A DNA stretch of 64,000 nt, from assembly GCA_963829545.1 (NCBI GenBank), contig CAWHIX010000006.1:65097-129096 (forward strand). Direction: 5' to 3'. The notes below the pieces were generated by a model. It saw nothing but the letters and a program-made list of their open reading frames with translations. It had not been told where the DNA came from and made no database searches. The position numbers and the translations under genes were made by a program. Each line of letters opens with the position of its first letter. The stretch's first letter is position 1. This stretch comes from an uncultured Actinomycetes bacterium (GTDB lineage: Bacteria; Actinomycetota; Thermoleophilia; RBG-16-64-13). Shown one piece after another: positions 1 through 64,000 of the stretch.

Positions 1-855
1 GAGGTTCTTGAAATCGGGCACGTTCCCCGGGACGGCGGCGGTCGCCGTATCCGACCCCAGGGGGCAACTCAGTTCCTTCTCCTCCACCGTGGCTCCCGGA
101 GGGGCAGGCACCGTGAAGATATCCTCGGCGATGGGATCGTAGGAAACCTTGGTGAATCCCGCGAAGAGCACGGCTTCGGTGGCACCGCGGCCGAACACCT
201 CGAGCTGCAGAGGGACGAACGTCTCTCCGTCGATAGCTACCCGCAGCGAGCCGAAGAGCGACTTGTCAGAGTTCGGGGTCAGAGTCAGCAGGTAGCAGGG
301 GCGCCCGGCCACCGACTCCTGCCCGGTCACGGCCAGAGCGGCCGTCGGGGCCAACTTCTCCAGCGCGCCGGCGATGGAGGTCTGCAGGTCAGGGAGGGCC
401 GGCAGGGTATGGGGCGTGCTGTCTGCGGTCCCGCAGGCGCTGTCGGCGGGCAGGGTGTACTTGGTCAGCGAGTTCTCGGCCGAGTCGTAGACGGTGACGG
501 TCCTGCCGTCGAAGTAGATGCTCATGTCATTCCCAAGGCGTCCAAAGATGTCCACGCGCGCTTTCTCGCCCTCTATCCAGAGCCTTCCGCTGCCGCCCTG
601 GAGCAGGCCGCCCAAGCCCTCGCCGCCCAGATTCAGAGCACTCAACGGGCCGAGCAGATCGTTCGTGATGGTGAAGTCCCCGCTCACGGAGAGATCGCTC
701 TCCGGCACGCCGGCTACCTGGGCCAAGAGTTCGGCGGGGGTGAGGACCGGGAGTTCTTGACCCTGGGCGTACGCCTTGACCAGACCGAAGCTGAGTCCGG
801 CGATGACGATAACGGCCAGGAGGGATACAACTAGGATGTTCCGATGACGATGCAT
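1..855 (-). CDS. Secreted/anchored LolA-fold (lipoprotein-sorting-like, DUF4367/RseB-like) protein; N-terminal part only, C-terminus lies beyond window start
   Basis: Reverse-complement translation from ATG at 853-855 gives MHRHRNILVVSLLAVIVIAGLSFGLVKAYAQG... (signal/anchor), then a beta-rich domain, read through to position 1 without a stop. It is absent from the ORF track because it is truncated. Family assignment is from memory of LolA-like proteins next to two-component systems. Confidence 0.5.
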   Translation of the reverse strand, partial: MHRHRNILVVSLLAVIVIAGLSFGLVKAYAQGQELPVLTPAELLAQVAGVPESDLSVSGDFTITNDLLGPLSALNLGGEGLGGLLQGGSGRLWIEGEKARVDIFGRLGNDMSIYFDGRTVTVYDSAENSLTKYTLPADSACGTADSTPHTLPALPDLQTSIAGALEKLAPTAALAVTGQESVAGRPCYLLTLTPNSDKSLFGSLRVAIDGETFVPLQLEVFGRGATEAVLFAGFTKVSYDPIAEDIFTVPAPPGATVEEKELSCPLGSDTATAAVPGNVPDFKNL

Positions 856-1125
856 GGGTCACTCCTTCCCGCGGCGGTTCGCCGCAGATGTGAGGAGCAC
901 TTTACCACGCTCCCAGTCGGGGAGACGGCTACACCTGATGGGGCTGGGGACGGGGTGCTCCAGACGCGGATTTCACGCGTTCAGGATTCTTTCAGGTGGG
1001 TGGTGGCATCATACCGTCATGGAGTCACACAGCATTGCTCAACCCCCCTCCTGAGCTGTGGCCCCAACCCTGTCCGGTGATGTCCGACCCTAACGGGAAG
1101 GACATCACCACGCCCACACGGCGGA

Positions 1126-1152
1126 GACGGCGTTTGCGGCGTTCGGATAATC
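1126..1152. promoter_or_regulatory. Perfect 12-bp inverted repeat GCGGCGTTCGGA-TAA-TCCGAACGCCGC in the divergent intergenic region between the LolA-like gene and the response regulator
   Basis: Read directly from sequence; palindromic operator-like site or hairpin in a shared divergent promoter region. Confidence 0.4.
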
Positions 1153-1286
1153 CGAACGCCGCGCCCGCCGTGTGATTCTCAGCCAAAGCCCCCAGCGCTT
1201 CTCGGCTTGCGGCCTTCATGCTGCCTGAACGCGCTCCCTACGAGGAACTTGTCCACACGCGTCCGGGGGGCGATACTACGGGCACC

Positions 1287-1955
1287 ATGATGGAACCTCG
1301 CATCTTCGTCCTCGAAGACGACCCGCAAATGCGCTCTTTGCTCGTCCGCGGCATCCGCGAAGAAGGCTACGAGGTGGATGGTTACGCGACGGGTTCCGAC
1401 CTGCTACGCCGGATCGCCGACGTGGTCCCCGATCTTCTCATCATCGACATCGGTCTGCCCGACACCGACGGGCGGGACGTGTGCCAGGCCATCCGCGCCC
1501 AAGGGGTGACCTCGCCCGTGCTCTTCCTGACCGCGCGCGATTCGCTTTCCGACCGCCTGTCGGGCTTTCGTGTAGGCGGGGACGACTACGTGACCAAACC
1601 GTTCGCCTTTGCGGAATTGCTCGCCCGTGTGGAAGCTCTGGTGCGCCGCGGGGGCACAGAGCGGGGCGTGGAGGCGGGGGGGCTGGTCCTCGACCCGGCG
1701 AAACACGCCGTATCGTGCGGCAAGGTGACGGTCCCGCTCACTCCCACCGAGTTCCGGTTGCTGGCCAAATTGGCCGCGGCTCCCGGGGAGGCAGTGCGCC
1801 GCAAGGCCCTGGTGGAGACGGCCTGGCCCCACGGAGCCATCGTCTACGACAACACCCTGGACGCCTACATCGCCAGGTTGAGGCGCAAGGTCTGCTCGCT
1901 GGCCGGCGCTCCGCAGATCGTGACCGTACGCGGCGTGGGCTACTCGCTCAAGTAG
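1287..1955 (+). CDS. OmpR/PhoB-family response regulator (receiver + winged-helix)
   Basis: ORF 1218..1955. Receiver motifs FVLEDDP...LLIIDIGLPDTDG...VLFLTAR...KPF and a C-terminal winged-helix (TVRGVGY). Start likely at the internal MMEPRIFVLEDD (1287). Confidence 0.9.
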   Translation: MMEPRIFVLEDDPQMRSLLVRGIREEGYEVDGYATGSDLLRRIADVVPDLLIIDIGLPDTDGRDVCQAIRAQGVTSPVLFLTARDSLSDRLSGFRVGGDDYVTKPFAFAELLARVEALVRRGGTERGVEAGGLVLDPAKHAVSCGKVTVPLTPTEFRLLAKLAAAPGEAVRRKALVETAWPHGAIVYDNTLDAYIARLRRKVCSLAGAPQIVTVRGVGYSLK

Positions 1956-1986
1956 GGACGGATGAAGCCGCCATCAAGGACATAGC

Positions 1987-3351
1987 ATGAGGCGGTGGTT
2001 CTCGCGTATGGGGGTGCGCGACCGCCTTCTTCTGGCCGTCCTGGTGACGGTGGCCGCGGCGCTGGTCACCATGACCGTGGTTCTCAACTTCGTCCTCATC
2101 ACAAGCTTGAACGCCGATGTCGACGAGCGGCTGCAGACCATGGCCACCGACATGAGCCGCAACATCAGGATCTCCGGGGGACAGGTGAGCCTTCCCCGGC
2201 CCAGCGGTGACATCAAGGAGTTGGGGTCGCAGATCTGGGTGTTCGTCGGTGGCTATACGGTCACGGCTCCCGCGGTCGACCCGGCCATCGCGGAGGCGGC
2301 CCGCCAACTGGATGGGCAGGCGGCCCAGTTCGTCGATGTTCCCGAGCAAGAGGTGCGGCTGTACGGGATCCCCCTCTACTCCGGCGGGGAACGTATCGGC
2401 ACGATCGTCTCCGGTCTATCCACAGCCTCGTACCGGCAGAACAAGAACGTCACCCTGCTGGGTACCGTCACCTTCACGGCCGTGCTGCTCATCATCGTGG
2501 GCTTCGCGGCACGGTGGCTCCTCAACTCGGCCTTCCGGCCCATGGTAAGGATGACCGGCGAGGCGGAGGCTTGGACTACCGAAGACCTCGACCGGCGCTT
2601 CGATCTGGGGCCGCCTCACGACGAACTCACTCAGTTGGCCTACACACTCGACGGCATGCTCGACCGTTTGGCGACCAGTCTACGGCGGGAGCAGCGCTTC
2701 TCGGCCGAGGTCTCTCACCAGCTGCGTACGCCCGTGGCCAAGATCAAGGCAGAGGCAGAGCTGGCCCTGCGGCGCGAGCGGCCGGCGGATTACTACCAGG
2801 AGGCGCTTGGCTCGGTTCTCTACAGCGCTGACCAGATGGCGCGCACGGTCGAAGCCCTCCTGGCGGCGTCCCAGGAAGAGGGAAGCCTGGCTCGGGGACG
2901 GGCCGAGGTGTGGCAGGTGATCGCCGATGTAGTCAGCTCCATAGGGGTGCTCGCCGAAGAGAACGAGGTGGAGGTGCGCGTGAGACCTCCCGCGCGCGAT
3001 CTGCGCGTGGGTGTGGAACGCGACATCGCCGTGCAGATCCTGGCGCCCGTAGTCGAGAATGCCTGCCGCTTCGCTCGTTCGGACGTGCTCCTGTCCGCCA
3101 CTCGCAAGGGTACGGAGGTGCACTTCGTGGTGGAGGACGACGGTCCCGGAGTGGCCGAGGAAGAGAGCGAGAAGATCTTCGAGCCGGGGGTCCGTGGTTC
3201 GGCCTCCGGTAACGGCGGCAACCGCTCGCGAGGCGTCGGCCTGGGTCTCCCCCTGTCGCGGCGCCTGGCCAGAGCCGCCTCCGGCGACGTCGAACTGGCG
3301 ACGGGTCATCGCGGAGCCCGCTTCCTGGTGCGCCTACCTACGGGCAGGTAG
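1987..3351 (+). CDS. Sensor histidine kinase (TM, HAMP, HisKA H-box SHQLRTP, HATPase_c)
   Basis: 454-aa ORF immediately downstream of the RR. H-box EVSHQLRTPVAKIKAEAELAL; G-boxes DDGPGV...GVGLGL. Confidence 0.9.
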   Translation: MRRWFSRMGVRDRLLLAVLVTVAAALVTMTVVLNFVLITSLNADVDERLQTMATDMSRNIRISGGQVSLPRPSGDIKELGSQIWVFVGGYTVTAPAVDPAIAEAARQLDGQAAQFVDVPEQEVRLYGIPLYSGGERIGTIVSGLSTASYRQNKNVTLLGTVTFTAVLLIIVGFAARWLLNSAFRPMVRMTGEAEAWTTEDLDRRFDLGPPHDELTQLAYTLDGMLDRLATSLRREQRFSAEVSHQLRTPVAKIKAEAELALRRERPADYYQEALGSVLYSADQMARTVEALLAASQEEGSLARGRAEVWQVIADVVSSIGVLAEENEVEVRVRPPARDLRVGVERDIAVQILAPVVENACRFARSDVLLSATRKGTEVHFVVEDDGPGVAEEESEKIFEPGVRGSASGNGGNRSRGVGLGLPLSRRLARAASGDVELATGHRGARFLVRLPTGR

Positions 3352-3429
3352 CAGCGGGAGGCGCCGCCGGCACCGCCGCCGGCGCCTTGTAGCGGGGCGG
3401 GCCGTCAGACGCGTCTGGTCCGCAGGGGC

Positions 3430-6147
3430 TCAGCGGTACCAGAGGATGTGGTTGGCCTCCAGCGGCACCATCGCCTCGGGGTGAAAGGGCACGACCCTGG
3501 GCGTGAAGTCGTCGAGCGGCCGCGGGCTGACCAACGAAAGCACGTAGGTGCGCCGGTTTCCCGCGGCGCCTTTCGTAGGCTCCGTTGCCGTGACGGCGAC
3601 GAATGGATGGATCTCGGGCGGCGTGACCGGTCCGCCTGGCGGCAATGCCGCCTCGCCCTGGGGGCCGGCCAAGCCGGCAGTCGCCAAGGGTTCAGCGTAG
3701 AGCTCGACTCTTATCGCCTCCGGCGGCACGGAGCCCAGCTCCAGCTCCACAGACAGCGTGCACGCGCCGCCATCCGGGGGCGGTGCGGTGGTGACCTGGC
3801 AGTCGACGAAGCTGATCTCGCACCATCTCTCGTCGAGTAGGCCGCGCCAGTTCTCGATGTGGGCGGCGGTGGGCGACGCATCGTGCACCCGGGTATCCAG
3901 GCCGGCGACTGGGCCAGAGCCCGCGCCCACCCGCCTGCGGTACGCGGCTGTGGTGGGCAGGTAGTAGCGGTCGATGTACTGCTCGAGCATCCTGTTGGCC
4001 GAGAAGTAGGGGGCCAGTCGGGCCATGCTCTCCCTCACCCGCTCTATCCAGCGTCGCGGAAGCCCCTGCTCGTCTCGGTCGTAGAACTCGGGGATGAGCT
4101 CGTTCTCGATGAGATCGTAGAGTCGCTCGGCCTCCACCGCATCCCAGGCCGGATCGGAGTCGTGCTCCAGCATGTCGCCCAGAGCCCAGCCGACCTCGGG
4201 AGAGTAGGCCTCGGCCCACCAGCCGTCGAGCTCGGAGAGGTTCAGCCCCCCGTTCACGAGCACCTTCATGCCGCTGGTGCCGCTGGCTTCCCAGGGGCGC
4301 CGGGGCGTGTTGATCCAGACGTCGACGCCGTGCACCAAGTGCTCGGCGATGCCCATGTCGTAGTCGACGAGGAACAGGATGTGAGGACGGACCGCGCAGC
4401 GCTGGATGAACTCGGTCCACTGCCGGATCATGGCCTTGCCGGCCGTGTCGGCCGGGTGCGCCTTCCCGGCCAGGACGAGCTGCACCTGGCTGGTCGGGTG
4501 ACACAGGATGCGCTCCAGCCGGTCGGCATCGTGAAGAAGGAGGTTCACCCGCTTGTAGCTGGTGAAGCGGCGTGCGAAACCGAGCGTGAGGATGGCGGGG
4601 TCGCAGAGGCAGGTGATTTCCGTGCCCATGGTCTCCAAGCTCCCCGCAACCGGACCCTGCCGCCGCACGTGTTCGCGGGCGGCGTGGATGAGCTTCGTGC
4701 GGTTCTTCTCGCGGAAGTCCCACAGTTCCTCGTCACTGATGGAGCGGATCTTGTCCCCCAGTTCGGTCACTCCATCCAGCCACCGTTCCTTACCGCAGTA
4801 CTTCGTCCACAGAGCGTCGGCCTCGGGCGAATCCCAGGAGGGAACGTGCACCCCGTTGGTGACGTGCCCCACCGGTACCTCTCGCGCCGGCCAGCGGGGG
4901 AAGAGCCGCTGGAAGAGCGAACGGCTCACCTCGCCGTGCAGTCTGCTCACTCCATTGACGGCGCCGCTGCCTCGGATGGCGAGGTAGGCCATGTTGAACG
5001 CCTCGTCTTGTTCTGCCGCGGCCCTTCCGTCCTGCACCGTCGGCTCGTCACACTGCCCCAAGGCCAGGAGGCGGGACTGGTCGATGCCGAGACTGGCGGC
5101 GTAGCCTCCCAGGTATTCCCCCACCAGACGAGACGGGAAGCGGTCGAAACCCGCCTCGACCGGGGTGTGGGTGGTGAAGAGGTTGCCCGCTCGTGTGGCG
5201 GTCAAGGCTACGTCGAAGTCGACCCCGTGGTCTTCCATGAAACAGCGGGCCCTTTCGAGGACGGCAAAGGCCGCATGGCCCTCGTTGAGATGGCAGACCT
5301 CGGGTTCCAGACCCAGTTCGCGCAGGACCTGCCAGCCGCCTATCCCCAGGATCATCTCCTGCTGGAGCCGCATCTCCGGACCGCCTCCGTAGAGCTCGCC
5401 GGTGAGGCCTCGGTCGGCAGGATTGTTGACCGGGCTGTTGGAATCGAGCAGATAGAGGCGGACCCTGCCGGCCTTGACCTCCCACACACGGAGGCGGACC
5501 ACACGGCGGGGGAACTGGAGGGATATGGTGAGCCATTCACCATCGTTGTCGCGTAATGGCACGATGGGTAGCTGACCGGGATCGTTGAAGGGGAAGAGCT
5601 CAATCTGCTCCCCCGTGGGGCTGAGCGCCTGCCGGAAGTACCCCTGCTGCCATAGAAGACCGACGCCCACGAGGGGCGCTCCCAGATCGCTGGCGGCTTT
5701 GAGGAAGTCGCCGGCCAGGATGCCCAGGCCGCCGCTGTAGATGGGCAGAGCTTCGCTGAGCCCGAACTCCATGCTGAAGTAGGCGATGAGTCCCGGGACC
5801 GCGACATCTCCCGCCCCCTTGCTCTCGCTGCCAGCAGGGGCAGGGGAGGCTGGATAGGCCTTGGAGAACCAGGAGGGAGCTTCCAGGGTTCTCTGTCGCT
5901 CGTCCACGTGACGCTCGACGAGCCTCAGGAAATCCGGGTCGGCGGCGAACCCCTCCAGACGGGTCTGAGCGATGGTTTGCAGGATATGCCAAGGATTGTG
6001 GGTGCTCTCCCACAGCTCGGGGTCGAGCTGCTCCCACACTTCGTCCACCGCGTGGCTCCACGACCAGCGGAGATCGAGAGCCATGTCGACCAGTCCCTCG
6101 AGGCCCGAGGGAAGGACGGGGAGCGTATTGCGTGACTGGGCCCTCAA
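3430..6147 (-). CDS. glgP: Alpha-glucan (glycogen/maltodextrin) phosphorylase, GT35, bacterial alpha-glucan family
   Basis: 905-aa ORF. Motif EFGLSEALPIYSGGLGILAGDFLKAASDLGAPLVGVGLLWQQGYF is typical of the alpha-glucan phosphorylase family, with a PLP-domain length and a C-terminal extension. Confidence 0.9.
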   Translation of the reverse strand: MRAQSRNTLPVLPSGLEGLVDMALDLRWSWSHAVDEVWEQLDPELWESTHNPWHILQTIAQTRLEGFAADPDFLRLVERHVDERQRTLEAPSWFSKAYPASPAPAGSESKGAGDVAVPGLIAYFSMEFGLSEALPIYSGGLGILAGDFLKAASDLGAPLVGVGLLWQQGYFRQALSPTGEQIELFPFNDPGQLPIVPLRDNDGEWLTISLQFPRRVVRLRVWEVKAGRVRLYLLDSNSPVNNPADRGLTGELYGGGPEMRLQQEMILGIGGWQVLRELGLEPEVCHLNEGHAAFAVLERARCFMEDHGVDFDVALTATRAGNLFTTHTPVEAGFDRFPSRLVGEYLGGYAASLGIDQSRLLALGQCDEPTVQDGRAAAEQDEAFNMAYLAIRGSGAVNGVSRLHGEVSRSLFQRLFPRWPAREVPVGHVTNGVHVPSWDSPEADALWTKYCGKERWLDGVTELGDKIRSISDEELWDFREKNRTKLIHAAREHVRRQGPVAGSLETMGTEITCLCDPAILTLGFARRFTSYKRVNLLLHDADRLERILCHPTSQVQLVLAGKAHPADTAGKAMIRQWTEFIQRCAVRPHILFLVDYDMGIAEHLVHGVDVWINTPRRPWEASGTSGMKVLVNGGLNLSELDGWWAEAYSPEVGWALGDMLEHDSDPAWDAVEAERLYDLIENELIPEFYDRDEQGLPRRWIERVRESMARLAPYFSANRMLEQYIDRYYLPTTAAYRRRVGAGSGPVAGLDTRVHDASPTAAHIENWRGLLDERWCEISFVDCQVTTAPPPDGGACTLSVELELGSVPPEAIRVELYAEPLATAGLAGPQGEAALPPGGPVTPPEIHPFVAVTATEPTKGAAGNRRTYVLSLVSPRPLDDFTPRVVPFHPEAMVPLEANHILWYR

Positions 6148-6288
6148 TCCGGTCCTCCTTAGACTACAGAGACCCTGCGTACGACAGCCATCACTCTAGC
6201 TCAAACCGGCCTCGCGCTGTTGCCGGGCGATCTCGACTCGATCCGACGCGCGTGCCCCATATCTGCCCCAACGGGTACACTCGTGAAC

Positions 6289-8646
6289 ATGTCAGGTCTC
6301 GGCAGACAGACCTCCTCACTCGTCGACCGGCTTGCCGGGCTCTACGGGCTCGAGACCGGCTATCGAGACTCGCGCGGGACATGGCGAGAAGTAGCTCCCT
6401 GCACGGTGATGGCCGTACTGCGGGCGTTGGGTGCCGACCTGGAATCGGCTGCCGTAGAAGAGGATAGGCGGGGGCCGCACACCGAGACGCGGCGTGAGCG
6501 GGCCCTGGCGGCCGCCGTGGAGGCGCGGGAGCGGGAACTGGGCGGCCGCCTTCTGGAGCCCGTGCTCCTGGCTTGGGACGGCCGACCACCGTCTCTGGCC
6601 ATACGCCTTCCGGACCTCTCGCGCGGAAGGCTGGGGCAGGGCCGCGAAGCCCGCCTGGCCAGGTTGACTCTGCGCCTGGAGGACGGGGATTCCACCGTCG
6701 TCGACCTCGACCTTGCTCAGTTCGCCGCCGGTCGCCGCCGGAACGGCGCCGACCCGGAAGCATCCGGGACGCAGAACTACCTCATTCCCCCTTCGACCTG
6801 GGCCGCCCGGCTGTGCGCGGCCCGGGGGGGCGACCGCGCCCACCCGGGCGCCGGCGGGGAGTGCCCGGCTCCGGCCGGGAAGGCGCTGCCGCTCGGGTAT
6901 CACCGTCTCACGGTCGAGGTGGCAGGCAGGGTGGGCGACGCGCTGGTCATCGCCGCTCCTCGGCGGTGCTTCAGTTCGCCCGGACTGGGCCGTGGCGCCT
7001 CCCCTGGCGCGCCGCCGGCGTGGGGTATCTTCGCCCCCGTCTACGCCCTTCGCAGCGAGCGCGACTGGGGGGCCGGGGACCTGGACGAACTGGACAACCT
7101 GGCCCGGCAGGTGCACAAGGCCGGAGGTTCGTTCGTGGCCACGTTGCCTCTTCTGGCCGGGTATCTCGACGATCCCTTCGAACCGGCACCCTACCGGCCC
7201 GTAAGCCGCCTCTTCTGGAACGAGTTCTTCCTGGCTCCCGAACGCATCCAGGGATTCGGGTCCTGCGAAAGAGCGCAGGGTCTCTGGGCTTCATCCTCCT
7301 TCCAGAAACGACTCGCGGCCCTGAGGGCGGGGCGTTTGGTCGACTACAAAGAGACGATGGCTCTCAAGCGGGCCGTGTTGGAAGAGCTGGCGGCGGGTTT
7401 CTTCGCCCGCGGGGAAGACCGACGCAACCAGGCGTTCAGGTCGTATCTGGGGGCGCACCCCGAAGCCGAGCACTACGCAGCCTTTCGGGAGGGAGTTGAG
7501 AGCTGCGGGACTGACTGGCGCGACTGGACAGATCAGGGCTCGGCCCTGCGGGCCGAGCGCCTCGGGAAGGGAGACGCTCCCACCTCCCCGCTGCAGAGCC
7601 CCGTGGGCCGCTACCACCTCTACTGCCAGTGGCAGGCGGAAGCGCAACTGGCGGCAGTGGCCGCGTCTCCCTCTTCCTGTGGGCTGTTCCCCGACCTCCC
7701 CGTGGGCGTCCACCCCGGCGGGTACGACACGTGGCGCTGGCACCGTCTTTTCGTACACGGCGTATCCACGGGGGCACCCCCTGACTCCTTCTTTGCCCTG
7801 GGCCAGGACTGGGACTTCCCTCCTCCCCAGCCCGAACGGGCGCGCGAAGCCGGCCACCAGTACTTCGCGGCCTGTCTGCGGCATCACATGCGTCACGCCG
7901 ACGTCCTGCGCGTCGATCACATCATGGGGCTGCACAGGCTTTGGGTCATCCCGACCGGCTTGCCGGCGAGCGACGGCGTCTACCTGAGGTACCCGGCCGA
8001 GGAACTGTACGCCGTGCTGGCCCTGGAGTCGGAGCGCAGCCGTACGGTGGTGGTGGGGGAAGATCTGGGGACGGTGCCGCTGGGAGTCCGTTCCACCATG
8101 CGCAGGCGCGGCGTGCTGCGCACCTGGGTCTTTCAGATGTCGTTGCGGCCTCGGGCAGCGGTCCCGGTGGGCGACATCCCCTCCCACTCGCTCAGCAGCC
8201 TCAACACCCACGACATGTGCCCCCTCGCCGGTTTTCTCAGCGGGGGGGACATAGCAGCTCGGGTCGAGACCGGGCAGTTGGCAGCCGCGGACGCTCCCCG
8301 GCAAGCCGACGCCCGTGACAAGCTCCGGGTCAGACTCACCCACTTCCTCGCGGTGCCCGAACGTAGCGGGCTTGGAGGTGGGCCGACGGAGGGCCGTGTC
8401 CACGATCCGGCGCAGCGAGCGGAAGTCGCCCTCCTACGTTCAGCTCTCCTGCACATGATGCGCAGCGCGACGAGCCTCGTGCTCGTGAACCTCGAAGACC
8501 TCCTCTTCGAGACCCAGCCGCAGAATCTCCCCGGCACGGGAGCGGAGCGGCCGAATTGGAGACGCAAGCTGCGGGCAGGGGAGACGGAGGTCAGAGAAGC
8601 CATCGAAACGGTTGCGAGGTGGTTGCGGCCTCCCGAGAGGCTCTGA
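6289..8646 (+). CDS. malQ: 4-alpha-glucanotransferase (amylomaltase, GH77)
   Basis: ORF 6220..8646. Internal start MSGLGRQTSSLVDRLAGLYGLETGYRDSRG matches the actinobacterial MalQ N-terminus. GH77 core DWGAGDLDELDNLARQVHKAGGSFVATLPLL...RVDHIMGLHRLW. Confidence 0.85.
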   Translation: MSGLGRQTSSLVDRLAGLYGLETGYRDSRGTWREVAPCTVMAVLRALGADLESAAVEEDRRGPHTETRRERALAAAVEARERELGGRLLEPVLLAWDGRPPSLAIRLPDLSRGRLGQGREARLARLTLRLEDGDSTVVDLDLAQFAAGRRRNGADPEASGTQNYLIPPSTWAARLCAARGGDRAHPGAGGECPAPAGKALPLGYHRLTVEVAGRVGDALVIAAPRRCFSSPGLGRGASPGAPPAWGIFAPVYALRSERDWGAGDLDELDNLARQVHKAGGSFVATLPLLAGYLDDPFEPAPYRPVSRLFWNEFFLAPERIQGFGSCERAQGLWASSSFQKRLAALRAGRLVDYKETMALKRAVLEELAAGFFARGEDRRNQAFRSYLGAHPEAEHYAAFREGVESCGTDWRDWTDQGSALRAERLGKGDAPTSPLQSPVGRYHLYCQWQAEAQLAAVAASPSSCGLFPDLPVGVHPGGYDTWRWHRLFVHGVSTGAPPDSFFALGQDWDFPPPQPERAREAGHQYFAACLRHHMRHADVLRVDHIMGLHRLWVIPTGLPASDGVYLRYPAEELYAVLALESERSRTVVVGEDLGTVPLGVRSTMRRRGVLRTWVFQMSLRPRAAVPVGDIPSHSLSSLNTHDMCPLAGFLSGGDIAARVETGQLAAADAPRQADARDKLRVRLTHFLAVPERSGLGGGPTEGRVHDPAQRAEVALLRSALLHMMRSATSLVLVNLEDLLFETQPQNLPGTGAERPNWRRKLRAGETEVREAIETVARWLRPPERL

Positions 8647-8653
8647 GAGGCTG

Positions 8654-9715
8654 CTAGCCTCCAAGCTGTCGTACTAGGGTGATGGCCGCGTTCACCTCGC
8701 GTGCCCCGGGGTTCCTCTCGTGCGCCTCCAGCAGGAACGCGAGGGCGACGTCGGCCAACTGGGCCGGCGTCATCGTCCGATAGAGATGCGCCGAATCGGG
8801 AGCCCCGTAGGGCGGCCAAAGCGATCCATCGATTTCCCCGATCGTACCTGCTCTCGCTTGTTCCTCGGTCAGCCATGTCCAGTCCTGCAGTCCCGGGACA
8901 GAGGCGAGCCAAGCCGTGTACCGGGTCTCGGGGAGCGCATCCCCCGGCACGGCCGCGCCGGAGGCCACGATCATCATGTTCAGGGCGGCGATCCCCGCCC
9001 GATAGCGCAGCGACCAGGCAGCGGGCTCCTTATCCGCGGCCCGCTCGTAGGCTGCCAGCGCGAGCGCCAGATCGTCGAGGACGGCCGGCATGCCCGCCGC
9101 GGGGCGGCCGGCAGCCGCCGCGGCGTAGATGGCGGCTTGAGTGGCGAAGGGACCGGGGTCTCCCGGCCAGAACCAGGCGGCCGAACTCGCGCGCGCGGCG
9201 GCACCCACTCCGTCTGTCTCGGCCAGCGCCCGAGCCGATCTCTGGAACTGAAGCGACAGGTAGGGAGGCACCGCACCGATGATCACCAGCACGGACACCG
9301 TCAGCAGCACGATCCGGAACGTCTGCGACAGCAGGCCCGCCGGCCGCAGGCGTTCGACGCTTCTCTGTTTGCGCGCTTCGCGGCGCCGACGTCTCCTCCA
9401 CTTGGCGACGTGCTGATCGGACCGGCGCACGCCGAAGACCCCTGAATCGCCCGGCTCCGGCTCCCGGCGCCGAAGGACGGGCGCCACCTCCAGAACGACC
9501 TCCCCGTCGTCCGCCTCAGCGTCGTTTTCCCCTCCGCGGGCACCCACCCTGAGCCACTTCTCCCATCGGGGCCACATGGTTCCCACCCGGGCCTCGGTGG
9601 CCGCCAGCCCGGCGGCCAGTAACAGAAGGGCGGGAATGGCCACCGAGGTGATCTGCCACAGCCGGTCGAAGCCGGCGTGGATGAGCCAGTACGCCAGAGC
9701 CGCCAACACCGCCAT
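8654..9715 (-). CDS. Membrane-anchored alpha-helical domain protein; probably the 3' continuation of the upstream O-antigen-ligase family gene after a frameshift
   Basis: The frame of ORF 8654..10006 is protein-like only from about MAVLAALAYWLIHAGFDRLWQI. It has two TM helices, an Arg-rich linker, another TM helix, then an Ala-rich helical domain. Its N-terminal 90 aa are W/R/C-rich junk. Confidence 0.4.
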   Translation of the reverse strand: MAVLAALAYWLIHAGFDRLWQITSVAIPALLLLAAGLAATEARVGTMWPRWEKWLRVGARGGENDAEADDGEVVLEVAPVLRRREPEPGDSGVFGVRRSDQHVAKWRRRRRREARKQRSVERLRPAGLLSQTFRIVLLTVSVLVIIGAVPPYLSLQFQRSARALAETDGVGAAARASSAAWFWPGDPGPFATQAAIYAAAAAGRPAAGMPAVLDDLALALAAYERAADKEPAAWSLRYRAGIAALNMMIVASGAAVPGDALPETRYTAWLASVPGLQDWTWLTEEQARAGTIGEIDGSLWPPYGAPDSAHLYRTMTPAQLADVALAFLLEAHERNPGAREVNAAITLVRQLGG

Positions 9716-9849
9716 CTCCCAGCCGTAGGCGCGGGCATCCTCGCCCCAGCGGGGGTTGCAGAAGCGCGACCCCTCGCACGCGACTCCCGGATAGAAGAGC
9801 CTGGCCGGGAAGCCGGAGCCACTTCTGCCGGGCGTGGCGCCAGGCGGCG

Positions 9850-11204
9850 GTCGAGCGTCCCCACAAGAGGCCCCCAAGCGCCAGGAGGATACCCAGGGCC
9901 ATGAGGATCCCCCCCACCGTCCCGGTCTCGGCCAGCACCTGCAGCGGCAGGGAATAAGCCCCCACCGGGTTCGAAGCCCCGTCGATGCGGAGCCGGTCGT
10001 AGGCAAAGGTGAAGTTGTCGGCCCCCACGCCCGCCACGGGCTCCGATCCGAACACCTGCCAGGACGTCTTCCAGATGTCCACTGCCCCGCCCGAGCTGAC
10101 GGTGGTGAGCCGCGAGGCCGCGCCGGGCTCCAGGGAGATCTCCTCCTCCGAGGCGAACTGGTGCCAAGAACGAGAGAGCCACTCCCAGGGGCCGCCGTTG
10201 TTCTGGGTGAGTACGACCGCGCCGTAGACGACCGCGGCGAGAGCGCCGGCCAGGACTATCGTGCCGAAAATGGCCTTCATCCTCTTGCTGGCCGGTATCC
10301 ACTGCTCGAGCAGAGCCACGATCATGCCCATGAAAGTAGCGGCCAGGGTGGCTACCAGCAGGGTACGGGCCGCCACTCCCCCTCCCACCGCTTCCGGTCC
10401 CTCCAGCCAGTAGCGGTCGAGGATGGGAAAAGCATAAGTGAGCAAGAGGCCCGGGACTATGAGATACAGCAGGGTGCGCAGGCGGATGGGTGAGATGACG
10501 AAGACTATGACCAGCGTGACGATAAGACTGTAGATGGCTGCCCTGGATTGCGTCATGACCGCTACCGTGACGAGGCCCGTCGCCAGGCCCAGGGCCACAC
10601 CTCTGATCGGGGCCCGCTCGGCCGGTCCGGCGGCGAGCCATATGAGCGGCCAGAAGGCTATCAAGAACAACGCCGCCGAGCCGCTGGGGTAGCCGGTGGG
10701 AAAGGAAAGCCTGCCGTCCTGGAAGAGGAGGCCGATCTCCTGGGTGGTCCACAACCGCCAGATGCAGGCGGCCAGCAGGACCAGCGCCGCAGCCATCAGC
10801 AGGTAGCGAAAGAGCGAGCGGGCCCTGGGGTCGGTCAGATAGACGAGCGCGAGCGCGAACACCAGCAGCAGGAAGGATGTCCTCTCTGCCTCCAGCCAGA
10901 CTCTGCTCGGCGAAGCGGCCCACAGCGACGACGTCGCCACCCAAAGGGTATAGAGGCCCAGCAGGACGAGGATCACCAGAGAGAGCTGCCGAGGCCTTCT
11001 CGGATACGCTATCAGAGCTCCAACGACCAAGCCCACGACGCCGACGAGCAGGGCCCCGGGAAGCCAGTCGCCCGGATCGGACCCGCCGCGCCAGAAGGCC
11101 GTCCACAGCCAGGCGACGAAGAGGACTATCAGGGGGGCGGACCAGAGCGCTACCTCGCGGAGTCCGACCTCCTCATCGGCAGCGGCACTCGTGGGCGCGC
11201 GCAA
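9850..11204 (-). CDS. O-antigen ligase/polymerase family (Wzy_C) polytopic membrane protein; reading frame breaks near 9770-9860
   Basis: ORF 9516..11204. It has more than 10 TM helices and the Wzy_C signature GVGADNFTFAYDRLR...SLPLQVLAETGTVGGILMALGIL. Downstream of LLWGRS the frame turns to Arg/Gly junk while the -1 frame becomes protein-like (see feature 8654..9715). Confidence 0.65.
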
Positions 11205-11223
11205 GCCCTCGGGACCTCGCGGC

Positions 11224-11453
11224 TCAGGGTTTCTGCGACCGGGACATCCGGCGCAGGAGGATGCCTCCCCCGACCAGCACCACCGCGATGATCCCGGCGA
11301 TCAGGAGTTGAAACCCGGTCAGCGGAAAGCTGCCGCGGGCAAGGACTGTCTCGGGCGACGAGCCGGCCCACGCCGGCGGAGGCGACCGTGAGGCCTGCAG
11401 TGATGCCCACCATGGTCGCGACGAACAGGAGAGAGATCAGGCGTCGAGCCATC
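11224..11453 (-). CDS. Possible small secreted/anchored peptide (frameshifted): signal-peptide-like N-terminus, then FPLTG + TM helix + RRMSRSQKP tail in another frame
   Basis: Good RBS aaaaggaggcacggATG at 11451-11453 (complement), then MARRLISLLFVATMVGITAGLTVASAGVG. A +1 frame ends FPLTGFQLLIAGIIAVVLVGGGILLRRMSRSQKP* (stop at 11224-11226). The two halves are in different frames. Confidence 0.25.
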
Positions 11454-11547
11454 CGTGCCTCCTTTTGGGGACCGTCTGGGTCGATTGTACCTGCAGTGCG
11501 GGGGGCCGCGCAGCGCCGGGGCCGCGCGGTGGGCCGTGGGGTGGCCC

Positions 11548-12843
11548 TCAGCGCTGCCTGACGCGCGTCCCCACACCTTCGTAGGTGAATCCCAAACCCA
11601 TAAGGTCGGCGCCGTCGAGGGCGTTGCGCCCGTCGATGACGACCGGACGGGCCATGATCCTCTTGACCTCCGCCCAATCCAACTCGAGGAACTCCTCCCA
11701 TTCGGTGACGAGGACGCAGGCATCGGCGCCTTCGAGCGCCTCCATGGCCGTTCGCGCATAGGTGACCGTGGGAAGGAGGGCGCGGGTGTTTTCCACCGCT
11801 ATGGGGTCGTACCCGACCACAGTGGCCCCCTCGGCGAGCAGGCGGCTGGCCAGGACGATGGACGAGGCCTGGCGGATGTCGTCGGTGTTGGGCTTGAAGG
11901 CCAGCCCCAGGAGCGCGATCCGTGTGCCACGCAGCTCGTCGCCCAGATAGCGCTTGAGCTTGGCGATGACCCGGCGCTTCTGCAGCTCGTTGACCTCGAT
12001 GACCGCGTTCAGCAACTGGAAGTGATAGCCGCTGTTCCCGGCGATCTGCTTCAGGGCCGAAACATCCTTGGGGAAGCAGCTCCCGCCGTAGCCGATGCCG
12101 GCCTGCAGGAAGTGCGGCCCGATGCGGTGATCGAGACCCATGCCCTCGGCCACCACCCTGACGTCCGCGCCGGTCGCCTCGCAGACGTTGGCGATCTCGT
12201 TGATGAAGCTGATCTTGGTGGCCAGGAAGGCGTTGGAGGCGTACTTGATCATCTCGGCCGAGGCCACGTCGGTCTTCAAGACGGGGCAGTCGATACCGGC
12301 GTACAGCGCGGCCACCTTGTCGCACACCTCGGAGTCGCACCCGCCGACGACGATGCGATCGGCGTTCATGAAGTCCACGATGGCGCTCCCCTCGCGGAGG
12401 AACTCCGGGTTGGAGGCGTAGCGGACGTGCCCGTGGCCCCGTCGCTTGAGTTCGGCCATGACCGCCGCGCCGGTGCCCACCGGCACCGTCGACTTGGTCA
12501 CCAGGATGTGTGAGCCGTGGTCGGCCGGCAGGTTGTCGACGGCCAGCCAGATGCGCGACAGGTCGGCATCGCCCGAATAGGTGGAGGGGGTGTCGACGCA
12601 GAGAAAGATGAACTCGGCCTGCTCGCAGGCGCAACCCGGGTCGGTGGTGAAGCTGATGCGCTCCCGGTTCTTGGCCATGAGCTCGGCGAGACCCGGCTCG
12701 TAGATGGGGACGCCGCCACCCTCGAGAACCGCTATGCGGTCGGGGTCGACGTCCATGGCTGCGATGTCATGGCCCAGTTCGGCCATGCAGGCCGCCGTCA
12801 CCAGACCCACGTATCCCGCACCCAGCACCGCCAGCCTGCTCAA
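11548..12843 (-). CDS. ugd: UDP-glucose 6-dehydrogenase (nucleotide-sugar dehydrogenase family)
   Basis: 431-aa ORF. N-terminal Rossmann fold LAVLGAGYVGLVTAACMAELGH and a catalytic Cys region GGSCFPKD. The overlapping 494-aa ORF 11150..12634 is a spurious alternate frame. Confidence 0.9.
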   Translation of the reverse strand: MSRLAVLGAGYVGLVTAACMAELGHDIAAMDVDPDRIAVLEGGGVPIYEPGLAELMAKNRERISFTTDPGCACEQAEFIFLCVDTPSTYSGDADLSRIWLAVDNLPADHGSHILVTKSTVPVGTGAAVMAELKRRGHGHVRYASNPEFLREGSAIVDFMNADRIVVGGCDSEVCDKVAALYAGIDCPVLKTDVASAEMIKYASNAFLATKISFINEIANVCEATGADVRVVAEGMGLDHRIGPHFLQAGIGYGGSCFPKDVSALKQIAGNSGYHFQLLNAVIEVNELQKRRVIAKLKRYLGDELRGTRIALLGLAFKPNTDDIRQASSIVLASRLLAEGATVVGYDPIAVENTRALLPTVTYARTAMEALEGADACVLVTEWEEFLELDWAEVKRIMARPVVIDGRNALDGADLMGLGFTYEGVGTRVRQR

Positions 12844-12929
12844 ACCCGACCTCCTCGGAGCTGCTTACCTCAGGAGCGCGTCGCCGCGCCGCAGAATCGA
12901 TAGCAGTCGCCTTCGCGTCGGCGCCCAGC

Positions 12930-13955
12930 CTACGCCCCTCGCAAGAACTCCAGGATCGCCTGCGCCAACCCGGCCACGATGGCATCCTGGTACGAAGACG
13001 TAGCCAGCAGGCGATCCTCGGCCGGGTTGGTCATGAAGCCTATCTCGGGAATGATCGCCGGCACGTCCGACCAGTTGAAGCCGGTCATGTCGCTGCGGGC
13101 ATCGATGCCGCGGTCCTTGGCCCCGGTGGCTGCCACGAGTTCCTTCTGCGCGAGTGACGCGGCCTGTTTGGAGACGGCGGCTATGTCGTCCGTCCAGCCC
13201 TTCGTGTTGGCCGGATACAGGACGTGGATTCCCGTAGTCGAGGGGTCGTCGGACCCGTCGGCGTGTACGCGGACGAAGAGGTCGGCGCCGGCCTGGTTGG
13301 CTATCTGCGCCCGCTGGATGTTGGACAGGTCGACGTTCTGAGTGGTGCGGGTCATGACCACTTCCACCCCCGCCGCGCTGAGGACATCGCGGAGCTTGAG
13401 CGACACGGCAAGCACCAGCTCGCTTTCGGGGACGCCGGTGGACACCCCCGAGGTGCCACTGGATACCTTGGGCTTGGTCTGGGCCGACCCGGGCCCGATG
13501 GGCTCGGGAGAGGTATTGCCCTTGCCCTGATGGCCGGGATCTATCACCACCACGTGGCTCGGTGCCGGAGCCGTCGAGGTGGTCGAAGGCCTGTTGGCGG
13601 TCGTGGGGGAGACGGGCGGGGCGGATGTCGGCGTGCCTGTCGTGGCCACTCCGGCGGTGGTCGAAGACGAGGTACTGCTTGGCGCAGGAGTGGTGGTCGA
13701 GGGCGTGGTCGTGGGAGGCACGGAGTCGGTCGTGGCGTCACCTTCGCCCATGGGCCCGGCCACCGTGCTCTCCGTCCCATCCGCGCGCTGCTGCTCCGAC
13801 CCCAGCAGCAGGACGAGAGCGATCGCCAACGCCAGGACCAAGACGGCCCCGGCGACCGCTGCCGCCAGCCGGGTACGACGCCGGCGGATGCGAGCCGTCT
13901 CGAAGCGCCTGATCAGTTCCTGGGTCTCGGGGTCCTGTCCTGGTCGCTCGTCCAT
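12930..13955 (-). CDS. N-acetylmuramoyl-L-alanine amidase (Amidase_3) with N-terminal membrane anchor and Ser/Thr/Pro-rich linker
   Basis: Anchor LAAAVAGAVLVLALAIALVLLLG; low-complexity TTTPSTTTPAPSSTSSSTT linker; catalytic domain VVIDPGHQGKGN...VRVHADG...GIDARSD...GFMTNPAED. Confidence 0.8.
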   Translation of the reverse strand: MDERPGQDPETQELIRRFETARIRRRRTRLAAAVAGAVLVLALAIALVLLLGSEQQRADGTESTVAGPMGEGDATTDSVPPTTTPSTTTPAPSSTSSSTTAGVATTGTPTSAPPVSPTTANRPSTTSTAPAPSHVVVIDPGHQGKGNTSPEPIGPGSAQTKPKVSSGTSGVSTGVPESELVLAVSLKLRDVLSAAGVEVVMTRTTQNVDLSNIQRAQIANQAGADLFVRVHADGSDDPSTTGIHVLYPANTKGWTDDIAAVSKQAASLAQKELVAATGAKDRGIDARSDMTGFNWSDVPAIIPEIGFMTNPAEDRLLATSSYQDAIVAGLAQAILEFLRGA

Positions 13956-14485
13956 CAGGGGGATGGAGATTGCGGCAACGCGGGTGGGCCCAGCAGGTCG
14001 AAGGCGGTCGTGACGGCCTCTTCGGGCGAGGATGCGTATCTGATGTGGGCGTCGTCCGTGACGGCCTCCGCCGGTCGCTCGAGTCGCCAGCCATGGAGGA
14101 TCACCACTGGGCGTCCGATCTTGGCGGCCAGGCCGATCTCGGACAGGGTGCCGTAGCCCCCTCCCACCGCGATGACGGCGTCGCCGGTGCTGACCACGAT
14201 CAGATTACGGGCTTCGCCGAGGCCCGTGGTGATGGCCTGGTCGATGTAGGGGTTGGCTGCGAGGCGGTCGTGCCCGGGTAGGATGCCGACGGTGGATCCT
14301 CCGCCTTCTCGTGCGCCGCGCGCCGCGGCTTCCATCACGCCGCCCAGACCTCCGCAGACGAGGACGGCTCCGCGACTTGCGATAAGGCGCCCGACTTCCT
14401 GGGCCTCATGGTACTGCTCGGCCGTACAGCGGCCGGGTCCGATGACCGAGATGTGCCGCGCCTGCTCCATGCCTCCTAGCATAGC
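13955..14485 (-). CDS. LOG-family (TIGR00725-like Rossmann fold) protein
   Basis: ISVIGPG...VLVCGGLGGVMEAAARGA...AVGGGYGTLSEI matches the LOG/PGGxGTxxE signature. Start likely at MLGGMEQARH. Abuts the helicase stop and shares a start/stop base with the amidase. Confidence 0.75.
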   Translation of the reverse strand, partial: AMLGGMEQARHISVIGPGRCTAEQYHEAQEVGRLIASRGAVLVCGGLGGVMEAAARGAREGGGSTVGILPGHDRLAANPYIDQAITTGLGEARNLIVVSTGDAVIAVGGGYGTLSEIGLAAKIGRPVVILHGWRLERPAEAVTDDAHIRYASSPEEAVTTAFDLLGPPALPQSPSP

Positions 14486-16755
14486 ATCGCCTCCAGGAGG
14501 CTCCGGGCCAGCTCCTTGTCCAGGGGCTCGTTGAGGTTGCCGCACTTGGGCGACTGGATGCAGGAGGGGCAGCCGGCCTCGCAGGGGCAGTCACGTATGA
14601 GGGCGTGCGCGTCGCGGGCCCATTCCGCGAAGCGATCGAACCCCTGCCGGGAGATGCCCACCCCTCCGGCGTGGCCGTCGTAGACGAAGATGGTCGGCTG
14701 CTCGGTCTGGGGGTGGACCGGGGTGGACAGCCCGCCGATGTCCCAGCGGTCGCACATGGCATAGAGAGGCAGGAGGGCGATGAGGGCATGCTCGATGGCG
14801 TGTATGGCCCCAGGCAGGCGCAGCAGGTCGCTCTCACCGGGCAGCAGCTCGGGAGGGATGGTGAACCACATGCTCTCGGTGACGAACTCCTGGGTGGGCA
14901 TGTCGAGTTCCTCGGTGCCCAGCACCTCCTCGCTACCCAGCCGCCTCTTCTGGAAGCCGACCACCCGGCTTGTGACCACGATCTCGCCCAGGTGGAGGCT
15001 GAGCGGGCCGCACCTGACCTGTAGGTCTTCCCGCACGATGCGCGTGTCGCTCTCCCGGCGCGCCTGGGTGTGGTAGGTGTCCCAGAAGGGCCGGACCAGG
15101 GCGAGGCGGCCTTCGAGGTCGAGGTCCGTCACCAGATACGTGTCGCCCATGTGCAGGTAGACCGCGCCCGGGTGCAGGGTGGAGAAGGCGTTCTCCGCCC
15201 CCTCCGTGCCGATGATGTCGCCGGTGTCGTCCTCCACGATGGTGAACTGCGCTCCGATGGTCGAACGCAGGCCGATTGCGCCCGCTGGGAAATCTGCGCC
15301 CGAGTAGTACCAGGCGCCCGCCTTGGGGCGTAGGAACCCGTCCGCCGCGCCGCGCTCCAGGGCGTCGCCCAGGCCTGGGCCGAAGAAGCGCTCGTCGTCA
15401 GGCAGGAGAGGTCCCTCGTAGGCCGCGGCAGCCAGATGCCGCTGGTGGATGAAGGGGTTGGCGAAGTCGATGGTGGCCGCCTCCACGTCGCGGGTGAGCA
15501 ACTCGTCCGGGTTCTTGACGAAGAACTGCTCCAGGGCATCGTTGCCGGCGATGAATATGCCCAGGCTGCGGCCCTTGCCTCGACCCGCCCTGCCCCACTG
15601 CTGCCAGAGACTGGCCATGGTCCCGGGGTAGCCCACGGTGATGACGGCATCGAGGGCTCCTATGTCGATCCCCAGCTCGAGGGCGCTGGTGCTGACCACG
15701 GCCAGGAGCCGCCCGCTGAACAGCGTCTCCTCGATGGAGCGGCGCTGCTCGGGGGTGTAGCCGGCCCGGTAGGGTGACAAGCGGTCGGCGAGGGCCCGGT
15801 CGGTCTCCTTGAGCCGGTCGGCCGTCTGCTGATAGATGAGTTCGGCGGTCCGTCGGGACTTGGTGAAGCAGATGGAGCGCACCCCGTTCCTCATGAGTTC
15901 CGCCAGTAGGTCCGCGGCCTCGCTGGTGGGGCTGCGGCGTACGTTCAGTTCCTCCTGGGTGAGGGGTGGTTGCCAGAAGACGATCTGCCGGGAGCCCGTG
16001 GGCGCGCCGTCGCCGCTGATGTGCGACACATCCAGACCGGTGAGGTGAGCGGCGTGCTCGGCCGCGTTGCGGATGGTGGCGGAGGCCAGGATGAACTGGG
16101 GCTCTGCTCCGTAGAAGGACGCCACTCTCCGCAGTCGGCGCAGGACGTTGGCCACGTTGCTGCCGAAGACGCCGCGGTAGGTATGGGCCTCGTCGATGAC
16201 CACGTACCTGAGGTTGTAGAGGAAGTCGTCCCAGCGCTCGTGCCGGGGCAGGACACCCACGTTGATCATGTCGGGGTTGGTGAGGAGCACGCGGGCCTTC
16301 TGTCTGGCCGCTTGGCGCGCGGCGCTGGGCGTGTCGCCGTCGTAGGCCGCCACCTCCACCTGCTTTCCCCCCAGCATGCGGATGCGGCGCAACTGGTCCT
16401 GCGCCAGGGCCTTAGTCGGGTAGAGGTAGATGGCCCGAGCGTGGGGATCGCGAAGGAGACCGTCGAGGACGGGAAGGTTGAAGCACAGGCTCTTCCCGGA
16501 CGCAGTCCCGGTGGTCACCATGAAGTGCCCACCCGCTTGTCCGGCTTCCCAGCATTCGGCCTGATGAGTCCACAGCCTGGAGATGCCCCCAGCGGCGAGG
16601 GCGTCGGCCAACTGCAGGTGAAGCCCCTTCGGCATCTCCGCGATCCGGCCGGGGCGTGCGGGAAGGACGGTCCGGGCCTCGACCTGGCCGAAGCGGTCGG
16701 GGCTGAGTAGCTCGAACAAGTCTGGTCTCACGCGGGCCTGCTTGAATAGCGTCAT
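14476..16755 (-). CDS. DEXH-box helicase with C-terminal DUF1998 zinc-finger domain (MrfA/YprA-like)
   Basis: 759 aa. Walker A TGTASGKS; DEAH box VIDEAHTYRG; helicase C motifs; C-terminal Cys cluster DCPCEAGCPSCIQSPKCGNLNEPLDK characteristic of DUF1998. Confidence 0.85.
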   Translation of the reverse strand: MTLFKQARVRPDLFELLSPDRFGQVEARTVLPARPGRIAEMPKGLHLQLADALAAGGISRLWTHQAECWEAGQAGGHFMVTTGTASGKSLCFNLPVLDGLLRDPHARAIYLYPTKALAQDQLRRIRMLGGKQVEVAAYDGDTPSAARQAARQKARVLLTNPDMINVGVLPRHERWDDFLYNLRYVVIDEAHTYRGVFGSNVANVLRRLRRVASFYGAEPQFILASATIRNAAEHAAHLTGLDVSHISGDGAPTGSRQIVFWQPPLTQEELNVRRSPTSEAADLLAELMRNGVRSICFTKSRRTAELIYQQTADRLKETDRALADRLSPYRAGYTPEQRRSIEETLFSGRLLAVVSTSALELGIDIGALDAVITVGYPGTMASLWQQWGRAGRGKGRSLGIFIAGNDALEQFFVKNPDELLTRDVEAATIDFANPFIHQRHLAAAAYEGPLLPDDERFFGPGLGDALERGAADGFLRPKAGAWYYSGADFPAGAIGLRSTIGAQFTIVEDDTGDIIGTEGAENAFSTLHPGAVYLHMGDTYLVTDLDLEGRLALVRPFWDTYHTQARRESDTRIVREDLQVRCGPLSLHLGEIVVTSRVVGFQKRRLGSEEVLGTEELDMPTQEFVTESMWFTIPPELLPGESDLLRLPGAIHAIEHALIALLPLYAMCDRWDIGGLSTPVHPQTEQPTIFVYDGHAGGVGISRQGFDRFAEWARDAHALIRDCPCEAGCPSCIQSPKCGNLNEPLDKELARSLLEAMLC

Positions 16756-16965
16756 GTTCGATCACGCATCCTGCCTCCCCTTCAGCGCTCGCCTGGCTGC
16801 CTGCTCGGCGGACAGTAGCGATGGGCTTGCGAGGACGCCATACGACCAAAGGCGTAAGGCGGCACGGCGGACGGCGCTCTTCTATGATAGCCCAGTGGCT
16901 GCGCGGGGCCCGCCCACGGTCCGATGCTCCGCGCTCGCGCGCCCGCATGCGGATGAGGCGCTTGC

Positions 16966-17852
16966 TCAGTCCGCCGCGGCGGTGTGCCGGAGGGTTATCT
17001 CCACGATCTGGGGCGGGGCGAAGAAGCGCACGGGCGGCACGATGCTGTTGCCGATGCCGTTGGAGACGATGACCGTGGTCGAGCCGTTCTCCACCACCCC
17101 GGTCCGGTACTTCTGCCCGTAGTCCGAGGGCAGGTAGAAGGCATAGAGGCCGAAGAAGCTGATCTGTCCGCCGTGCATGTGGCCCGAGAGCACCAGGTCG
17201 ACGCCTTCGGTCGGGCAGTTCCTCGGCGTAGTCCGGGTTATGGGACAGCAGGATGACGAAATCATCGGGGGACGTACTCTCCAGCGTCGGCTTGACGTCG
17301 GGGCTCGGCCATTTGATAGTCGCTTACTCCCCCCAGTCGTAACCGCTCCCCGTCTCTCTCCAGCCATACTCCCCGGTCGTCCAGCAATTCGATCCCCGAA
17401 GCGGCGATGGCCTCGATGGCGATCGCCGGGTCCTTGGCGTCGTCTCCTCCTAGGCGCTGGGGTTCTCCATAGTCGTGGTTGCCGAGCACCGCGAAGCGCC
17501 CCCACGCCGCCTCCAGGCGGGCAAGCTCCGAGAAGCAGGAACTCTCGTAGTCGGTGTTGCCGTACACGTAGTCTCCTCCGAGAAGGACGAGGTCGGGGGC
17601 CAGTGCGTTCGCTTGGTCCACGATGCGGCCCACGCGCTTCTCGCTGAAGAAGGGGCCGCGATGGATGTCGGTGAGAAAGACTATGCGTGCGCCGTCGAAG
17701 GCCTGCGGGATGTCCGGGCTGCTGTAGATGTAGCGCTTCAGCTCCACGCGGTAGGTCTCGACGATGCCGTAGGCGAGCAGGCCGGCACATATCGCGACGG
17801 CCGCGATCACCAGCAGCCAGATCCTACCCAACCGTCTTCCGAGGCGCGGCAT
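16966..17852 (-). pseudogene. Calcineurin-like metallophosphoesterase (YkuE-like, 1 TM) with two frameshifts
   Basis: N-terminus in the frame of ORF 17262..18014 ([19 protein letters not shown]...FLTDIHRG...LLGGDYVY...VLGNHDYG). The middle segment [17 protein letters not shown] is in a third frame. C-terminus in the frame of ORF 16966..17790 ([14 protein letters not shown]...). Breaks lie near 17262-17330, where there is a run of 6 C. Confidence 0.7.
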
Positions 17853-17917
17853 CGGCACCACTCCTATGGCGCGGCATGGAGAGCGGGGCCCGGCCTCGCG
17901 GCCGGGCCCCGGTGCTG

Positions 17918-18933
<1,016 letters not shown>

Positions 18934-19189
18934 CTTTGCTCACAGCTCCTCCTTGCCCAGCGTTTGGCGCTGAAATTCTAGCATCCGGTGAGTCGATGGG
19001 CCCCGACGGGGCGGGTACCCGCAGCTCTGGGTACGACATCCCCCACGAGTATCAGTTCCCGTTAGATGGAATGAGGTTCTGTCTATCGGTAAGAAGTCGA
19101 GGTCTCGCGGTGCGCGAATTGTGTTTCGCACGCCCTTATGTTTCGATTAACGAGTAACTATTCGCCCATATCCTTGGGAGGGGTTTCAG

Positions 19190-20622
19190 TGGAAGACGAT
19201 CGCGAGAAGCAGGCAGGGACTGTAAGCAGGCGTGACTTTCTGAAGATGGCGGGCATCGCCGGGGCGGCAATCGGCGCCGGCGCCGGTCTGGGCGGGCTTC
19301 TTGCGGCCTGCGGCGGAGACGACGAAACCACGACCACCGCCGCCGGCGAGACGACCACGTCGGCCGGCACCGAGACCACCGCGGGCGGCGAGACCACCAC
19401 CTCGGTACAGACCGACGCCGAACAGGGCGGCGAGATCAAGGCCGGCTACATCATCCCCGTAACCGGATCGATGGCCGCCTTCGGCGCAGCAGGCCAGTGG
19501 CAGCTCGACTGGTTCAACAAGAACACCTGGAAAGACGGCATCATCGGCGGCGACGGCAAGAAGTACAAGATGACCGCCACGATCTACGACAGCCAGTCCG
19601 ACTCCAACCGCTCCTCGCAGGTCACCAGCGACGCCATCCTTAACGACGGCGTGATGCTGGTCGGCGCCAGCTCGAGCGCGGCCAACGTCATCCCGGTGCG
19701 CGACATGGCCGAGTCTCTGGAAACCCCCGGTATCCATTACGACGTCCCCGGCGACGCCTGGCAGGCGGACGCGCCCGAGGGCGGCTTCAAATGGAACTGG
19801 TGCTCCTGGTGGGTCGGCAAGGACCTGGTAGGGAACTTCGTCAAGATGTGGGAACTGGTCCCCACCAACAAGGTGGTCGGGGCCCTCTGGGTCAACGACG
19901 CCGACGGAGACGTCTTCGCCGCCGTGCTGCCGGGGCTTTTCGAAGAGCTCGGTTACACGCTGGTCGACCCCGGTCAGTTCCCGGCGGGGACCGAGGACTT
20001 CACGGCTATCATCAGCCAGTTCAAGAACGAAGGCGTGGAGCTGGTCTGTGGTATGGCCAACCCGCCTGAGTTCACCAACTATGTCACGCAAAGCGCGCAG
20101 CAGGGCTTCCAGCCGAAGATCACCACCTGCGCGAAAGCCCTGCTCTTCCCCTCCTCTGTCGACGCTCTGGGCGACCTGGGCGACGGCATGACGGTGGAGG
20201 CCTGGTACAGCCCGCAGTATGCGTTCAAGAGCGACGTCACCGGCATGACTGCTCAGCAGTACTGCGACGACTTCGAGGCCACCACCGGCCAGCAGTGGAC
20301 CCAGCCGATCTGCTTCATCGGCTGCTTCGAACTGTGGACGGACGTCCTGCGCCGCGCCACGAACCCGCTGGACAAGGCCTCTATCGTGGAAGCCATCAAG
20401 GGGACCAACGTCACCCTCACCGGCGGTCCGGTCGACTGGACGGTCAACCCCGAGCCGAAGTTCGGCTTCTGGAACTTCTGCTCCAAGCCGCTCGCGGGTG
20501 GACAGTGGGTCAAGGACACCACGGGCAAACACAAGTACTCGATGGAACTCGTGGCCAGCGTGCAAGACCCGGCCAACATCCCGGTTACCGCCGAGATGAA
20601 GCCGATGGTGTACGCCTCCTAG
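19190..20622 (+). CDS. ABC-transporter substrate-binding lipoprotein (Peripla_BP_6/LivK-like), Tat signal SRRDFLK + lipobox LAAC, Thr-rich linker
   Basis: GTG at 19190 after RBS gggagg. Twin-arginine motif, lipobox cysteine, low-complexity TTTAAGETTTSAGTETTAGGETTTS, then a type-I periplasmic binding fold. No cognate permease or ATPase is adjacent. Confidence 0.85.
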
Positions 20623-20642
20623 TCCAAGCTCTCAGTTGTGAA

Positions 20643-20678
20643 GAGGCCCTCCCCGCGCACGCGCGTGGGGAGGGCCTC
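20643..20678. terminator. GC-rich near-perfect hairpin GAGGCCCTCCCCGCGC-ACGC-GCGTGGGGAGGGCCTC followed by CUUCUCUAUC; likely bidirectional terminator between convergent genes
   Basis: Read directly from sequence, about 20 nt after the SBP stop codon. Confidence 0.6.
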
Positions 20679-20699
20679 CTTCTCTATCCCCGGACCCCC

Positions 20700-22361
20700 G
20701 GGTCCGCTCCCGTTGTCTCTGCCCTCAGGTGGCAGCGCTTCTTCCACGACCCTCCGCACCTCCTCGGCCACGTACGGCCGCCGGATAGCAGCGGCGAAGC
20801 CGTGCTCGCCGTAGCCTCGGACCTCGGCATCGCTGCTGACGATGACGGGAGCGTCCAGCCCCGCCGCCTGCAAGGCCGCCTTGTGGGTCAACCCGCTGGT
20901 GCCGTCGGCGGAGATCAGTTCCACCACGGCCAGAACGAAGGCCTGTCCGCGCTCTCTGTGCTTCCGTCGATTCCTTCGACCGCCGCGGGGAGCGACGAAA
21001 AGACCGCAGACGCGCAGCCCAGGCCTTCCAGGACGGGTACCAGCGTCTCCGCGAGTCCGCTGCCGACGTCCAGCAGAAGAACCGGGTCTCTCCGACGTCG
21101 ACGACGCTCGGTCGTCGGTCATGGCGGCCGGTTTCTCGCGCGGCAGATCGGTGGCGCAAGCGGCCTTCCAGAGTCGCTCAGTCGCGCCTCCATCTCGGAC
21201 AGGCGCTTGCCCGCCGTGAGATCCTCCACCATCACGATGACGATGGAGGCCACGCCCACGCACGTCGCGAAAAGGGTGCAGCGGTCAGGCGGACATCCAC
21301 GAGGCGGCCATCCTTGCTCTCGAGACACCGCCTCTTCCACCAGGGGGCGCGGGCGCCGGAGAAGGTCTGGGCGCCGGGGAAGCTCCCCGCCAAGAGTCCG
21401 GGGAAGGGGCAGGGGTTCTTCAGGACCTCCGACGCCTTCCAGCCGAACAGGCGCTCGGCTGCCCTGTTCCACATCGTCACCCGCCCGGCGGCGTCGAGGA
21501 TGAACGCGGCCATGGGCGCGTGGGTGATGATCGCCTCCAGATCGGCCACGGCGTCACCTCTCGACTGCTCCGCCCAGATACGGCCGATAGCACCTGCCAC
21601 CGTAGCTCCCAGGCTGTGGAGCCCGGCCAGTAGCGTGGGCGGGATGGCTGGGTAGGTCGAGCTGGCCGCGATCATGATCGCCACGACGCTTCGCCGCGAT
21701 GCAGGATGGGTATGGCTGCCACCGACCGGGGGACGTCGGCGATGCCCTCCAGGAGGTCCGCGCATTCGGGATCGGCGGCGCGTCTCGCCAGCATCCGCAG
21801 GGTCTCCTCCGATAGGCCGCGGCTCACGACCAGATCGGGCTCGCCCGACTTCCCAGCGAGCAGGAAGACGCAGCCGCCGTCGATGCTCTCCACGCGCAGG
21901 GCGGCCTCAAAGGCCAATGTCAGGGCCTTGCGGACGTTCTGAACCGGCATGAGGGCCTTGCGCAGATCGGCCTCGATGCGTCCCAGCTTCTCGGCCCGCT
22001 TCTCCTCGGTGATATCCTCCACCACCTCGATGAAGCCCGTGGGGACGTCGCCCAGTCCCTGCAGAGGGTGAGTCCGCACTCTGGCCGAGAACCAGGTGCC
22101 GTCGTCCCGCAGACCCTCCGTCTCCGCTTCGTGCGCGCCGCCGGTGATGAGGGAAAGCCGGCCCGGGCAGTGGGAGCAGGGCTCGTCGCGCTTCTCGAAC
22201 TCGCGATAGCACTTCTTGCCCAGTAGCTCGACCATGGGTTTGCCGTAGAGGCGCTCGTTGGGCCTGTTGACCATGATCAGGTCGAAGTCTGCCGAGATGA
22301 TGTTCATCCCCGGCTCGATGTCGGGAGATCGTGCGCCGGGGCCTTCCACTTCCAGGTCCAT
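20700..22361 (-). pseudogene. Multi-frameshifted signalling protein: PAS - GAF-like - PAS - SAM-methyltransferase-like C-terminal domain
   Basis: ORF 21672..22361 carries a PAS S-box with Cys-rich CYREFEKRDEPCSHCPG plus a GAF-like segment. ORF 21232..21765 carries a second PAS (ILDAAGRVTMWNRAAERLFGW). Three further frames carry VLLLDVGSGLAETLVPVLEGLG... and FVLAVVELISADGTSGLTHKAALQAAGLDAPVIVSSDAEVRGYGEHGF, a class-I methyltransferase-like fold. At least four frame changes are needed to join them. Confidence 0.5.
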
Positions 22362-22518
22362 GCTATCCGTCGCCTTTCAGCCCGATGCCGCCGGGCCGGA
22401 GCGGTTCCACCTATGCCGGGCGCGGGAGCGCCGCCGCGCTATTGTCGCATGCCTGGGGTATTTGCGGTGACGGCGCCTCGACCGTGCGACCTTCGTGCTG
22501 CCGCGGTGCCGCGTGTCG

Positions 22519-23706
22519 CTACTGCGGGCGGAAACGCCACACTGCCAGGCCGAAGAACACGACCGTCCATATCCACACGAAACCCATGGGGGCGAGTACG
22601 TCAGGGATTCCCCAACTGTTGAGGACGATCCCGTGCAGGGAATCGACGATCCACGCGGTGGGGAGAAGGTGGGCCACCCGGCTGAAGGTCTCGCTGGTGA
22701 TCTCCAGAGGGAACCACGCCCCTCCGAGGGCGGCCAGCAGCTGCGCCGAGATCACGGTGGTGGCGATGACCGCCTGTTCGGAGCGGAACACGGAGGAGAT
22801 GAGGAGTCCCAGAGAGGCCGCCATCACCGAGAGCGAGATCATGACCAGGAAGAGCGCCGCCGGACTGTTGAAGTAGTCGACGCCGAAGGCGAACTGGCCC
22901 AGGAGGACGAGAAACAGCTGCTGGAAGAAGGTCAGGAGGACCATGGCCATCATCTTGCCGCCGATTATCTGGGGTCCTCCGACGCGCATGGTGTTCAGGC
23001 GCAGCAGGAGCCCCTGGCGTCTCTCCCAGGCCAGGCCGACGGCCACGGTCAGCAGTCCGAAGAGGACCCAGTTGACCAGGGAGCCTATGGAGGCTTGGGC
23101 GAAGCCGCTCAGTTCCTCGGAGTCCATGCTCGCAGAATCGGTCAGTTCCACAGTCACCGAGGGGGCCGCGAGCAAGGCCGCGGCGCGAGCGTGGGCGGCG
23201 GCACGGAGGGCATCATCGAGGGATGCCCCGGTCGCCAGGCCCACCTGCTCGGCCGCCGTGCCGGCGGCGAGCGTCTCGGCGTTCAGCCTAGCCACCGCCC
23301 CCTGCACGGCCTGGTATACCGACTGAGCTCCGCTGGAGGTTTCGATGCGCACAAAGGGGAGGACGGCAGCATTCCCCGCTTCGAGGGACGCACTGTAGCC
23401 TTCGGGGATGACGAGGCCGGCTGCGACTTCCTGATCCTGCACGGCTTTCTCCAGAGCCTCGGAGCTCATCGGTTCTACCCCGAGGGCGGGCTCCTGCTGC
23501 AGCCGTTCGACCAGTTGTTGTGACGCGGGACTACCGTCGAGGTCGGCGACACCCAGGGGTATGCTGGTCGTCTCGCCAAACCCGGTGAAGAGGACACCCA
23601 GAAAGACCGTGAACACCACCGGCAACACGATGGTGAACAGGGCGGCCAGCCGGTCCCGGCGCGCCTGCAGCAGCTCCTTGGCGGCTATGTACCAGGCTTG
23701 TCTCAT
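22519..23706 (-). CDS. ABC-2 type exporter permease
   Basis: 395 aa. Extracellular loop after TM1 then 5 TM helices; paralog of the upstream permease. Confidence 0.8.
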   Translation of the reverse strand: MRQAWYIAAKELLQARRDRLAALFTIVLPVVFTVFLGVLFTGFGETTSIPLGVADLDGSPASQQLVERLQQEPALGVEPMSSEALEKAVQDQEVAAGLVIPEGYSASLEAGNAAVLPFVRIETSSGAQSVYQAVQGAVARLNAETLAAGTAAEQVGLATGASLDDALRAAAHARAAALLAAPSVTVELTDSASMDSEELSGFAQASIGSLVNWVLFGLLTVAVGLAWERRQGLLLRLNTMRVGGPQIIGGKMMAMVLLTFFQQLFLVLLGQFAFGVDYFNSPAALFLVMISLSVMAASLGLLISSVFRSEQAVIATTVISAQLLAALGGAWFPLEITSETFSRVAHLLPTAWIVDSLHGIVLNSWGIPDVLAPMGFVWIWTVVFFGLAVWRFRPQ

Positions 23707-24970
23707 GCGTATCGCCTACCGAAGAACCAAGTGGCCAGCGCGAAGAACACCAGGCTGAAGCCCACGGCGGCCAGTAGCGGCAGGGCGATGTTGGCCCAGG
23801 ACCCGCCGAACAGCACCTGCCCCCAGCCTTCGATGAGCCACCCGTTGGGCGTGAAGCGACGGACGGCGGCGAACGTGCCCTCGATGTTGGCCGTGCCCAC
23901 GAAGTTGCCTCCGACAAGACCCAGGAAGACGAAGATGGCGCTGCTCACGGCCCCCGCCTGGGCGGGCGTCTTGGCAAAGGACACGGTTAAGAGGCCGAGC
24001 GAAGCGGCCACCAGGGCGCCCGCGAGAGTGAGAGCGATCACCGGGCCCGTCGCTCCCCAGTGGGCGCCGAAGAGCAGCCGGCCGACGAGGAGCAGGACGA
24101 CGGATTGCAGCAGCACCACCACGAACACCCCCACGTACTTCCCGGCGAGCACCACGGAGCGCCGGGTGGGCGTGGTGAACAACCTGAACAGGGTCCCGTG
24201 CCGGTGCTCGTCGAGGATACTGCGGGCGGCCGTCGCCCCTCCGAAGAACATGAAGAAGATCATCATGCCCACCAGCACCTGGCTGGCCACGTTGGGCTCG
24301 GGTCTGGCTTCCGCACCGGGTATCACCGGGGCCCGCGGCACCAGAGCCACAGCAGCGGCGCCCTGGGCTTCGGCGGCGTACGCCTCCGCGGTGGCTATGG
24401 CCAGATCCTCGAGTTCTTGTGGGTCGGCGGTCCCTTCGGCGACCGCCAGGTCGACGGCGGTGAAGGCTGCCGCTCGGGCACCGTCGAGGGCCTGCGCCAC
24501 CGACCCGACTACTGAGGCGACGATGGCCGGGCCGACGGTGGCGGCCGGGTCCTTGTAGACCTCTATTTCCCGCGGCTGGTCCGTCGAGAGCCCTCCCCTC
24601 AGGCCCTCCGTGAGGCCCTCCGGGATGATGACGGCTGCGTCGGCCTCCCCCTCGTCGACGGCCGCCCGGGCCGCTTCGGCGCTGTCGACTACGGTCGTAT
24701 CGAGGACATCGGCCAGCTCCGGGTCGGTGAGCACCGCGAGCATACGCGCTCCTGCCCGGTCGGCGCCGCGCCCGGGCTCTCCGTCGGGGCGGCCTGGTCT
24801 AGATCGACCACCACGGTCTTCACGGCAGGCAGGGCGAAGTTGTCTCCTGAGCCGAAAGCCGCCCCCAGGGCCCCGGCCAGCAGCAGGGGCGCCACGAGCA
24901 TCATGGCCAGCGCGGCGAAGTCGCGGTAGATGTGGCGGATGTCCTTCCAGGCGATGCTGAGGGCGCGCAT
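23703..24970 (-). CDS. ABC-2 type exporter permease (frameshift near 24745-24800 splits the N-terminal TM1 segment from the body)
   Basis: ORF 24689..24970 (MRALSIAWKDIRHIYRDFAALAMMLVAPLLLAGALGAAFG...VVVDLD) is the N-terminus. ORF 23703..24743 (MLAVLTDPELADV...) continues in another frame. Confidence 0.65.
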
Positions 24971-24988
24971 GTCGGCTCCCCCGCCCGC

Positions 24989-25936
<948 letters not shown>

Positions 25937-26020
25937 CTCGTCCTCCCCGAAGCGTGGAAGTGCCACTGGACGGTCGTGGCTTCCCGGCGCGGCCTAGGCC
26001 GTCCGGCGGCGTCGATCCTC

Positions 26021-27256
26021 CTAGCTGAAGACCTCTTCCCGGCTGATCATGCCCTCATCGAGCTTGAATGCGGCGTGAAGGGCCTTCACCGCCGTCTCCA
26101 CGTGCTGTTTGCGGATGACACAGCTGACCTTGATGGTGCTTGTCGAGATCATCTCGATGTTGATGCCGTTCTCGGCCAGCACTTCAAACATCTTCGCCGC
26201 GACCCCAGGGTAGGTCTTCATACCGGCGCCCACGAGAGTGACTTTGGCCACGTCCGGGTCGGTGTCGAAGGACTTGAAGCCAACGGCCTCGCGCATGCCC
26301 TCCAGCACGGCCGCCACTCTGGGAAGGTCGGCTTCGGCAGTGGTGAAGGAGATGCTGGCGGTGCCGCCCTCGGACACGTTCTGAATGATGACGTCCAGGT
26401 TGATGTGGGCCTTCGCGAGCGCCGAGAAGATCCCGGCTGCCACGCCCACTTCGTCGGGCAGGCCGCGGATGGTGACTTTGGCGTCGTCAAGGGTGAAAGC
26501 TACACCGGAGATTATGGCTTGTTCCATTTTGGGATCTTCCTGTCCTACCCAGGTACCGGGGCTGTTGTTGAAACTGGAGCGGATGTGTAGGGGTACGTCG
26601 AAGCGGCGGGCCACCTCGACGCTGCGGGCCATCATGACCTTGGCGCCGCTGGCTGCCATCTCCAGCAGTTCCTCGTTGGATATGGTGTCGAGTTTGCGCG
26701 CCTCGGGCACCATGCGGGGATCGGTGGTGAAGACGCCCTCCACGTCAGTATAGATCTCGCATACCTCCGCCCCCAGCGCGGCCGCCAGTGCCACCGCGGT
26801 GGTATCCGAGCCTCCACGGCCCAGCGTGGTGACGTCCTGCTCGGTGGACACCCCCTGAAAACCCGCCACCAGCACGATCCTGCCCTCCCCTAGGGCCTTC
26901 TGGATGCGATGGGGCCTGATGTCGAGGATCTTGGCCCTGGTATGCGAGGTGTCCGTGACGATGCCCGCCTGCGAACCGGTGAGGGAGATGGCCTGGAAGC
27001 CCAACTCGTGGATCGCCATGGCCAGCAAGGCGGCCGAGATACGCTCTCCGGCCGAGAGCAGCATATCCATCTCGCGCGCCGGCGGGTCGTCGGAGATCTC
27101 TTGGGCAAGCTCGACGAGTTCGTCCGTCGTGTCGCCCCGCGCCGAGACCACCGCTACGACAGGGTGCCCATCATTGTGAGCATCGACGATACGGTTGGCC
27201 ACCCGTTTTATGCAGGTGGCGTCTGCCACCGATGACCCCCCGAATTTCATCACCAC
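26021..27256 (-). CDS. lysC: Aspartate kinase (two C-terminal ACT domains)
   Basis: [13 protein letters not shown]...[16 protein letters not shown]...ACT repeats. True start at VVMKF or MKFGG (27250-27256); the 64-aa upstream extension of ORF 26021..27421 is unlikely. Confidence 0.9.
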
Positions 27257-27635
27257 GATATTGGTTCGCTCAGCCTTCCGCTCCGGGCCGGCAATGACCA
27301 CATAGTCGAGCGTCGCGTCGTCCGCGGCCTGTGGTGAGTCGTCTTGCTGTGGATGCTCTTGTTCCGTCACCTCGATCAGTGCTCCGATCCCGCTTTTTGC
27401 GCAGCCCGGTAATTCTAGCAACCCCGCACCAGCGGAGCTATCGGTCCTCCGGACGGGTCGTGAACATCGACAGCAACGTGGAGCGCTGGGGCAATGCCAT
27501 CGGCCGCGGCATGGATACTGGCTATTTGAGACCTGCTGGATCTGTCAGACCGGGGCTACCTTGTCCAGGTCCGCGAGGGACGCTCATTCATGTTCATTCC
27601 GGCCTCTGACCTGCGTGACCGCCTCGTCGTTGAAT

Positions 27636-27680
27636 GAGATCTATCAGTCAATATCAGTTGGTATCAATCTGATAGTTGCG
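27636..27680. promoter_or_regulatory. AT-rich operator-like element upstream of lysC: three TATCA(G/A) direct repeats at 10-bp phasing flanked by inverted CTATCAG/CTGATAG
   Basis: gagatCTATCAGtcaaTATCAGttggTATCAAtCTGATAGttg, read from sequence. A local AT-rich island in a 70% GC context. Confidence 0.4.
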
Positions 27681-27793
27681 GTACGAAGCGGACGCGAAAA
27701 CTGGAGGTCCCGCCCAATCACTCGCTTGTGGGGCGGCGGCCCAGGGGGCGGGCTCGGTGGTCGCCGGTCACTGGGCCGCGTGGGGGGGATCGG

Positions 27794-28138
27794 TCAGCGT
27801 GCTTCGCCAGCCCGTGGGCCGTTCCGGCGATCGAGCAGATGTCTCACGGCTAGGTAGGGATGCCGGATGGTCATGCGCGGTCCGGAGTAGCGCATCACGG
27901 CTCGGACGCGCGTGCGCATGTCGGTCTGGAAGCAGTGGACGGTGCATCTGGCACAGGTGGGCTTCTGATCCCCGAAGGAGCATCGTTCGATGCGCCGGCG
28001 GGAGTAGTAGAGGAGTTGGGCGCAGTCCCGGCAGAGGCCATCCCGGTCGCCTCCGGGGTCTGCCTCCGGGGTCGCCAGCGTAGATCGTCCAAGGCGTCGT
28101 CCGTTGCCCTCACGGCGCTGGGGTGGCCCGCCCTGCAA
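27794..28138 (-). CDS. YgbA-family (nitrous-oxide-stimulated promoter family) Cys-rich small protein
   Basis: CRDCAQLLYYSRRRIERCSFGDQKPTCARCTVHCFQTDMRTRVRAVMRYSGPRMTIRHPYLAVRHLLD aligns with E. coli YgbA (KCVFGEEKPACKQCPVHCYQ...MRWAGPRM..RHP..VRHL). Start position uncertain. Confidence 0.7.
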   Translation of the reverse strand: MQGGPPQRREGNGRRLGRSTLATPEADPGGDRDGLCRDCAQLLYYSRRRIERCSFGDQKPTCARCTVHCFQTDMRTRVRAVMRYSGPRMTIRHPYLAVRHLLDRRNGPRAGEAR

Positions 28139-28208
28139 TACATGCGGATCATCACCTCGATGGTGCGCTGTTCTCTGCGCACCCGACGTGACGCCGGCCT
28201 GGAGGAAC

Positions 28209-28862
28209 TCATTCGGTACACCAGCGAGATCGTTGGTGCGGGCTCTGGTCGCCTGCTAAAGCTCTCGCCGTCCGGTGAGGGCCCGGCCCAAGCGTGACCT
28301 CATCGGCGTACTCGAGGTCGCCGCCCATGGGCAGGCCCGCGGCCAGGCGGGTGATGCGCAGCGTGCCGGCGGCGGTCTCCGCCCGTAGCTCCTCGGCGAT
28401 GAAGAGGGCCGTGGCCTCACCGGCCGTGTTGGGGTTGGTGGCCACGATGATCTCGCGCACCTCGCCGGCACGGGCGCGCTCGAACAGTTCGGCCAGGTGC
28501 AGCTTCTGGGGTCCGATGCCGTCCAGCGGTGAGAGCGCGCCGCCCAGTACGTGGTACAAGCCCCGGAACTCGTGGGTCCGCTCGACGGAGATCACGTCGC
28601 CAGGCTCCTCGACCACACAGATGGTGGTGGTATCCCGTCCGGCATGGGCGCAGATCGAGCAGAGCTCTTCCTCGGTGAGGTTGAAGCAGCAGGTGCAGAA
28701 GCGCACCGTCTCTTTGACGTCGATGAGCGCTTGAGCCAGGGGCAGGGCGTCCTCAGGGGGGATCTTCAGGAGATGGAAGGCCAGGCGCTGGGCAGTCTTG
28801 GGTCCCACCCCGGGAAGCTTCGCGAGCTCGTCGATGAGCTTCTGGACGGTGGGGCTGTACAT
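28209..28862 (-). CDS. recR: Recombination protein RecR
   Basis: MYSPTVQKLIDELAKLPGVGPKTAQRLAFHLL; C4 zinc finger CTCCFNLTEEELCSIC; Toprim domain. Confidence 0.9.
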   Translation of the reverse strand: MYSPTVQKLIDELAKLPGVGPKTAQRLAFHLLKIPPEDALPLAQALIDVKETVRFCTCCFNLTEEELCSICAHAGRDTTTICVVEEPGDVISVERTHEFRGLYHVLGGALSPLDGIGPQKLHLAELFERARAGEVREIIVATNPNTAGEATALFIAEELRAETAAGTLRITRLAAGLPMGGDLEYADEVTLGPGPHRTARALAGDQSPHQRSRWCTE

Positions 28863-28905
28863 GCGGCGCGGGCCGGTGCCTCAAGCGGGCGGGCCGAAGC
28901 CCCCG

Positions 28906-29229
28906 CTAGAAGGGCAGGCCGGGAATGTTGAGCCCCGAGGTGATCCCGCCCAGCTTCTTGTTGGCCAACTCCTGGGCCGAACGGAGAGCTTCGTTGGTGG
29001 CGGCCATGATCATGTCCTCGAGTATCTCCACGTCTTCCGGGTCGATGGCGGCCGGGTCGATCTTGATGCTCTTGAGTTCGATGGCTCCGGTGACCTGGAC
29101 GGTCACCATGCCGCCGCCCGCCGACGCCTCCACGACGTCGTTGGCCAGGTCGTCCTGCATCTTGGCCATGTCGGCCTGCATCTTCTGGACCTGCTTCATC
29201 ATCTTCTGGTAGTTCGGGTTCGGGGTCAC
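28906..29229 (-). CDS. ybaB: YbaB/EbfC nucleoid-associated protein
   Basis: 107 aa; MMKQVQKMQADMAKMQDDL...VTVQVTG...KID. Confidence 0.85.
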   Translation of the reverse strand: MTPNPNYQKMMKQVQKMQADMAKMQDDLANDVVEASAGGGMVTVQVTGAIELKSIKIDPAAIDPEDVEILEDMIMAATNEALRSAQELANKKLGGITSGLNIPGLPF

Positions 29230-29248
29230 CGGCGTCTCCTCGGCTCGT

Positions 29249-31042
29249 CTAGCGCGTGGGCCCGTCGTCGATCAGGCGGGCGTCGAACTCCTGCTTGAGC
29301 ACCCTGAGCAGCTCGTCCTTGCTCAGGATTCTAGCATCTTCCTCCGGAGCGGCCGCCGGAGCCGACTCCGCCGCCAACCTGGTGGTGACGCGCAGATCCC
29401 GGCCTGTCAGCTCCCGCAGCACGGCGGTAATGACCTGGGGGTTGCTGCCCCGCGTCACCTGGTCGGCCTGGAAGCCGAAGCCGGCGGGGAACTTGATGAC
29501 CAGTTCGTCGCCCTCCAGGCTCTCGAGACGGCCCTCGGCCAGCACTGCCGCCAGACCGGCCTGGCGTTTGTGGACCGCGTCGATGACCACCGTCCATGCG
29601 CGGCGCAGGTGCTCCAGATCGGGCGGAATACTGCCCGCCTGCGGCCTGCCGCGCGCGCCACTGGGCTGGGGCGTGCCCGGCCGGGCCGCGTCCGGGTGGC
29701 CCCCCTGGGGTGCCGGAGCAGATGAAGGCGGTACGGGAGCACCCGCCGAGGGGGGAGGCGTAGGCGCGGGCTCCGGGCAAGACGCACTGCCGGTCGGGTC
29801 GGCCGGTGCCGGCCCCGACGCATCGGGAGTGCGGACGGGGGCCGTGTACGAGGCCTCCGGCTCGGCCTTCGGAGCGTCGCCCCCGCGGGTCGCGGCAGCA
29901 CACGCAGCCGCAGCTGCCTGATGCTCCGGGCGCGGGGTTCCGTCGGCCGCGAAAGCGGTCATCTTGATGAAGGCCAGTTCCAGCTCCAGCCGGGGGTCGG
30001 ACCCCTGCCGGATGGCGCGCAGACCTTCTCCCAAAAGATCGATGAAGGTGAGCGTCCGCGCTGTCGAGACACGGGAAGCCTGGCTGCGCAGCGTGGCCAG
30101 TTGCTCTTCGGTGAGGGCCATGCTGGGGGGGGCCTCCACTGTGTGTTTCACCACGTACAGATCGCGCAGGTGGCTCAGGAGGTCCTTCATGAACTGGCTG
30201 TAGTCGGTACCGGCCTGGTTGAGGCGGTCGACGAAGAGGAGGGCGCCTTGCGTGTCGTGGTCGTCGACCAGGTCGACGGCCTCGAAGAGCAGGTCGTGCT
30301 GGACGACGCCCAGGATGTCCAGGGTCTGCTGCAGGGAGATGGAGCCGCCGGAATACGTCGCCAGTTGGTCGAGCACCCCGATGGCATCGCGGAAGCTGCC
30401 TGCCGCCGCCCGGGCAATGACTGTGAGCGACGCCTCCGCCACCTCGATGCCCTCCTGCCGCGCGATGGTCGCCAATACGCTCACCACCTCCGCTATCGTC
30501 GGCCGGCGGAAGTCGAAGCGTTGGCAGCGGGAGAGGATGGTGGCCGGCACCTTGTGTGCCTCGGTGGTAGCCAGCACGAACACAGCGTGCGCAGGAGGCT
30601 CCTCCAGGGTCTTCAGCAACGCGTTGAAGGCGTGCGGGGAGAGCATGTGTACCTCATCGAGGATGTACACCTTCATGCGGCCTTCGAGAGGGGCGAAGTG
30701 TACCTTGTCGAGCAGAGTCTCGGTGACTTCCTCGACCGTGCGGTTGGAGGCCGCGTCCATCTCTACCACATCCAGGGCGCTGCCCCGCCTTATGGCCTCG
30801 CAGAGGGGACAGGTGCCGTCGGGGGTGGCCGTGGCCGCGCCGTGTCCGGCTTCACAATTGAGCGCCATGGCCAGTATCTTGGCCGTGGAGGTCTTGCCGG
30901 TTCCCCGCGGACCCGTGAAGAGATAGGCGTGGCTGACCCGGTCGTGGACGATGGCGTTGACAAGCGTGCGGGCTACGTGTTCCTGCCCGATTATGTCCTC
31001 GAAGCGGGCGGGCCGGTACTTGCGGTAAAGGGACACGGACAT
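29249..31042 (-). CDS. dnaX: DNA polymerase III subunit gamma/tau
   Basis: MSVSLYRKYRPARFEDIIGQEHV...GPRGTGKTSTAKILA...CEAGHG...DEVHML, with a Pro-rich tau C-terminal region. Confidence 0.9.
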   Translation of the reverse strand: MSVSLYRKYRPARFEDIIGQEHVARTLVNAIVHDRVSHAYLFTGPRGTGKTSTAKILAMALNCEAGHGAATATPDGTCPLCEAIRRGSALDVVEMDAASNRTVEEVTETLLDKVHFAPLEGRMKVYILDEVHMLSPHAFNALLKTLEEPPAHAVFVLATTEAHKVPATILSRCQRFDFRRPTIAEVVSVLATIARQEGIEVAEASLTVIARAAAGSFRDAIGVLDQLATYSGGSISLQQTLDILGVVQHDLLFEAVDLVDDHDTQGALLFVDRLNQAGTDYSQFMKDLLSHLRDLYVVKHTVEAPPSMALTEEQLATLRSQASRVSTARTLTFIDLLGEGLRAIRQGSDPRLELELAFIKMTAFAADGTPRPEHQAAAAACAAATRGGDAPKAEPEASYTAPVRTPDASGPAPADPTGSASCPEPAPTPPPSAGAPVPPSSAPAPQGGHPDAARPGTPQPSGARGRPQAGSIPPDLEHLRRAWTVVIDAVHKRQAGLAAVLAEGRLESLEGDELVIKFPAGFGFQADQVTRGSNPQVITAVLRELTGRDLRVTTRLAAESAPAAAPEEDARILSKDELLRVLKQEFDARLIDDGPTR

Positions 31043-31084
31043 GCGCCGGTGGGCTCCTTGTTCGCGCGCTCGATGGATGGGGCG

Positions 31085-31093
31085 ATTATATCA
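31085..31093 (-). promoter_or_regulatory. Extended -10 (TGaTATAAT) candidate promoter for dnaX
   Basis: Minus-strand sequence ccgacTGATATAATcgcc about 45 nt upstream of RBS aaggag + ATG of dnaX. Confidence 0.4.
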
Positions 31094-31159
31094 GTCGGTC
31101 TGCCGCGACCCGTCCCAGGATCGCCACCGCAGCGATGTCCCGGGCCGCAGCGACCGTAG

Positions 31160-32940
31160 TCGGGGTGCCGCGATCAGAAGAGCTCGCCGTGGACTTTGTC
31201 CCTCGCCCTATCGATCTGCTCGGGCGTGGCCCCCAAGTGCGATAACACGTATTCGGAACATACCCAGGGCCACGTCTCCCACTCCCGAGAAGACCCGATC
31301 GGCTCCGGCTAGCGCGCAGCGCGGTGGATGTCGGCTGAGAAAGGCGGCCCGCGCCAGGATGTGGATACGTGGGTTCATCTCCCGGGCCATCTTGATGACG
31401 ACGCCTCGCGCTCGTGACCTGACGCCGCTGAGCACCGCTGCTCCCGGGCCCTGCGCACGCCGGCCTGCGTCGAGGATGGCTCGCCAGTGTCGCGTCTCCG
31501 AAGATCGCCCTGGTGCCCTCCTGAGCCCAACTGCTTGGACCGTCTGAGAGGTTCATCTCGACGATGGTCGGCGACTCCGTACTCCCGCGGAGGCGTGCGA
31601 CCTTCCGGCCCACGAGGCCCATGGCCCACGATGACGAGCCGGTGAGCAGAGTCTGTCTCCGCAGACGGTCCGTTCAAGGGCGAGGCGGCCGGGCCGGCAC
31701 CCGGGCGTTCAGAACGCGCCACCATCCTCTCTCGTTTGAAGGCCGCCGGTCGATGGGGGCCACTGTCCGGTATACGATGAGCTTGATGGATATGGAGACT
31801 ATGGCTGCCCCGACTGCGTTCGTGCGTCGGCGGTGAGGAACTGCGTTGGTGCCCACGGTAGCCAGGATGAATGAGAACTCCCCGATCTGGCGCCAGCGCC
31901 GCCGCGACTCCCAGACGTCACCTTGCTGGGGTAGCCGCCCACGATGCAGACCACCAGGGGCCGATGAGGGGTTTGGCGACATCAGCACGGCGGCGACGAG
32001 GAGCAGGATCGACCCGGGGATTCGACTAGAGACGCGGGGTCGAAGAGCATGCCCACGGAGACGAAGAAGAAGCACCACGAGAAGGTCGCGGAAGGGCAGA
32101 CGCTTCCGAAGCGGCCCGGAGGCTGAAGTCGGACGCGGAGATGATGAGGCCGGCAAGAAACGCCCCCAAGGCGAGGGAGACGCCGAAGCTGCGCGGACAG
32201 AGCGGCCACGGCGAACCAGATGCGCCACGACAACCATGAGGAAGACAGTCGCGCGCTGCGGCTGCGGGCGGCCTCGTAGCAACAGCCGGGGTACGACCCA
32301 GCTCGCTCACCACGACCACCAGAGACGACGACCCACGATCGCGACGGCGACGAGGATGGTCCAGGAACCGCCACCGGCATGTCTCCAGCTCCGTCGCCCG
32401 GCCAAGAAGGGGCAGCACGAGCATCATCGGCGACGACGAGGATGTCCTGGAAGATCAGCATGCCCAGCGCGTGTCTGGCCCACCGGGGTGTCGATCTGCG
32501 CTCGCTCGGCCGAGAGGTCTTGAGCACGACCGCGGTGCTGCTGAGAGCGACGAGCATACCGTAGCACGATGGTCTGCGGCCGCGGAAACCTGACCGCCAG
32601 GCCGACACCCGATCCGATGGCCGCTCCGGTGAGCATCACCTGCAGCGGGCCCGGCCACCGAGGAGGGCGCCGGGCCAGGCGCATCAGTCCCCGAAACGAG
32701 AACTCGCAGGCCGAGGGTGAAGAGGAGGAAGATCACGCCTACCTCGGCCAGCTGCCTCGACGCTCTCGGGGCTCCTCGATCGAGACCGAAGGCGTGTGCG
32801 GACCGATGAGGACTCCCGCCACGAAGAGACCCACGAGAGGGGGAAGCCGCAATCTGCCGAAGACCAGCGTCACGGCGAGCGGCCACCGCCATGACGATGA
32901 GGATGTCGGTGAGGGTGCTGCGTCATCGACCCCTCCGTCC
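31160..32940 (-). pseudogene. Kef-type K+/H+ antiporter (CPA2 + TrkA-N/RCK) degraded by at least five frameshifts
   Basis: Fragments in different frames: LAVTLVFGRLRLPPLVGLFVAGVLIGPHTP; LAEVGVIFLLFTLGL; SLALGAFLAGLIISASDF; RCK fragment VVIKMAREMNPRIHILARAA...LAGADRVFS. No frame stays open beyond about 200 codons. Confidence 0.6.
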
Positions 32941-33018
32941 AATCCCAGGAGAGAAGGAAAGGACCGTGCACCCGCCGTCGAAGACGAGACCTCCGAGCGC
33001 CCACCGGCAGCCAGCTCA

Positions 33019-33115
33019 GGCCAAGCTACCCCACGGCACATGAAAGAGTCCGCTTAGGGCTGCTACCTCCCGGTCCTGACCCGGTTCACAGAGTTCCATT
33101 GCGTAGGACCTGGCC
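33019..33115 (-). ncRNA. ffs: Signal recognition particle RNA, small (4.5S) type
   Basis: Minus-strand RNA ggccaggtcctacgcaatggaaCUCUGUGAACCGGGUCAGGACCGGGAGGUAGCAGCCCUAAGCGGacucuuucauGUGCCGUGGGGUAGCUUGGCC matches the E. coli 4.5S domain IV consensus (GGUCAGGUCCGGAAGGAAGCAGCC) and pairs its GGCC termini. The ends are approximate. Confidence 0.8.
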
Positions 33116-33315
33116 GTCAACACCACTTACCGGCGTCAGACCTCACAGGCCCGCTCCTAGGGCGGGGATTCCGTCCCGCTAAAGCGGATTGCGGGTACAG
33201 GGCACCGCTAGCTCCCCACCTAGCACGGTCGGCGAGGAGTATACAGCAGCTCGGCCCGTGCGGCGCCGCGGGGCAGCCGATGCGCCCAGGGCACCGGGTG
33301 GGCCTCCGGCTCGTG

Positions 33316-33900
33316 TCAAGTAGCGGTCGTGGTGCCGGTCATCGCCTCAGCCTCGTCCAGCAGGGGGGCGAGCGCCGCAATGAACTGCGTCCAGGAGAGT
33401 CGCCGCCCGCTGCGGGTCGTCGGAGGGGTTGCCCAGGGTCTCGATGACCGCGTGGGCCTCGGTCGAGCCTCTGCGCTACGGAACCCTCGGCTACGTCTGC
33501 GCCCGCGGTTGATGGTGGCGTACACGTCGATCATGGCCTGCTGGGCCAGGGTCAGGTCGCCCTCGGCCAGAGCCTGTCTGCCGGACAAGGCCTGCGTACG
33601 CGCACGCAGGCCGAAGATCAGCGCCATGCGCGGATCGTCCTGGGCCGCACCCTCGTCGGTCAGTTGCTGAGCCAGCGCAGTCCACACCTTCGCTGTATGG
33701 GCCAGTTCCGTCTGGTAAGTTGCGACAAGGTGATCGGGGGGCCGGTCGAGGTGGTGGTCGTATCGGCCGGACCGGACGCTGTGGTGGAAGCGTAGCCGCG
33801 GTGAGGTTCACCCGAGGGGGAGGTGGCGCTCGACGAGTCACCGGCGCAGGCGGAAAGCATGACCGCCATGAGGATGCGACCAAAAGGACCAGAAGGCAGG
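33316..33900 (-). pseudogene. Frameshifted small lipoprotein gene (lipobox LSACAG, S/T-rich linker, helical domain)
   Basis: Protein-like fragments MAVMLSACAGDSSSATSPSGEP..., KVWTALAQQLTDEGAAQDDPRMALIFGLRARTQALSG..., EAHAVIETLGNPSDDPQRAATLLDAV and FIAALAPLLDEAEAMTG sit in three frames. Confidence 0.3.
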
Positions 33901-33966
33901 CGGCTCTGAAGGTGGTGATGGGGGACCGGAACTTCACAGTGACTCCTCGGGGAATATGGCGGAGTG

Positions 33967-34062
33967 GGAGGGATTCGAACCCTCGGGACGAGTTACCCCC
34001 GCCCACACGATTTCCAGTCGTGCTCCTTAAGCCAGCTCGGACACCACTCCGCAGACGCCGAC
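33967..34062 (-). tRNA. tRNA-Ser (anticodon GGA), class II with long variable arm, CCA encoded
   Basis: Minus strand GCGGAGUGGUGUCCGAGCUGGCUUAAGGAGCACGACUGGAAAUCGUGUGGGCGGGGGUAACUCGUCCCGAGGGUUCGAAUCCCUCCCACUCCGCCA. Cloverleaf folded by hand: 7-bp acceptor, anticodon loop CUGGAAA, T-loop UUCGAAU. Confidence 0.9.
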
Positions 34063-34091
34063 GCAACGACAGCCGATAAGCAAAGCGGGAT

Positions 34092-34900
34092 TCATAGCCT
34101 CAGGGCCACGTGGGCTGCCCGCCCACGACCACCGTCCACACGATGAGCGCGATGCCGGACAGGAACGGTGCCGGGCATGACGAAGGCGGCCACGGGGTCT
34201 CTGGTGATCTCGTAGGGAGGAAGCACCCAGAAGCCGATGATGCTGAGGACCACGCTGGCGGCGATGACCGGGATCAACTGTCCTCCCTCCACGGCCATGT
34301 AGACGAAGACCAGCGCCGTAGGTGGCCAGGGAGCCGAGGACGAAGAAGAGCCGTTCCACGCCCGATATGCGTTGCCCGCTCCCCTGTCCCAGAATGAGGA
34401 TGACCGCGGTCACCAGGAAGAACCCCAGCCCCAACAGGAGGTAGCCCGCCTGTGTATCGAGGAATGCCACCTTGGCGGCGAACTCACCCTGGATGAACGT
34501 CTCCGGCAGCGCGCTCTGGATGGCATGGGCGGCGATGTGGATGCCGTGGCCGATGAGGGCGATGGAAAGGCCCACCCAGAACACCCAGGCGAAGGGACTG
34601 GAGATGACCGAGTACACGTTCAGCGATCCCCGCACCGACTGGGTGATGACCAGGAAGAGACGCGCGAAGGCGAAGGCGGCCAGGGCGGGCAGGAGGACGA
34701 GGAAGACCAGGTCGACCGGACCGATGGCCCAGGAATCGGCGCGCACGGGAGCGCCGGCCCGTATGCCCTGGAAGAGCTCCCAGGCGATCAGGGAGACCAT
34801 CAGCCAGAAGGTGCTGCGGGCTACGGGGGCGGTAGCTCTGACTGGGGTGGTGGCTCTCATCACCTTCTCCGGCTCCGGCGCGATCGCTCTCACGAGCGTC
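34092..34900 (-). pseudogene. Polytopic membrane protein of unknown function, frameshifted near 34300-34330
   Basis: The frame of ORF 34027..35130 carries STFWLMVSLIAWELF...GLSIALIGHGIHIAAHAIQSALPETF...GFFLVTAVILILGQ. The -1 frame continues MAVEGGQLIPVIAASVVLSIIGFWVLPPYEITRDPVAAFVMPGT (ORF 34092..34298). Confidence 0.35.
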
Positions 34901-34913
34901 GTGCCGGCCCATT

Positions 34914-35725
34914 CTATCGCGAGAGGCAGGCCGGCGAACGGGCGCACAGGGGTCCGGCTCGCGTCAGAGGATGAAGGGCAGAAGCGCCTTTCGTTCCGGC
35001 GGGTAGTCGGGGAACTCGCGTCGGTACCAGGCATGGGTCTTGATGGCGCGGGGAGCCAGATTGGCCACGGTCCACACGAAGAAGGCCAGAGCCGCCGGGA
35101 GTCCAGCAGGCCAGCGCCCATCCGCCCCATTCCACGATCTCACCGAGGTAGTTGGGGCACGACACGAAACGATAGCCGCCTCCCTGGGGGATCCTGTAGC
35201 CGTTCTCGCCGGGACGGCGCAGGGAGATGAGCACGCGGTCGGAGTGCTGATTGAGCGCGAATCCGGCAGCGAAGAGGACGACTCCGACGATGAAGCGGGG
35301 ATCGAGCATCCAGGACAGCTCCAAGTCGGGACCCAGCGTGTAGAGATAGCGGGCGTTCAGATAGCCGTTGCCCACGTTGAAGGTCGCCCCCATGGCGATC
35401 ACCGAGAGGGCCATCCTGGGCCGGACGCCGCGCAGACGGAAGGGATAGACGAACGACCGGTTGACGTAGTGGACGGCCCACAGCAGCAGAAGAACACGGC
35501 CAGGGGATTCCCTCGCTGGTCGCCGAGCAGGTAGAAGACGACGAAAGTGATGAGCGAGGGTGACTCCATGAGCACCCAGCCCCAGCGGGGACTGATGCGG
35601 GGGCCCCAGCCTCCGCGGGTGAAGCGTCCGTAGGGAGCGGTGACGAAGAAGAGGGCGAAGAAGGTGACGACCGCCAGCGCCAGCCAGGCGATCACCAGCC
35701 AGTCGTAGAAGAGTTGTTCGTCCAT
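34914..35725 (-). pseudogene. Steroid 5-alpha-reductase family / DUF1295 membrane protein with two frameshifts
   Basis: N-terminus MDEQLFYDWLVIAWLALAVVTFF...PRWGWVLMESP (ORF 35399..36043 frame). Middle LLLLWAVHYVNRSFVYPFRLRG...IPQGGGYRFVSCPNYLGEIVEWGGWALA, the PF02544 motif. The C-terminus LAFFVWTVANLAPRAIKTHAWYRREFPDYPPERKALLPFIL is in a third frame. Confidence 0.6.
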
Positions 35726-35767
35726 CCGGACTCGACTTATATCACCTAGCGCCCGGGGGCGCACGCG

Positions 35768-36666
35768 ATGTACGCTGACGCGATGCAGCAGATTCTGACC
35801 ATCATCACGCCCACGTTCTTCATAATCGCGCTCGGCTACCTGTTCGGGCGGGTCAGCCGGGCTTCGCCGGCTGTACTCATCGACGTGGTCATCTATCTGG
35901 CGACGCCCTGCCTGGTCCTTACCTCCTTGCTCGCCCAGCCCATCGTGGTCGGCGAGGCCGTGTGGCTGTGGGCCTCGTGTCTCCTGACCATCGCCGGGAC
36001 CGTATCTGCTCGCCCGACTGGTCTTCCTGCGCGGTCGCACCAAGCACTCCGGGCTCTACCTGCCCATCATGTTCGCCAACCTCATCAACCTGCCCCTGCC
36101 CATCGTCTATCTGGCCTTCGGCACGGAGGGTGTGGCCATGACGGTGCTCTTCTACATCCCGCAGGGCTTCCTCATCTACTCTCTGGGCGTATACCTGGCC
36201 GCGGGGCAGGAGGGGCTGAAGCCGGGCCTACGGGCCATGGCCCGCACGCCGCTGCTCTACACAGCGGTGCTGGGGGTGGCGCTGAATCTGGCCGGGGTGA
36301 CCCTGCCCACCCTGCTCTACGATTCGCTCAAGTTCATGGGCACGGCCAGCCATCCCGCTCATCCTCGTGGTCCTGGGGATGACCATCGGAAGTGTGAAGC
36401 TCACCCACGTCCCCCTCTCCCTGCTCGCCGGCGTCCTGCGCATGGGAGGAGGCTTCGCCTTCGGGATGCTGGCCGTGTGGGCCTTCGGGCTCACGGGAAT
36501 GGCCAGGAACATCGTGCTCTTCGAGTCGGCCATGCCGGCCGCCATCCTGACCGCGGTGCTGTGTACCAAGTACCGCAACGAGGCCGAACTGGTCTCCTCG
36601 GTCGTCCTCGTGACCACTCTGGCCAGCATAGTGGTCATCCCGGTGCTGCTATATTTCCTGCTGTGA
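35768..36666 (+). pseudogene. AEC-family (auxin efflux carrier / malate permease-like) transporter split over three frames
   Basis: ORF 35768..36382 (MQQILTIITPTFFIIALGYLFGR...), ORF 36069..37055 N-terminal part (MFANLINLPLPIVYLAFG...LYTAVLGVALNLAGV) and ORF 36367..36666 (TIGSVKLTHVPLSLLAGVLRMGGGFAFGMLAVWAFGL...VLLYFLL). Confidence 0.6.
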
Positions 36667-37330
36667 CCACCAGGACCCCTCCCTTCCTGCCCGACGGCAG
36701 CCCCTTCCGGCTGTCCGCGGTGCTCTTCGACTTCGACGGCACCCTGACAGAGCCCGGTGACTTCGATTTCGAGGCCATCCGTTCGGCTGTGGGATGCCCC
36801 TCCGGGGTGGGCCTGCTGGAATACCTCGAGGCTGTAGAAGATGCGGACGAGCGGAGCCGCAAGGAAGCCATCCTGGAGGAGGCCGAGGCGCTGGCGGCCG
36901 AGAAGGGTCGGCCCAACCAGGGAGCGGAAGAGCTCGTCGCGCTGCTGCGCTCTCAGCGCGTCCCCATGGCCGTCATCACGCCGGAACCGGTTGGCGTCGC
37001 TGGAGCGGGCGTTCGCCCGTGCTCAACGGCATCGGCGAAAGCGATTTCGCGCTGATAGTCACCCGCGATCTGGGCTTGGGTCCCAAACCGCTTCCGGACG
37101 GGGTTCTGCATATTGCGGCCGAGCTGGGTGTGGACCCGGGGACGATCCTCCTCATCGGGGATCACGCGTACGACATCGAGGCCGGGCGGCGGGCGGGCAC
37201 GCTCACCATGTACCTGCAGAACGATCCCGCCGCGCCCTTGCCCAAGGTGCCCGCCGACTTCACCGTAGCCGATCTGGGGGAAGCGGCTCGTATCATCCGC
37301 TACGGTCTTCCTTTGCCCACAGGCAAGCTG
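36663..37330 (+). CDS. HAD-superfamily hydrolase (motif I DFDGT), frame disrupted
   Basis: GTG at 36663 overlaps the AEC stop. VTTRTPPFLPDGSPFRLSAVLFDFDGTLTEP...; later ILLIGDHAYDIEAGRRAGTLT (HAD motifs III/IV) sits in a different frame (ORF 36794..37777). Confidence 0.5.
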
Positions 37331-38310
37331 CCGGCCGACCTGCTGGAGGAGAGCATCGGCACCATCGCCTCCGCCGACCCCGCCGTGCTGGTGGGCGCTC
37401 GTCTAGGAGAAGACGCGGCCGCCGTGGACGTGAGCGACGCCGAGATCCTGGTGCTGGCTTCCGACCCCATCACTCTGGCTGCGGACGACGTGGCCCGCTA
37501 CGCGGTGCTGGTCAACGCCAACGACATAGCCACGAGCGGAGCGCTTCCGCGCTGGTTCCTGACCACCCTGCTCTTCCCCCCGGCTCCACGGCGTCCGAGG
37601 TGGCGGCCTTGGTGCGCGATCTTCAGGAGAACTGCCGGCGGTGGGGCGTGTCGCTGTGCGGCGGGCACACCGAGGTCACCGACGCGGTCTCGCGACCCCT
37701 GGTGGCGGGGACCATGGCAGGGACGGCCGCGGGCCGCCGCCTACTCGATAAGCGCGACATGCGCGAGGGCGACATGATCCTCCTCACCAAGGGAGTGGCC
37801 GTGGAGGGTACGGGGCTCATAGCCCGGGAGTTCGGGCAGCGACTGAAGGCGGCGGGGATGAGTGCCGGCGAGCTAGATGCGTGTGCGGCCTTTCTGGAGC
37901 GGATGAGCATCCTCGACGAAGCGCGCGTCGCCCTGTCGTTCGAGGGGGTGACCGCCCTGCATGACGTCACTGAAGGCGGGCTGGCCATGGCAGTGACGGA
38001 GCTGGGCGCAGCCGGCGGACGCCGGCTGCGCGTCGACATGGACGGCATCCTCGTCTATCCGGAGACCCGTCGTCGTCTGCGCACTCCTTGGTCTCGATCC
38101 CCTGGGACTCATCGGCTCGGGCAGCCTCCTCATCACCTGTGCCGAGGACCAGGCGGGAGCGCTCGCGACGGTTATCGCGGCCGAGGGCATCGAGGTGGCC
38201 GTCATCGGAGAGGTGTTGGAAGAGGGTCGGGGTGTCGAGGCCTGGCAAGGCGGCGAGCGGCGCGACTGGCCCCGCTTCTCCAGGGACGAGGTCTCTCGCC
38301 TGACGGACTG
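37300..38310 (+). CDS. AIR-synthase-related (PurM-like; HypE/ThiL/SelD fold) protein, frame disrupted; may be fused to the HAD domain
   Basis: GKLPADLLEESIGTIASADPAVLVGARLGEDAAAVDVSDAEILVLASDPITL...VNANDIATSGALPRW, then in another frame CGGHTEVTDAVSRPLVAGTMAG...ALHDVTEGGLAMAVTELGAAGG and a C-terminal LITCAEDQAGALATVIAAEGIEVAVIGEVLEEGRG. Confidence 0.45.
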
Positions 38311-38336
38311 ATCCGGGCGGCGTCGTTAGTTCGCTC

Positions 38337-38864
38337 TTGCCAAACAGTACGGTGATGCCGTACAATATGGTCATGAGCAAAACCTGTGTAAATCTTGGAC
38401 ACGAGCCCTGTGCCTCCGTAGCGTTGGACGAGCGCTTCCGCGCCGCCTACTGGCGGTCGATGAAGCACCTCGAATCGCTCAGACTGCGCCAGTGGGAGGA
38501 GTCGAACCTCACTCTCCCCCAGTTGCGCGTACTCTTTCAGTTGCGACGGACCCCGGGCATCACCACAGGGTGCCTGGCCCGCAACCTGGGTGTCACCGTG
38601 TCGACCACCAGCGGGCTGGTCGCCAAGCTGGCAGAGCGCGGCCTGGTCGGCCGAGGCACTGTCGAAGGCGACCGACGCCAGATACCCCTGACTCTGACCG
38701 AGGCCGGCCAAGAACTGGCCGGCGAACTGGCTGCGATCTCCCGTCCTTTCCTGGACGAAGTCATCGACGAGTTGGGCGACGGACTGGCGGACGTGGTCTC
38801 GGCTCTCGAGAATCTGTACGCGGCGGCCGAGCGAGTCCGCCGACGCGAGGACGAGTGCTCATGA
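38337..38864 (+). CDS. MarR-family transcriptional regulator
   Basis: LTLPQLRVLFQLRRTPGITTGCLARNLGVTVSTTSGLVAKLAERGLVGRGTVEGDRRQIPLTLTEAG is a winged HTH. The stop overlaps the MFS start (ATGA). Confidence 0.8.
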   Translation: MPNSTVMPYNMVMSKTCVNLGHEPCASVALDERFRAAYWRSMKHLESLRLRQWEESNLTLPQLRVLFQLRRTPGITTGCLARNLGVTVSTTSGLVAKLAERGLVGRGTVEGDRRQIPLTLTEAGQELAGELAAISRPFLDEVIDELGDGLADVVSALENLYAAAERVRRREDECS

Positions 38865-40237
38865 GGCGCGCCCTGACCTCCGGCTCCGCTCTGGCCCACG
38901 GATTCCGTTCGCTCAAGAACCGCAACTACAGGCTGTTCTGGTTCGGACAACTCGTGTCGCTGGCCGGCACGTGGATGCAGGACGTCGCCCTCAGCTGGCT
39001 CGTCCTCAGCATGACCGACTCGCCCGTGGCGCTGGGTCTGACCATGGCCATCCGTTTCGCACCCGCCTTGCTCCTATCGGCCTACAGTGGAGTGCTCGCC
39101 GACCGGTTGCCCAAACGCACCACCATGATCGTGGCTCAATCGCTGCAGATGGTGCTCGCTCTGGCCATGGCGATTCTGATCTCCGCCGATGTAGTCACCG
39201 TCGCTCTCATCTATCTTCTGACCGGAGTGCGCGGCATAGTCGAGGCGGTGGAGGCTCCCACCCGGCAGGCTTTCGTGCCCGAGATGGTGGGGTCTCACGA
39301 TTTGCCCAACGCCATCGCTCTCAACTCGACCCTCTTCAACGCGGCCCGTATCGCCGGCCCGGCGGTGGGGGCGTTGGTGATCAGCACTCTGGGACTCGCG
39401 GCCTGCTTCTACGTCAACGCCCTGAGCTTCCTGGCCGTGATCGCCGCCCTGGCGGCTATGCGGACGGCCGACTTGCATCGCATGGGGTCGAAGAGCGTAA
39501 ATACCGGCAGCAGCGGACTACGCGAGGGCTTCCGCTACGTCCGCGCCACCCCGGATTTGATCGTCATCTTCATCGCCATGGGAACGATGGCCACCTTTGG
39601 CTTCAACTTCCAGACTACCTTGCCGCTCGTCACTCGCTACATTCTCGACGGGGGAGCCTCCACCCTGGCTATGCTCATGACCGTCATGGGGGTGGGCGCC
39701 GTCGTGGCCGGTCTGATCGCGGCCTATCGTGGTAAGCCCAGGCAGCGTCTGCTCCTCATCTCCGGCACCGCGCTGTCTCTGATTCTCTTCCTGGTGGGGC
39801 TCTCCAACTCGCTGGCGATCACCACGGTGCTCATGTTCCTGGTGGGTCTGTCGAGCGTGCTCTTCCTCACCAGCTGCAGCACGCGCCTGCAGCTGCTGGT
39901 GCCTGATCACCTGCGGGGACGGGTGTTGGGCATCTACATGATGATCTTTGTGGGAACGATCCCTCTGGGCAGCTACCTCATCGGGCAGTTGGCCGAATCG
40001 GTGGGCGTTCAGACGACGATGATCATCCTGGCCTCGCTCTGCTTCATCGGGATGGGGGCGGCGTTCGCGTATGCGCGGCGGACCCGTCCCGTCGCCGGCA
40101 GCGCTCGTCCCGCGACCGCCTTCGCGCAGACCGCAGAGGCGCGCCTGCGCGCACCGCGGCGGGGCGAAGACGGAAGGTATGCAGAGTCTCAGACTGGACG
40201 ACCTGCGGGCGCAGGAGTACCGCGGGCGCAGGAGTAG
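38861..40237 (+). CDS. MFS transporter (EntS/MFS_3-like, 12 TM)
   Basis: MRRALTSGSALAHGFRSLKNRNYRLFWFGQLVSLAGTWMQDVALSWLVL..., likely co-transcribed with marR. Confidence 0.85.
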   Translation: MRRALTSGSALAHGFRSLKNRNYRLFWFGQLVSLAGTWMQDVALSWLVLSMTDSPVALGLTMAIRFAPALLLSAYSGVLADRLPKRTTMIVAQSLQMVLALAMAILISADVVTVALIYLLTGVRGIVEAVEAPTRQAFVPEMVGSHDLPNAIALNSTLFNAARIAGPAVGALVISTLGLAACFYVNALSFLAVIAALAAMRTADLHRMGSKSVNTGSSGLREGFRYVRATPDLIVIFIAMGTMATFGFNFQTTLPLVTRYILDGGASTLAMLMTVMGVGAVVAGLIAAYRGKPRQRLLLISGTALSLILFLVGLSNSLAITTVLMFLVGLSSVLFLTSCSTRLQLLVPDHLRGRVLGIYMMIFVGTIPLGSYLIGQLAESVGVQTTMIILASLCFIGMGAAFAYARRTRPVAGSARPATAFAQTAEARLRAPRRGEDGRYAESQTGRPAGAGVPRAQE

Positions 40238-40400
40238 ACGAGGGGTGGGCGCCGACAACCTATGGGCCTCGCTTACTACTGAGCACTAGGTAGCTTTCGA
40301 CCCGTCTCGGTGCTACGATTGGCCCGTCGTCCTCCCCGGTCCACGCCCTCGGCTGCCGGGGCGGCATCTCCATTCGGCATCGGTTACGGAGGTTCGCAAA

Positions 40401-41195
40401 ATGCGCTTCATCGACGCTCATCTACATACGGACATGATCGAGGACAAGCAGCTGCAGAAGCTGGTCATGATGGGCATGGAGGCGGCCGTCGTCCCCAGTC
40501 CGCACATGTACTTGGGCAGCAAGGATGCCGACAGCGTGCTCCTGATGTGGGAGCGCTTCCTGGGCATGGAGACCACCACTGCCGCTACGCTCGGCTTCGA
40601 GCTGTTCACTTCTCTGTCGGTGCCCTTCTTCGGGGTCAACCACGCCGACGCCGAGAAGTGCCTGGCCCGCATGCCCGAGTTCCTGCAGGCCGATCGGGCT
40701 GTGGCCATCGGTGAGATCGGCCTCGACACCGGCACTCAGTTCGAGCAGGACCTGTTCCGTGAGCACCTGCGCATCGCCAAGGCTCACGACGTGCCCGTGA
40801 TCCTCCACACGCCAATCCGCATGGCTCCCCAAGGGCCGAAGGTGCTTCCCATGGTGCTCGACATCATCAAGGAAGAGGGCTTTCCCGTCGAGAAGTGCGT
40901 CTTCGACCATGCTTCCGAGCCCACCCTCGACTGGCGCGCGGCCACCGGGGGCATGATCGGTCTCTCGGTGTGCTGGGACAAGATGCCGCCGGAACCGGCC
41001 GCCCAGTATGTGGTCGACAACCCGGACAAGCGCGACCAGATCATAATCAACTCCGAGCTGGGTGGCGAGGGCAACGACTACTTCATGGTCCCCCGAGTCA
41101 TGCTGGCCATGAAGTTGTTCGGCCTCGACAAAGAGACCATCGACAAGGTGTGCTGGCAGAATCCGAGGGACTTCTTCCGGCTGCCCGTCGACTGA
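40401..41195 (+). CDS. TatD-family metal-dependent hydrolase
   Basis: MRFIDAHLH...GEIGLD...PVILHTP...FDH are amidohydrolase-fold motifs; RBS acggagg. Confidence 0.85.
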   Translation: MRFIDAHLHTDMIEDKQLQKLVMMGMEAAVVPSPHMYLGSKDADSVLLMWERFLGMETTTAATLGFELFTSLSVPFFGVNHADAEKCLARMPEFLQADRAVAIGEIGLDTGTQFEQDLFREHLRIAKAHDVPVILHTPIRMAPQGPKVLPMVLDIIKEEGFPVEKCVFDHASEPTLDWRAATGGMIGLSVCWDKMPPEPAAQYVVDNPDKRDQIIINSELGGEGNDYFMVPRVMLAMKLFGLDKETIDKVCWQNPRDFFRLPVD

Positions 41196-41261
41196 GAGGG
41201 CGCCCGCCCGGCCCTACTGGCGCGCCCGCTTTCCCCGAGCGGCGCGACCGTCTCGTCTTCG

Positions 41262-41732
41262 TCAACCCCCGGTCTTCTCCGGCCTGTGTCGGGGGGCGAT
41301 AGGGTGGGGTTCCCGCCCCTCCAGCCCGACTATCCCCCTGCGCCACTCTTCGGGTAGGGGGGCGCGCCGGCCCGCTGCGTAGTCGTACGAGACTATCTCT
41401 GCGTCGCCTAGGGCCGCCACTTTTCCCGCCTTACGGCTGATGGCGGAGTGCTCCATGATGAGGCGGTCTTCGCCCAGCGCTCGTACCCGGGCACCGACCG
41501 AAAGGGTGTCGGGGTAGGTCACCGGCAGCTTGTAGCGGCAACTCACCGAGGCGATGATCAGTCCGCGCTCTCTCCACGCCGGTCCGGGGGGTTCCATACC
41601 CATTCGCTCCAGATAGGCGACGCGCGCGGTCTCGAAGTACTGCAGGTAGATTATGTTGTTGACGTGGCCGAGGGCGTCCATCTCCCCCCAGCGCACCTCC
41701 ACCTCTACCACCACGGGATAGTCGCTCAGCAT
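41262..41732 (-). CDS. Acyl-CoA thioesterase, hotdog fold (YbgC/4HBT family)
   Basis: VEVRWGEMDALGHVNNIIYLQYFETARVAYLERMG. Confidence 0.85.
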   Translation of the reverse strand: MLSDYPVVVEVEVRWGEMDALGHVNNIIYLQYFETARVAYLERMGMEPPGPAWRERGLIIASVSCRYKLPVTYPDTLSVGARVRALGEDRLIMEHSAISRKAGKVAALGDAEIVSYDYAAGRRAPLPEEWRRGIVGLEGREPHPIAPRHRPEKTGG

Positions 41733-41829
41733 CTGGTCTCCTGGAGCAATCGTGGGTAAGCGTCGTCGCTTCGTGCCATCTCATTGTACCCCTCCGGCAT
41801 CCGCCCTCCCCGGGTGCGCCTGCGACGGG

Positions 41830-41858
41830 TTGATATCAAAAAGATATCGTAATAATAT
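41830..41858 (+). promoter_or_regulatory. Near-consensus sigma70-type promoter TTGATA-N17-TAATAT within an AT-rich island; embedded GATATC-aaaaa-GATATC repeat
   Basis: gggTTGATAtcaaaaagatatcgtaaTAATATgag lies about 65 nt upstream of the SPFH gene start (RBS gcaggaggagag + ATG 41924). Confidence 0.5.
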
Positions 41859-41923
41859 GAGACGGCGAACAACGCAAGACGTGTCGCTGGGACAGTCTCG
41901 CCGAGACATAGGCAGGAGGAGAG

Positions 41924-42946
41924 ATGGAAGTGCAGCGGGACTCGCTCAACCACGAGCGAGAGGCGAAAGCGATGAACGGCTGGGGCATGCTGGTCGCCGT
42001 CATCGTTCTGATAGTCGGAGGTATCGCGCTACTGATCGTGGCCGGTGTCCTGGGAGACCAGGGTACGGCCGGCGCGGGCACCATCTGGGCGCTGGTGATA
42101 GCGGGCATCGTCCTGCTTGTGGTCGGAAGCATCCTGGCTCCGGGCTTCTTCACCCTGGAGCCCAACGAGACGCGGGTGCTGGTACTGTTCGGCGACTACA
42201 AAGGCACCGTGCGCCAGGGCGGCTTCCGCTGGGGCAATCCCTTCTACTCCAACGGTCCCACGGCCAAGGTCAGCACCGATCAAGCGGCGGATTCCTCCAA
42301 GTCCGGGTCGGCGGGCAAGAAGGGCCAGAGCACGCAGACCGTGAAGAAGTTCCCGCGCTACAAGGTGTCGGTGCGGGCCCGCACCCTGAACGGGCCCAAA
42401 CTCAAGGTGAACGACAGGCGTGGAAACCCGGTGGAGATAGCCACGGTCGTGGTCTGGAGGGTCCGCGACACCGCCCAGGCCGTGTTCGACGTCGACGATC
42501 TGCAGCTCTATGTCGAGACCCAGAGCGAGACGGCCCTGAGGCATCTCGCCAGTTCGTACGCCTACGACCACGGCGAGGAGAACGAGATCACTTTGCGGAG
42601 CAACGTCGACGAGGTATCGCAGGCGCTCAAGGACGAGCTGGATCAGCGTCTGGCTCGGGCCGGGGTGTTGGTCGAAGAAGCCCGGCTGACCCATCTGGCC
42701 TATGCTCCCGAGATAGCGCAGGCCATGCTGCGGCGTCAGCAGGCCGAAGCCATCATCGACGCGCGGCAGAAGATCGTGCACGGGGCCGTCAGCATGGTGG
42801 ACATGGCCCTGCGCGAGCTGGCCGAGAAGAACGTGATCGAACTCGACACGGAACGCAAGGCCGCCATGATCAGCAATCTGATGGTGGTGCTGTGCGGTGA
42901 GTCAGAGGTGCATCCGGTTGTGAATGCAGGTACCCTCTACGCATAA
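41924..42946 (+). CDS. SPFH/band-7 (stomatin/prohibitin-like) membrane protein
   Basis: Two N-terminal TM helices then an SPFH core ([25 protein letters not shown]...[16 protein letters not shown]...[25 protein letters not shown]). Confidence 0.8.
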
Positions 42947-42948
42947 CA

Positions 42949-43140
42949 TCCCCGATGGCACGTAAGCAGTTCCTGCTCCGCGTCGACGCCGGCCTCTGGG
43001 AGGACCTGGAGGCCTGGGCCGCGGACGAGTTGCGCAGTGTCAACGGGCAGGTCGAGTATCTGTTGCGCGAGGCGGTCAGGAAGCGTAAGGGCAGCGCGGG
43101 CCAACCGCCGCCCAACCAGGAGATACCTGAGAAAGGACGG
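42949..43140 (+). CDS. Ribbon-helix-helix (Arc/CopG-like) small DNA-binding protein
   Basis: MARKQFLLRVDAGLWEDLEAWAADELRSVNGQVEYLLREAVRKR, packed between the SPFH and aminopeptidase genes with 2-3 nt spacers. Confidence 0.55.
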
Positions 43141-43142
43141 AC

Positions 43143-44249
43143 ATGAGAGACCCACGGCTCGAGGTGCTGGCCGCGAATCTGCTGGACTACTCCTTGGCCA
43201 TCAAGGCCGGCGAGAAGGTGCTCATCGAGGGAGAGACCGGGTCGGAAGAGCTCATGATCGCGCTGGTGGAAGAGACCTACCGGCGCGGCGCCGTCCCCTT
43301 CGCCACCCTCGGTGATGCCCGCCTGCGCAGGGCGTGGCTCCTCGGCGCCCATCGTCAGCAGATGGACCTCCAGGTGGGCTGGGAGATGCACCGGATCGGT
43401 GATGTCGACGCGAGCATCTTCATCCTGGCGGGCGGCAACGCCTCCGAGATGGCCGATATCCTTCCCGGGACTCTGGAGGCGTCTCGCCTGGCCTCCGAGC
43501 CTCTGGTGGAGCTGTATCTGAAGAAGAGGTGGGTGCTTCTTCGCCATCCCACCCCGGCCGCGGCCCAGGCGGCGGGCATGTCCACGGAGGCCTTCGAGGA
43601 CTTCTGCCTGGCCGTGTCGACGCTCGACTACGCCCACATGTCTCAGGCCATGGATCCCCTGGTCGAACTCATGGGACGCAGCGACCGGGTGCGCATCGTC
43701 GCTCCGGACACCGATCTGAGTTTCTCGATCAAGGGCATCCCCATCATGAAGGCGGCCGGCACCAACAACATCCCCGACGGCGAGGTCTTCACCTCTCCCG
43801 TACGCGACTCCGTGAACGGCACCATCCTCTTCAACACACCCTCCCTGGAGGACGGGACCACCTACGAGCGGGTGCGGCTCGTCTTCCGGGACGGCCGCGT
43901 GGTGGAGGCCGACGCCAACGAACCCGAGAAGCTGGCGCGCATGCTGGATACCGACGAGGGCTCGCGCTATCTGGGGGAGTTCGCATTGGGGGTGAACCCG
44001 TCCATCGACAAGCCCATGAAGGACACGCTCTACGACGAGAAGATCGGCGGCAGTCTCCACGTGGCGCTCGGTCGCGCCTACGACGACGCCGACAACGGTA
44101 ACCGCTCCAGCGTGCACTGGGATCTGGTGCTCATCCAGACGCCCGCGTGGGGCGGAGGGGAGATCTGGTTCGACGAGGTGCTGGTGCGCAAGGACGGTCG
44201 TTTCGTGCTGCACGAACTGGAGGGTCTGAACCCGGAGAACCTGGTCTAG
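43143..44249 (+). CDS. Aminopeptidase, M29 family (PepS/AmpS-like)
   Basis: 368 aa; ...NIPDGEVFTSP...GEFALGVNP...HVALG... Confidence 0.8.
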   Translation: MRDPRLEVLAANLLDYSLAIKAGEKVLIEGETGSEELMIALVEETYRRGAVPFATLGDARLRRAWLLGAHRQQMDLQVGWEMHRIGDVDASIFILAGGNASEMADILPGTLEASRLASEPLVELYLKKRWVLLRHPTPAAAQAAGMSTEAFEDFCLAVSTLDYAHMSQAMDPLVELMGRSDRVRIVAPDTDLSFSIKGIPIMKAAGTNNIPDGEVFTSPVRDSVNGTILFNTPSLEDGTTYERVRLVFRDGRVVEADANEPEKLARMLDTDEGSRYLGEFALGVNPSIDKPMKDTLYDEKIGGSLHVALGRAYDDADNGNRSSVHWDLVLIQTPAWGGGEIWFDEVLVRKDGRFVLHELEGLNPENLV

Positions 44250-44279
44250 CAGTCTCCTGGCGGCTCCGCGCCCGCCCGC

Positions 44280-45587
44280 CTACTCCTTTGCGGCAGGCTC
44301 CGGCGGACCGGACTCCGCCAGCCGGTCCGATGCTCTTCCCGCCCGGTCGTAGAGCGGGACGGCCGCCAGATGGATGAGGCCACCTATGGTGTAGGCCACC
44401 GCCTTGGAGATCGTCTGGGCCGCGTAGCCGAGTCCCAGTTGGCCGGCCACCGCGCCGATGTCGCCAAAGAAGGAGTCGAAGGAGAGCACGGTGGCGCGCT
44501 GCGCAGAGGGGATGTGCTCGTTGATGTAGGCGCTACGCACGGGCCGGTTGATCCCATCGAGCAAGCCGAACACAGCCAGTAGCACCACCACGATGACAAA
44601 GGCCGCGAGATCCTTCCCGTCCCATATCAATCCTACGAAGCCGACTCCGATCGCACACAGTGCGGTACCCAGGGAGGCCCACAAGAGCACGCGGGCCGGC
44701 CGCGAGCCCAGGCGACTCTTGGAGATGGGGCCCACCAACGTGTTCCCCGCCACCCCGGAGAGCGCGAAAAGGGCCGTGATGGCGCCCGCCACCCACACCA
44801 GATCCTCCTGGCCGAGTAGTTCGAGCACGTACGGCTGAGATGCGTAGAAGAAGTACCACAGCAGCACTCCGTTCAGGAGCGACGTGAAGAGCAAGGGCCT
44901 GACGACCGGATGCCGCCAACCGTGGTTGATCCCCGCACCGAAGATCTTGCGGCTCTCCTCGCCGAAGCGCGACACGCGGAAGGCCCGCGGCTCAAAGCCG
45001 ATGTCGTGCATGAAGGCAAGCGTGACGAAGAACGCTCCCACCAGCAATCCGGTGCGGACAAGGTAGGGGATGGCCAGGTCGATCTGACCCAGCAGTCCCC
45101 CGACCAGGGTCCCGAAGAGCATGGAGATGTTGGCGAAGATGCCCATGCGCGCGAAGACGCGGTCCTTCCCTCCGGAGAACCCCGTAGCGTCGAGGGCGTC
45201 GACCAGCCAGGCATCCACCGCCCCCGTCTGGCACGTGAAGCCGAACCCCAGGAGGATGGAGGCGAGGATGAAACCGGTCAGGCCCCAGTCGAACACGGCC
45301 GAGCCCACGTATCCAAGGGTGGCCACGGCCAGCGAGCCGATGCCGAGGAGGAACGAAGCGCGGCGCCCGACCGTGTCGGCCACCACGCCCGTTGGAATCT
45401 CGAACACTATCTGGCCGGCGCTGAAGGTGGCGTTGACGAGCATCACCTGGAAGATGTCCAGACCGGCGTCGAGGAGGAAGAGCGTGTTGACTCCCCAGAT
45501 GATCGACGCCGACAGCGTGAAGAGGGCGTTGATCGTGTAATAGGTGCGCTGGATGCGCCGAGGGGTGTAGGCGACCGGTGGGCTCAT
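44280..45587 (-). CDS. MFS transporter
   Basis: 435 aa, 12 predicted TM helices, MFS motif region GRRASFLLG. Confidence 0.8.
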   Translation of the reverse strand: MSPPVAYTPRRIQRTYYTINALFTLSASIIWGVNTLFLLDAGLDIFQVMLVNATFSAGQIVFEIPTGVVADTVGRRASFLLGIGSLAVATLGYVGSAVFDWGLTGFILASILLGFGFTCQTGAVDAWLVDALDATGFSGGKDRVFARMGIFANISMLFGTLVGGLLGQIDLAIPYLVRTGLLVGAFFVTLAFMHDIGFEPRAFRVSRFGEESRKIFGAGINHGWRHPVVRPLLFTSLLNGVLLWYFFYASQPYVLELLGQEDLVWVAGAITALFALSGVAGNTLVGPISKSRLGSRPARVLLWASLGTALCAIGVGFVGLIWDGKDLAAFVIVVVLLAVFGLLDGINRPVRSAYINEHIPSAQRATVLSFDSFFGDIGAVAGQLGLGYAAQTISKAVAYTIGGLIHLAAVPLYDRAGRASDRLAESGPPEPAAKE

Positions 45588-45614
45588 GGACGTAGGCGGC
45601 TCATCGGCTTCGGT

Positions 45615-48077
45615 CTAATCCTCGACGTCCTCCACCCTCTGGGCCTGGGTGACCGCATCCCGCCAGAAGGGCAGTCGTTCGCCGATCCGCCAGCCCAGCC
45701 CGACGAAGAACCAGGCGAAGATAGAGAACGCGATCGTCACTCCGATCGGCAGCCAACCCGGTATATCGAGGGCGAAGAACTCCCTTGTGAACGGGACCGC
45801 GAACACGAGCGCGAGCAGCCCGGCCATCGCAAGGACCAGACCCAGGCGCCAGCCGCGTAGAGGTCGCTCGATGGCGGCGATCACACGCAGACCGATCACG
45901 GAGAAGATCACCACCTCCATGGTCTGTGCCTCGAGCACGCTGGCTCCCATCCGCCTGATCACGAGGTAGGAGACGAACATGGTCAAGGCCGAAAGCAGGC
46001 CGGTGGGGATGACGAAGCGGGCCACGCGGTAAACGAAGCCGGGCACGAAACGCCGCCGGTTGGGGGCCAGGGCCAGGAAGAAGCCGGGTATGCCGATGAC
46101 GAGGGCGTCGATGACGCTCAGGTGCCGGGGTAGGATCAGGTAGGGTACGCCCGCTATCGCGACGGCCAGCGCCAGGGCGGCGGCCCAGACGCTCTTGTTG
46201 GTGAAGAGGTTGGCCACTCGTTCGATGTTGGCGGTCACCCTCCGCCCTTCCGCCACTACCCCTGGCAGGGTGGAGAACCGCGAATCGACGAGCACCAACT
46301 GCGACACGGCCTGTGCGGCGGCGGTGCCGGTGCCCATGGCGATGCCCATGTCCGCTTTCTTGAGGGCAAGGACGTCGTTGACCCCGTCCCCCGTCATGGC
46401 CACGGTGTGACCGCGGCTCTGCAAGGCCTCCACCATGGCGCGCTTCTGGTCGGGAGTGACGCGCCCGAAGACGGTGGTGCTCTCCATGAGTTCGGCCAAC
46501 TCCTCGCCCTCGGGAAGGTCGCGCGCGTCCACGGCGCGCTCCGCCCCGGCGACTCCCGCCTGTGCCGCCACCGTGGCCACCGTAGCCGGATTGTCGCCGG
46601 AGATGACCTTGATCTCCACTCCCTGGTGGCGGAAGTAGGCCAGGGTCTGAGGGGCGTCGGCCCTGATGCGCTCGGCCAACAGGACGAGACCGCGGGCCGT
46701 CATCCCACCGGGCAGCACGTCGCCGTTCAGAGGTTCGTCGGTGCGGCACAGGACGAGGACCCGCATCCCCCCGGCCGCCAGTTCCCCCGCCCGCCGGCGG
46801 GCGGGGGCGAGAGTCTCGTCGTCACCGGCCACGATCTCCGGCGCTCCCAATATCCAGGAGCCGCGGCCGGCGAAGCGGGCCGCGCTCCACTTGCGGGCGG
46901 AAGAGAAGGGCACGGCGTCCTCGAGTTCCCAGCCGTCCTCCTGGGGCAAGGAGGCCGCTATGGCCGCGATGGTGGAGTTCTTGGCCGAGGCGGTGGCCGC
47001 CAGTGCGGCGAGGGCCTTCAGGGCCTCCCCGTCGGCTTTGGCTCCGGGCTCGTCCTCGCCGGCTGCGGCCCTCACTCCGGCAGCGGCGCCCGCGTCGTCA
47101 CCGTCCGCTCCCCGGTCCAGTGGCTCGAAGCGATCGAAAGCGGGATGCGGCTCGGTGATGGTGCCGGTCTTGTCGATGCACAGCACATCGACCCGGGCCA
47201 GTCCTTCCACCGCGGGCAGCTCTCGGGTGAGCACGTTGCGCCGAGCCAGCGTGATGGCCGAGACCGCGAAGGCGATGCTGGTGAGGAGCACGAGGCCCTG
47301 CGGCACCATGGCCACCAGGGCCGCCACCGTGTTCGTGACTCCATGCTCGAGGCTGGCGCCCATCCGGAACTGTGCCCAGATCAGGAGCGCCGCCACCGGG
47401 ATGATGCCCAGGCCGATCACGCGCAGGATGTTGTTTATCCCCCTCATCAACTCGGAGCGCAGTCGCACGTAGCGCTTGCCTTCCCCGATCAGGCGCTGGG
47501 CGTAGGCGTCGGCTCCCACCGCGGTGGTGCGGAAGAGGCCGCCCCCCGCTACCACGAAGCTGCCGGACAGCAGGGGGTCGCCGGGCTCCTTGGTGATGGG
47601 CACCGACTCGCCCGTGAGCAGGGACTCGTCCACCTCCAGACTCTGGGACTGGAGTGTCTCCCCGTCCGCCACTATCTGGTCTCCGGCCGAGATCTCCACG
47701 ACGTCATCCAAGACCACGGACGCCATGGGTATCTCTTTCGTCGCGCCGTCGCGCACGACCCTGACCGCCGGAGCCGTGAGGATCGTGAGGCGGTCGAGAG
47801 CCACCTTGGCCCGCAACTCCTGCACGATGCCTATGACCGTGTTGACGACCACGATGATCCCGAAGAGAGCGTCCTTCCAGGACCCGAAGGCGACCATGGC
47901 GACGAAGAGCACGCTCAGGATGAGGTTGAAGTAGGTGAAGACGTTGGTGCGGACGATGTCCCAGGTGGTGCGGCCTCCGGGACGCGGCGCGGCATTGACC
48001 TGTCCCGCCGCCACGCGGGCCTCGACCTCGGCCGAACTCAGGCCCACCCCGGCGAGGTCCGGCGCCGACCCGCTCAC
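45615..48077 (-). CDS. Cation-transporting P-type ATPase (P2-type, Ca2+/Mg2+-ATPase-like)
   Basis: 820 aa; phosphorylation motif CIDKTGTITE; TGES; hinge MTGDGVNDVLALKKADMGIAMG; 10 TM helices. Confidence 0.9.
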   Translation of the reverse strand: MSGSAPDLAGVGLSSAEVEARVAAGQVNAAPRPGGRTTWDIVRTNVFTYFNLILSVLFVAMVAFGSWKDALFGIIVVVNTVIGIVQELRAKVALDRLTILTAPAVRVVRDGATKEIPMASVVLDDVVEISAGDQIVADGETLQSQSLEVDESLLTGESVPITKEPGDPLLSGSFVVAGGGLFRTTAVGADAYAQRLIGEGKRYVRLRSELMRGINNILRVIGLGIIPVAALLIWAQFRMGASLEHGVTNTVAALVAMVPQGLVLLTSIAFAVSAITLARRNVLTRELPAVEGLARVDVLCIDKTGTITEPHPAFDRFEPLDRGADGDDAGAAAGVRAAAGEDEPGAKADGEALKALAALAATASAKNSTIAAIAASLPQEDGWELEDAVPFSSARKWSAARFAGRGSWILGAPEIVAGDDETLAPARRRAGELAAGGMRVLVLCRTDEPLNGDVLPGGMTARGLVLLAERIRADAPQTLAYFRHQGVEIKVISGDNPATVATVAAQAGVAGAERAVDARDLPEGEELAELMESTTVFGRVTPDQKRAMVEALQSRGHTVAMTGDGVNDVLALKKADMGIAMGTGTAAAQAVSQLVLVDSRFSTLPGVVAEGRRVTANIERVANLFTNKSVWAAALALAVAIAGVPYLILPRHLSVIDALVIGIPGFFLALAPNRRRFVPGFVYRVARFVIPTGLLSALTMFVSYLVIRRMGASVLEAQTMEVVIFSVIGLRVIAAIERPLRGWRLGLVLAMAGLLALVFAVPFTREFFALDIPGWLPIGVTIAFSIFAWFFVGLGWRIGERLPFWRDAVTQAQRVEDVED

Positions 48078-48180
48078 GAGGCAGCGTGCGTTTGTGTTCC
48101 TCGTACATATATGACAGTATAGATTCTGGACATTCTGCGACGTGCTTCCCGGAAGCGACAGGTGAGAAAGGGGGTGGCAG

Positions 48181-49012
48181 CGTGTTGCACGCCGACAGCA
48201 GTCTCGCTCGGAGGCTGGAGGGACTCATATGCGCGGAGTTCGTTCGCCTGTGCGAGGTGGCGCGTATCGCATTGCCTGGGGCGGCGTCCGAATGCGTGGC
48301 TGTGGCCGATGGAGTCGCCCTCTGGTTGGGGGAGGGCTCCCCGGTGAACATCGCCGTCGGCTTGGGCATGAACGGCCCTGTGGACGAGGCCGCCCTGGAG
48401 CGGCTGGAGTCGTTCTATCACGAGCGCGGGGCGGCGGCAGCCCTCAGCGTGTGCCCCCTGGCCGATCGCTCGCTGCTGCGCCTGTTGGGACAGCGTGGCT
48501 GGCAGGCCGGCGACTTCGAGCACCTGCTGGTGCTCGAACTGGGCGCGGGTCGGCGGCCGGCGGAGAGCGTGGCAGAGACGGATGAGATCGAGGTGCGGGT
48601 CTGCCTGCCCGAGGAACGGTCGGAGTGGGCCGCGACCGCCGCCCGAGGATTCTCCGAGGGCGCGACACCGGAGCGGGGACACAAGGAGTTCGGCGCGGTG
48701 ATGGCGGAGCGCGAGGAGGCCATCCTGGTCCTTGCCCGGGTGGACGGGGTGGCGGCGGGCACCGGGAGCCTGGTCGTCGACGGGGGCGTCGGCTGGCTTT
48801 CGGGCGACTCCACTCTTCCGCAGTACCGTCGTCGCGGCATCCAGCAGGCCATCCAGGGGCACCGGCTCCGCTTGGCCCGAGATGCGGGGTGCGACATGGC
48901 CGTCACTGAGGCCGTGCCTGGGGGCGCCTCCCAGCGCAACATGGAGCGTCTGGGCTTCCGCATCGCCTACACGCACGTCGAGTTCACGAAGGGGGGATCA
49001 TATGGCGGATGA
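48181..49012 (+). CDS. GNAT-family N-acetyltransferase (tandem GNAT-like halves)
   Basis: GTG at 48181 after RBS gaaaggggg. The C-terminal half has VDGGVGWLSGDSTLPQYRRRGIQQAI (acetyl-CoA binding Q/RxxGxG/A). Confidence 0.65.
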
Positions 49013-49904
49013 GGCGGCGTGGATCACGGTGGGAGCGCTTGCGCACGCCTTCTCCGAGGACAGCTACGCGCCCAAAGCGACCACTGATCTCGCCGGCAAT
49101 ACCCTCACCCTTCATCTTGCGGAGGGTGGGGCGCTTGAGTACCGGTTCGAGAGTGCGACGGACCTCTTCTGGGCCGCCCTGGATGGGCCGGACGCCGGCC
49201 GGGACGGTACCACGACCTCGGGCCAGGGCGGCACCGCGGCGTACTTCGCCGCCAAGCTGCGGGAGGGGCTCTATTTTGTCGATCACCTGAGGACCGACGA
49301 GCGGGCGACCAGCGTCACCCTGCTGCTGGACCTGGGCCGGGGCATGGCCACGGTCATGACCGGCCGTCTACCCGAGGAAGCCGAGTCGCGCCAGGCCTTC
49401 GCCGACCGCATCGCGGCAGGTAAGGAACTCACCGCGGTCTCCGTCGCCTTCGCCTCCGCGGCTATCGATCGGCCCTTCACTCCGGAGACCCCGCGGCACC
49501 AGCCCACCCTCGACATGGTGGGCAAGCGGGTCGAGTACACCTACAGCCCGACTGAGTGCTACGAGCATATCTATCTGAACGAGCGCTTCTACACCTGGCA
49601 CTGCCTGCTGGGTTCGGAAAAGGGGCTGGCCGACACCGACCGTTGCCATTACTACAAGCTCGCCGACCGGCTCTACCTGTTCGTGTGGCGGGAGAAGATA
49701 GTCCCCACCCTGGGGTCGGTAGTGGTCGACTTGGAGGCCCTGCGCACGACCGGCAAGATCTTCGGCTATCAGGGCGAAGGTCCGGGAGGACTCTCCAACT
49801 TCCCCGTGGGCGCCCGGGCCCGGGTGCTGAACGCTGATGACGATCGAGGCATAGACCCGGCAGGGTCCCAGGTCCCTGGCAGAGCATCCCAGGACGTTTG
49901 CTAG
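49002..49904 (+). CDS. MoaF-like protein (MoaF N/C domains; assignment from memory)
   Basis: ATG 49002 after RBS aagggggg; overlaps the GNAT stop by 11 nt. C-terminal motif ERFYTWHCLLGSEKGLADTDRCHYYKLADRLYLFVWREKIVPTLGSVVVDL...TTGKIFGY. Confidence 0.5.
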   Translation: MADEAAWITVGALAHAFSEDSYAPKATTDLAGNTLTLHLAEGGALEYRFESATDLFWAALDGPDAGRDGTTTSGQGGTAAYFAAKLREGLYFVDHLRTDERATSVTLLLDLGRGMATVMTGRLPEEAESRQAFADRIAAGKELTAVSVAFASAAIDRPFTPETPRHQPTLDMVGKRVEYTYSPTECYEHIYLNERFYTWHCLLGSEKGLADTDRCHYYKLADRLYLFVWREKIVPTLGSVVVDLEALRTTGKIFGYQGEGPGGLSNFPVGARARVLNADDDRGIDPAGSQVPGRASQDVC

Positions 49905-50012
49905 GCGCTTGCACCTTCGCGTGCACCTCTGTTGCACCTTCGCGGTACTATCTCAACGTGCTCTTCCGGTCTAGTCTGGAATCTGGGAATGAAGCCCTCG
50001 GTCGGATGACGA
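49905..50012 (+). promoter_or_regulatory. Copy 1 of the conserved noncoding element (TTGCACC repeats, -10-like TACTAT, conserved downstream block), upstream of SulP
   Basis: gcgcTTGCACCTTCGCGTGCACCTCTGTTGCACCTTCGCGGTACTATCTCAACGTGCTCTTCCGGTCTAGTCTGGAATCTGGGAATGAAGCCCTCGGTCGGATGACG; about 85% identical over 62 nt to the copy at 55894-55985. Confidence 0.55.
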
Positions 50013-50079
50013 AGACGAAGCTACGCAGACGGCTCCTTAACCAGCAAGCGACCGACCGCGGACAGGAGGTGGCGGCCCC

Positions 50080-51786
50080 GTGAAACTGCCCGGTATGTTC
50101 AAGCGCCTGAAGCCGGACCGCAAGACGGCCCGCGCGGATCTGGTGGCCGGGGTCGTCCTCGGGGTAGAGAGCGTGCCCGACGCGCTCGCCTCAGGAGTGC
50201 TTGCGGGTATCAATCCGCTCTACGCTCTATACGGGGTGATGATGGGCACCCCCGTGGGGGCCATCTTCTCCGGTTCCGTCTTCCTGAGTGTGCAGACCAC
50301 GAGTGCCATGGCGCTCGTGGTGGCCAGCGTCCCAGTTGTCACCAGCGGTGACTCCCCGGGGACGCTCTTCGCCCTTTCTCTCCTGACCGGGGTGATCATG
50401 CTCCTGGCCGGCTTCCTGAAGGCAGGACGGCTCCTGCGCTGGGTGCCCAATTCGGAGATGGTGGGCTTCATGACCGGGGTGGCCGCTCTCATCCTCCTGG
50501 GTCAGTTGGGCGACCTCACCGGGTACTCGAGCGAATACAGCAACAAGGTCGCGAAGGCCGTGGATCTGCTGTTCAACCTCGACCAGGTCGATCTCCCGAC
50601 TGTGGCGGTGGGGATCGGCACGATCATCCTCATCATCGTCCTGCAGAAGACCCGCCTCCGCGGATTCGGCCTTGTGGTGGCGATCATAGTGACCTCCATC
50701 CTCCCGTCGCTCTTCGGTTGGGATTCGGTGGCCAAGGTCTCGGACATAGCCGAGATCACGGGCGGACTGCCCAGGCCCGCCCTTCCGGATTTCTCGCACT
50801 TCTTCGAACTCATCGTGCCGGCGCTCTCCCTGGCTGTCATCGGGCTCATCCAGGGGGCGGGGGTGAGCCAGTCTTTCGTGAACCCGGATGGACGATACCC
50901 CAATCCTTCGCGGGATTTCATCGGTGAGGGAGCGGCCAACGTCGCGGCCGGCATATTTCAGGGCATGCCGGTCGGCGGTTCGGCCTCCGCTACCTCTCTT
51001 GTGGTGAGCAGCGGGGCCAGGACGCGCCTCGCGAACATCTTTGCGGGTGTGGTGATCGCCATCGTCGCGCTGCTTTTCGCGGGAGCGGTCGGCAAACTCG
51101 CCCTGCCTGCTCTTGCGGGCCTGCTCATGGTCATCGGCTTTGGGATCATCAAGCCCGCCAACATACGTGGTGTATGGCACACAGGCAACATCCAGCGGGT
51201 CATCATGGTGATCACGTTCGTCTTGGTCTTGATGATTCCGCTGGAATACGCGGTGCTGGTGGGAGTAGCCCTCTCTATCTTCCTGTTCACCCTACGCCAG
51301 TCCCATCGGATCGTAGTGGTGGAGTGGAAGCTCAAAGAAGGCCGGCTTCCGATCGAGGGGACGCCGCCGGCCACGCTCCTGCCGGGAAGCGTCACCGTGC
51401 TGGTCCCCTTCGGGACCCTGTTCTACGCTGCGGCTCCGGCCTTTGTAGAGCACCTCCCGAAGACAGACGCGCAGACGAAAGAAGCGGTGGTGATAATCAA
51501 CCTTCATGCCCGCACGGACCTGGGCAGCACATTCATGCGCACCATCGACCGATACGCCGAAGACCTCAAGAAGCACGGCAGTCGCCTGATGCTCGCCGAG
51601 GTGGATCCATCGCTCCGGGACCAGTTGGCGCTGGCAGGCATCGTGGATTCGATCTCACGCAGAAGCATATTCATGCGTACGGAAGAAGTCGGGGGGTCGC
51701 TCTACGAGGCCTACGCCGTCGCCGAGGAATGGGTCTCCCGGCAGCAGGCGATCAAGGACGACGAGCCGGCGGGTGAAGCCGAGTGA
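50080..51786 (+). CDS. SulP-family anion (sulfate/bicarbonate-type) transporter with C-terminal STAS domain
   Basis: GTG start after RBS aggagg; ...DLVAGVVLGVESVPDALASGVLAGINPLYALY...; STAS domain in the last ~120 aa. Confidence 0.85.
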   Translation: MKLPGMFKRLKPDRKTARADLVAGVVLGVESVPDALASGVLAGINPLYALYGVMMGTPVGAIFSGSVFLSVQTTSAMALVVASVPVVTSGDSPGTLFALSLLTGVIMLLAGFLKAGRLLRWVPNSEMVGFMTGVAALILLGQLGDLTGYSSEYSNKVAKAVDLLFNLDQVDLPTVAVGIGTIILIIVLQKTRLRGFGLVVAIIVTSILPSLFGWDSVAKVSDIAEITGGLPRPALPDFSHFFELIVPALSLAVIGLIQGAGVSQSFVNPDGRYPNPSRDFIGEGAANVAAGIFQGMPVGGSASATSLVVSSGARTRLANIFAGVVIAIVALLFAGAVGKLALPALAGLLMVIGFGIIKPANIRGVWHTGNIQRVIMVITFVLVLMIPLEYAVLVGVALSIFLFTLRQSHRIVVVEWKLKEGRLPIEGTPPATLLPGSVTVLVPFGTLFYAAAPAFVEHLPKTDAQTKEAVVIINLHARTDLGSTFMRTIDRYAEDLKKHGSRLMLAEVDPSLRDQLALAGIVDSISRRSIFMRTEEVGGSLYEAYAVAEEWVSRQQAIKDDEPAGEAE

Positions 51787-51856
51787 TCGCGAGAGACTCG
51801 GGCGCGCGCGATGAGCAATAAGGAGAAGACGCAATCTCAAGCGGGAGGAATCCGCG

Positions 51857-53002
51857 ATGAGCGATAGCAATTTGGTGCCCCTACCTCTGCCGACCTTCGC
51901 CGGTGGGACGAAGGCCATCACCACAACGCCGATCGTCGGCACACCGCGACGAGAGTATGCCGACGTGTTCGTTCCGGGCGATGAGCCGCTTGAGGACGGC
52001 GAACTGCGCGTAACGGTACTCGGCAGCGGGAACCCCTGGGCGACGCGCGCTCAGGCCTCGGCTTCCATCCTCGTCGAGGTCGGCAATCCCGAGCGCGACC
52101 TTCTCATCTTCGACCTAGGCACCGGCTCCCTCGCCAACTACGCGAGCCTGAAGCTGCCGGTCAACCTGCTCGACAAGGTGTTCTTGACCCACCTGCATGC
52201 CGACCACACGGCCGACATCATCACGCTCTCCGGCAGCTACTCGAAGGTGGGACGGGCGGACGGCCCCGTCAAGGTCTGGGGTCCCAGCGGCACCGAGCCC
52301 CGTCTCGGCACGCGGCACTTCTGCGAGGGGATCGAGATGGCGCTCGCCTGGGACACTGAGGCCGGGAAGGGCCCGATCAACGAGGACAGCATGAGGATCG
52401 TGGCGCACGAATTCGACTGGAGCCAGACCGGGCTCGTGTACGAGGCGAACGGCGTCAGCGTGACGTCCTTTCCGGTCGTCCACGCTCTGAGCGGCGCCGT
52501 CGGCTACCGCCTCGACTTCGCGGGGCTGTCGTTCGCCTACTCGGGCGACACCTGCGCGGCTTGGCCGCTGGTGCGCGCCAACGAAGGTGGCGTCGACCTG
52601 CTCATCCATGAGTGCTTCCCGCCCGCCGCGGCACTGGCGGCGGCTTCGGGTCTCTCGATCGAGCGGGCGACGATGGCGCTCAACGCCGCGCATACCTCGC
52701 CCAAGGCTGCGGGCAAGGTGTTCAGCCTCGTGAAGCCGCGAGTGGCGGGTCTGTGGCACACGCTGCTTTCGCCCGTGGTCATCCCAATGATCCACGAGGA
52801 ACTGCGCACGGTCTATGACGGACCCGTGGTGCAGACTCAGGACCTGACCGTGTTCAACGTGACCAAGGAAGCCGTGGTCGCGCGTCAGGCTCAGGTCATG
52901 GACCAGCTGCCCCCGACCCCGGGGGTACAGCGCGTGGCGTTCGTTCCCGCGCTGCCGACTCCTCCCGAGTGGTGGGCCGAGGCCCGTATTCCGCTCGAGT
53001 GA
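51857..53002 (+). CDS. MBL-fold metallo-hydrolase (RNase Z/ElaC-like beta-lactamase fold)
   Basis: LRVTVLGSGNP...FLTHLHADHTADI (HxHxDH)...GLWHT. Confidence 0.8.
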   Translation: MSDSNLVPLPLPTFAGGTKAITTTPIVGTPRREYADVFVPGDEPLEDGELRVTVLGSGNPWATRAQASASILVEVGNPERDLLIFDLGTGSLANYASLKLPVNLLDKVFLTHLHADHTADIITLSGSYSKVGRADGPVKVWGPSGTEPRLGTRHFCEGIEMALAWDTEAGKGPINEDSMRIVAHEFDWSQTGLVYEANGVSVTSFPVVHALSGAVGYRLDFAGLSFAYSGDTCAAWPLVRANEGGVDLLIHECFPPAAALAAASGLSIERATMALNAAHTSPKAAGKVFSLVKPRVAGLWHTLLSPVVIPMIHEELRTVYDGPVVQTQDLTVFNVTKEAVVARQAQVMDQLPPTPGVQRVAFVPALPTPPEWWAEARIPLE

Positions 53003-53141
53003 CCACTTAGCGACCGCGAGGATAATCGGGCCGGCCGCGAAGGCCCATTGCCGCTCTTGGAGGAGCCCCGAACCGGGGCTCCTTCTGCGAGAACGCGGCG
53101 GGGCTGGCCATCCGCCCAGGCCGCGTGGGAGAATCGGCGAT

Positions 53142-55851
53142 ATGAAGACGACCAGCCGTATCCTGCGCGCCAAACTACGCCCTCCCCGCCTGGGGCCGGA
53201 TCGACTGGAGCGGCCGCGGCTCCTCGCCCAGTTGGACCGGGGGCTCTTAGGGCAGTGCATCCTGGTCTGCGCTCCAGCCGGCTACGGCAAGACCACGCTG
53301 CTAGCGCAGTGGATCGAGCGCACGGAGTTGCCGGCGGCGTGGCTCTCGCTCGACGACGGCGACGATGAGCCCGCCCTCTTTCTGGAGGAGTTGGTGGAGG
53401 CGTTGGGGTCGGCCGTCCCCGGCTGCTGTCGCGGCACTCGTTCGACCCTTGCCCGAGCAGCGCTGCCCCCGCTCGACGTGCTGAGCCGGCAGCTGGCGAA
53501 CGACATGGACGACCTCGACGAGTTTATCCTGGTGCTGGACGACTGCCAGAAGCTGCAAGACCCAGCGCACCCTCGAGATCCTTCGCCGCCTGCTCTTTCA
53601 GCCGCCGCGCTCCCTGCATCTGGTGCTGTCCTGCCGGGCGGATCCGCGCATACCCGTGGGCGCCCTACGGGGGCGAGGACTGCTGCTCGAGTTGCGGGCG
53701 GCCGATCTGCGCTTCAGCGAGCAGGAGGCGGTCCAGTACCTGGAGCAGACGCTGGGGCCGTCTCTGGACCGGAGCCATGTGACGTTGCTCCTGGAACGAA
53801 CGGAGGGATGGATCACTGGTCTGCATTTGGCCGTACTGTCGCTTCAGGGCCGTTCGGACGTGGAGCAAGGCATCCACGAGTTTGCGGGCAGCGATCGCTA
53901 CATCGCCGACTACCTCCTGGAGGAACTGCTGGCTCGCCTGGATCCCGCGATGCAAGAGTACCTTCAGGCCACCTCCATCCTGGAACGCCTCTATGCCCCG
54001 CTGTGTCGGGCGGTCACGGACGAGATGTCGCTGGAGGTCGTAGAGGGAGAGCCGGCGCTGGAATGGCTGGAGGAAGCCAACCTCTTCGTGGTCTCCCTGG
54101 ACGAGCAGCGCGAGTGGTTCCGCTACCACCACCTCTTCCGGGATCTTCTCCGTTACCGACTCCTGGCGAGCCGGCCCCCGGAACAGGTGGCCGCCCTGCA
54201 CGTCCGTGCGGGCGGGTGGCTCGGAGCCAACCAGCAGGTGGAGAGCGCAATCGACCACTTGCTCAAAGCCGGAAGGCCGGATCTAGCGGCGGACATGGTG
54301 GGCGAACACCGCCGAGAGGCCCTCGACCGGGAGCGCTGGCGGGCGCTCGAGCGGTGGGTGCACCGGCTGGGCGAGGATGTGGTCCACTCCCGTCCGTCTC
54401 TGGTGCTGATCTACGCCTGGCTGGCCCACCAAAGGATGGACTGGGCGGACATGCTTCGTCATTGCGACCGGGCCCAGGAACTGCTCGACTTTCCTGAGGA
54501 GTCCCTCCCCGACGAGGCGAGCCTGAGGGGAGAGATCGCCGCCATGCGTGCGGAGGTCAGTTACTGGCGGGGGGAGGGCGACGCCGCCCTGTCTCAGGCC
54601 CGCCAAGCGCTGGCCCTGCTTCCGGCCGACCACCGCTTGCCCCGGGCTATGGCCACCGTGATCGAGGGCGGCGCTCTGCAGCTGAGCGGGGACATCCCGG
54701 AAGCCTTCCAGGTCCTCCGCCAAGGCGCCTTCGGGGAGTACGGGAAGGGCATTCACCCTCGGACTACCATCGCACTAGCCCTTCTGGCCTTCATGGTCGG
54801 CGACGTGGCTCAAGCGGCTCAGGCGGCAAGACTGCTGCTCTCCCAGGCCCGCGAGCTGGGTGTGGGGGAGAGCGAGGGCTGGGCCCTCTACCTCCAAGGG
54901 CTGGCCGCCTACCTTGGCAACGATCTCTCCGCGGCCGAGGAGAAGTTCCAGGCCGTGGATCCTTACACCTCCCACGTGCTGCTGGGCAAGCAGTCCTGCT
55001 ACGGGCTGGCCTGGGTGCGGCTGGCTCAGGGGCGAGCACATGAGGCGCTCGAGGTGATGGACCGGTTCATGGTGGTGGCATCCGACCTCAACCTCCCGGT
55101 GGGAACCGAGGTCCAGCTGCTACGCGCCCGCCTGGCCAGACTGTCCGGCCGGCCCGTGGCCGCTGCGGGCTTGGCTCGGAGCCTCCTGCCGCCAGCGGGT
55201 GAGGGACCCCTGGGGTTGGCCGTCTGCTACGAGCTCAGCCCCCTCAGCGCCATCGCCCTCCTGCTGCTGGAGGGCGACGAGGATGACCTGCCGGCGTGTG
55301 CGGCGGGGCTGCGGCGTCTGCTGGCGGTCGCCGAGAGGAGTGGCAACGTCTTCCGCTCCGTCCAGTGCCTCATCCTGGAGGCTCTGCTGTTGGACTTGGA
55401 GGGCCGCAATGCCGAGGCGCTGGCGGCGCTGGGCAGGGCGGTGACGCTGGCCCAGCCCGGCCGTCTTATCCGCCTGTTTCCTGAGATGGGTGGCCGGGTA
55501 CGGCCGCTCCTTGTCGCCCTCCGCCTGCGAGGGCGCGTCGACGCCTTCGTGGACGAACTGATCACCTCGTTCACGGGGGAGGAATCCCCATCCGGCGCCA
55601 CTCCCGGCCCCCATCCGGTGATTTCCGGCCAGGAAGACTTGATCGACGTCCTGCTGACCAACCGCGAACTCGCTGTGCTCGAACTGCTGGAAGAACGGCT
55701 GAGCAACAAGGAGATCGCCCGGCGGTTGGTCATATCTCCGGCAACCGTCAAACGCCACACCCTCAGTATCTACCGCAAGCTCGGCGTTTCAAGCCGCCGC
55801 GACGCGGTGGCGAAGGCCAGGCACCTAAGGATGCTTTCGACCTCGCGGTAG
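53142..55851 (+). CDS. LAL/MalT-type large ATP-dependent LuxR-family transcriptional regulator (NTPase + TPR-like + C-terminal HTH); one frameshift near 53558-53570
   Basis: ORF 53142..54497 carries the N-terminus (ILRAKLRPPRLGPDRLERPRLL...CAPAGYGKTTLLAQW...FILVLDDCQKLQDPA). The frame then switches to ORF 53623..55851 (QRTLEILRRLLFQPPRSLHLVLSCRADPRIP...TEGWITGLHLAVLSL...LTNRELAVLELLEERLSNKEIARRLVISPATVKRHTLSIYRKLGV). Confidence 0.8.
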
Positions 55852-55893
55852 TACACCGACTCGTCGGTCGCGCCTGTCCGGACCGTATCCATC

Positions 55894-55985
55894 TTTGCAC
55901 CTGTGTTGCTCCTTCGTGGTGCTATCCCGGCCTGCTCTTCTGTTCTAGTCTGGGATGAGACCGTCGGACGGACAGGGGACCAGCG
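55894..55985 (+). promoter_or_regulatory. Copy 2 of the conserved noncoding element, 35 nt after the LAL regulator stop and ending 1-2 nt before the ATG of the next gene
   Basis: TTTGCACCTGTGTTGCTCCTTCGTGGTGCTATCCCGGCCTGCTCTTCTGTTCTAGTCTGGGATGAGACCGTCGGACGGACAGGGGACCAGCGA. Confidence 0.55.
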
Positions 55986-55986
55986 A

Positions 55987-56295
55987 ATGACACTAACCGA
56001 CCCACCCGATGCCTCCCGCGACATGCCGACCCTCTACGAGATCCGGGTCTGCGGATCCTTCGACCAGAAGTGGTGTGGCCTTGTGGAAGGGATGACCCTG
56101 GAGGTCGTCCACGACGAAGCTCTGCCGGTGACGGTGATCCGTGCGGTCGTGCAGGACCAGGCCGAACTGGCCGGCCTGTTGGATGCGCTGTTCGGTCTGA
56201 ACGCCAGGGTGCTCTCGGTGACGGCCCTGGAGACGGCGCAGGCGTCGAAGACTCGCCGCGGGCTTGCGTCGCCGACTCGGGAACTGACGGAGTAA
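55987..56295 (+). CDS. Small conserved-looking protein of unknown function (~102 aa)
   Basis: MTLTDPPDASRDMPTLYEIRVCGSFDQKWCGLVEGMTLEVVHDEALPVTVIRAVVQDQAELAGLLDALFGLNARVLSV; the alpha/beta pattern suggests a small ferredoxin-like or ACT-like fold. No confident family. Confidence 0.5.
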   Translation: MTLTDPPDASRDMPTLYEIRVCGSFDQKWCGLVEGMTLEVVHDEALPVTVIRAVVQDQAELAGLLDALFGLNARVLSVTALETAQASKTRRGLASPTRELTE

Positions 56296-56306
56296 GAGAG
56301 GACGCC

Positions 56307-57086
56307 ATGACGTCAACGCCTTCGACCGGCTTCGTGGCCCAAGAGAGTCGCGCGGCGACGAGCCCGCGCGCGGGCGCCATCGCCGGCCTGCTGTTCGCGA
56401 TCCTGTTCGCGGTGAGCGTCACCCTCATCCGCCTGGCTGCGTCGGGGGCGGCCGACGAGGCCGGCGACTGGCTGGGAGACAAGGCCGGGTGGGTCTCGTT
56501 CGCGCTCGGACTCATGCCCTTTGCGGGCATGTTCTTCCTCTGGTTCATCGCGGTCGTACGTACTCGTCTGGGTCGCTTCGAAGACCAGTTCTTCGCCACC
56601 GTCTTTCTGGGCAGCGGGCTGATATTCCTGGCGATGGTGTTCGTGGCTGCGGGCGTTGCAGGCGGTATGGCCGTCAGCTACAGTCGCGCCCCTGCCGAGT
56701 TCGTCGAGAGCCCTTCGTACTACTTCGCCCGCGACGTGGTCATGCAGATCTTCGTGGTCTATGCGATGCGCATGGCCGCCATCTTCATCTTCTCCCAGGC
56801 CGCCTTGTGGCTGCGGACGAAGGTCATGCCGCGGTGGATGGCTTTCCTTAGTTTCGTCGTAGGATTCGTGCTATTGGTCGTGATACAGCAGTCGCTTTGG
56901 ATCATCCTTCTCTTCCCAGCGTGGGTCTTCCTCGTGAGCCTGTATATATTGATCATGAGCTTCACTCGCCGGCGGGCGGGGAGCGCGGACGGTATGACGC
57001 CGGCGACAGGCCTACCGGCGACCGGCGCACCGACCGCGGAGGTGTCGGTGTCGGCGTCGAGTCCTTCGGCCGGGCCGACGACATGA
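56307..57086 (+). CDS. Polytopic membrane protein of unknown function (6 predicted TM helices)
   Basis: MTSTPSTGF...AIAGLLFAILFAVSVTLIRL...FFLWFIAVVRTRLGRFEDQFFATVFLGSGLIFLAMVFVAAG... Confidence 0.6.
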   Translation: MTSTPSTGFVAQESRAATSPRAGAIAGLLFAILFAVSVTLIRLAASGAADEAGDWLGDKAGWVSFALGLMPFAGMFFLWFIAVVRTRLGRFEDQFFATVFLGSGLIFLAMVFVAAGVAGGMAVSYSRAPAEFVESPSYYFARDVVMQIFVVYAMRMAAIFIFSQAALWLRTKVMPRWMAFLSFVVGFVLLVVIQQSLWIILLFPAWVFLVSLYILIMSFTRRRAGSADGMTPATGLPATGAPTAEVSVSASSPSAGPTT

Positions 57087-57144
57087 TGCCGCGGCGTGTG
57101 GCTCGGCCGCCGTTCATGGGCTGACCAGCAAGAGTGGGTGCCGA

Positions 57145-57172
57145 TGTTTACCTAGCGAGTAGAGTGTAAACA
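57145..57172. promoter_or_regulatory. Inverted repeat TGTTTAC-N14-GTAAACA (operator-like) upstream of the DUF1269-sulfatase gene
   Basis: ccgaTGTTTACctagcgagtagagtGTAAACAcatc is AT-richer than its surroundings; TTGACA occurs about 115 nt downstream and RBS aagggaagg precedes GTG 57343. Confidence 0.35.
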
Positions 57173-57342
57173 CATCAACTTGGAAGCAACGTAGGGACAG
57201 AGGGTAGGAAGGGAGAGCCTGACAGAAATCGGGTCCTGCTGAGACCGCAGGCGCGCTGCTGGCGCCGTCGACGTGCTCATCTGGGTGTTGACAGGCACGT
57301 CGTGGATCGAAAAGAGCCGCTGACAACTAAGGGAAGGTTAAC

Positions 57343-60250
57343 GTGAGCAAGGAAGATAAGAACGTTGTCATCGTGGCCGCTTACATGGGAACCGAGCCGG
57401 CCAAGAAGAACTTCGACCAACTCACGCAGTTGGTGAAGGATAAGAAGGTCAAGAGCGACGGTATCATTTTGGTCGAGAAGGACAAGGACGGCCAGTTGCT
57501 CGTCAGCGAGACCGGCGACCATCTCGGCCGCAAGGGGGCGGAATGGGGCGGCGGGGTCGGCCTGCTGGTCGGTCTCTTTGCGCCGCCACTGCTGGCTGCG
57601 ACCGCCGTGGGCGCTGCAGCCGGTGCGCTGGTCGGCAAGTTCGCCAAGCACAAGATCGTGGACGGTATCGAGGGCGGGTTGGGTCAGAATCTCAAGCCGG
57701 GCCAGGCCGCGATACTCACCATCGTCGAGGAAAAGGATCGCCTCGCCGCAGAACAGGCGTTGGTCGACTCACCGGCCAAGTCGGTGGCGGTCATGGAAGA
57801 AGGCGGCGCCGAGGGCCTCAAGGCGGCCCTGAACGAGGCTCGCGGGAAGTTCAATCCCGATCGCACCGTGCTGCCGATACCCGACAAGACCTTCGGCGGG
57901 GCGGTCGCCCGCACGATGGACCGGGCAGTCGCGGACTGGAGCTTCATCCCCGGTCCGAAGGCTCCCGAGAGCGCACCCAACGTCCTGATCGTGCTCGTCG
58001 ACGACGCCGGTTTCGGCGGACCGGAACCTTTCGGCGGCGAGATCCACACCCCCACGCTGGAGCGTATCGGTCAGATGGGCCTGACCTACAACGCCTTCCA
58101 CGTGACGGCTGTGTGCTCTCCTACCCGCGCGGCGCTGCTCACCGGGCGCAACCATCACCGCGTCGGCATGGGCGGCATCGCCGAGTTTCCGGGACCGTTC
58201 CCCGGCTACACGGGCGTGCGGCCGCGCAGTTGCACGGGGCTGCCCCGCATCTTGAAGGAGAACGGCTACGTCACCGCCGGCTTCGGCAAGTGGCACATGA
58301 CGCCTGGCCGCGAGATGGGACCGGCCGGCCCCTTGAGCACTGGCCGCAGGCCTGGGGCTTCGACCACTGGTGGGGCTTCCTTACCGGCGCGGCTGGCCAG
58401 TACGACCCGGTCATCACCCAGGACAACTCGGTGCTCGGCGTCCCCGAGGGCAAGGACGGGAAGCTCTACTACTTGCCCGACGACATCACCGACAAGACTA
58501 TCGAGTGGCTGCACGCCGTCCGCGCGCACGACGCTCACAAGCCGTGGTTCGTCTACTACTCCACGGGCGCGACCCATGCGCCGCATCATGTCGCCAAGGA
58601 GTGGGCCGACAAATACAAGGGCCAGTTCGACGACGGCTGGGACAAGTACCGCGAGCGGACCCTTGAGCGCCAGAAGAAGCTCGGCATCGTGCCGCCGGAT
58701 ACTGAGTTGGCAGCCCGACCCGACCCGTACCCGGCCTGGGATACCCTCAGCGACGCGGAAAAGAAACTGTACGCCCGCCAGATGGAAGTCTTCGCCGGCT
58801 TCTCAGAGAATACCGACTGGAACGTCGGCCGGCTGATCGACGAGATCGAGGAGATGGGCGAACTGGACAACACGCTCATCATGTATATCTGGGGTGACAA
58901 CGGCGCGAGCATGGAGGGTACGACCACCGGTTCCTTCAACGAGACGACCTTCTTCAATGGTGTCGTGCTGAACGCCGAGCAGCAATTAGCGCTGATCGAG
59001 AAATTCGGCGGCATCGAAGAACTCGGCGGCGAGCACACCGCCCCGCACTTTGCCGCGGCCTGGGCACATGCCAACAACACCCCCTTCCAATGGGGCAAGC
59101 AGATGGCCAGCCACCTTGGCGGCACGCGCGATCCGATGGTCGTCGCTTGGCCGAGCCGCATCAAGCCTGACAGCCAGGTCCGCAGCCAGTTCACCCACTG
59201 CATCGACATCGCCCCGACCATCCTGGAAGCCATCGGCGTTCCCGAACCGAAGGTGGTCGACGGCATCGAGCAGGAGCCCATGGACGGCACCAGCTTCTCC
59301 TACACGTTCGAAGATCCAGGTGCCGCGGCGCGCCACACCGTGCAGTACTTCGAGATGTACGGCAGTCGCGCCATCTATAAGGAAGGCTGGTGGGCCTGCT
59401 CGCGGCTCGACAAGCTGCCGTGGGACTTCTCGCCGGCGACGCTCAGTCGCTTCGCGCCGGGCAGCGGGTATGACCCCGACCAGGATACGTGGGAGCTCTA
59501 TTACCTCCCGGACGACTTCAGCCAGGCCAAGAACCTGGCGGTCGAAAAGCCTGAGAAGCTGGCCGAACTCAAGGAGCTCTTCTGGCAGGAGGCGGAGCGC
59601 AACCGGGCGCTGCCGCTACTCGGCGGAATGGCGGTGTTCTTCGGCATCCTGCCGCCGATGCCGACGGTCACGCGCCACAGCTTCGCCGGCGATGTTCAGA
59701 ATGTGTCGACCACGGTGATCCCCCGCATCTACGGGCGATCCTACGCGATCGAAGCCGAACTCGAAGTCCCGGAAGGCGGGGCCGAGGGCGTGCTGTGCGC
59801 CTTCGCCGACTTCATCGGCGGGTTCTCGCTATGGGTTGACGAGAAGGGCCACCTCATCCACACCTACCAGTTCCTCGGCGTGGACACCTACAAGCAGGTC
59901 TCGACCGAGCCGATCCCGACCGGCGATGTGACCGTGAAGATGCTGTTCGAGATCGACGAGCCCAAACCGGGGGCCGGTGGAAAAGTGACCCTGTGGGCCA
60001 ACGACAAGCAGATCGGCGAAGGCACGATGCCCCACTCCGTGGCGATGCTCTTCACGACCTATGCCGGTATGGACATGGGCCGCGACAACGGTGGCGTGGT
60101 CGACCTGGATACGAGGACAAGGCGCCGTACGCCTTCACCGGCAAGCTGAAGAAGGTCGTCTTCGATCTCAAACCCGCTCACCTGGAAGCGGAGCAGGGTC
60201 TGCATCAGCACGCGATGGTCAACGCGGTGGCCGCAGGTGCTGCCGGCTGA
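57343..60250 (+). CDS. DUF1269 membrane domain fused in-frame to a Cys-type arylsulfatase (CSPTR formylglycine motif); two single-nt frameshifts (about 58320 and 60095)
   Basis: ORF 57343..58836 carries DUF1269-like KNVVIVAAYMGTEPAKKNFDQL...GGGVGLLVGLFAPPLLAATAVGAAAGALVGKF...LKPGQAAILTIVEE, then APNVLIVLVDDAGFGGPEPFGG...AVCSPTRAALLTGRNHHRVGMG...GKWH. ORF 57543..60149 continues the sulfatase in another frame (PQAWGFDHWWGF...). The C-terminus YEDKAPYAFTGKLKKVVFDLKP is in ORF 59993..60250. Confidence 0.8.
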
Positions 60251-60265
60251 TTCTTGTACCGCGTC

Positions 60266-60306
60266 GGGAGGTCTCGCCGCCGCGCAAAGCGGCGCCGAGA
60301 CCTCCC
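60266..60306 (+). terminator. Long GC-rich hairpin GGGAGGTCTCGCCGCCGCGC-AAA-GCGGCGCCGAGACCTCCC then AGCUUGUUGG; intrinsic terminator after the sulfatase
   Basis: Read directly from sequence, 16 nt after the stop at 60250. Confidence 0.55.
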
Positions 60307-60522
60307 AGCTTGTTGGCGAGTTCAGATGGATGCCGACTGGCCTCGGGACTGTTGAGCAGACGCTAAGGTCTCACTGGGAAAGTGCCCGAGCGTTGCTGGT
60401 GTGTCGCTGGGGATCCGCCGTCTGGATAGGAGAGGAGTCGCGTGGCGACAATGACCTTCAAGGATGGAACACCATTGAAGGGCGTCATCAGACGCGCCAC
60501 CGAGGAGTCGCCGCCGCCTGGC

Positions 60523-60557
60523 GTGGATGACACGGGGCTTTGCCCCGTGTCATCCAC
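60523..60557 (+). promoter_or_regulatory. 16-bp perfect inverted repeat GTGGATGACACGGGGC-TTT-GCCCCGTGTCATCCAC in the leader of the second SulP gene
   Basis: Read directly from sequence; about 65 nt upstream of ATG 60621 (RBS gggagg). Confidence 0.4.
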
Positions 60558-60620
60558 ATCACGTTCGTGGCCCGCTGTCCTGGGGGCCGACAGAAAGGCG
60601 TCTTTGGGAGGAACCACCGA

Positions 60621-62370
60621 ATGAGCGAGCCGAGTAGAACAAGCACCGGGGAAAAGGGGCGCTCCGGCGGCATTGCCCGCTACGTCCCCATCCTTTCGTG
60701 GTTGCCCAGCGTACGACCGGAAGTGGCTCGGCGCCGATGCCATCGCGGGGCTGACCGCTTGGGGCCTTCTGGCCCCGGAGGCCATGGCCTACGCGGGCAT
60801 CGCCGGTCTTCCACCGGAGACCGGGCTGTACGCCCTGGTTGCGTCCCTCTTGGTCTACGCCCTGCTCGGCAGCTCGCGCCACCTGTCGGTCCAACCGACT
60901 TCGGCGACCGCCGCTCTTATCGCCTCGACTGTGGTCGCGCTGGGTGTCGCTGCAAGCGACATGGCGACCTACCAGTCGTACGCGATCATGCTGGTGTTGC
61001 TCGTGGGGGTAGGCTTCGTCATCGCCGGCTTTGCGCGCCTGGGCTTCATCACGCAGTTCCTCTCCAAGCCGGTGATGGATGGGTTCGTCACGGCCCTGGC
61101 TTTCTTCATCGCCATCGGACAACTCAACAAGCTTTTCGGCGTCGAGAAGGGAGAGGGCAACAGCTTCCAGAAGCTCTTCAGCGTCATCGAAAGCCTTCCG
61201 GAGGCCAATTGGACCACGTTCGCGGTCGGGGCTTCGGCGCTGGCGCTGCTCTTCCTTCTTCCCCGCCTGAGCAGGCGCATCCCGGCCGGACTCGTCGTGC
61301 TCTTCCTCTACATCCTTGTCAGCTACCTGCTCGATCTGAGCGGCCGTTTCGGCGTGGAGGTGGTCGGCGAACTGCCGCAGGGGCTTCCCTCCCTCACGTT
61401 TCCTGATGTGCCGGCGTCCGAGATACTGAAGATGGTGCTCCCGGCCATCGGCATCGTCCTTGTCGCCTACAGCGAAGCCCTCGGGGTGGCCCGGGAGTTC
61501 GCGGAGAAGCACGGCTACGAGGTCGACCCCAACCAGGAACTGCGTGCCCACGGGATAGCCAACCTGGCGAGTGGCTTCTTCGGTGGGCTGCTGGTTGCGG
61601 GAAGCATGTCCGGGTCGGCGGTGAAAGAGGGGGCGGGAGCCCGTACCCAGGTCTCCAGCCTGGTGGCCTGGGTGGCCGTCATCATCACCGTTCTCGTCCT
61701 CACTCCCCTCTTCAAGACCTTGCCGGAGGCTGTGCTCGCCGCACTGATCATCCACGCCGTGTGGCATATCATCGTGGCCCGCAAGCTCAAACAGGTGCGA
61801 CTCGTATCGCGTCCGGAGTTCCTCCTCGGAGTCCTCACCTTCTTCGCCTTGCTCCTCACCGACGTTCTCCAGGGCATGATGGTAGGCCTCATCGCCTCCC
61901 TCATCTGGTTCATCTACAAGGCCACCAAGCCCCATCTGGCATCTCTGGGTCGCGTTGTTGGCGCCAAGGATGTCTTCTCCGATATCACCCGTCATCCCGA
62001 AGACACGCCGGTGCCGGGGCTGCTGATCCTCCGCCTCAACGCCCCGCTGTTCTACGCCAATGCACAGAGCGTGCGCGACCAAGTCAAGACCCTGGTGGAC
62101 CACACCGATCCCTCGCCACGCGCGGTGCTCTTCGACGCGGTGGCCCAGGACGACCTGGACGTGACCAGCGCGGACACCCTGAGGAAGCTGTTCGCAGAAC
62201 TGCAGCAGCGCGGGATCGACATCTACCTGGCTGAAGTCCACGCACCGGTGCGTGAGTTCGCACGCCGTGTCGGTCTCTCGGATATGATTGCCGAGGACCA
62301 CATATTCCCCACCGTCCCCTTAGCCGTCGCGGCATTCGAGTCCCAACGAAAGGAGTCAGACTATGTTTGA
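60621..62370 (+). CDS. Second SulP-family transporter with STAS domain; N-terminal about 30 codons in a different frame (frameshift near 60710)
   Basis: N-terminus MSEPSRTSTGEKGRSGGIARYVPILSWLPSV (frame of ORF 60540..61406), then the body in ORF 60673..62370 (YDRKWLGADAIAGLTAWGLLAPEAMAYAGIAGLPPETGLYA...). Confidence 0.8.
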
Positions 62371-62786
62371 CCTTCCCCTGGAGTACGCCCTGATCGAATT
62401 CGAGGACGCCAAGTTATCGGGCAAGATCATCCCCGAACTCTTGCATCTGGCGGAGCGCGGCATCGTGCGTTTCGTAGACATCGCCTTCATCCAGAAGGAG
62501 GAGGACGGCACCACGCGCACCCTCGAACTCAACGATCTCGATCCCGAGGTCTACGAGCTGTTCGTCCCCGTGGGCGAGCACGTCTCCAACCTCTTCACCA
62601 ACGACGACCTGCAGATCGCCGCGAGCAGACTCCCCGCGAAGTCGGCGGCAGTACTCTTCCTGTGGGAGAATCTGTGGGTCGCCGACCTCGCAAGGCGTCA
62701 TGGACGCCGGCGGTCGTCTTGTAGAACGGGCGCAGATCGCCCCCGAGATAGTCGAAGAATTCAAGGAGGCTCTCGCCGCGGAATAG
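62363..62786 (+). CDS. Small soluble protein resembling the cytosolic domain of DUF1269 (DUF6325-like); translationally coupled to SulP (8-nt overlap); frameshift near 62700
   Basis: RBS aaggag + ATG 62363; MFDLPLEYALIEFEDAKLSGKIIPELLHLAERGIVRFVDIAFIQKEEDGT...AVLFLWENLWVADLAR. The plausible C-terminus VMDAGGRLVERAQIAPEIVEEFKEALAAE* is in the +1 frame (stop 62784-62786). Confidence 0.5.
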
Positions 62787-62844
62787 CAGGCGACTCCGAA
62801 AGCTAGCGTGAACCGATCCAGACTTTTCCATAGGAGGCAGAATA

Positions 62845-63047
62845 ATGGGACCACGTAGAGGACCGAATCCCCCCGGACCTGTCGGCGGCGTCGGCCGCGG
62901 ACCTAACCCTCCGGGACCAGTGGGCGGTGTCGGCCGTGGACCAATCCCCCCGGCCCTGTCGGTGGCGTCGGCCGCGGACCAAACCCCCCCGGCCCCGTGG
63001 GCGGCGTCGGTGTGGGACGCCGCAATGGCGTGGGGCTGCTGCGCTAG
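62845..63047 (+). CDS. Small Gly/Pro-rich tandem-repeat peptide: M-GPRR-(GPNPPGPVGGVGR)x3-GPNPPGPVGGVGV-GRRNGVGLLR (one 1-nt deletion in repeat 3 as sequenced)
   Basis: RBS aggaggcagaata + ATG 62845. Four 39-nt repeats; repeats 1 and 2 differ at 8 positions, all synonymous. ORF track entry 62845..63222 reads through in the shifted frame. Confidence 0.5.
62860..63014 (+). repeat. 4 x 39-nt tandem direct repeat (third copy 38 nt)
   Basis: ggaccgaatccccccggacctgtcggcggcgtcggccgc / ggacctaaccctccgggaccagtgggcggtgtcggccgt / ggaccaatccccccggccctgtcggtggcgtcggccgc / ggaccaaacccccccggccccgtgggcggcgtcggtgtg. Confidence 0.85.
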
Positions 63048-63118
63048 GTCGTCCGCTCCGCTTGCGGACGCCAAGCGCGGGCACCGGCTGATCGCGCCGG
63101 GCTCGAGGAGAATAACCA

Positions 63119-63160
63119 GGGGCGCGCCCCGCTATCGGGGCGCGCCCCTGTCTGTTTCGG
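63119..63160. terminator. Bidirectional terminator: two copies of self-complementary GGGGCGCGCCCC separated by GCTATC, U-rich on both sides
   Basis: aGGGGCGCGCCCCgctatcGGGGCGCGCCCCtgtctgtttcgg lies between the convergent repeat-peptide and TetR genes. The TetR stop codon (cta complement, 63132-63134) sits in the loop. Confidence 0.55.
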
Positions 63161-63791
63161 GGTCCGGTCTTGGCCTCCGACGGCGTGAGCTCTCCCCGCC
63201 TTTCAACTCGGCGGGGTGGTAGCGGACACCGTCCCAGATCATCTTGTCGACTTCCAGCAGCGCCTCTCGGGCAGTGAGACCGGCAGCGGCCAGGAGGTCT
63301 TCGTCGCGAACGGCGAAGGCGATGTATCTGAACATGCCGACAGCGAAACGAACGTTGATCGGCCTGATCTCGCCGGCCTTCGCGGCCTCGTCGAGCAGCG
63401 CCGAGAAGCGCTCGATGAACCGATCGGACACGATCTCTCGATAGGCCCTCCGGGTCGCTTCGAAATACTCGACGTCGCGGCGAAAAGTGGAAGTCAACTC
63501 GCGCAGGCCGTCGGCTCCTTCGCGGTAGTAGGTCCGAGCCCGAGCGGACGGCGTGGAACATGCACGCGCCTGGGCATCGATATTGGCGAGCAGGCGCTCT
63601 CCCCACCGCTCAAGAGCAAGGATCACGAGGTCGGTCTTGCTTGGTGCAAGCTTGTAGAGAGTGGCGACGGAGCAGCGGAGCTCCCGTGCGAGGTCGGACA
63701 TCTTCAGCTCGGAGAAGCCCCGCGCTGCGACGATGCGCATCACACCGTCGAGCAACTCCTCGGCGCGGCCGTTGGCAAGTCTCTTGGGCAC
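63132..63791 (-). CDS. TetR/AcrR-family transcriptional regulator
   Basis: GTG at 63789-63791 (complement) after RBS gggaggga; N-terminal HTH RAEELLDGVMRIVAARGFSELKMSDLARELRCSVATLYKLAPSKTDLV. The C-terminal tail RRRRPRPDPETDRGAPR is unusual, so the gene may be frameshifted or read into the terminator. Confidence 0.75.
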   Translation of the reverse strand: MPKRLANGRAEELLDGVMRIVAARGFSELKMSDLARELRCSVATLYKLAPSKTDLVILALERWGERLLANIDAQARACSTPSARARTYYREGADGLRELTSTFRRDVEYFEATRRAYREIVSDRFIERFSALLDEAAKAGEIRPINVRFAVGMFRYIAFAVRDEDLLAAAGLTAREALLEVDKMIWDGVRYHPAELKGGESSRRRRPRPDPETDRGAPR

Positions 63792-64000
63792 ACCACGTCC
63801 CTCCCGTGAACCGTCCGGCGCGGCTCCGATCGTCGTAGACAAGGACAGACCCGCTATTGTACGGCGCATAGAATGATACTAGAATGGGTACCAAGCTACT
63901 GAATATATTACTCTAACTCGTCCGCCGCCGCACGACCTTTGGCGGCAGAGTTGTGGCCACAAGTCCCCTGCAGGAGAAAGCATGAAGGCACTGGCGGCAT

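Follow-up and report, generated by a model that had tools for sequence, protein, structure and literature searches.

At class II promoters of the LuxR/TraR type the lux box, 20 bp in length, is centred near -42.5. In the MalT systems of E. coli and Klebsiella, the boxes that lie further upstream are direct repeats in helical register, a disposition also found at the locus described here. Among actinobacteria, MalT of Actinoplanes activates 40 genes through the sequence TCATCC-5 nt-GGATGA, which overlaps the -35. The 3' end of this box is located 34.4 ± 1.0 nt from the mapped start sites, and malT resides within an operon that is itself MalT-dependent (PMC7567727). Some LALs are repressors, for example SCO6993 (PMC9628970).

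The 64-kb stretch of DNA analysed here (the window), from an uncultured Actinomycetes bacterium, harbours two copies of a noncoding element that is best read as a known, familiar kind of gene switch, an LAL-dependent promoter/operator, in this case in uncultured soil actinobacteria. Each copy is probably an activator-dependent (class II-type) promoter of the sigma-70 family with a putative operator of the adjacent MalT-like LAL. This reading of the sequence draws on the repeat itself and the way it is conserved, on a spacing that stays constant, on synteny between element and LAL gene, on the recurrence before other genes and on the lack of RNA structure.

Two copies of an intergenic element

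All features of the window described below are on the plus strand. The two look-alike segments that the original prediction had placed at 49922–50010 and 55896–55980 are present and intergenic: copy 1 separates the MoaF gene (stop at 49904) from the SulP gene (GTG at 50080), and copy 2 separates the LAL gene (stop at 55851) from a small gene (ATG at 55987). Their similarity is confirmed, although the proposed identity of ∼85% is revised to 82% (50/61) in an ungapped alignment of 49922–49982 with 55896–55956; in the window it ends ahead of the coding sequences. When up to 3 mismatches are allowed, each half of the shared sequence is present at these two sites and nowhere else in 64 kb (0.00 occurrences in shuffled sequence), and a profile search of the 64-kb window returned no third copy. 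The TTGCACC-like heptamers are as described originally, with three in copy 1 (TTGCACC at 49909, GTGCACC at 49921, TTGCACC at 49932) and two in copy 2 (TTGCACC at 55895, TTGCTCC at 55906).

Copy 1 heads an operon (50080–53002) that comprises a SulP/STAS transporter gene (50080–51786) and an MBL-fold hydrolase gene (51857–53002), and is followed by a MalT-type LAL gene (53142–55851; AAA_16/22, TPR_MalT, GerE/LuxR HTH), all assigned with Pfam and NCBIfam. The LAL gene had been described as lying exactly between the copies; it does lie there, but it shares that interval with the SulP and MBL genes. Copy 2 precedes two genes (55987–57086) whose products have no Pfam match: a small ACT-like protein of 102 aa with a ferredoxin-like fold (55987–56295) and a 259-aa membrane protein (56307–57086). 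Past this pair are a DUF1269-sulfatase gene (57343–60149) and a second SulP gene, SulP2 (60673–62370), which transcription from copy 2 may also reach, and no plus-strand terminator-like site was found within 56532–57500. Pfam agrees with the identities first proposed for SulP/STAS, the MalT-type LAL, the DUF1269-sulfatase and the second SulP. The sulfatase frame contains a 1-nt frameshift in this assembly. The LAL frame is also broken in this assembly, by a net +1-nt frameshift at 53564–53571 relative to an intact 902-aa orthologue, an observation that counts against the LAL-promoter reading.

Conserved architecture of the putative operator and -10

The elements were compared with 25 or more related copies from metagenomic relatives, all of which are uncultured MAGs. 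Conservation is concentrated on two blocks with fixed spacing. The first consists of TGCACC half-sites, 11–12 nt apart and between one and three in number depending on the relative, the final one of which is part of a near-palindrome, GCACC-N5-GGTGC(T). The second is a TANNNT hexamer (TAGYCT in the window copies) located exactly 22 nt beyond the first. Only copy 1, its near-identical orthologue in locus L001 and one degenerate copy in L006 depart from GGTGCT, which every other copy has unchanged. Orthologues that were retrieved via the downstream protein, with no use of the motif, retain TGGTGCT-22 nt-TANNNT, and the 22-nt stretch diverges freely in the distant loci L007, L008, L012, L038 and L039. 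Ten versions of the hexamer are found (TAGTCT, TAGCCT, TAGGTT, TACGCT, TAGGAT, TACATT, TAGACT, TACAAT, TAACGT and TAGGGT): T1, A2 and T6 are kept and only positions 3–5 vary, a hallmark of actinobacterial -10 hexamers.

The combined pattern, half-site + GGTRCT + N22 + TANNNT, has 24 matches in the fetched loci vs 0.13 in shuffles. The matches are all within ∼10 kb of an LAL gene and precede genes of six or more different kinds. In addition to the small-gene and SulP copies, they stand ahead of a Na+/H+ exchanger gene in L038, DUF6325-SHOCT-LOR and DUF7144 operons in L039 and, divergent from the LAL gene, a PLDc_N/SHOCT gene in L007, an unannotated 144-aa gene with a PLDc_N/SHOCT gene behind it in L008, and one gene in L012.

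The original prediction had paired a -35 TTGCAC with a -10 TRCTAT across a 19-nt spacer. This assignment is not supported by the comparison, as in many orthologues the proposed -10 lacks the A that is essential to it (A to G in L001, L006, L007, L008, L012, L025, L038 and L039). The candidate for the real -10 is TAGTCT, inside what had been regarded as a downstream block. A consensus -35 (TTGACA-like hexamer) is absent from the copies, in which GGTGC is followed by sequences such as TATCCC, TGTCCG and TAGGCC. If TAGYCT is the -10, the operator 3' end would be separated from the start by 22 + 6 + ∼6–7 = 34–35 nt.

In copy 1 a regex search of the sequence locates three TGCACC half-sites (49910–49915, 49922–49927 and 49933–49938; span 49910–49938), with a spacing of 12 and 11 nt, the last of which is the left arm of the near-palindrome. 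The right arm, CGGTACT (49943–49949), is a variant of the otherwise near-invariant TGGTGCT and may be a weakened site; this deviant arm counts against the LAL-promoter reading. The putative -10, TAGTCT (49972–49977), is exactly 22 nt past the right arm, following the fixed N22 + TANNNT pattern, and the start site is predicted near 49983–49984. After TAGTCT there is an 8-nt tandem duplication, CTGGAAT/CTGGGAAT, at 49976–49990, which appears as an 8-nt insertion in alignment A2.

In copy 2 the sequence and the alignments of relatives delineate a putative operator (55896–55923) made up of TGCACC (55896–55901), TGCTCC (55907–55912) and TGGTGCT (55917–55923), with the near-palindrome GCTCC-N5-GGTGC centred at 55915. 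A likely -10, TAGTCT (55946–55951), lies 22 nt past TGGTGCT and is followed by a GGGAT discriminator. Applying the distance rule of PMC7567727, the start site is predicted at 55957–55958. The resulting putative 5' UTR of ∼29 nt (55958–55989) contains the Shine-Dalgarno sequence GGGGA (55975–55979) and leads to the conserved ATG at 55987, a start codon backed by protein alignment; the sequence ...CAGGGGACCAGCGNATGACA is conserved in this region of copy 2 and of relatives. Among close paralogues the spacer and the 5' UTR are also unusually conserved; this might mask a second site or result from gene conversion, and it counts against the LAL-promoter reading.

The LAL regulator and its proposed mode of action

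In 16 of the 17 orthologous b-type copies a LuxR-HTH gene ends directly upstream of the element, and the gene tables of the relatives' loci hold no other regulator gene that is consistently present. Two features of the LAL-promoter class are found: an LAL (NTPase + MalT TPR + LuxR HTH) beside the sites, and short repeated hexamer boxes common to several promoters near the regulator (GCACC-N5-GGTGC + 0–2 upstream TGCACC). Intact LAL orthologues, 872–902 aa long, carry WHD_MalT. The window LAL reaches 258 bits (C-terminal 742 aa scored) vs a cut-off of 537 for the NCBIfam MalT equivalog, and is thus a relative of MalT, not MalT.

Across 16 orthologues the recognition region of the LAL, (A/S)P(A/S)TVKRHTLSIY, shows essentially no variation, TVKRHTLSIY included, and the GGTGCT arm is likewise essentially invariant. 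The left arm changes from TGCACC to TGGACC (L038/L039) or TTAGRCC (L037 and a third L001 copy), with the recognition helix unchanged or altered from A to S only. No protein-DNA co-variation was detected between this helix and the left arm, and variation of the arm without a matching change in the helix counts against the LAL-promoter reading.

The comparative evidence, namely the synteny in 16/17 copies and the architecture that stands before other genes near the LAL, favours the LAL-controlled regulon envisaged in the original prediction. It likewise favours the activator-dependent promoter with its operator, one of the two options then put forward, whose predicted geometry matches that of mapped MalT-dependent promoters (PMC7567727).

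The LuxR-type HTH domains of an oligomeric LAL would bind the near-palindrome (T)GCACC-N5-GGTGC(T), together with 0–2 further TGCACC half-sites upstream, one helical turn apart. The promoter-proximal edge of the operator would abut the -35 hexamer position and, since this position lacks a consensus, bound LAL would replace -35 recognition. It would recruit RNA polymerase to the -10 TAGTCT, 22 nt downstream, and transcription would begin ∼6–7 nt past the -10. Transcripts starting near 49983/4 at copy 1 would cover SulP-MBL and possibly read into the LAL gene itself; those starting near 55957/8 at copy 2 would encode the small ACT-like protein together with the membrane protein. We infer that the LAL is the binding protein and the activator, and in the same manner the start sites, the -10 and all positions relative to +1. 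The inducing ligand may have a link to sulfur, a possibility suggested only by the cargo genes.

Alternative readings and the history of copy 1

The same sites might instead be a repressor operator, at which the LAL or another factor blocks RNA polymerase at the -35-region repeats until induction relieves the block. The Streptomyces LAL SCO6993 represses its targets via short palindromes (PMC9628970), a precedent that counts against the activator reading, and the operator would overlap the -35 position. However, no copy has a recognisable -35 hexamer after GGTGC, so that the promoters look incapable of firing alone, and their predicted geometry equals that of proven MalT-activated promoters (PMC7567727). 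Repression is an improbable function for these sites.

Activation by a different protein is harder still to sustain. Such an activator, for example a SARP- or OmpR-type protein, would bind heptamers spaced at 11 nt, the last of which stops 8 nt short of the -10, and TRCTAT would be that -10. Such spacing fits copy 1, where the repeats are 11–12 nt apart and the final TTGCACC ends 8 nt before TACTAT, but TRCTAT reads TGCTGT or TGCTAG in many orthologues, with loss of the conserved A or final T, and several orthologues carry a single TGCACC. The gene tables of related loci contain no SARP- or OmpR-type gene, whereas the LAL is always there. The SARP-type promoter class was rejected, and a different activator is very unlikely.

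The similarity could also be nothing more than what remains of a segmental duplication that took in the element, the small gene and the membrane gene, with no regulatory significance in itself. In relatives, the a-type copy precedes paralogues of the small and membrane genes in an operon arranged as element–small gene–membrane gene–SulP, which is intact in L031 (element–small'–membrane'–SulP). The window from 49994 onward aligns at 91% to L002 from 2227 onward; by this alignment copy 1 is a deletion derivative of that operon, from which ∼780 bp were lost in the window. A remnant of the 3' end of the deleted membrane-protein gene persists at 49994–50083, as delimited by the alignment of relatives and of the junction. 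The TCGGnCGGA block of copy 1, previously taken as part of the duplicated element, does not belong to it: the block sits at the deletion junction, and its homologue in relatives is the 3' end of the membrane-protein gene. The 25-codon uORF (50006–50083) exists, with a TGA that overlaps the SulP GTG (50080), but it is a deletion scar, absent in relatives, rather than a designed feature.

The original prediction had foreseen that the similarity might prove to be the edge of a recent duplication that also covers coding sequence, a concern that is half borne out. In relatives it does extend into the small and membrane genes, but the duplication is old. Similarity within the small gene is lower, at 72–75% vs 87.5% for the noncoding part, and on these values a recent segmental duplication edge was rejected. 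The paralogous copies are 87.5% identical over 80 noncoding nt vs 72% at third codon positions of the next gene, a difference that argues for function. Moreover, the paralogue similarity begins exactly at the distal half-site, and orthologues retain the architecture even though their small proteins share only 57–64% identity; it also recurs before unrelated genes. A duplication leftover devoid of function is accordingly a most doubtful account of the element.

The least probable reading, and one hardly worth entertaining, is that the conserved sequence works at the RNA level, be it as a riboswitch, an sRNA or a structured 5' leader that controls the downstream genes: close paralogues are conserved through the spacer and ∼35 nt past the -10 and GCACC/GGTGC could pair as a 5-bp hairpin if transcribed, but copy 2 disrupts this hairpin without compensation, the predicted leader of copy 2 is only ∼29 nt long and distant orthologues drop the spacer sequence yet retain its length. 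Covariation, which it had been suggested originally to check, was assessed with RNAalifold, whose consensus (-1.8 kcal/mol) has 3 pairs and 0 compensatory changes; single-sequence folds of both copies were no better than shuffles (z-scores +0.4 to +2.0), and an Rfam 15 E-value scan of 48500–57500 gave no match inside either copy; on these results the riboswitch/structured-leader class was rejected.

Comparison with known systems

The putative LAL-dependent promoters resemble LuxR/TraR class II promoters in having a dyad-symmetric site for a dimeric LuxR HTH in place of the -35 element, here centred at ∼-43 from the predicted start. They differ in that the site is 15–17 bp in place of 20 bp and is accompanied by additional direct half-sites, and in that a large STAND ATPase takes the place of an acyl-homoserine-lactone receptor as the regulator. 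With the MalT boxes of E. coli and Klebsiella (GGGGA[T/G]GAGG) they share a STAND/LAL activator with a LuxR HTH and a promoter-proximal box at the -35 position (PMC7567727, PMC9628970), whereas ligand and regulon are unrelated to maltodextrins. The canonical MalT core hexamer GGA[T/G]GA (PMC9628970, PMC7567727) is absent from both sites, which read TGCACC/GGTGCT; this departure from the MalT box counts against the LAL-promoter reading.

Actinoplanes SE50/110 MalT (PMC7567727) offers a further parallel. In both cases an actinobacterial MalT-like LAL is encoded within the region that it controls, or here would control, and acts, or here would act, through a 6-5-6 palindrome with inner CC...GG (TCATCC-N5-GGATGA there, TGCACC-N5-GGTGCT here) that overlaps the -35 position or lies right next to it. 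The sequence of the box differs, and extra upstream direct half-sites at 11–12 nt are described only here. The cargo is also dissimilar: SulP, sulfatase, small ACT-like protein, SHOCT/PLDc_N and DUF6325 genes here, amino-acid-metabolism-like genes there. Common to the two systems, by contrast, are a box 3' end ∼34–35 nt from the start (mapped there, predicted here), several promoters clustered around the regulator gene, a regulator situated in an operon that depends on it, or at the present locus probably does, and poorly annotated cargo genes that differ between relatives.

The repeated element and its genes

A repeat search of the window pairs 49922-49982 with 55896-55956, 61 nt that are 82% identical without gaps. 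Each half of the shared sequence, searched through the window at up to three mismatches, matches only these two copies (shuffle expectation 0.00), and a profile built from 21 related copies returns the same two sites and no others. The location of the two segments given in the original prediction is thereby borne out, as is, by gene calls, their intergenic character; the heptamers and the 25-codon upstream ORF (50006-50083) are likewise found in the window sequence, and the gene assignments are upheld by Pfam. Copy 1 lies between a MoaF gene (49002-49904) and a SulP/STAS gene (50080-51786), which is followed by genes for an MBL-fold hydrolase (51857-53002) and for the MalT-type LAL regulator (53142-55851; Pfam AAA_16/22, TPR_MalT, GerE). 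Downstream of copy 2 are genes for a 102-aa protein and a 259-aa membrane protein, both without family match, then a DUF1269-sulfatase and a second SulP, identified by Pfam. Within the window, no further operator copies precede the LAL, sulfatase or second SulP genes.

The MBL-fold hydrolase scores 391 bits against NCBIfam NF041257, 'guanitoxin biosynthesis GntH' (cut-off 333); gene tables of relatives also record a match of their hydrolase to Pfam Anti-Pycsar Apyc1. Elsewhere in the window, 62860-63010 harbours a 39-nt tandem repeat (3.9 copies, 79% matches; alternatively 77 nt x 1.9) between a DUF6325-like gene and a TetR-like gene on the minus strand, which would encode proline/glycine-rich repeats in ORFs of either strand.

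Two genes are interrupted. Compared with an intact 902-aa orthologue, the LAL gene carries a net +1 nt in a C-rich run at 53564-53571, and the DUF1269-sulfatase gene has a single-nucleotide frameshift at about 58330. Pseudogenes are the alternative to assembly indels, which are the likely cause because related long-read metagenome assemblies contain similarly fragmented genes; the break in LAL is probably an assembly error.

Conservation in related loci

The small protein encoded after copy 2 has 61 homologues, every one metagenomic, and these gave access to orthologous loci without use of the DNA motif. The element is located just upstream of the small gene in every locus so fetched. In 16 of 17 copies the 3' end of a LuxR-type HTH gene lies immediately upstream of it, a position at which the relatives' gene tables place a full MalT-type LAL; the recognition region of these HTH genes, (A/S)P(A/S)TVKRHTLSIY, is essentially invariant. 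The genes beyond the small gene vary: a membrane protein, sulfatase and SulP; an ADH, a cyclase and a rhodanese-linked oxidoreductase; a glycyl-radical enzyme; or a LOR-domain protein. By its conservation, the element is a genuine cis-regulatory one.

A degenerate core pattern that fitted all 12 copies then known was run on 185,579 species-representative genomes, where true copies are confined to four MAGs annotated as uncultured Actinomycetota or Actinomycetes; a metagenome scan yielded eight more. On inspection, six of 12 genome matches and eight of 16 metagenome matches were discarded as chance hits in unrelated taxa.

In the closest relative (L001, 96% identical), the stretch at 17148-20256, just beyond the point corresponding to the window's 3' end, contains a second LAL gene and, after it, a divergent element, TTAGACCCTAGTGGTGCT-N22-TACGCT, with another small-protein gene. 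The genome of the window probably carries such a third module immediately past position 64000. In another related locus, L037, two tRNA-like sequences are discernible by eye upstream of LAL at 6700-6900 (GGAGAAGTGGCCGAGAGG... and GCGCCTGTAGCTCAGTTGG...).

Proposed promoter anatomy

In close relatives the 90 nt are conserved almost throughout. Distant orthologues, whose small proteins are 57-64% identical, retain a few blocks: TTGCACC-TTYG-TGGTGCT with its embedded near-palindrome GCACC-N5-GGTGC; a spacer fixed at 22 nt and free in sequence; and then a TANNNT hexamer, a G-rich stretch, the Shine-Dalgarno region and ATG. Upstream, each copy has one to three TGCACC half-sites, spaced 11-12 nt apart. 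The hexamer occurs in ten versions, TAGTCT, TAGCCT, TAGGTT, TACGCT, TAGGAT, TACATT, TAGACT, TACAAT, TAACGT and TAGGGT, with positions 1, 2 and 6 fixed and 3-5 free, the pattern characteristic of the actinobacterial -10 element. The -10 had originally been placed at TACTAT or TGCTAT, an assignment that does not hold: many copies read TGCTGT or TGCTAG instead and so lose the A or the final T, which are indispensable to a -10. The same two variants in orthologues are the reason for rejecting a SARP-like geometry, in which heptamers end 8 nt before TACTAT.

The copies compared display no -35 consensus after the box, and a generic sigma-70 consensus scan finds no site within either window copy, as expected of a promoter devoid of a -35. 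Copy 1 deviates in its right arm, CGGTACT, and directly after its inferred -10 has an 8-nt tandem duplication at 49976-49990 (CTGGAAT / CTGGGAAT), absent from all other copies, which may displace the start site or make it weaker. In close paralogues the spacer and 5' UTR are conserved beyond what the promoter model alone explains. The comparison provides a testable consensus for the operator of a LAL subfamily, so far uncharacterised, from uncultured soil Actinomycetota: (TGCACC-N5)0-2 - TGSWCC - N4 - TGGTGCT - N22 - TANNNT.

Assessment of a structured RNA leader

The possibility that the conserved sequence acts as a structured 5' leader was assessed by covariation and folding. Across 21 copies RNAalifold gives -1.8 kcal/mol and three pairs, formed by ACC and GGT at the centre of the palindrome; compensatory changes are absent, and copy 2 breaks the fourth palindrome pair without compensation. 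Neither copy, nor its putative leader, is more stably folded than shuffles (z-scores +0.4 to +2.0), and an Rfam E-value scan of 48.5-57.5 kb produces chance-level matches only, all outside the element. Furthermore, the leader of copy 2 would be only about 29 nt long if TAGTCT is the -10. Taken together, these four lines lead us to reject a structured leader or RNA hairpin and leave the RNA idea without support. The element is neither a new mechanism nor a new RNA class.

A probable local regulon

The related loci contain 24 occurrences of a pattern made up of GGTRCT, N22 and TANNNT with a half-site no more than 34 nt upstream, as compared with 0.13 per shuffle. Apart from those before small genes and SulP, some precede genes of other kinds: a Na+/H+ exchanger gene (L038, about 12395, minus strand) and, in L039, DUF6325-SHOCT-LOR and DUF7144 operons (about 7497, plus strand, and about 13813, minus strand). 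In three different MAGs the pattern stands on the minus strand before a gene divergent from LAL: a PLDc_N/SHOCT gene in L007 (about 6880), an unannotated 144-aa gene with a PLDc_N/SHOCT gene behind it in L008 (about 7055) and a gene without identification in L012 (about 4916). Such recurrence is the behaviour of an operator common to a local regulon, and LAL is the sole regulator gene always present in the related loci. The proposal of a LAL-controlled regulon therefore stands in outline, its promoter anatomy having been misassigned. The putative regulon so far comprises SulP transporters, sulfatase, Na+/H+ exchanger, SHOCT/PLDc_N, DUF6325 and DUF7144 genes, and the genes found in relatives suggest a membrane/stress-type rather than a strictly sulfur-related set. 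The left arm of the operator differs between paralogous modules with no matching change in the recognition helix; among the loci compared, the helix does not co-vary with the variable left half-site and is invariant except for an A-to-S change in L037. Consensus and predicted starts allow the regulon to be listed from sequence alone.

Origin of the two copies

Related loci carry two kinds of element: the a-type heads SulP operons, as copy 1 does, and the b-type lies directly downstream of the LAL gene, as copy 2 does. Window 49905-49979 aligns to an a-type element at 1371-1445 of L002, and from 49994 onward the window is 91% identical to L002 from 2227 onward, where the 3' part of a gene for a membrane protein is followed by SulP. 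An intact a-type operon in L031 consists of the element, paralogues of the small gene and the membrane gene, SulP1, SulP2 and MBL. On the strength of these alignments and the intact operon, copy 1 is an a-type operon from which about 780 bp have been deleted. The deletion junction falls within a short stretch of microhomology, GCCCTCGG..CGGA, which accounts for the TCGGnCGGA block of the original prediction, and comparison across it shows the ATG of the upstream ORF to be new in the window's lineage. Copy 1 illustrates the re-use of a LAL-type promoter following deletion. Between a- and b-type paralogues of one community, 80 noncoding nt are 87.5% identical as against 72% at third codon positions of the next gene, and the similarity starts exactly at the distal half-site; by sequence divergence, the duplication behind the two copies is old.

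The small protein

The small protein (window 55987-56295; 84-102 aa among homologues P0001-P0061) is always encoded by the first gene after LAL and operator. It has no match in Pfam, NCBIfam or PDB sequences. AlphaFold models it (pLDDT 72) with a generic beta-alpha-beta-beta-alpha-beta ferredoxin-like fold, to which Foldseek returns only weak ACT/PII-like matches (E >= 0.02); the protein could be a ligand-binding partner of LAL. MalK, MalY and Aes feed back on MalT. By a more elaborate proposal, which we consider improbable, LAL, the operator-promoter and the small ferredoxin-fold protein would form an undescribed three-part sensing module: the protein would bind a metabolite and feed back on LAL, a cassette of operator, -10, 5' UTR and ATG would have been repeatedly copied before new transporter or stress genes, and sensitivity would be tuned via gain or loss of 11-nt half-site units.

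Comparison with known LAL and MalT systems

LAL regulators bind short inverted repeats, MalT recognizing GGA[TG]GA boxes (PMC9628970). Actinoplanes sp. SE50/110 has a genomic region of 51 genes, 40 of which are activated by a MalT-like LAL, and malT itself resides within a MalT-dependent operon; the palindrome TCATCC-5nt-GGATGA overlaps the -35, its 3' end lying 34.4 +/- 1.0 nt from mapped starts (PMC7567727). The box described here, TGCACC-5nt-GGTGCT, shares the 6-5-6 layout and the inner CC...GG, and the distance from its 3' end to the inferred start, 22 + 6 + about 6-7 = 34-35 nt, compares closely with the 34.4 nt mapped in Actinoplanes. The hexamer differs from the canonical MalT box, and the window LAL is not a MalT equivalog (258 bits for the C-terminal 742 aa scored, cut-off 537). 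Because geometry and layout match those of the Actinoplanes MalT promoters, both copies are candidate LAL-dependent class II promoters, with transcription predicted to start near 49983/4 (copy 1) and 55957/8 (copy 2); LAL binding, the sense of regulation (activation versus repression) and the start sites are what we infer. The element would thus provide, from sequence, a second actinobacterial case of a MalT-type 6-5-6 box at the -35 position.

Follow-up and report, generated by a model that had tools for sequence, protein, structure and literature searches.

Elastin-like proteins and flagelliform silk are built from the short repeats VPGXG and GPGGX. The small ORF described here, which lies in a stretch of 64,000 nucleotides analysed as a whole (the window), encodes a protein of comparable make-up: short tandem Gly/Pro/Val units, in which PVGGVG and GPVGG are similar to those repeats, with no predicted regular secondary structure. 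However, its unit is 13 or 12 residues long and has an invariant Asn and Arg, and whereas elastin and silk are long structural polymers, the small protein has 40-90 residues, is predicted to be cytoplasmic, and carries specific head and tail motifs. It is not collagen-like either, as Gly occupies positions 1, 6, 9, 10 and 12 of the unit GPNPPGPVGGVGR and not every third position, (G-X-Y)n. A set of secreted repeat proteins (P0030-P0033, P0183, P0188, P0190 and P0193), for which we found no Pfam family match, shares the core NPPGP-x-GG-x-G with the small protein. These proteins, from other bacteria, differ in carrying signal peptides, flanks that are acidic or rich in His, and the double unit 'GTNWENPPGP', and in lacking the RRNGxGLLR tail. 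The PPG triplet is also shared with EF-P-dependent polyproline proteins and stall sensors (PMC4140641). In the known EF-P cases, the amount of a folded protein is adjusted by one motif; the small protein packs two to six PPG triplets into fewer than 90 codons, and the motif lies inside a conserved repeat.

The remaining point of comparison is a group of SHOCT-domain proteins (PF09851) with no known function (PMC3581485, PMC11237479). DUF6325 is followed by such a protein in Streptomyces (WP_332880822.1), Rhodococcus (WP_025433710.1, Rhodococcus opacus), Embleya, Kitasatospora and the cyanobacterium Kovacikia (P0194, Kovacikia minuta). Like the small protein, these SHOCT partners are encoded immediately behind DUF6325 and in its orientation (at a distance of 20-75 nt in their case), are small (about 80-135 residues, against 39-89) and have a long low-complexity segment, which is a Q/A/P-rich linker in the SHOCT partners and an exact Gly/Pro tandem repeat in the small protein. 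The N-termini of 120 SHOCT partners centre on RRGPGLL[RG], which is entered from a basic R/G/P-rich stretch and may be compared with RRNG[PV]GLLR in the small protein. The motif is N-terminal in the SHOCT partners and C-terminal in the small protein, which ends right at GLLR and lacks the C-terminal SHOCT domain (no Pfam match). Of the SHOCT-partner segment GLL[RG]-x-ARTAVVAGTATA, it has only the RRxGxGLLR part, without ARTAVVAGTATA. When the small protein was compared with the SHOCT-partner motif by hhalign, the tail was picked, over 8 columns only (P = 0.005, probability 6.8%); the resemblance suggested by this alignment is weak. Among 1.84 billion representatives searched with a profile, no intermediate with both the repeats and a SHOCT domain was found, and neither the window nor any family locus contains an ORF of the ARTAVV type.

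The features of the locus are collected in the table. The initial annotation had placed a strong ribosome-binding site before the small ORF, and AGGAGG can be read directly there. It had also placed the ORF between a SulP/DUF pair and a TetR regulator, ahead of a bidirectional terminator, and we recover SulP, DUF6325, the minus-strand TetR gene and a hairpin that scores on both strands. As sequenced, the frame is lost within unit 3, and the ORF stays open as far as 63222. Once repaired, the translation reads MGPRR, three copies of GPNPPGPVGGVGR, one of GPNPPGPVGGVGV, and GRRNGVGLLR, with the stop codon at 63045-63047.

Features of the small-ORF locus, in window coordinates
Feature	Position	Strand	Remarks
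SulP sulfate permease with STAS domain	60673-62370	+	Pfam; 3' end overlaps DUF6325 start
DUF6325 gene	62363-62786	+	Pfam; frame-shifted at about 62690
Shine-Dalgarno AGGAGG	62833-62838	+	about 6-7 nt 5' of ATG at 62845
Small ORF	62845-63047	+	67 aa after restoring one missing A; ORF then 204 nt
Head MGPRR	62845-62859	+	family consensus M-x(0-3)-R-R
Repeat unit 1, GPNPPGPVGGVGR	62860-62898	+	39 nt
Repeat unit 2, GPNPPGPVGGVGR	62899-62937	+	39 nt; 8 synonymous differences from unit 1
Repeat unit 3	62938-62975	+	38 nt; A-run 62943-62944 one A short (CCAAT for CCAAAT)
Repeat unit 4, GPNPPGPVGGVGV	62976-63014	+	39 nt
Tail GRRNGVGLLR and stop	63015-63047	+	conserved; candidate docking motif, cf. RRGPGLLR at SHOCT-partner N-terminus
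Hairpin, 15-bp stem (14 G-C pairs), 4-nt loop	63117-63150	.	terminator-like on both strands; 70 nt past stop codon
TetR-family regulator, convergent	63132-63869	-	Pfam; lineage-specific, outside conserved pair

The four tandem 39-nt units of the initial annotation measure 39, 39, 38 and 39 nt on recomputation. Tandem Repeats Finder reports a period of 39 with 3.9 copies in the window, and a degenerate unit pattern matches four times there against none in 100 shuffles. As had been claimed, 8 of the 39 nucleotides differ between copies 1 and 2; every difference is synonymous, falls at codon position 3, and leaves both copies encoding GPNPPGPVGGVGR. Across the four copies all 11 of 11 variable columns are third positions, an outcome with a chance probability of about (1/3)^11 = 6e-6, and the sole other change, R to V, is in the codon that ends copy 4.

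Relatives of this ORF form an unnamed family in Chloroflexota-type bacteria that is widespread and is invisible from the window alone. Its members, 39-89 residues long, consist of an M-x-R-R head, two to six units G(P)NPPGPVGGVG[RA] of 13 or 12 residues, and an RRNG[VP]GLLR tail followed by the stop codon. We defined the family by at least two tandem units G(P)NPPGP[VI]GG[VI]G[RA] in one frame, and the consensus tail, with its variants, is RRNG[VPR]GL[LM]R then stop. GTDB genomes contribute 58 intact genes to it, and metagenome contigs 75 complete ORFs. A protein search gave 62 matches, homologues at 95-100% identity among them, and P0004 shows 100% identity throughout its aligned part. Repeat number varies among relatives, from two to six units, while the peptide is conserved, and the repeats lie in one frame within an ORF in nearly all of them; these are the outcomes that the initial annotation had proposed to look for. 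The window copy has the head, the tail, the strong Shine-Dalgarno site, DUF6325 upstream and four family units, which stand in one frame only once one base is restored. No match to the small repeat protein was found in Pfam, NCBIfam, PADLOC or the PDB, and a literature search found nothing on DUF6325 or on the repeat-protein motif.

The relatives extend the pattern of codon usage seen in the window. In the 58 genomes, 113 exact GPNPPGPVGGVGR units are written by 96 different DNA sequences, with third-position entropy of up to 1.96 bits and Arg codons of both the CGN and AGR types. Units of the same gene differ at 43% of wobble sites with the peptide unchanged, and units from different loci at 58%. 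The tail RRNGxGLLR, which lay outside the search pattern used to find relatives, occurs in 88 distinct DNA versions, whose entropy is 0.42 at position 1, 0.21 at position 2 and 1.08 at position 3. Third-position-only changes in the window, and the same in relatives, bear out the earlier view that selection acts on the peptide and that this is not a drifting DNA repeat. By this comparison of codons, the peptide is shown to be under strong purifying selection unit by unit, with synonymous sites near saturation. An AGGAGG- or GGAG-type site precedes the ATG by 6-8 nt in all listed relatives, and the first codons are A-rich; from the Shine-Dalgarno site, the ATG and the A-rich start, the gene is predicted to be efficiently translated.

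The protein itself is predicted to be disordered, without a predicted fold, and strongly basic: it has no acidic residues and one Arg per unit, and AlphaFold2 returned a pLDDT of 55 and a pTM of 0.12 with no secondary structure. This agrees with one option listed in the initial annotation, that of an intrinsically disordered small protein.

The gene upstream is the most constant part of the surroundings. In the window, tblastn places DUF6325 at 62363-62689 in frame +2 and at 62691-62783 in frame +3, and its stop codon (62784-62786) lies 58 nt 5' of the small-ORF ATG on the same strand. At 55 of 58 GTDB loci, a DUF6325-like ORF terminates no more than 200 nt upstream, and DUF6325 is directly upstream in all 48 eligible metagenome loci; at L060 the upstream ORF is not DUF6325. 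Across the family the two genes are essentially always co-oriented, and the gap between them ranges from -4 to about 140 nt. Stop and start codons overlap as ATGA at L055, L058 and L078, and a gap of -4 occurs in four metagenome loci. Because this overlap is found in several genomes, both proteins should come from one mRNA, sometimes by coupled translation. SulP also recurs near the pair in relatives, and TetR is found near it at only L027, L048, L057, L073 and L074. Judged by gene order, the small-ORF family is tied to DUF6325, not to SulP or TetR, and the window locus is very probably a real, conserved gene paired with DUF6325. Same-strand neighbours in relatives include sulfatase, CLC, Ion_trans and SulP genes, as well as a multi-pass membrane protein that matches no family and has about six hydrophobic segments by eye; gene content thus shows the pair sitting among genes for membrane ion transporters.

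The DUF6325 fold had no significant match in the PDB. Natural fusions of DUF6325 and the small protein were considered as a surrogate for the complex and rejected, P0065 being joined in the wrong frame and L078 being an ATGA overlap. The idea of a 'split DUF1269' was also dropped: between DUF6325 and DUF1269 the N-terminal halves gave a weak alignment (P = 0.009), and the Gly-zipper had no detectable match to the partner motif.

We favor a reading, to which we assign a probability of about 0.6, in which the locus encodes a conserved disordered partner of DUF6325 with a GLLR docking tail and a Gly/Pro arm, and in which the frame break is an indel artefact. The small protein would be a partner subunit of DUF6325 and, in Chloroflexota-type genomes, would replace the SHOCT protein of Actinomycetota and cyanobacteria, which begins with M-(basic R/G/P stretch)-RRGPGLLR. 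The GLLR tail may be a short linear motif that touches DUF6325 or a shared target; taken alone, this docking mechanism, which draws on motif likeness, is offered tentatively and is open to doubt. The Gly/Pro repeats, polyproline-II- or elastin-like, could form an extended cationic spacer or a multivalent arm of variable length. Every unit contains a PPG triplet, and synthesis should therefore depend on EF-P. One could extend this proposal to an unrecognised two-part regulator of ion transporters (SulP, CLC, K+ channels), made of DUF6325 and a GLLR-motif peptide and reaching from Actinomycetota and cyanobacteria, with the SHOCT version, to Chloroflexota, with the Gly/Pro-repeat version. The Chloroflexota partner would then be a multivalent polycationic tether whose synthesis is EF-P-gated through two to six PPG stalls. 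We regard this extension as a long shot; if true, transporter regulation would be coupled to translational status.

The frame break bears on whether the gene is alive in this genome. Aligned with four intact relatives, the window copy shows a single 1-nt gap, at the site where the initial annotation had suspected that one A was lost, and the repaired ORF closes on the family tail. This missing base is most likely an assembly indel rather than biology. At least five other window genes are frame-broken (DUF6325, sulfatase, MalT-like regulator, HAD and AIRS), and since unrelated genes are broken likewise, the assembly appears to have a general indel problem. In metagenome contigs, 261 of 262 spacings between units are divisible by 3. 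Broken copies number 5 of 40 in MAGs with 'MFD' labels and 'contig_N' names versus 1 of 91 elsewhere (Fisher p = 0.01), the long-read origin of the former being judged from those labels and contig names. Many database homologues are frame-broken, an observation that prompted the idea of a programmed frameshift. We rejected both this and phase variation at C-runs: breaks are rare, lie at different sites and occur mostly in long-read-looking assemblies, and orthologues are in frame. It is possible, though unlikely, that the 1-nt deletion is real and that the DUF6325/small-ORF pair is decaying as a recent pseudogene in this genome. Both genes of the pair are broken within 260 nt, and we found no independent assembly that contradicts the deletion; the nearest relative in GTDB is at most 83% identical, exact-protein look-ups gave no match, and neither did the exact DNA pattern with an optional base in metagenome contigs. 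Decay of the pair would not account for the breaks in the sulfatase, MalT-like regulator, HAD and AIRS genes elsewhere in the window, however, and apart from the lost base the copy has only synonymous differences, with Shine-Dalgarno site, ATG, tail and stop intact. Clustering of broken copies from relatives in assemblies that look long-read by naming also speaks against it.

Roles other than that of a DUF6325 partner were also weighed. The ORF might be translated mainly for its own transit, as a polyproline attenuator or regulatory upstream ORF with two to six PPG stall sites. In such a mechanism, ribosome transit dependent on EF-P, Pro-tRNA and Gly-tRNA would set the expression of the channel and transporter genes that begin 90-220 nt further on, with transcription-translation coupling or Rho as possible links. 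PPG, which pauses ribosomes without EF-P (PMC4140641), is present in every unit, and EF-P maintains transcription-translation coupling (PMC5021804). The strong Shine-Dalgarno site, ATG and A-rich start would favor high initiation, and many relatives have, 50-220 nt past the stop codon, the start of a CLC, Ion_trans, membrane-protein or rhodanese gene on the same strand. A stall sensor would need neither V-G-G-V-G-R nor RRNGxGLLR, however, yet the whole peptide is conserved. The ORF also comes after a gene, with which it is sometimes translationally coupled, and not at the head of an operon. In the window, as at L048 and L057, no same-strand gene follows; the ORF closes an operon ahead of a terminator and a convergent TetR gene, where a leader peptide would open one. 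A crude scan gave hairpin-plus-T sites in 9 of 59 loci, and no conserved downstream terminator or antiterminator was seen. We therefore consider attenuation improbable. Somewhat less so, although still doubtful, is a stand-alone disordered protein that is merely co-expressed with DUF6325; it might, for example, protect against stress, phase-separate as an elastin-like peptide, or bind nucleic acid or membrane as an RG-rich polycation. Full predicted disorder, the lack of acidic residues with one Arg per unit, and the resemblance of PVGGVG to elastin and flagelliform-silk motifs all fit such a protein, and the NPPGPxGG core is also present in repeat proteins that are unrelated and have no DUF6325, for instance as a linker before a PDZ domain (P0186). 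Near-obligate adjacency and start/stop overlap with DUF6325 are nevertheless tighter than usual co-regulation. The invariant tail, which lies outside the repeats, suggests a specific contact, and in other phyla a protein with a similar motif is encoded at the corresponding place. Finally, the small size, the repetition and the N-terminal Arg-Arg could suggest a precursor of a secreted peptide or RiPP. This seems highly improbable: in accord with the earlier report of no signal peptide, a hydrophobic signal or Tat h-region is absent from every member of the family, the units have no Cys, Ser or Thr to modify, and the neighbours are DUF6325, sulfatase and ion transporters, with no conserved adjacent modifying enzyme, protease or exporter.

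The strict pairing with DUF6325 gives a first handle on DUF6325 itself and on the N-terminal RRGPGLLR module of some SHOCT proteins, and it yields a docking-motif-plus-spacer hypothesis that can be tested. Small proteins are badly under-annotated. This family occurs in well over 100 environmental genomes and contigs, mostly from Chloroflexota, a group plentiful in soil, sediment and wastewater; the family shows very strong selection at the peptide level, yet has no family name, domain match or literature. A real gene can go unseen when its frame is broken within a repeat in an apparently long-read assembly, and divergence of the copies at wobble positions only can rescue it.

We also considered other uses of the same stretch of DNA. 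Rfam gave no match, only sub-threshold noise at the terminator hairpin, and the reading as an RNA element was dropped for this reason. By eye, pairing in a potential anti-SD/SD hairpin in the conserved upstream 'THHLLRGGNIM' stretch is weak and inconsistent. Two antisense ORFs on the minus strand (62595-63074 and 62803-63606) have no Pfam match and were rejected as genes; in the first of these, the differences that are silent on the plus strand alter residues (L/F/I).

The small Gly/Pro repeat ORF is a real gene, and it belongs to a widespread, unannotated family. Re-reading positions 62400-64000 and recomputing the repeat bear out what the initial annotation described: an AGGAGG ahead of the ATG, four head-to-tail 39-nt units (period 39, 3.9 copies by Tandem Repeats Finder) and, just past the ORF, a hairpin that scores as a terminator on either strand. 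Units 1 and 2 do differ at 8 of 39 nucleotides, all synonymous and every one at codon position 3. Compared together, the four units vary at 11 columns, all of them third positions (chance probability ~6e-6), and the sole other change is R to V in the last codon of unit 4. Unit 3 has 38 nt, its run CCAAAT reading CCAAT, which agrees with the reported loss of one A from an AAT codon. With that A restored, translation reaches the proposed stop and yields a 67-aa product, MGPRR-(GPNPPGPVGGVGR)3-GPNPPGPVGGVGV-GRRNGVGLLR*; in the unrestored sequence, the ORF listing gives a 125-aa frame that departs from the repeat frame in unit 3.

Features of the window that bear on the small repeat ORF (window positions)
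Feature	Position	Strand	Remarks
Large Alu-containing bacterial SRP RNA	32964-33228	-	RF01854, 207 bits
tRNA-Ser(GGA)	33957-34050	-	
HAD hydrolase, split	36069-37055 / 36794-37777		overlapping ORFs with consecutive Pfam coordinates
AIR-synthase-like gene, split	36794-37777 / 36841-38355		overlapping ORFs with consecutive Pfam coordinates
MalT-like AAA+TPR+GerE regulator, split	53142-54497 / 53623-55851		overlapping ORFs with consecutive Pfam coordinates
DUF1269-like protein	57343-58020		runs into sulfatase N-terminus
Sulfatase, split	57343-58836 / 57543-60149		overlapping ORFs with consecutive Pfam coordinates; span 57343-60250; probably a further break near 60000
SulP	60673-62370		
DUF6325	62363-62786		frame change at ~62690
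Shine-Dalgarno AGGAGG	62833-62838	+	read from sequence
Small repeat ORF	62845-63047	+	stop 63045-63047 with one A restored
Repeat unit 1	62860-62898	+	
Repeat unit 2	62899-62937	+	
Repeat unit 3	62938-62975	+	shortened A-run at 62943-62944
Repeat unit 4	62976-63014	+	
Hairpin, 15-bp stem	63117-63150	both	terminator score on either strand
TetR	63132-63869	-	convergent

A search with the restored protein against 5.8 billion proteins returned 62 matches, the nearest 95-100% identical. Typical homologues have 37-54 aa (e.g. MVGRIGPNPPGPVGGVGRGPNPPGPVGGVGRGPNPPGPVGGVGVGRRNGVGLLR); all are labelled 'hypothetical', and none of the 62 carries a Pfam domain. The small protein itself has no match in Pfam, NCBIfam, PADLOC, PDB or Rfam, and a literature search returned nothing on DUF6325, the domain encoded directly upstream, or on the repeat motif. 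A degenerate DNA pattern for NPPGP[VIL]GG[VIL]G located 77 loci in GTDB species genomes and at least 120 in metagenome contigs, with complete ORFs of common architecture at 58 and 75 of these, respectively. These ORFs encode 39 to 89 aa: a head M-x(0-3)-R-R, 2-6 units (mode 5) of 13 aa or of a 12-aa variant without the first Pro, and a tail (G/V/R)RRNG[VPR]GL[LM]R-stop. Several MAGs hold two or three paralogues. By their labels, 45 of 61 GTDB loci are Chloroflexota (Anaerolineae, Caldilineae, Ardenticatenaceae and others) and 12 Actinomycetota, the latter including the window's nearest relatives. The window's large Alu-type SRP RNA is presumably a better fit to Chloroflexota than to Actinomycetota, and its type may help to place the organism.

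Variation in the family takes several forms. Many relatives alternate 13-aa and 12-aa units (GPNPPGPVGGVGA-GNPPGPVGGVGR) in a 75-nt super-repeat (loci L012, L015, L031, L035, L036, L043, L049, L060-L062, L065, L068, L078 and L082), whereas the window has 13-aa units only. Rare aberrant relatives include L047, which ends in ...GVGV* without the RRNGxGLLR tail, and L034 and L054, with a frame shift in or past the last unit. The opening codons of family ORFs, window positions 62845-62859 included, are A-rich and use rare Arg/Ile codons (AGA AGA, AGA ATA, CGT AGA), and many loci have a loosely conserved TCACCATCTTYTGAGAGGAG stretch upstream.

The initial annotation read the repeat as selected at the level of the peptide, not as drifting DNA. 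Its observation was right, and the interpretation is supported by tail entropy, wobble divergence and the protein-search homologues. The GTDB set uses 96 distinct DNA sequences to encode 113 exact GPNPPGPVGGVGR units, a count that is partly circular because most first and second codon positions were set by the search pattern. Entropy at the third position rises to 1.96 bits, and both CGN (85) and AGR (11) codons serve for Arg. Two controls address this circularity. The tail, which is independent of the pattern, occurs in 88 DNA versions for essentially seven peptide variants, with mean entropy of 1.08 at position 3 versus 0.42 at position 1 and 0.21 at position 2. The homologues from the protein search, which used no pattern, carry the same peptide. 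Wobble sites differ at 43% among units within one gene versus 58% among units of different loci, which argues that the copies are old and that selection, rather than recent slippage or conversion, has kept their peptides identical. The loci examined all start with ATG, carry an AGGAGG or GGAG-type Shine-Dalgarno sequence 6-8 nt upstream and open with A-rich codons (AGA AGA, AGA ATA) though the genomes are GC-rich, features that read as a signature of efficient initiation.

On every contig first inspected, the small ORF lies immediately behind a DUF6325 gene. Using an HMM built from the upstream proteins of those contigs, we found a DUF6325-like ORF ending at most 200 nt upstream on the same strand at 55 of 58 GTDB loci; the exceptions are one locus without upstream sequence, L078, where the genes overlap as ATGA, and L060, with a different upstream ORF. 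In the metagenome set, DUF6325 is present at each of the 48 loci whose upstream sequence is long enough, at gaps of -4 to 143 nt. The ATGA stop/start overlap, a classic arrangement for translational coupling, occurs at L055, L058, L078 and four metagenome loci. From this synteny, the two genes appear to form an obligate pair. The initial annotation had placed the ORF between a SulP/DUF pair and a convergent TetR regulator: the positions stand, but among relatives SulP and TetR are variable neighbours and DUF6325 is the constant one. Same-strand neighbours of the pair are a sulfatase directly upstream (20 loci), CLC (18), a pair of Ion_trans channel genes (17), a multi-pass membrane protein that has no family match and, judged by eye, about six hydrophobic segments (14), SulP (10 + 4) and rhodaneses. 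A recurrent same-strand cluster (L005 1-5567, L019, L025, L031, L086 and others) runs from sulfatase through DUF6325 and the small ORF to the multi-pass protein (L005 4299-5036), two Ion_trans genes, CLC and SulP/STAS; a variant has two rhodanese genes beside the pair.

About 10 database homologues exit and re-enter the repeat frame, and programmed frameshifting was first suspected. It was rejected: breaks are rare in metagenome contigs, and their sites differ among broken copies, which leaves no conserved site for recoding. Of the 262 unit spacings in JGI-type metagenome contigs, 261 are divisible by three, and a single locus of 91 (L201) is broken. The broken or truncated GTDB copies (L029, L034, L039, L054, L085; L001 is similar) all come from 'MFD ... 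contig_N' MAGs, whose naming points to long-read assemblies; broken-copy frequency is 5/40 versus 1/91 (Fisher p = 0.01). Aligned with four intact relatives, the window copy has one 1-nt gap; its remaining differences are all of synonymous type. At least five other window genes are split by frame shifts, and the window assembly appears indel-rich. The frame break is probably an artefact, with assembly error the most likely source of the unit-3 deletion. A real, recent inactivation in this genome is possible, as a search for a second, independent assembly covering the deletion found none.

The nearest known thing is the SHOCT-domain (PF09851) protein that follows DUF6325 elsewhere, itself uncharacterised. 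A tblastn search with DUF6325 against annotated plasmids and chromids gave ten records. In three annotated actinomycete records, DUF6325 is followed by a gene labelled 'SHOCT domain-containing protein'; in three unannotated ones (the cyanobacterium Kovacikia, Kitasatospora and Embleya) the following ORF is of SHOCT type too, and a Nonomuraea record differs. The SHOCT partners begin MPGLLRGVARTAVVAGTATAVS..., MNRRGPGLLGAAARTAVVAGTA... and MVRRRSGPGLLRSVARTAVV..., and the cyanobacterial one has 134 relatives. Nearly all of the 120 listed share a basic R/G/P-rich N-terminal stretch of variable length, then RRGPGLL[RG]T-ARTAVVAGTATA, a Q/A/P-rich linker and the SHOCT domain. The Chloroflexota-type protein resembles this N-terminus in its 'MxRR' head and 'RRxGPGLLR' motif; a Gly/Pro tandem repeat separates the two, and the protein stops at GLLR. 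Lacking the ARTAVV segment and the SHOCT domain, two features that define the SHOCT partners, the window protein is not classed with them; no ARTAVV/SHOCT ORF was found in the window, nor at the family loci examined. Profile comparison by hhalign matched RNGVGLLR to RRGPGLL over just 8 columns (P = 0.005, probability 6.8%), and no intermediate emerged from a profile search across 1.84 billion representatives. Kinship is therefore only a hypothesis, suggested by positional equivalence and a short motif, not by demonstrated homology. SHOCT domains are predicted to anchor proteins on the membrane's inner face (PMC11237479); a role in oligomerisation was tested and not supported (PMC3581485).

We infer that the small protein is a small, disordered, putative partner of DUF6325 in a conserved two-gene module. 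Run on the family alignment, AlphaFold2 assigns it no secondary structure (pLDDT 55, pTM 0.12). For DUF6325 the prediction is a reasonably confident alpha/beta domain (pLDDT 82), with no significant match in the PDB by fold or sequence. The small protein lacks acidic residues and has one Arg in each unit; it has no hydrophobic segment, and therefore no Sec or Tat signal, as first claimed. Synteny and coupling indicate that the two proteins are made together. The invariant GLLR tail, conserved and with an analogue in SHOCT partners, may be a contact motif, and the repeats, whose length varies between lineages, could form an extended cationic spacer or multivalent arm. By gene neighbourhood, the module is linked to ion-transport or stress genes. 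PPG pauses ribosomes without EF-P, depending on context (PMC4140641), and each unit contains one, so synthesis is probably EF-P-dependent.

An attractive alternative is that the ORF acts as a stall-based attenuator of downstream channel genes, given its run of PPG motifs and the same-strand genes often lying 50-220 nt downstream. This would leave unexplained the conservation of the entire peptide and tail, the position behind DUF6325, and loci like the window, where a terminator and a convergent gene come next. It is also possible that the product is a stand-alone disordered protein, as its NPPGPxGG core occurs in unrelated repeat proteins, but obligate adjacency to DUF6325 is then less well explained. 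A RiPP or secreted peptide (conserved-neighbour survey and Pfam scan among the checks), an RNA element (no Rfam match) and an antisense gene (Pfam scan) were tested and rejected.

The DUF1269-like protein in the window comprises a beta-alpha-beta half, a Gly-zipper (GGGVGLLVGLFAPPLLAATAVGAAAGALVG) and a second half, and continues in frame without a stop into the sulfatase; either the two are fused or an indel has removed the stop. A DUF1269 gene is also found close to the sulfatase in L017, L023, L026 and L077. The N-terminal halves of DUF6325 and DUF1269 are co-linear (hhalign P = 0.009; 57538-57768 versus 62363-62786). By eye, the DUF1269 Gly-zipper (GVGLLVG...ATAVGAAAG) is like the SHOCT-partner segment GPGLLR-ARTAVVAGTATA, a similarity undetected by hhalign. 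These likenesses hint that DUF6325 and its partner may be a split DUF1269-like protein.

The listed TetR stop (63132-63134) falls within the terminator stem; the last ~15 residues (…RPRPDPETDRGAPR) resemble non-coding read-through, and another indel may affect the true 3' end. Outside the window, the NPPGP-x-GG-x-G core recurs in unrelated, uncharacterised repeat proteins (database proteins P0030-P0033 and P0183-P0193). Examples are secreted proteins with 'D[ND]NPPGPxGGPGTNWENPPGPxGGPGASPDR' double units, a His-rich 'YYHHNPPGPYGGPGHG' protein, a 508-aa Asn-rich protein, and a protein in which the repeats join an N-terminal anchor to a PDZ domain.
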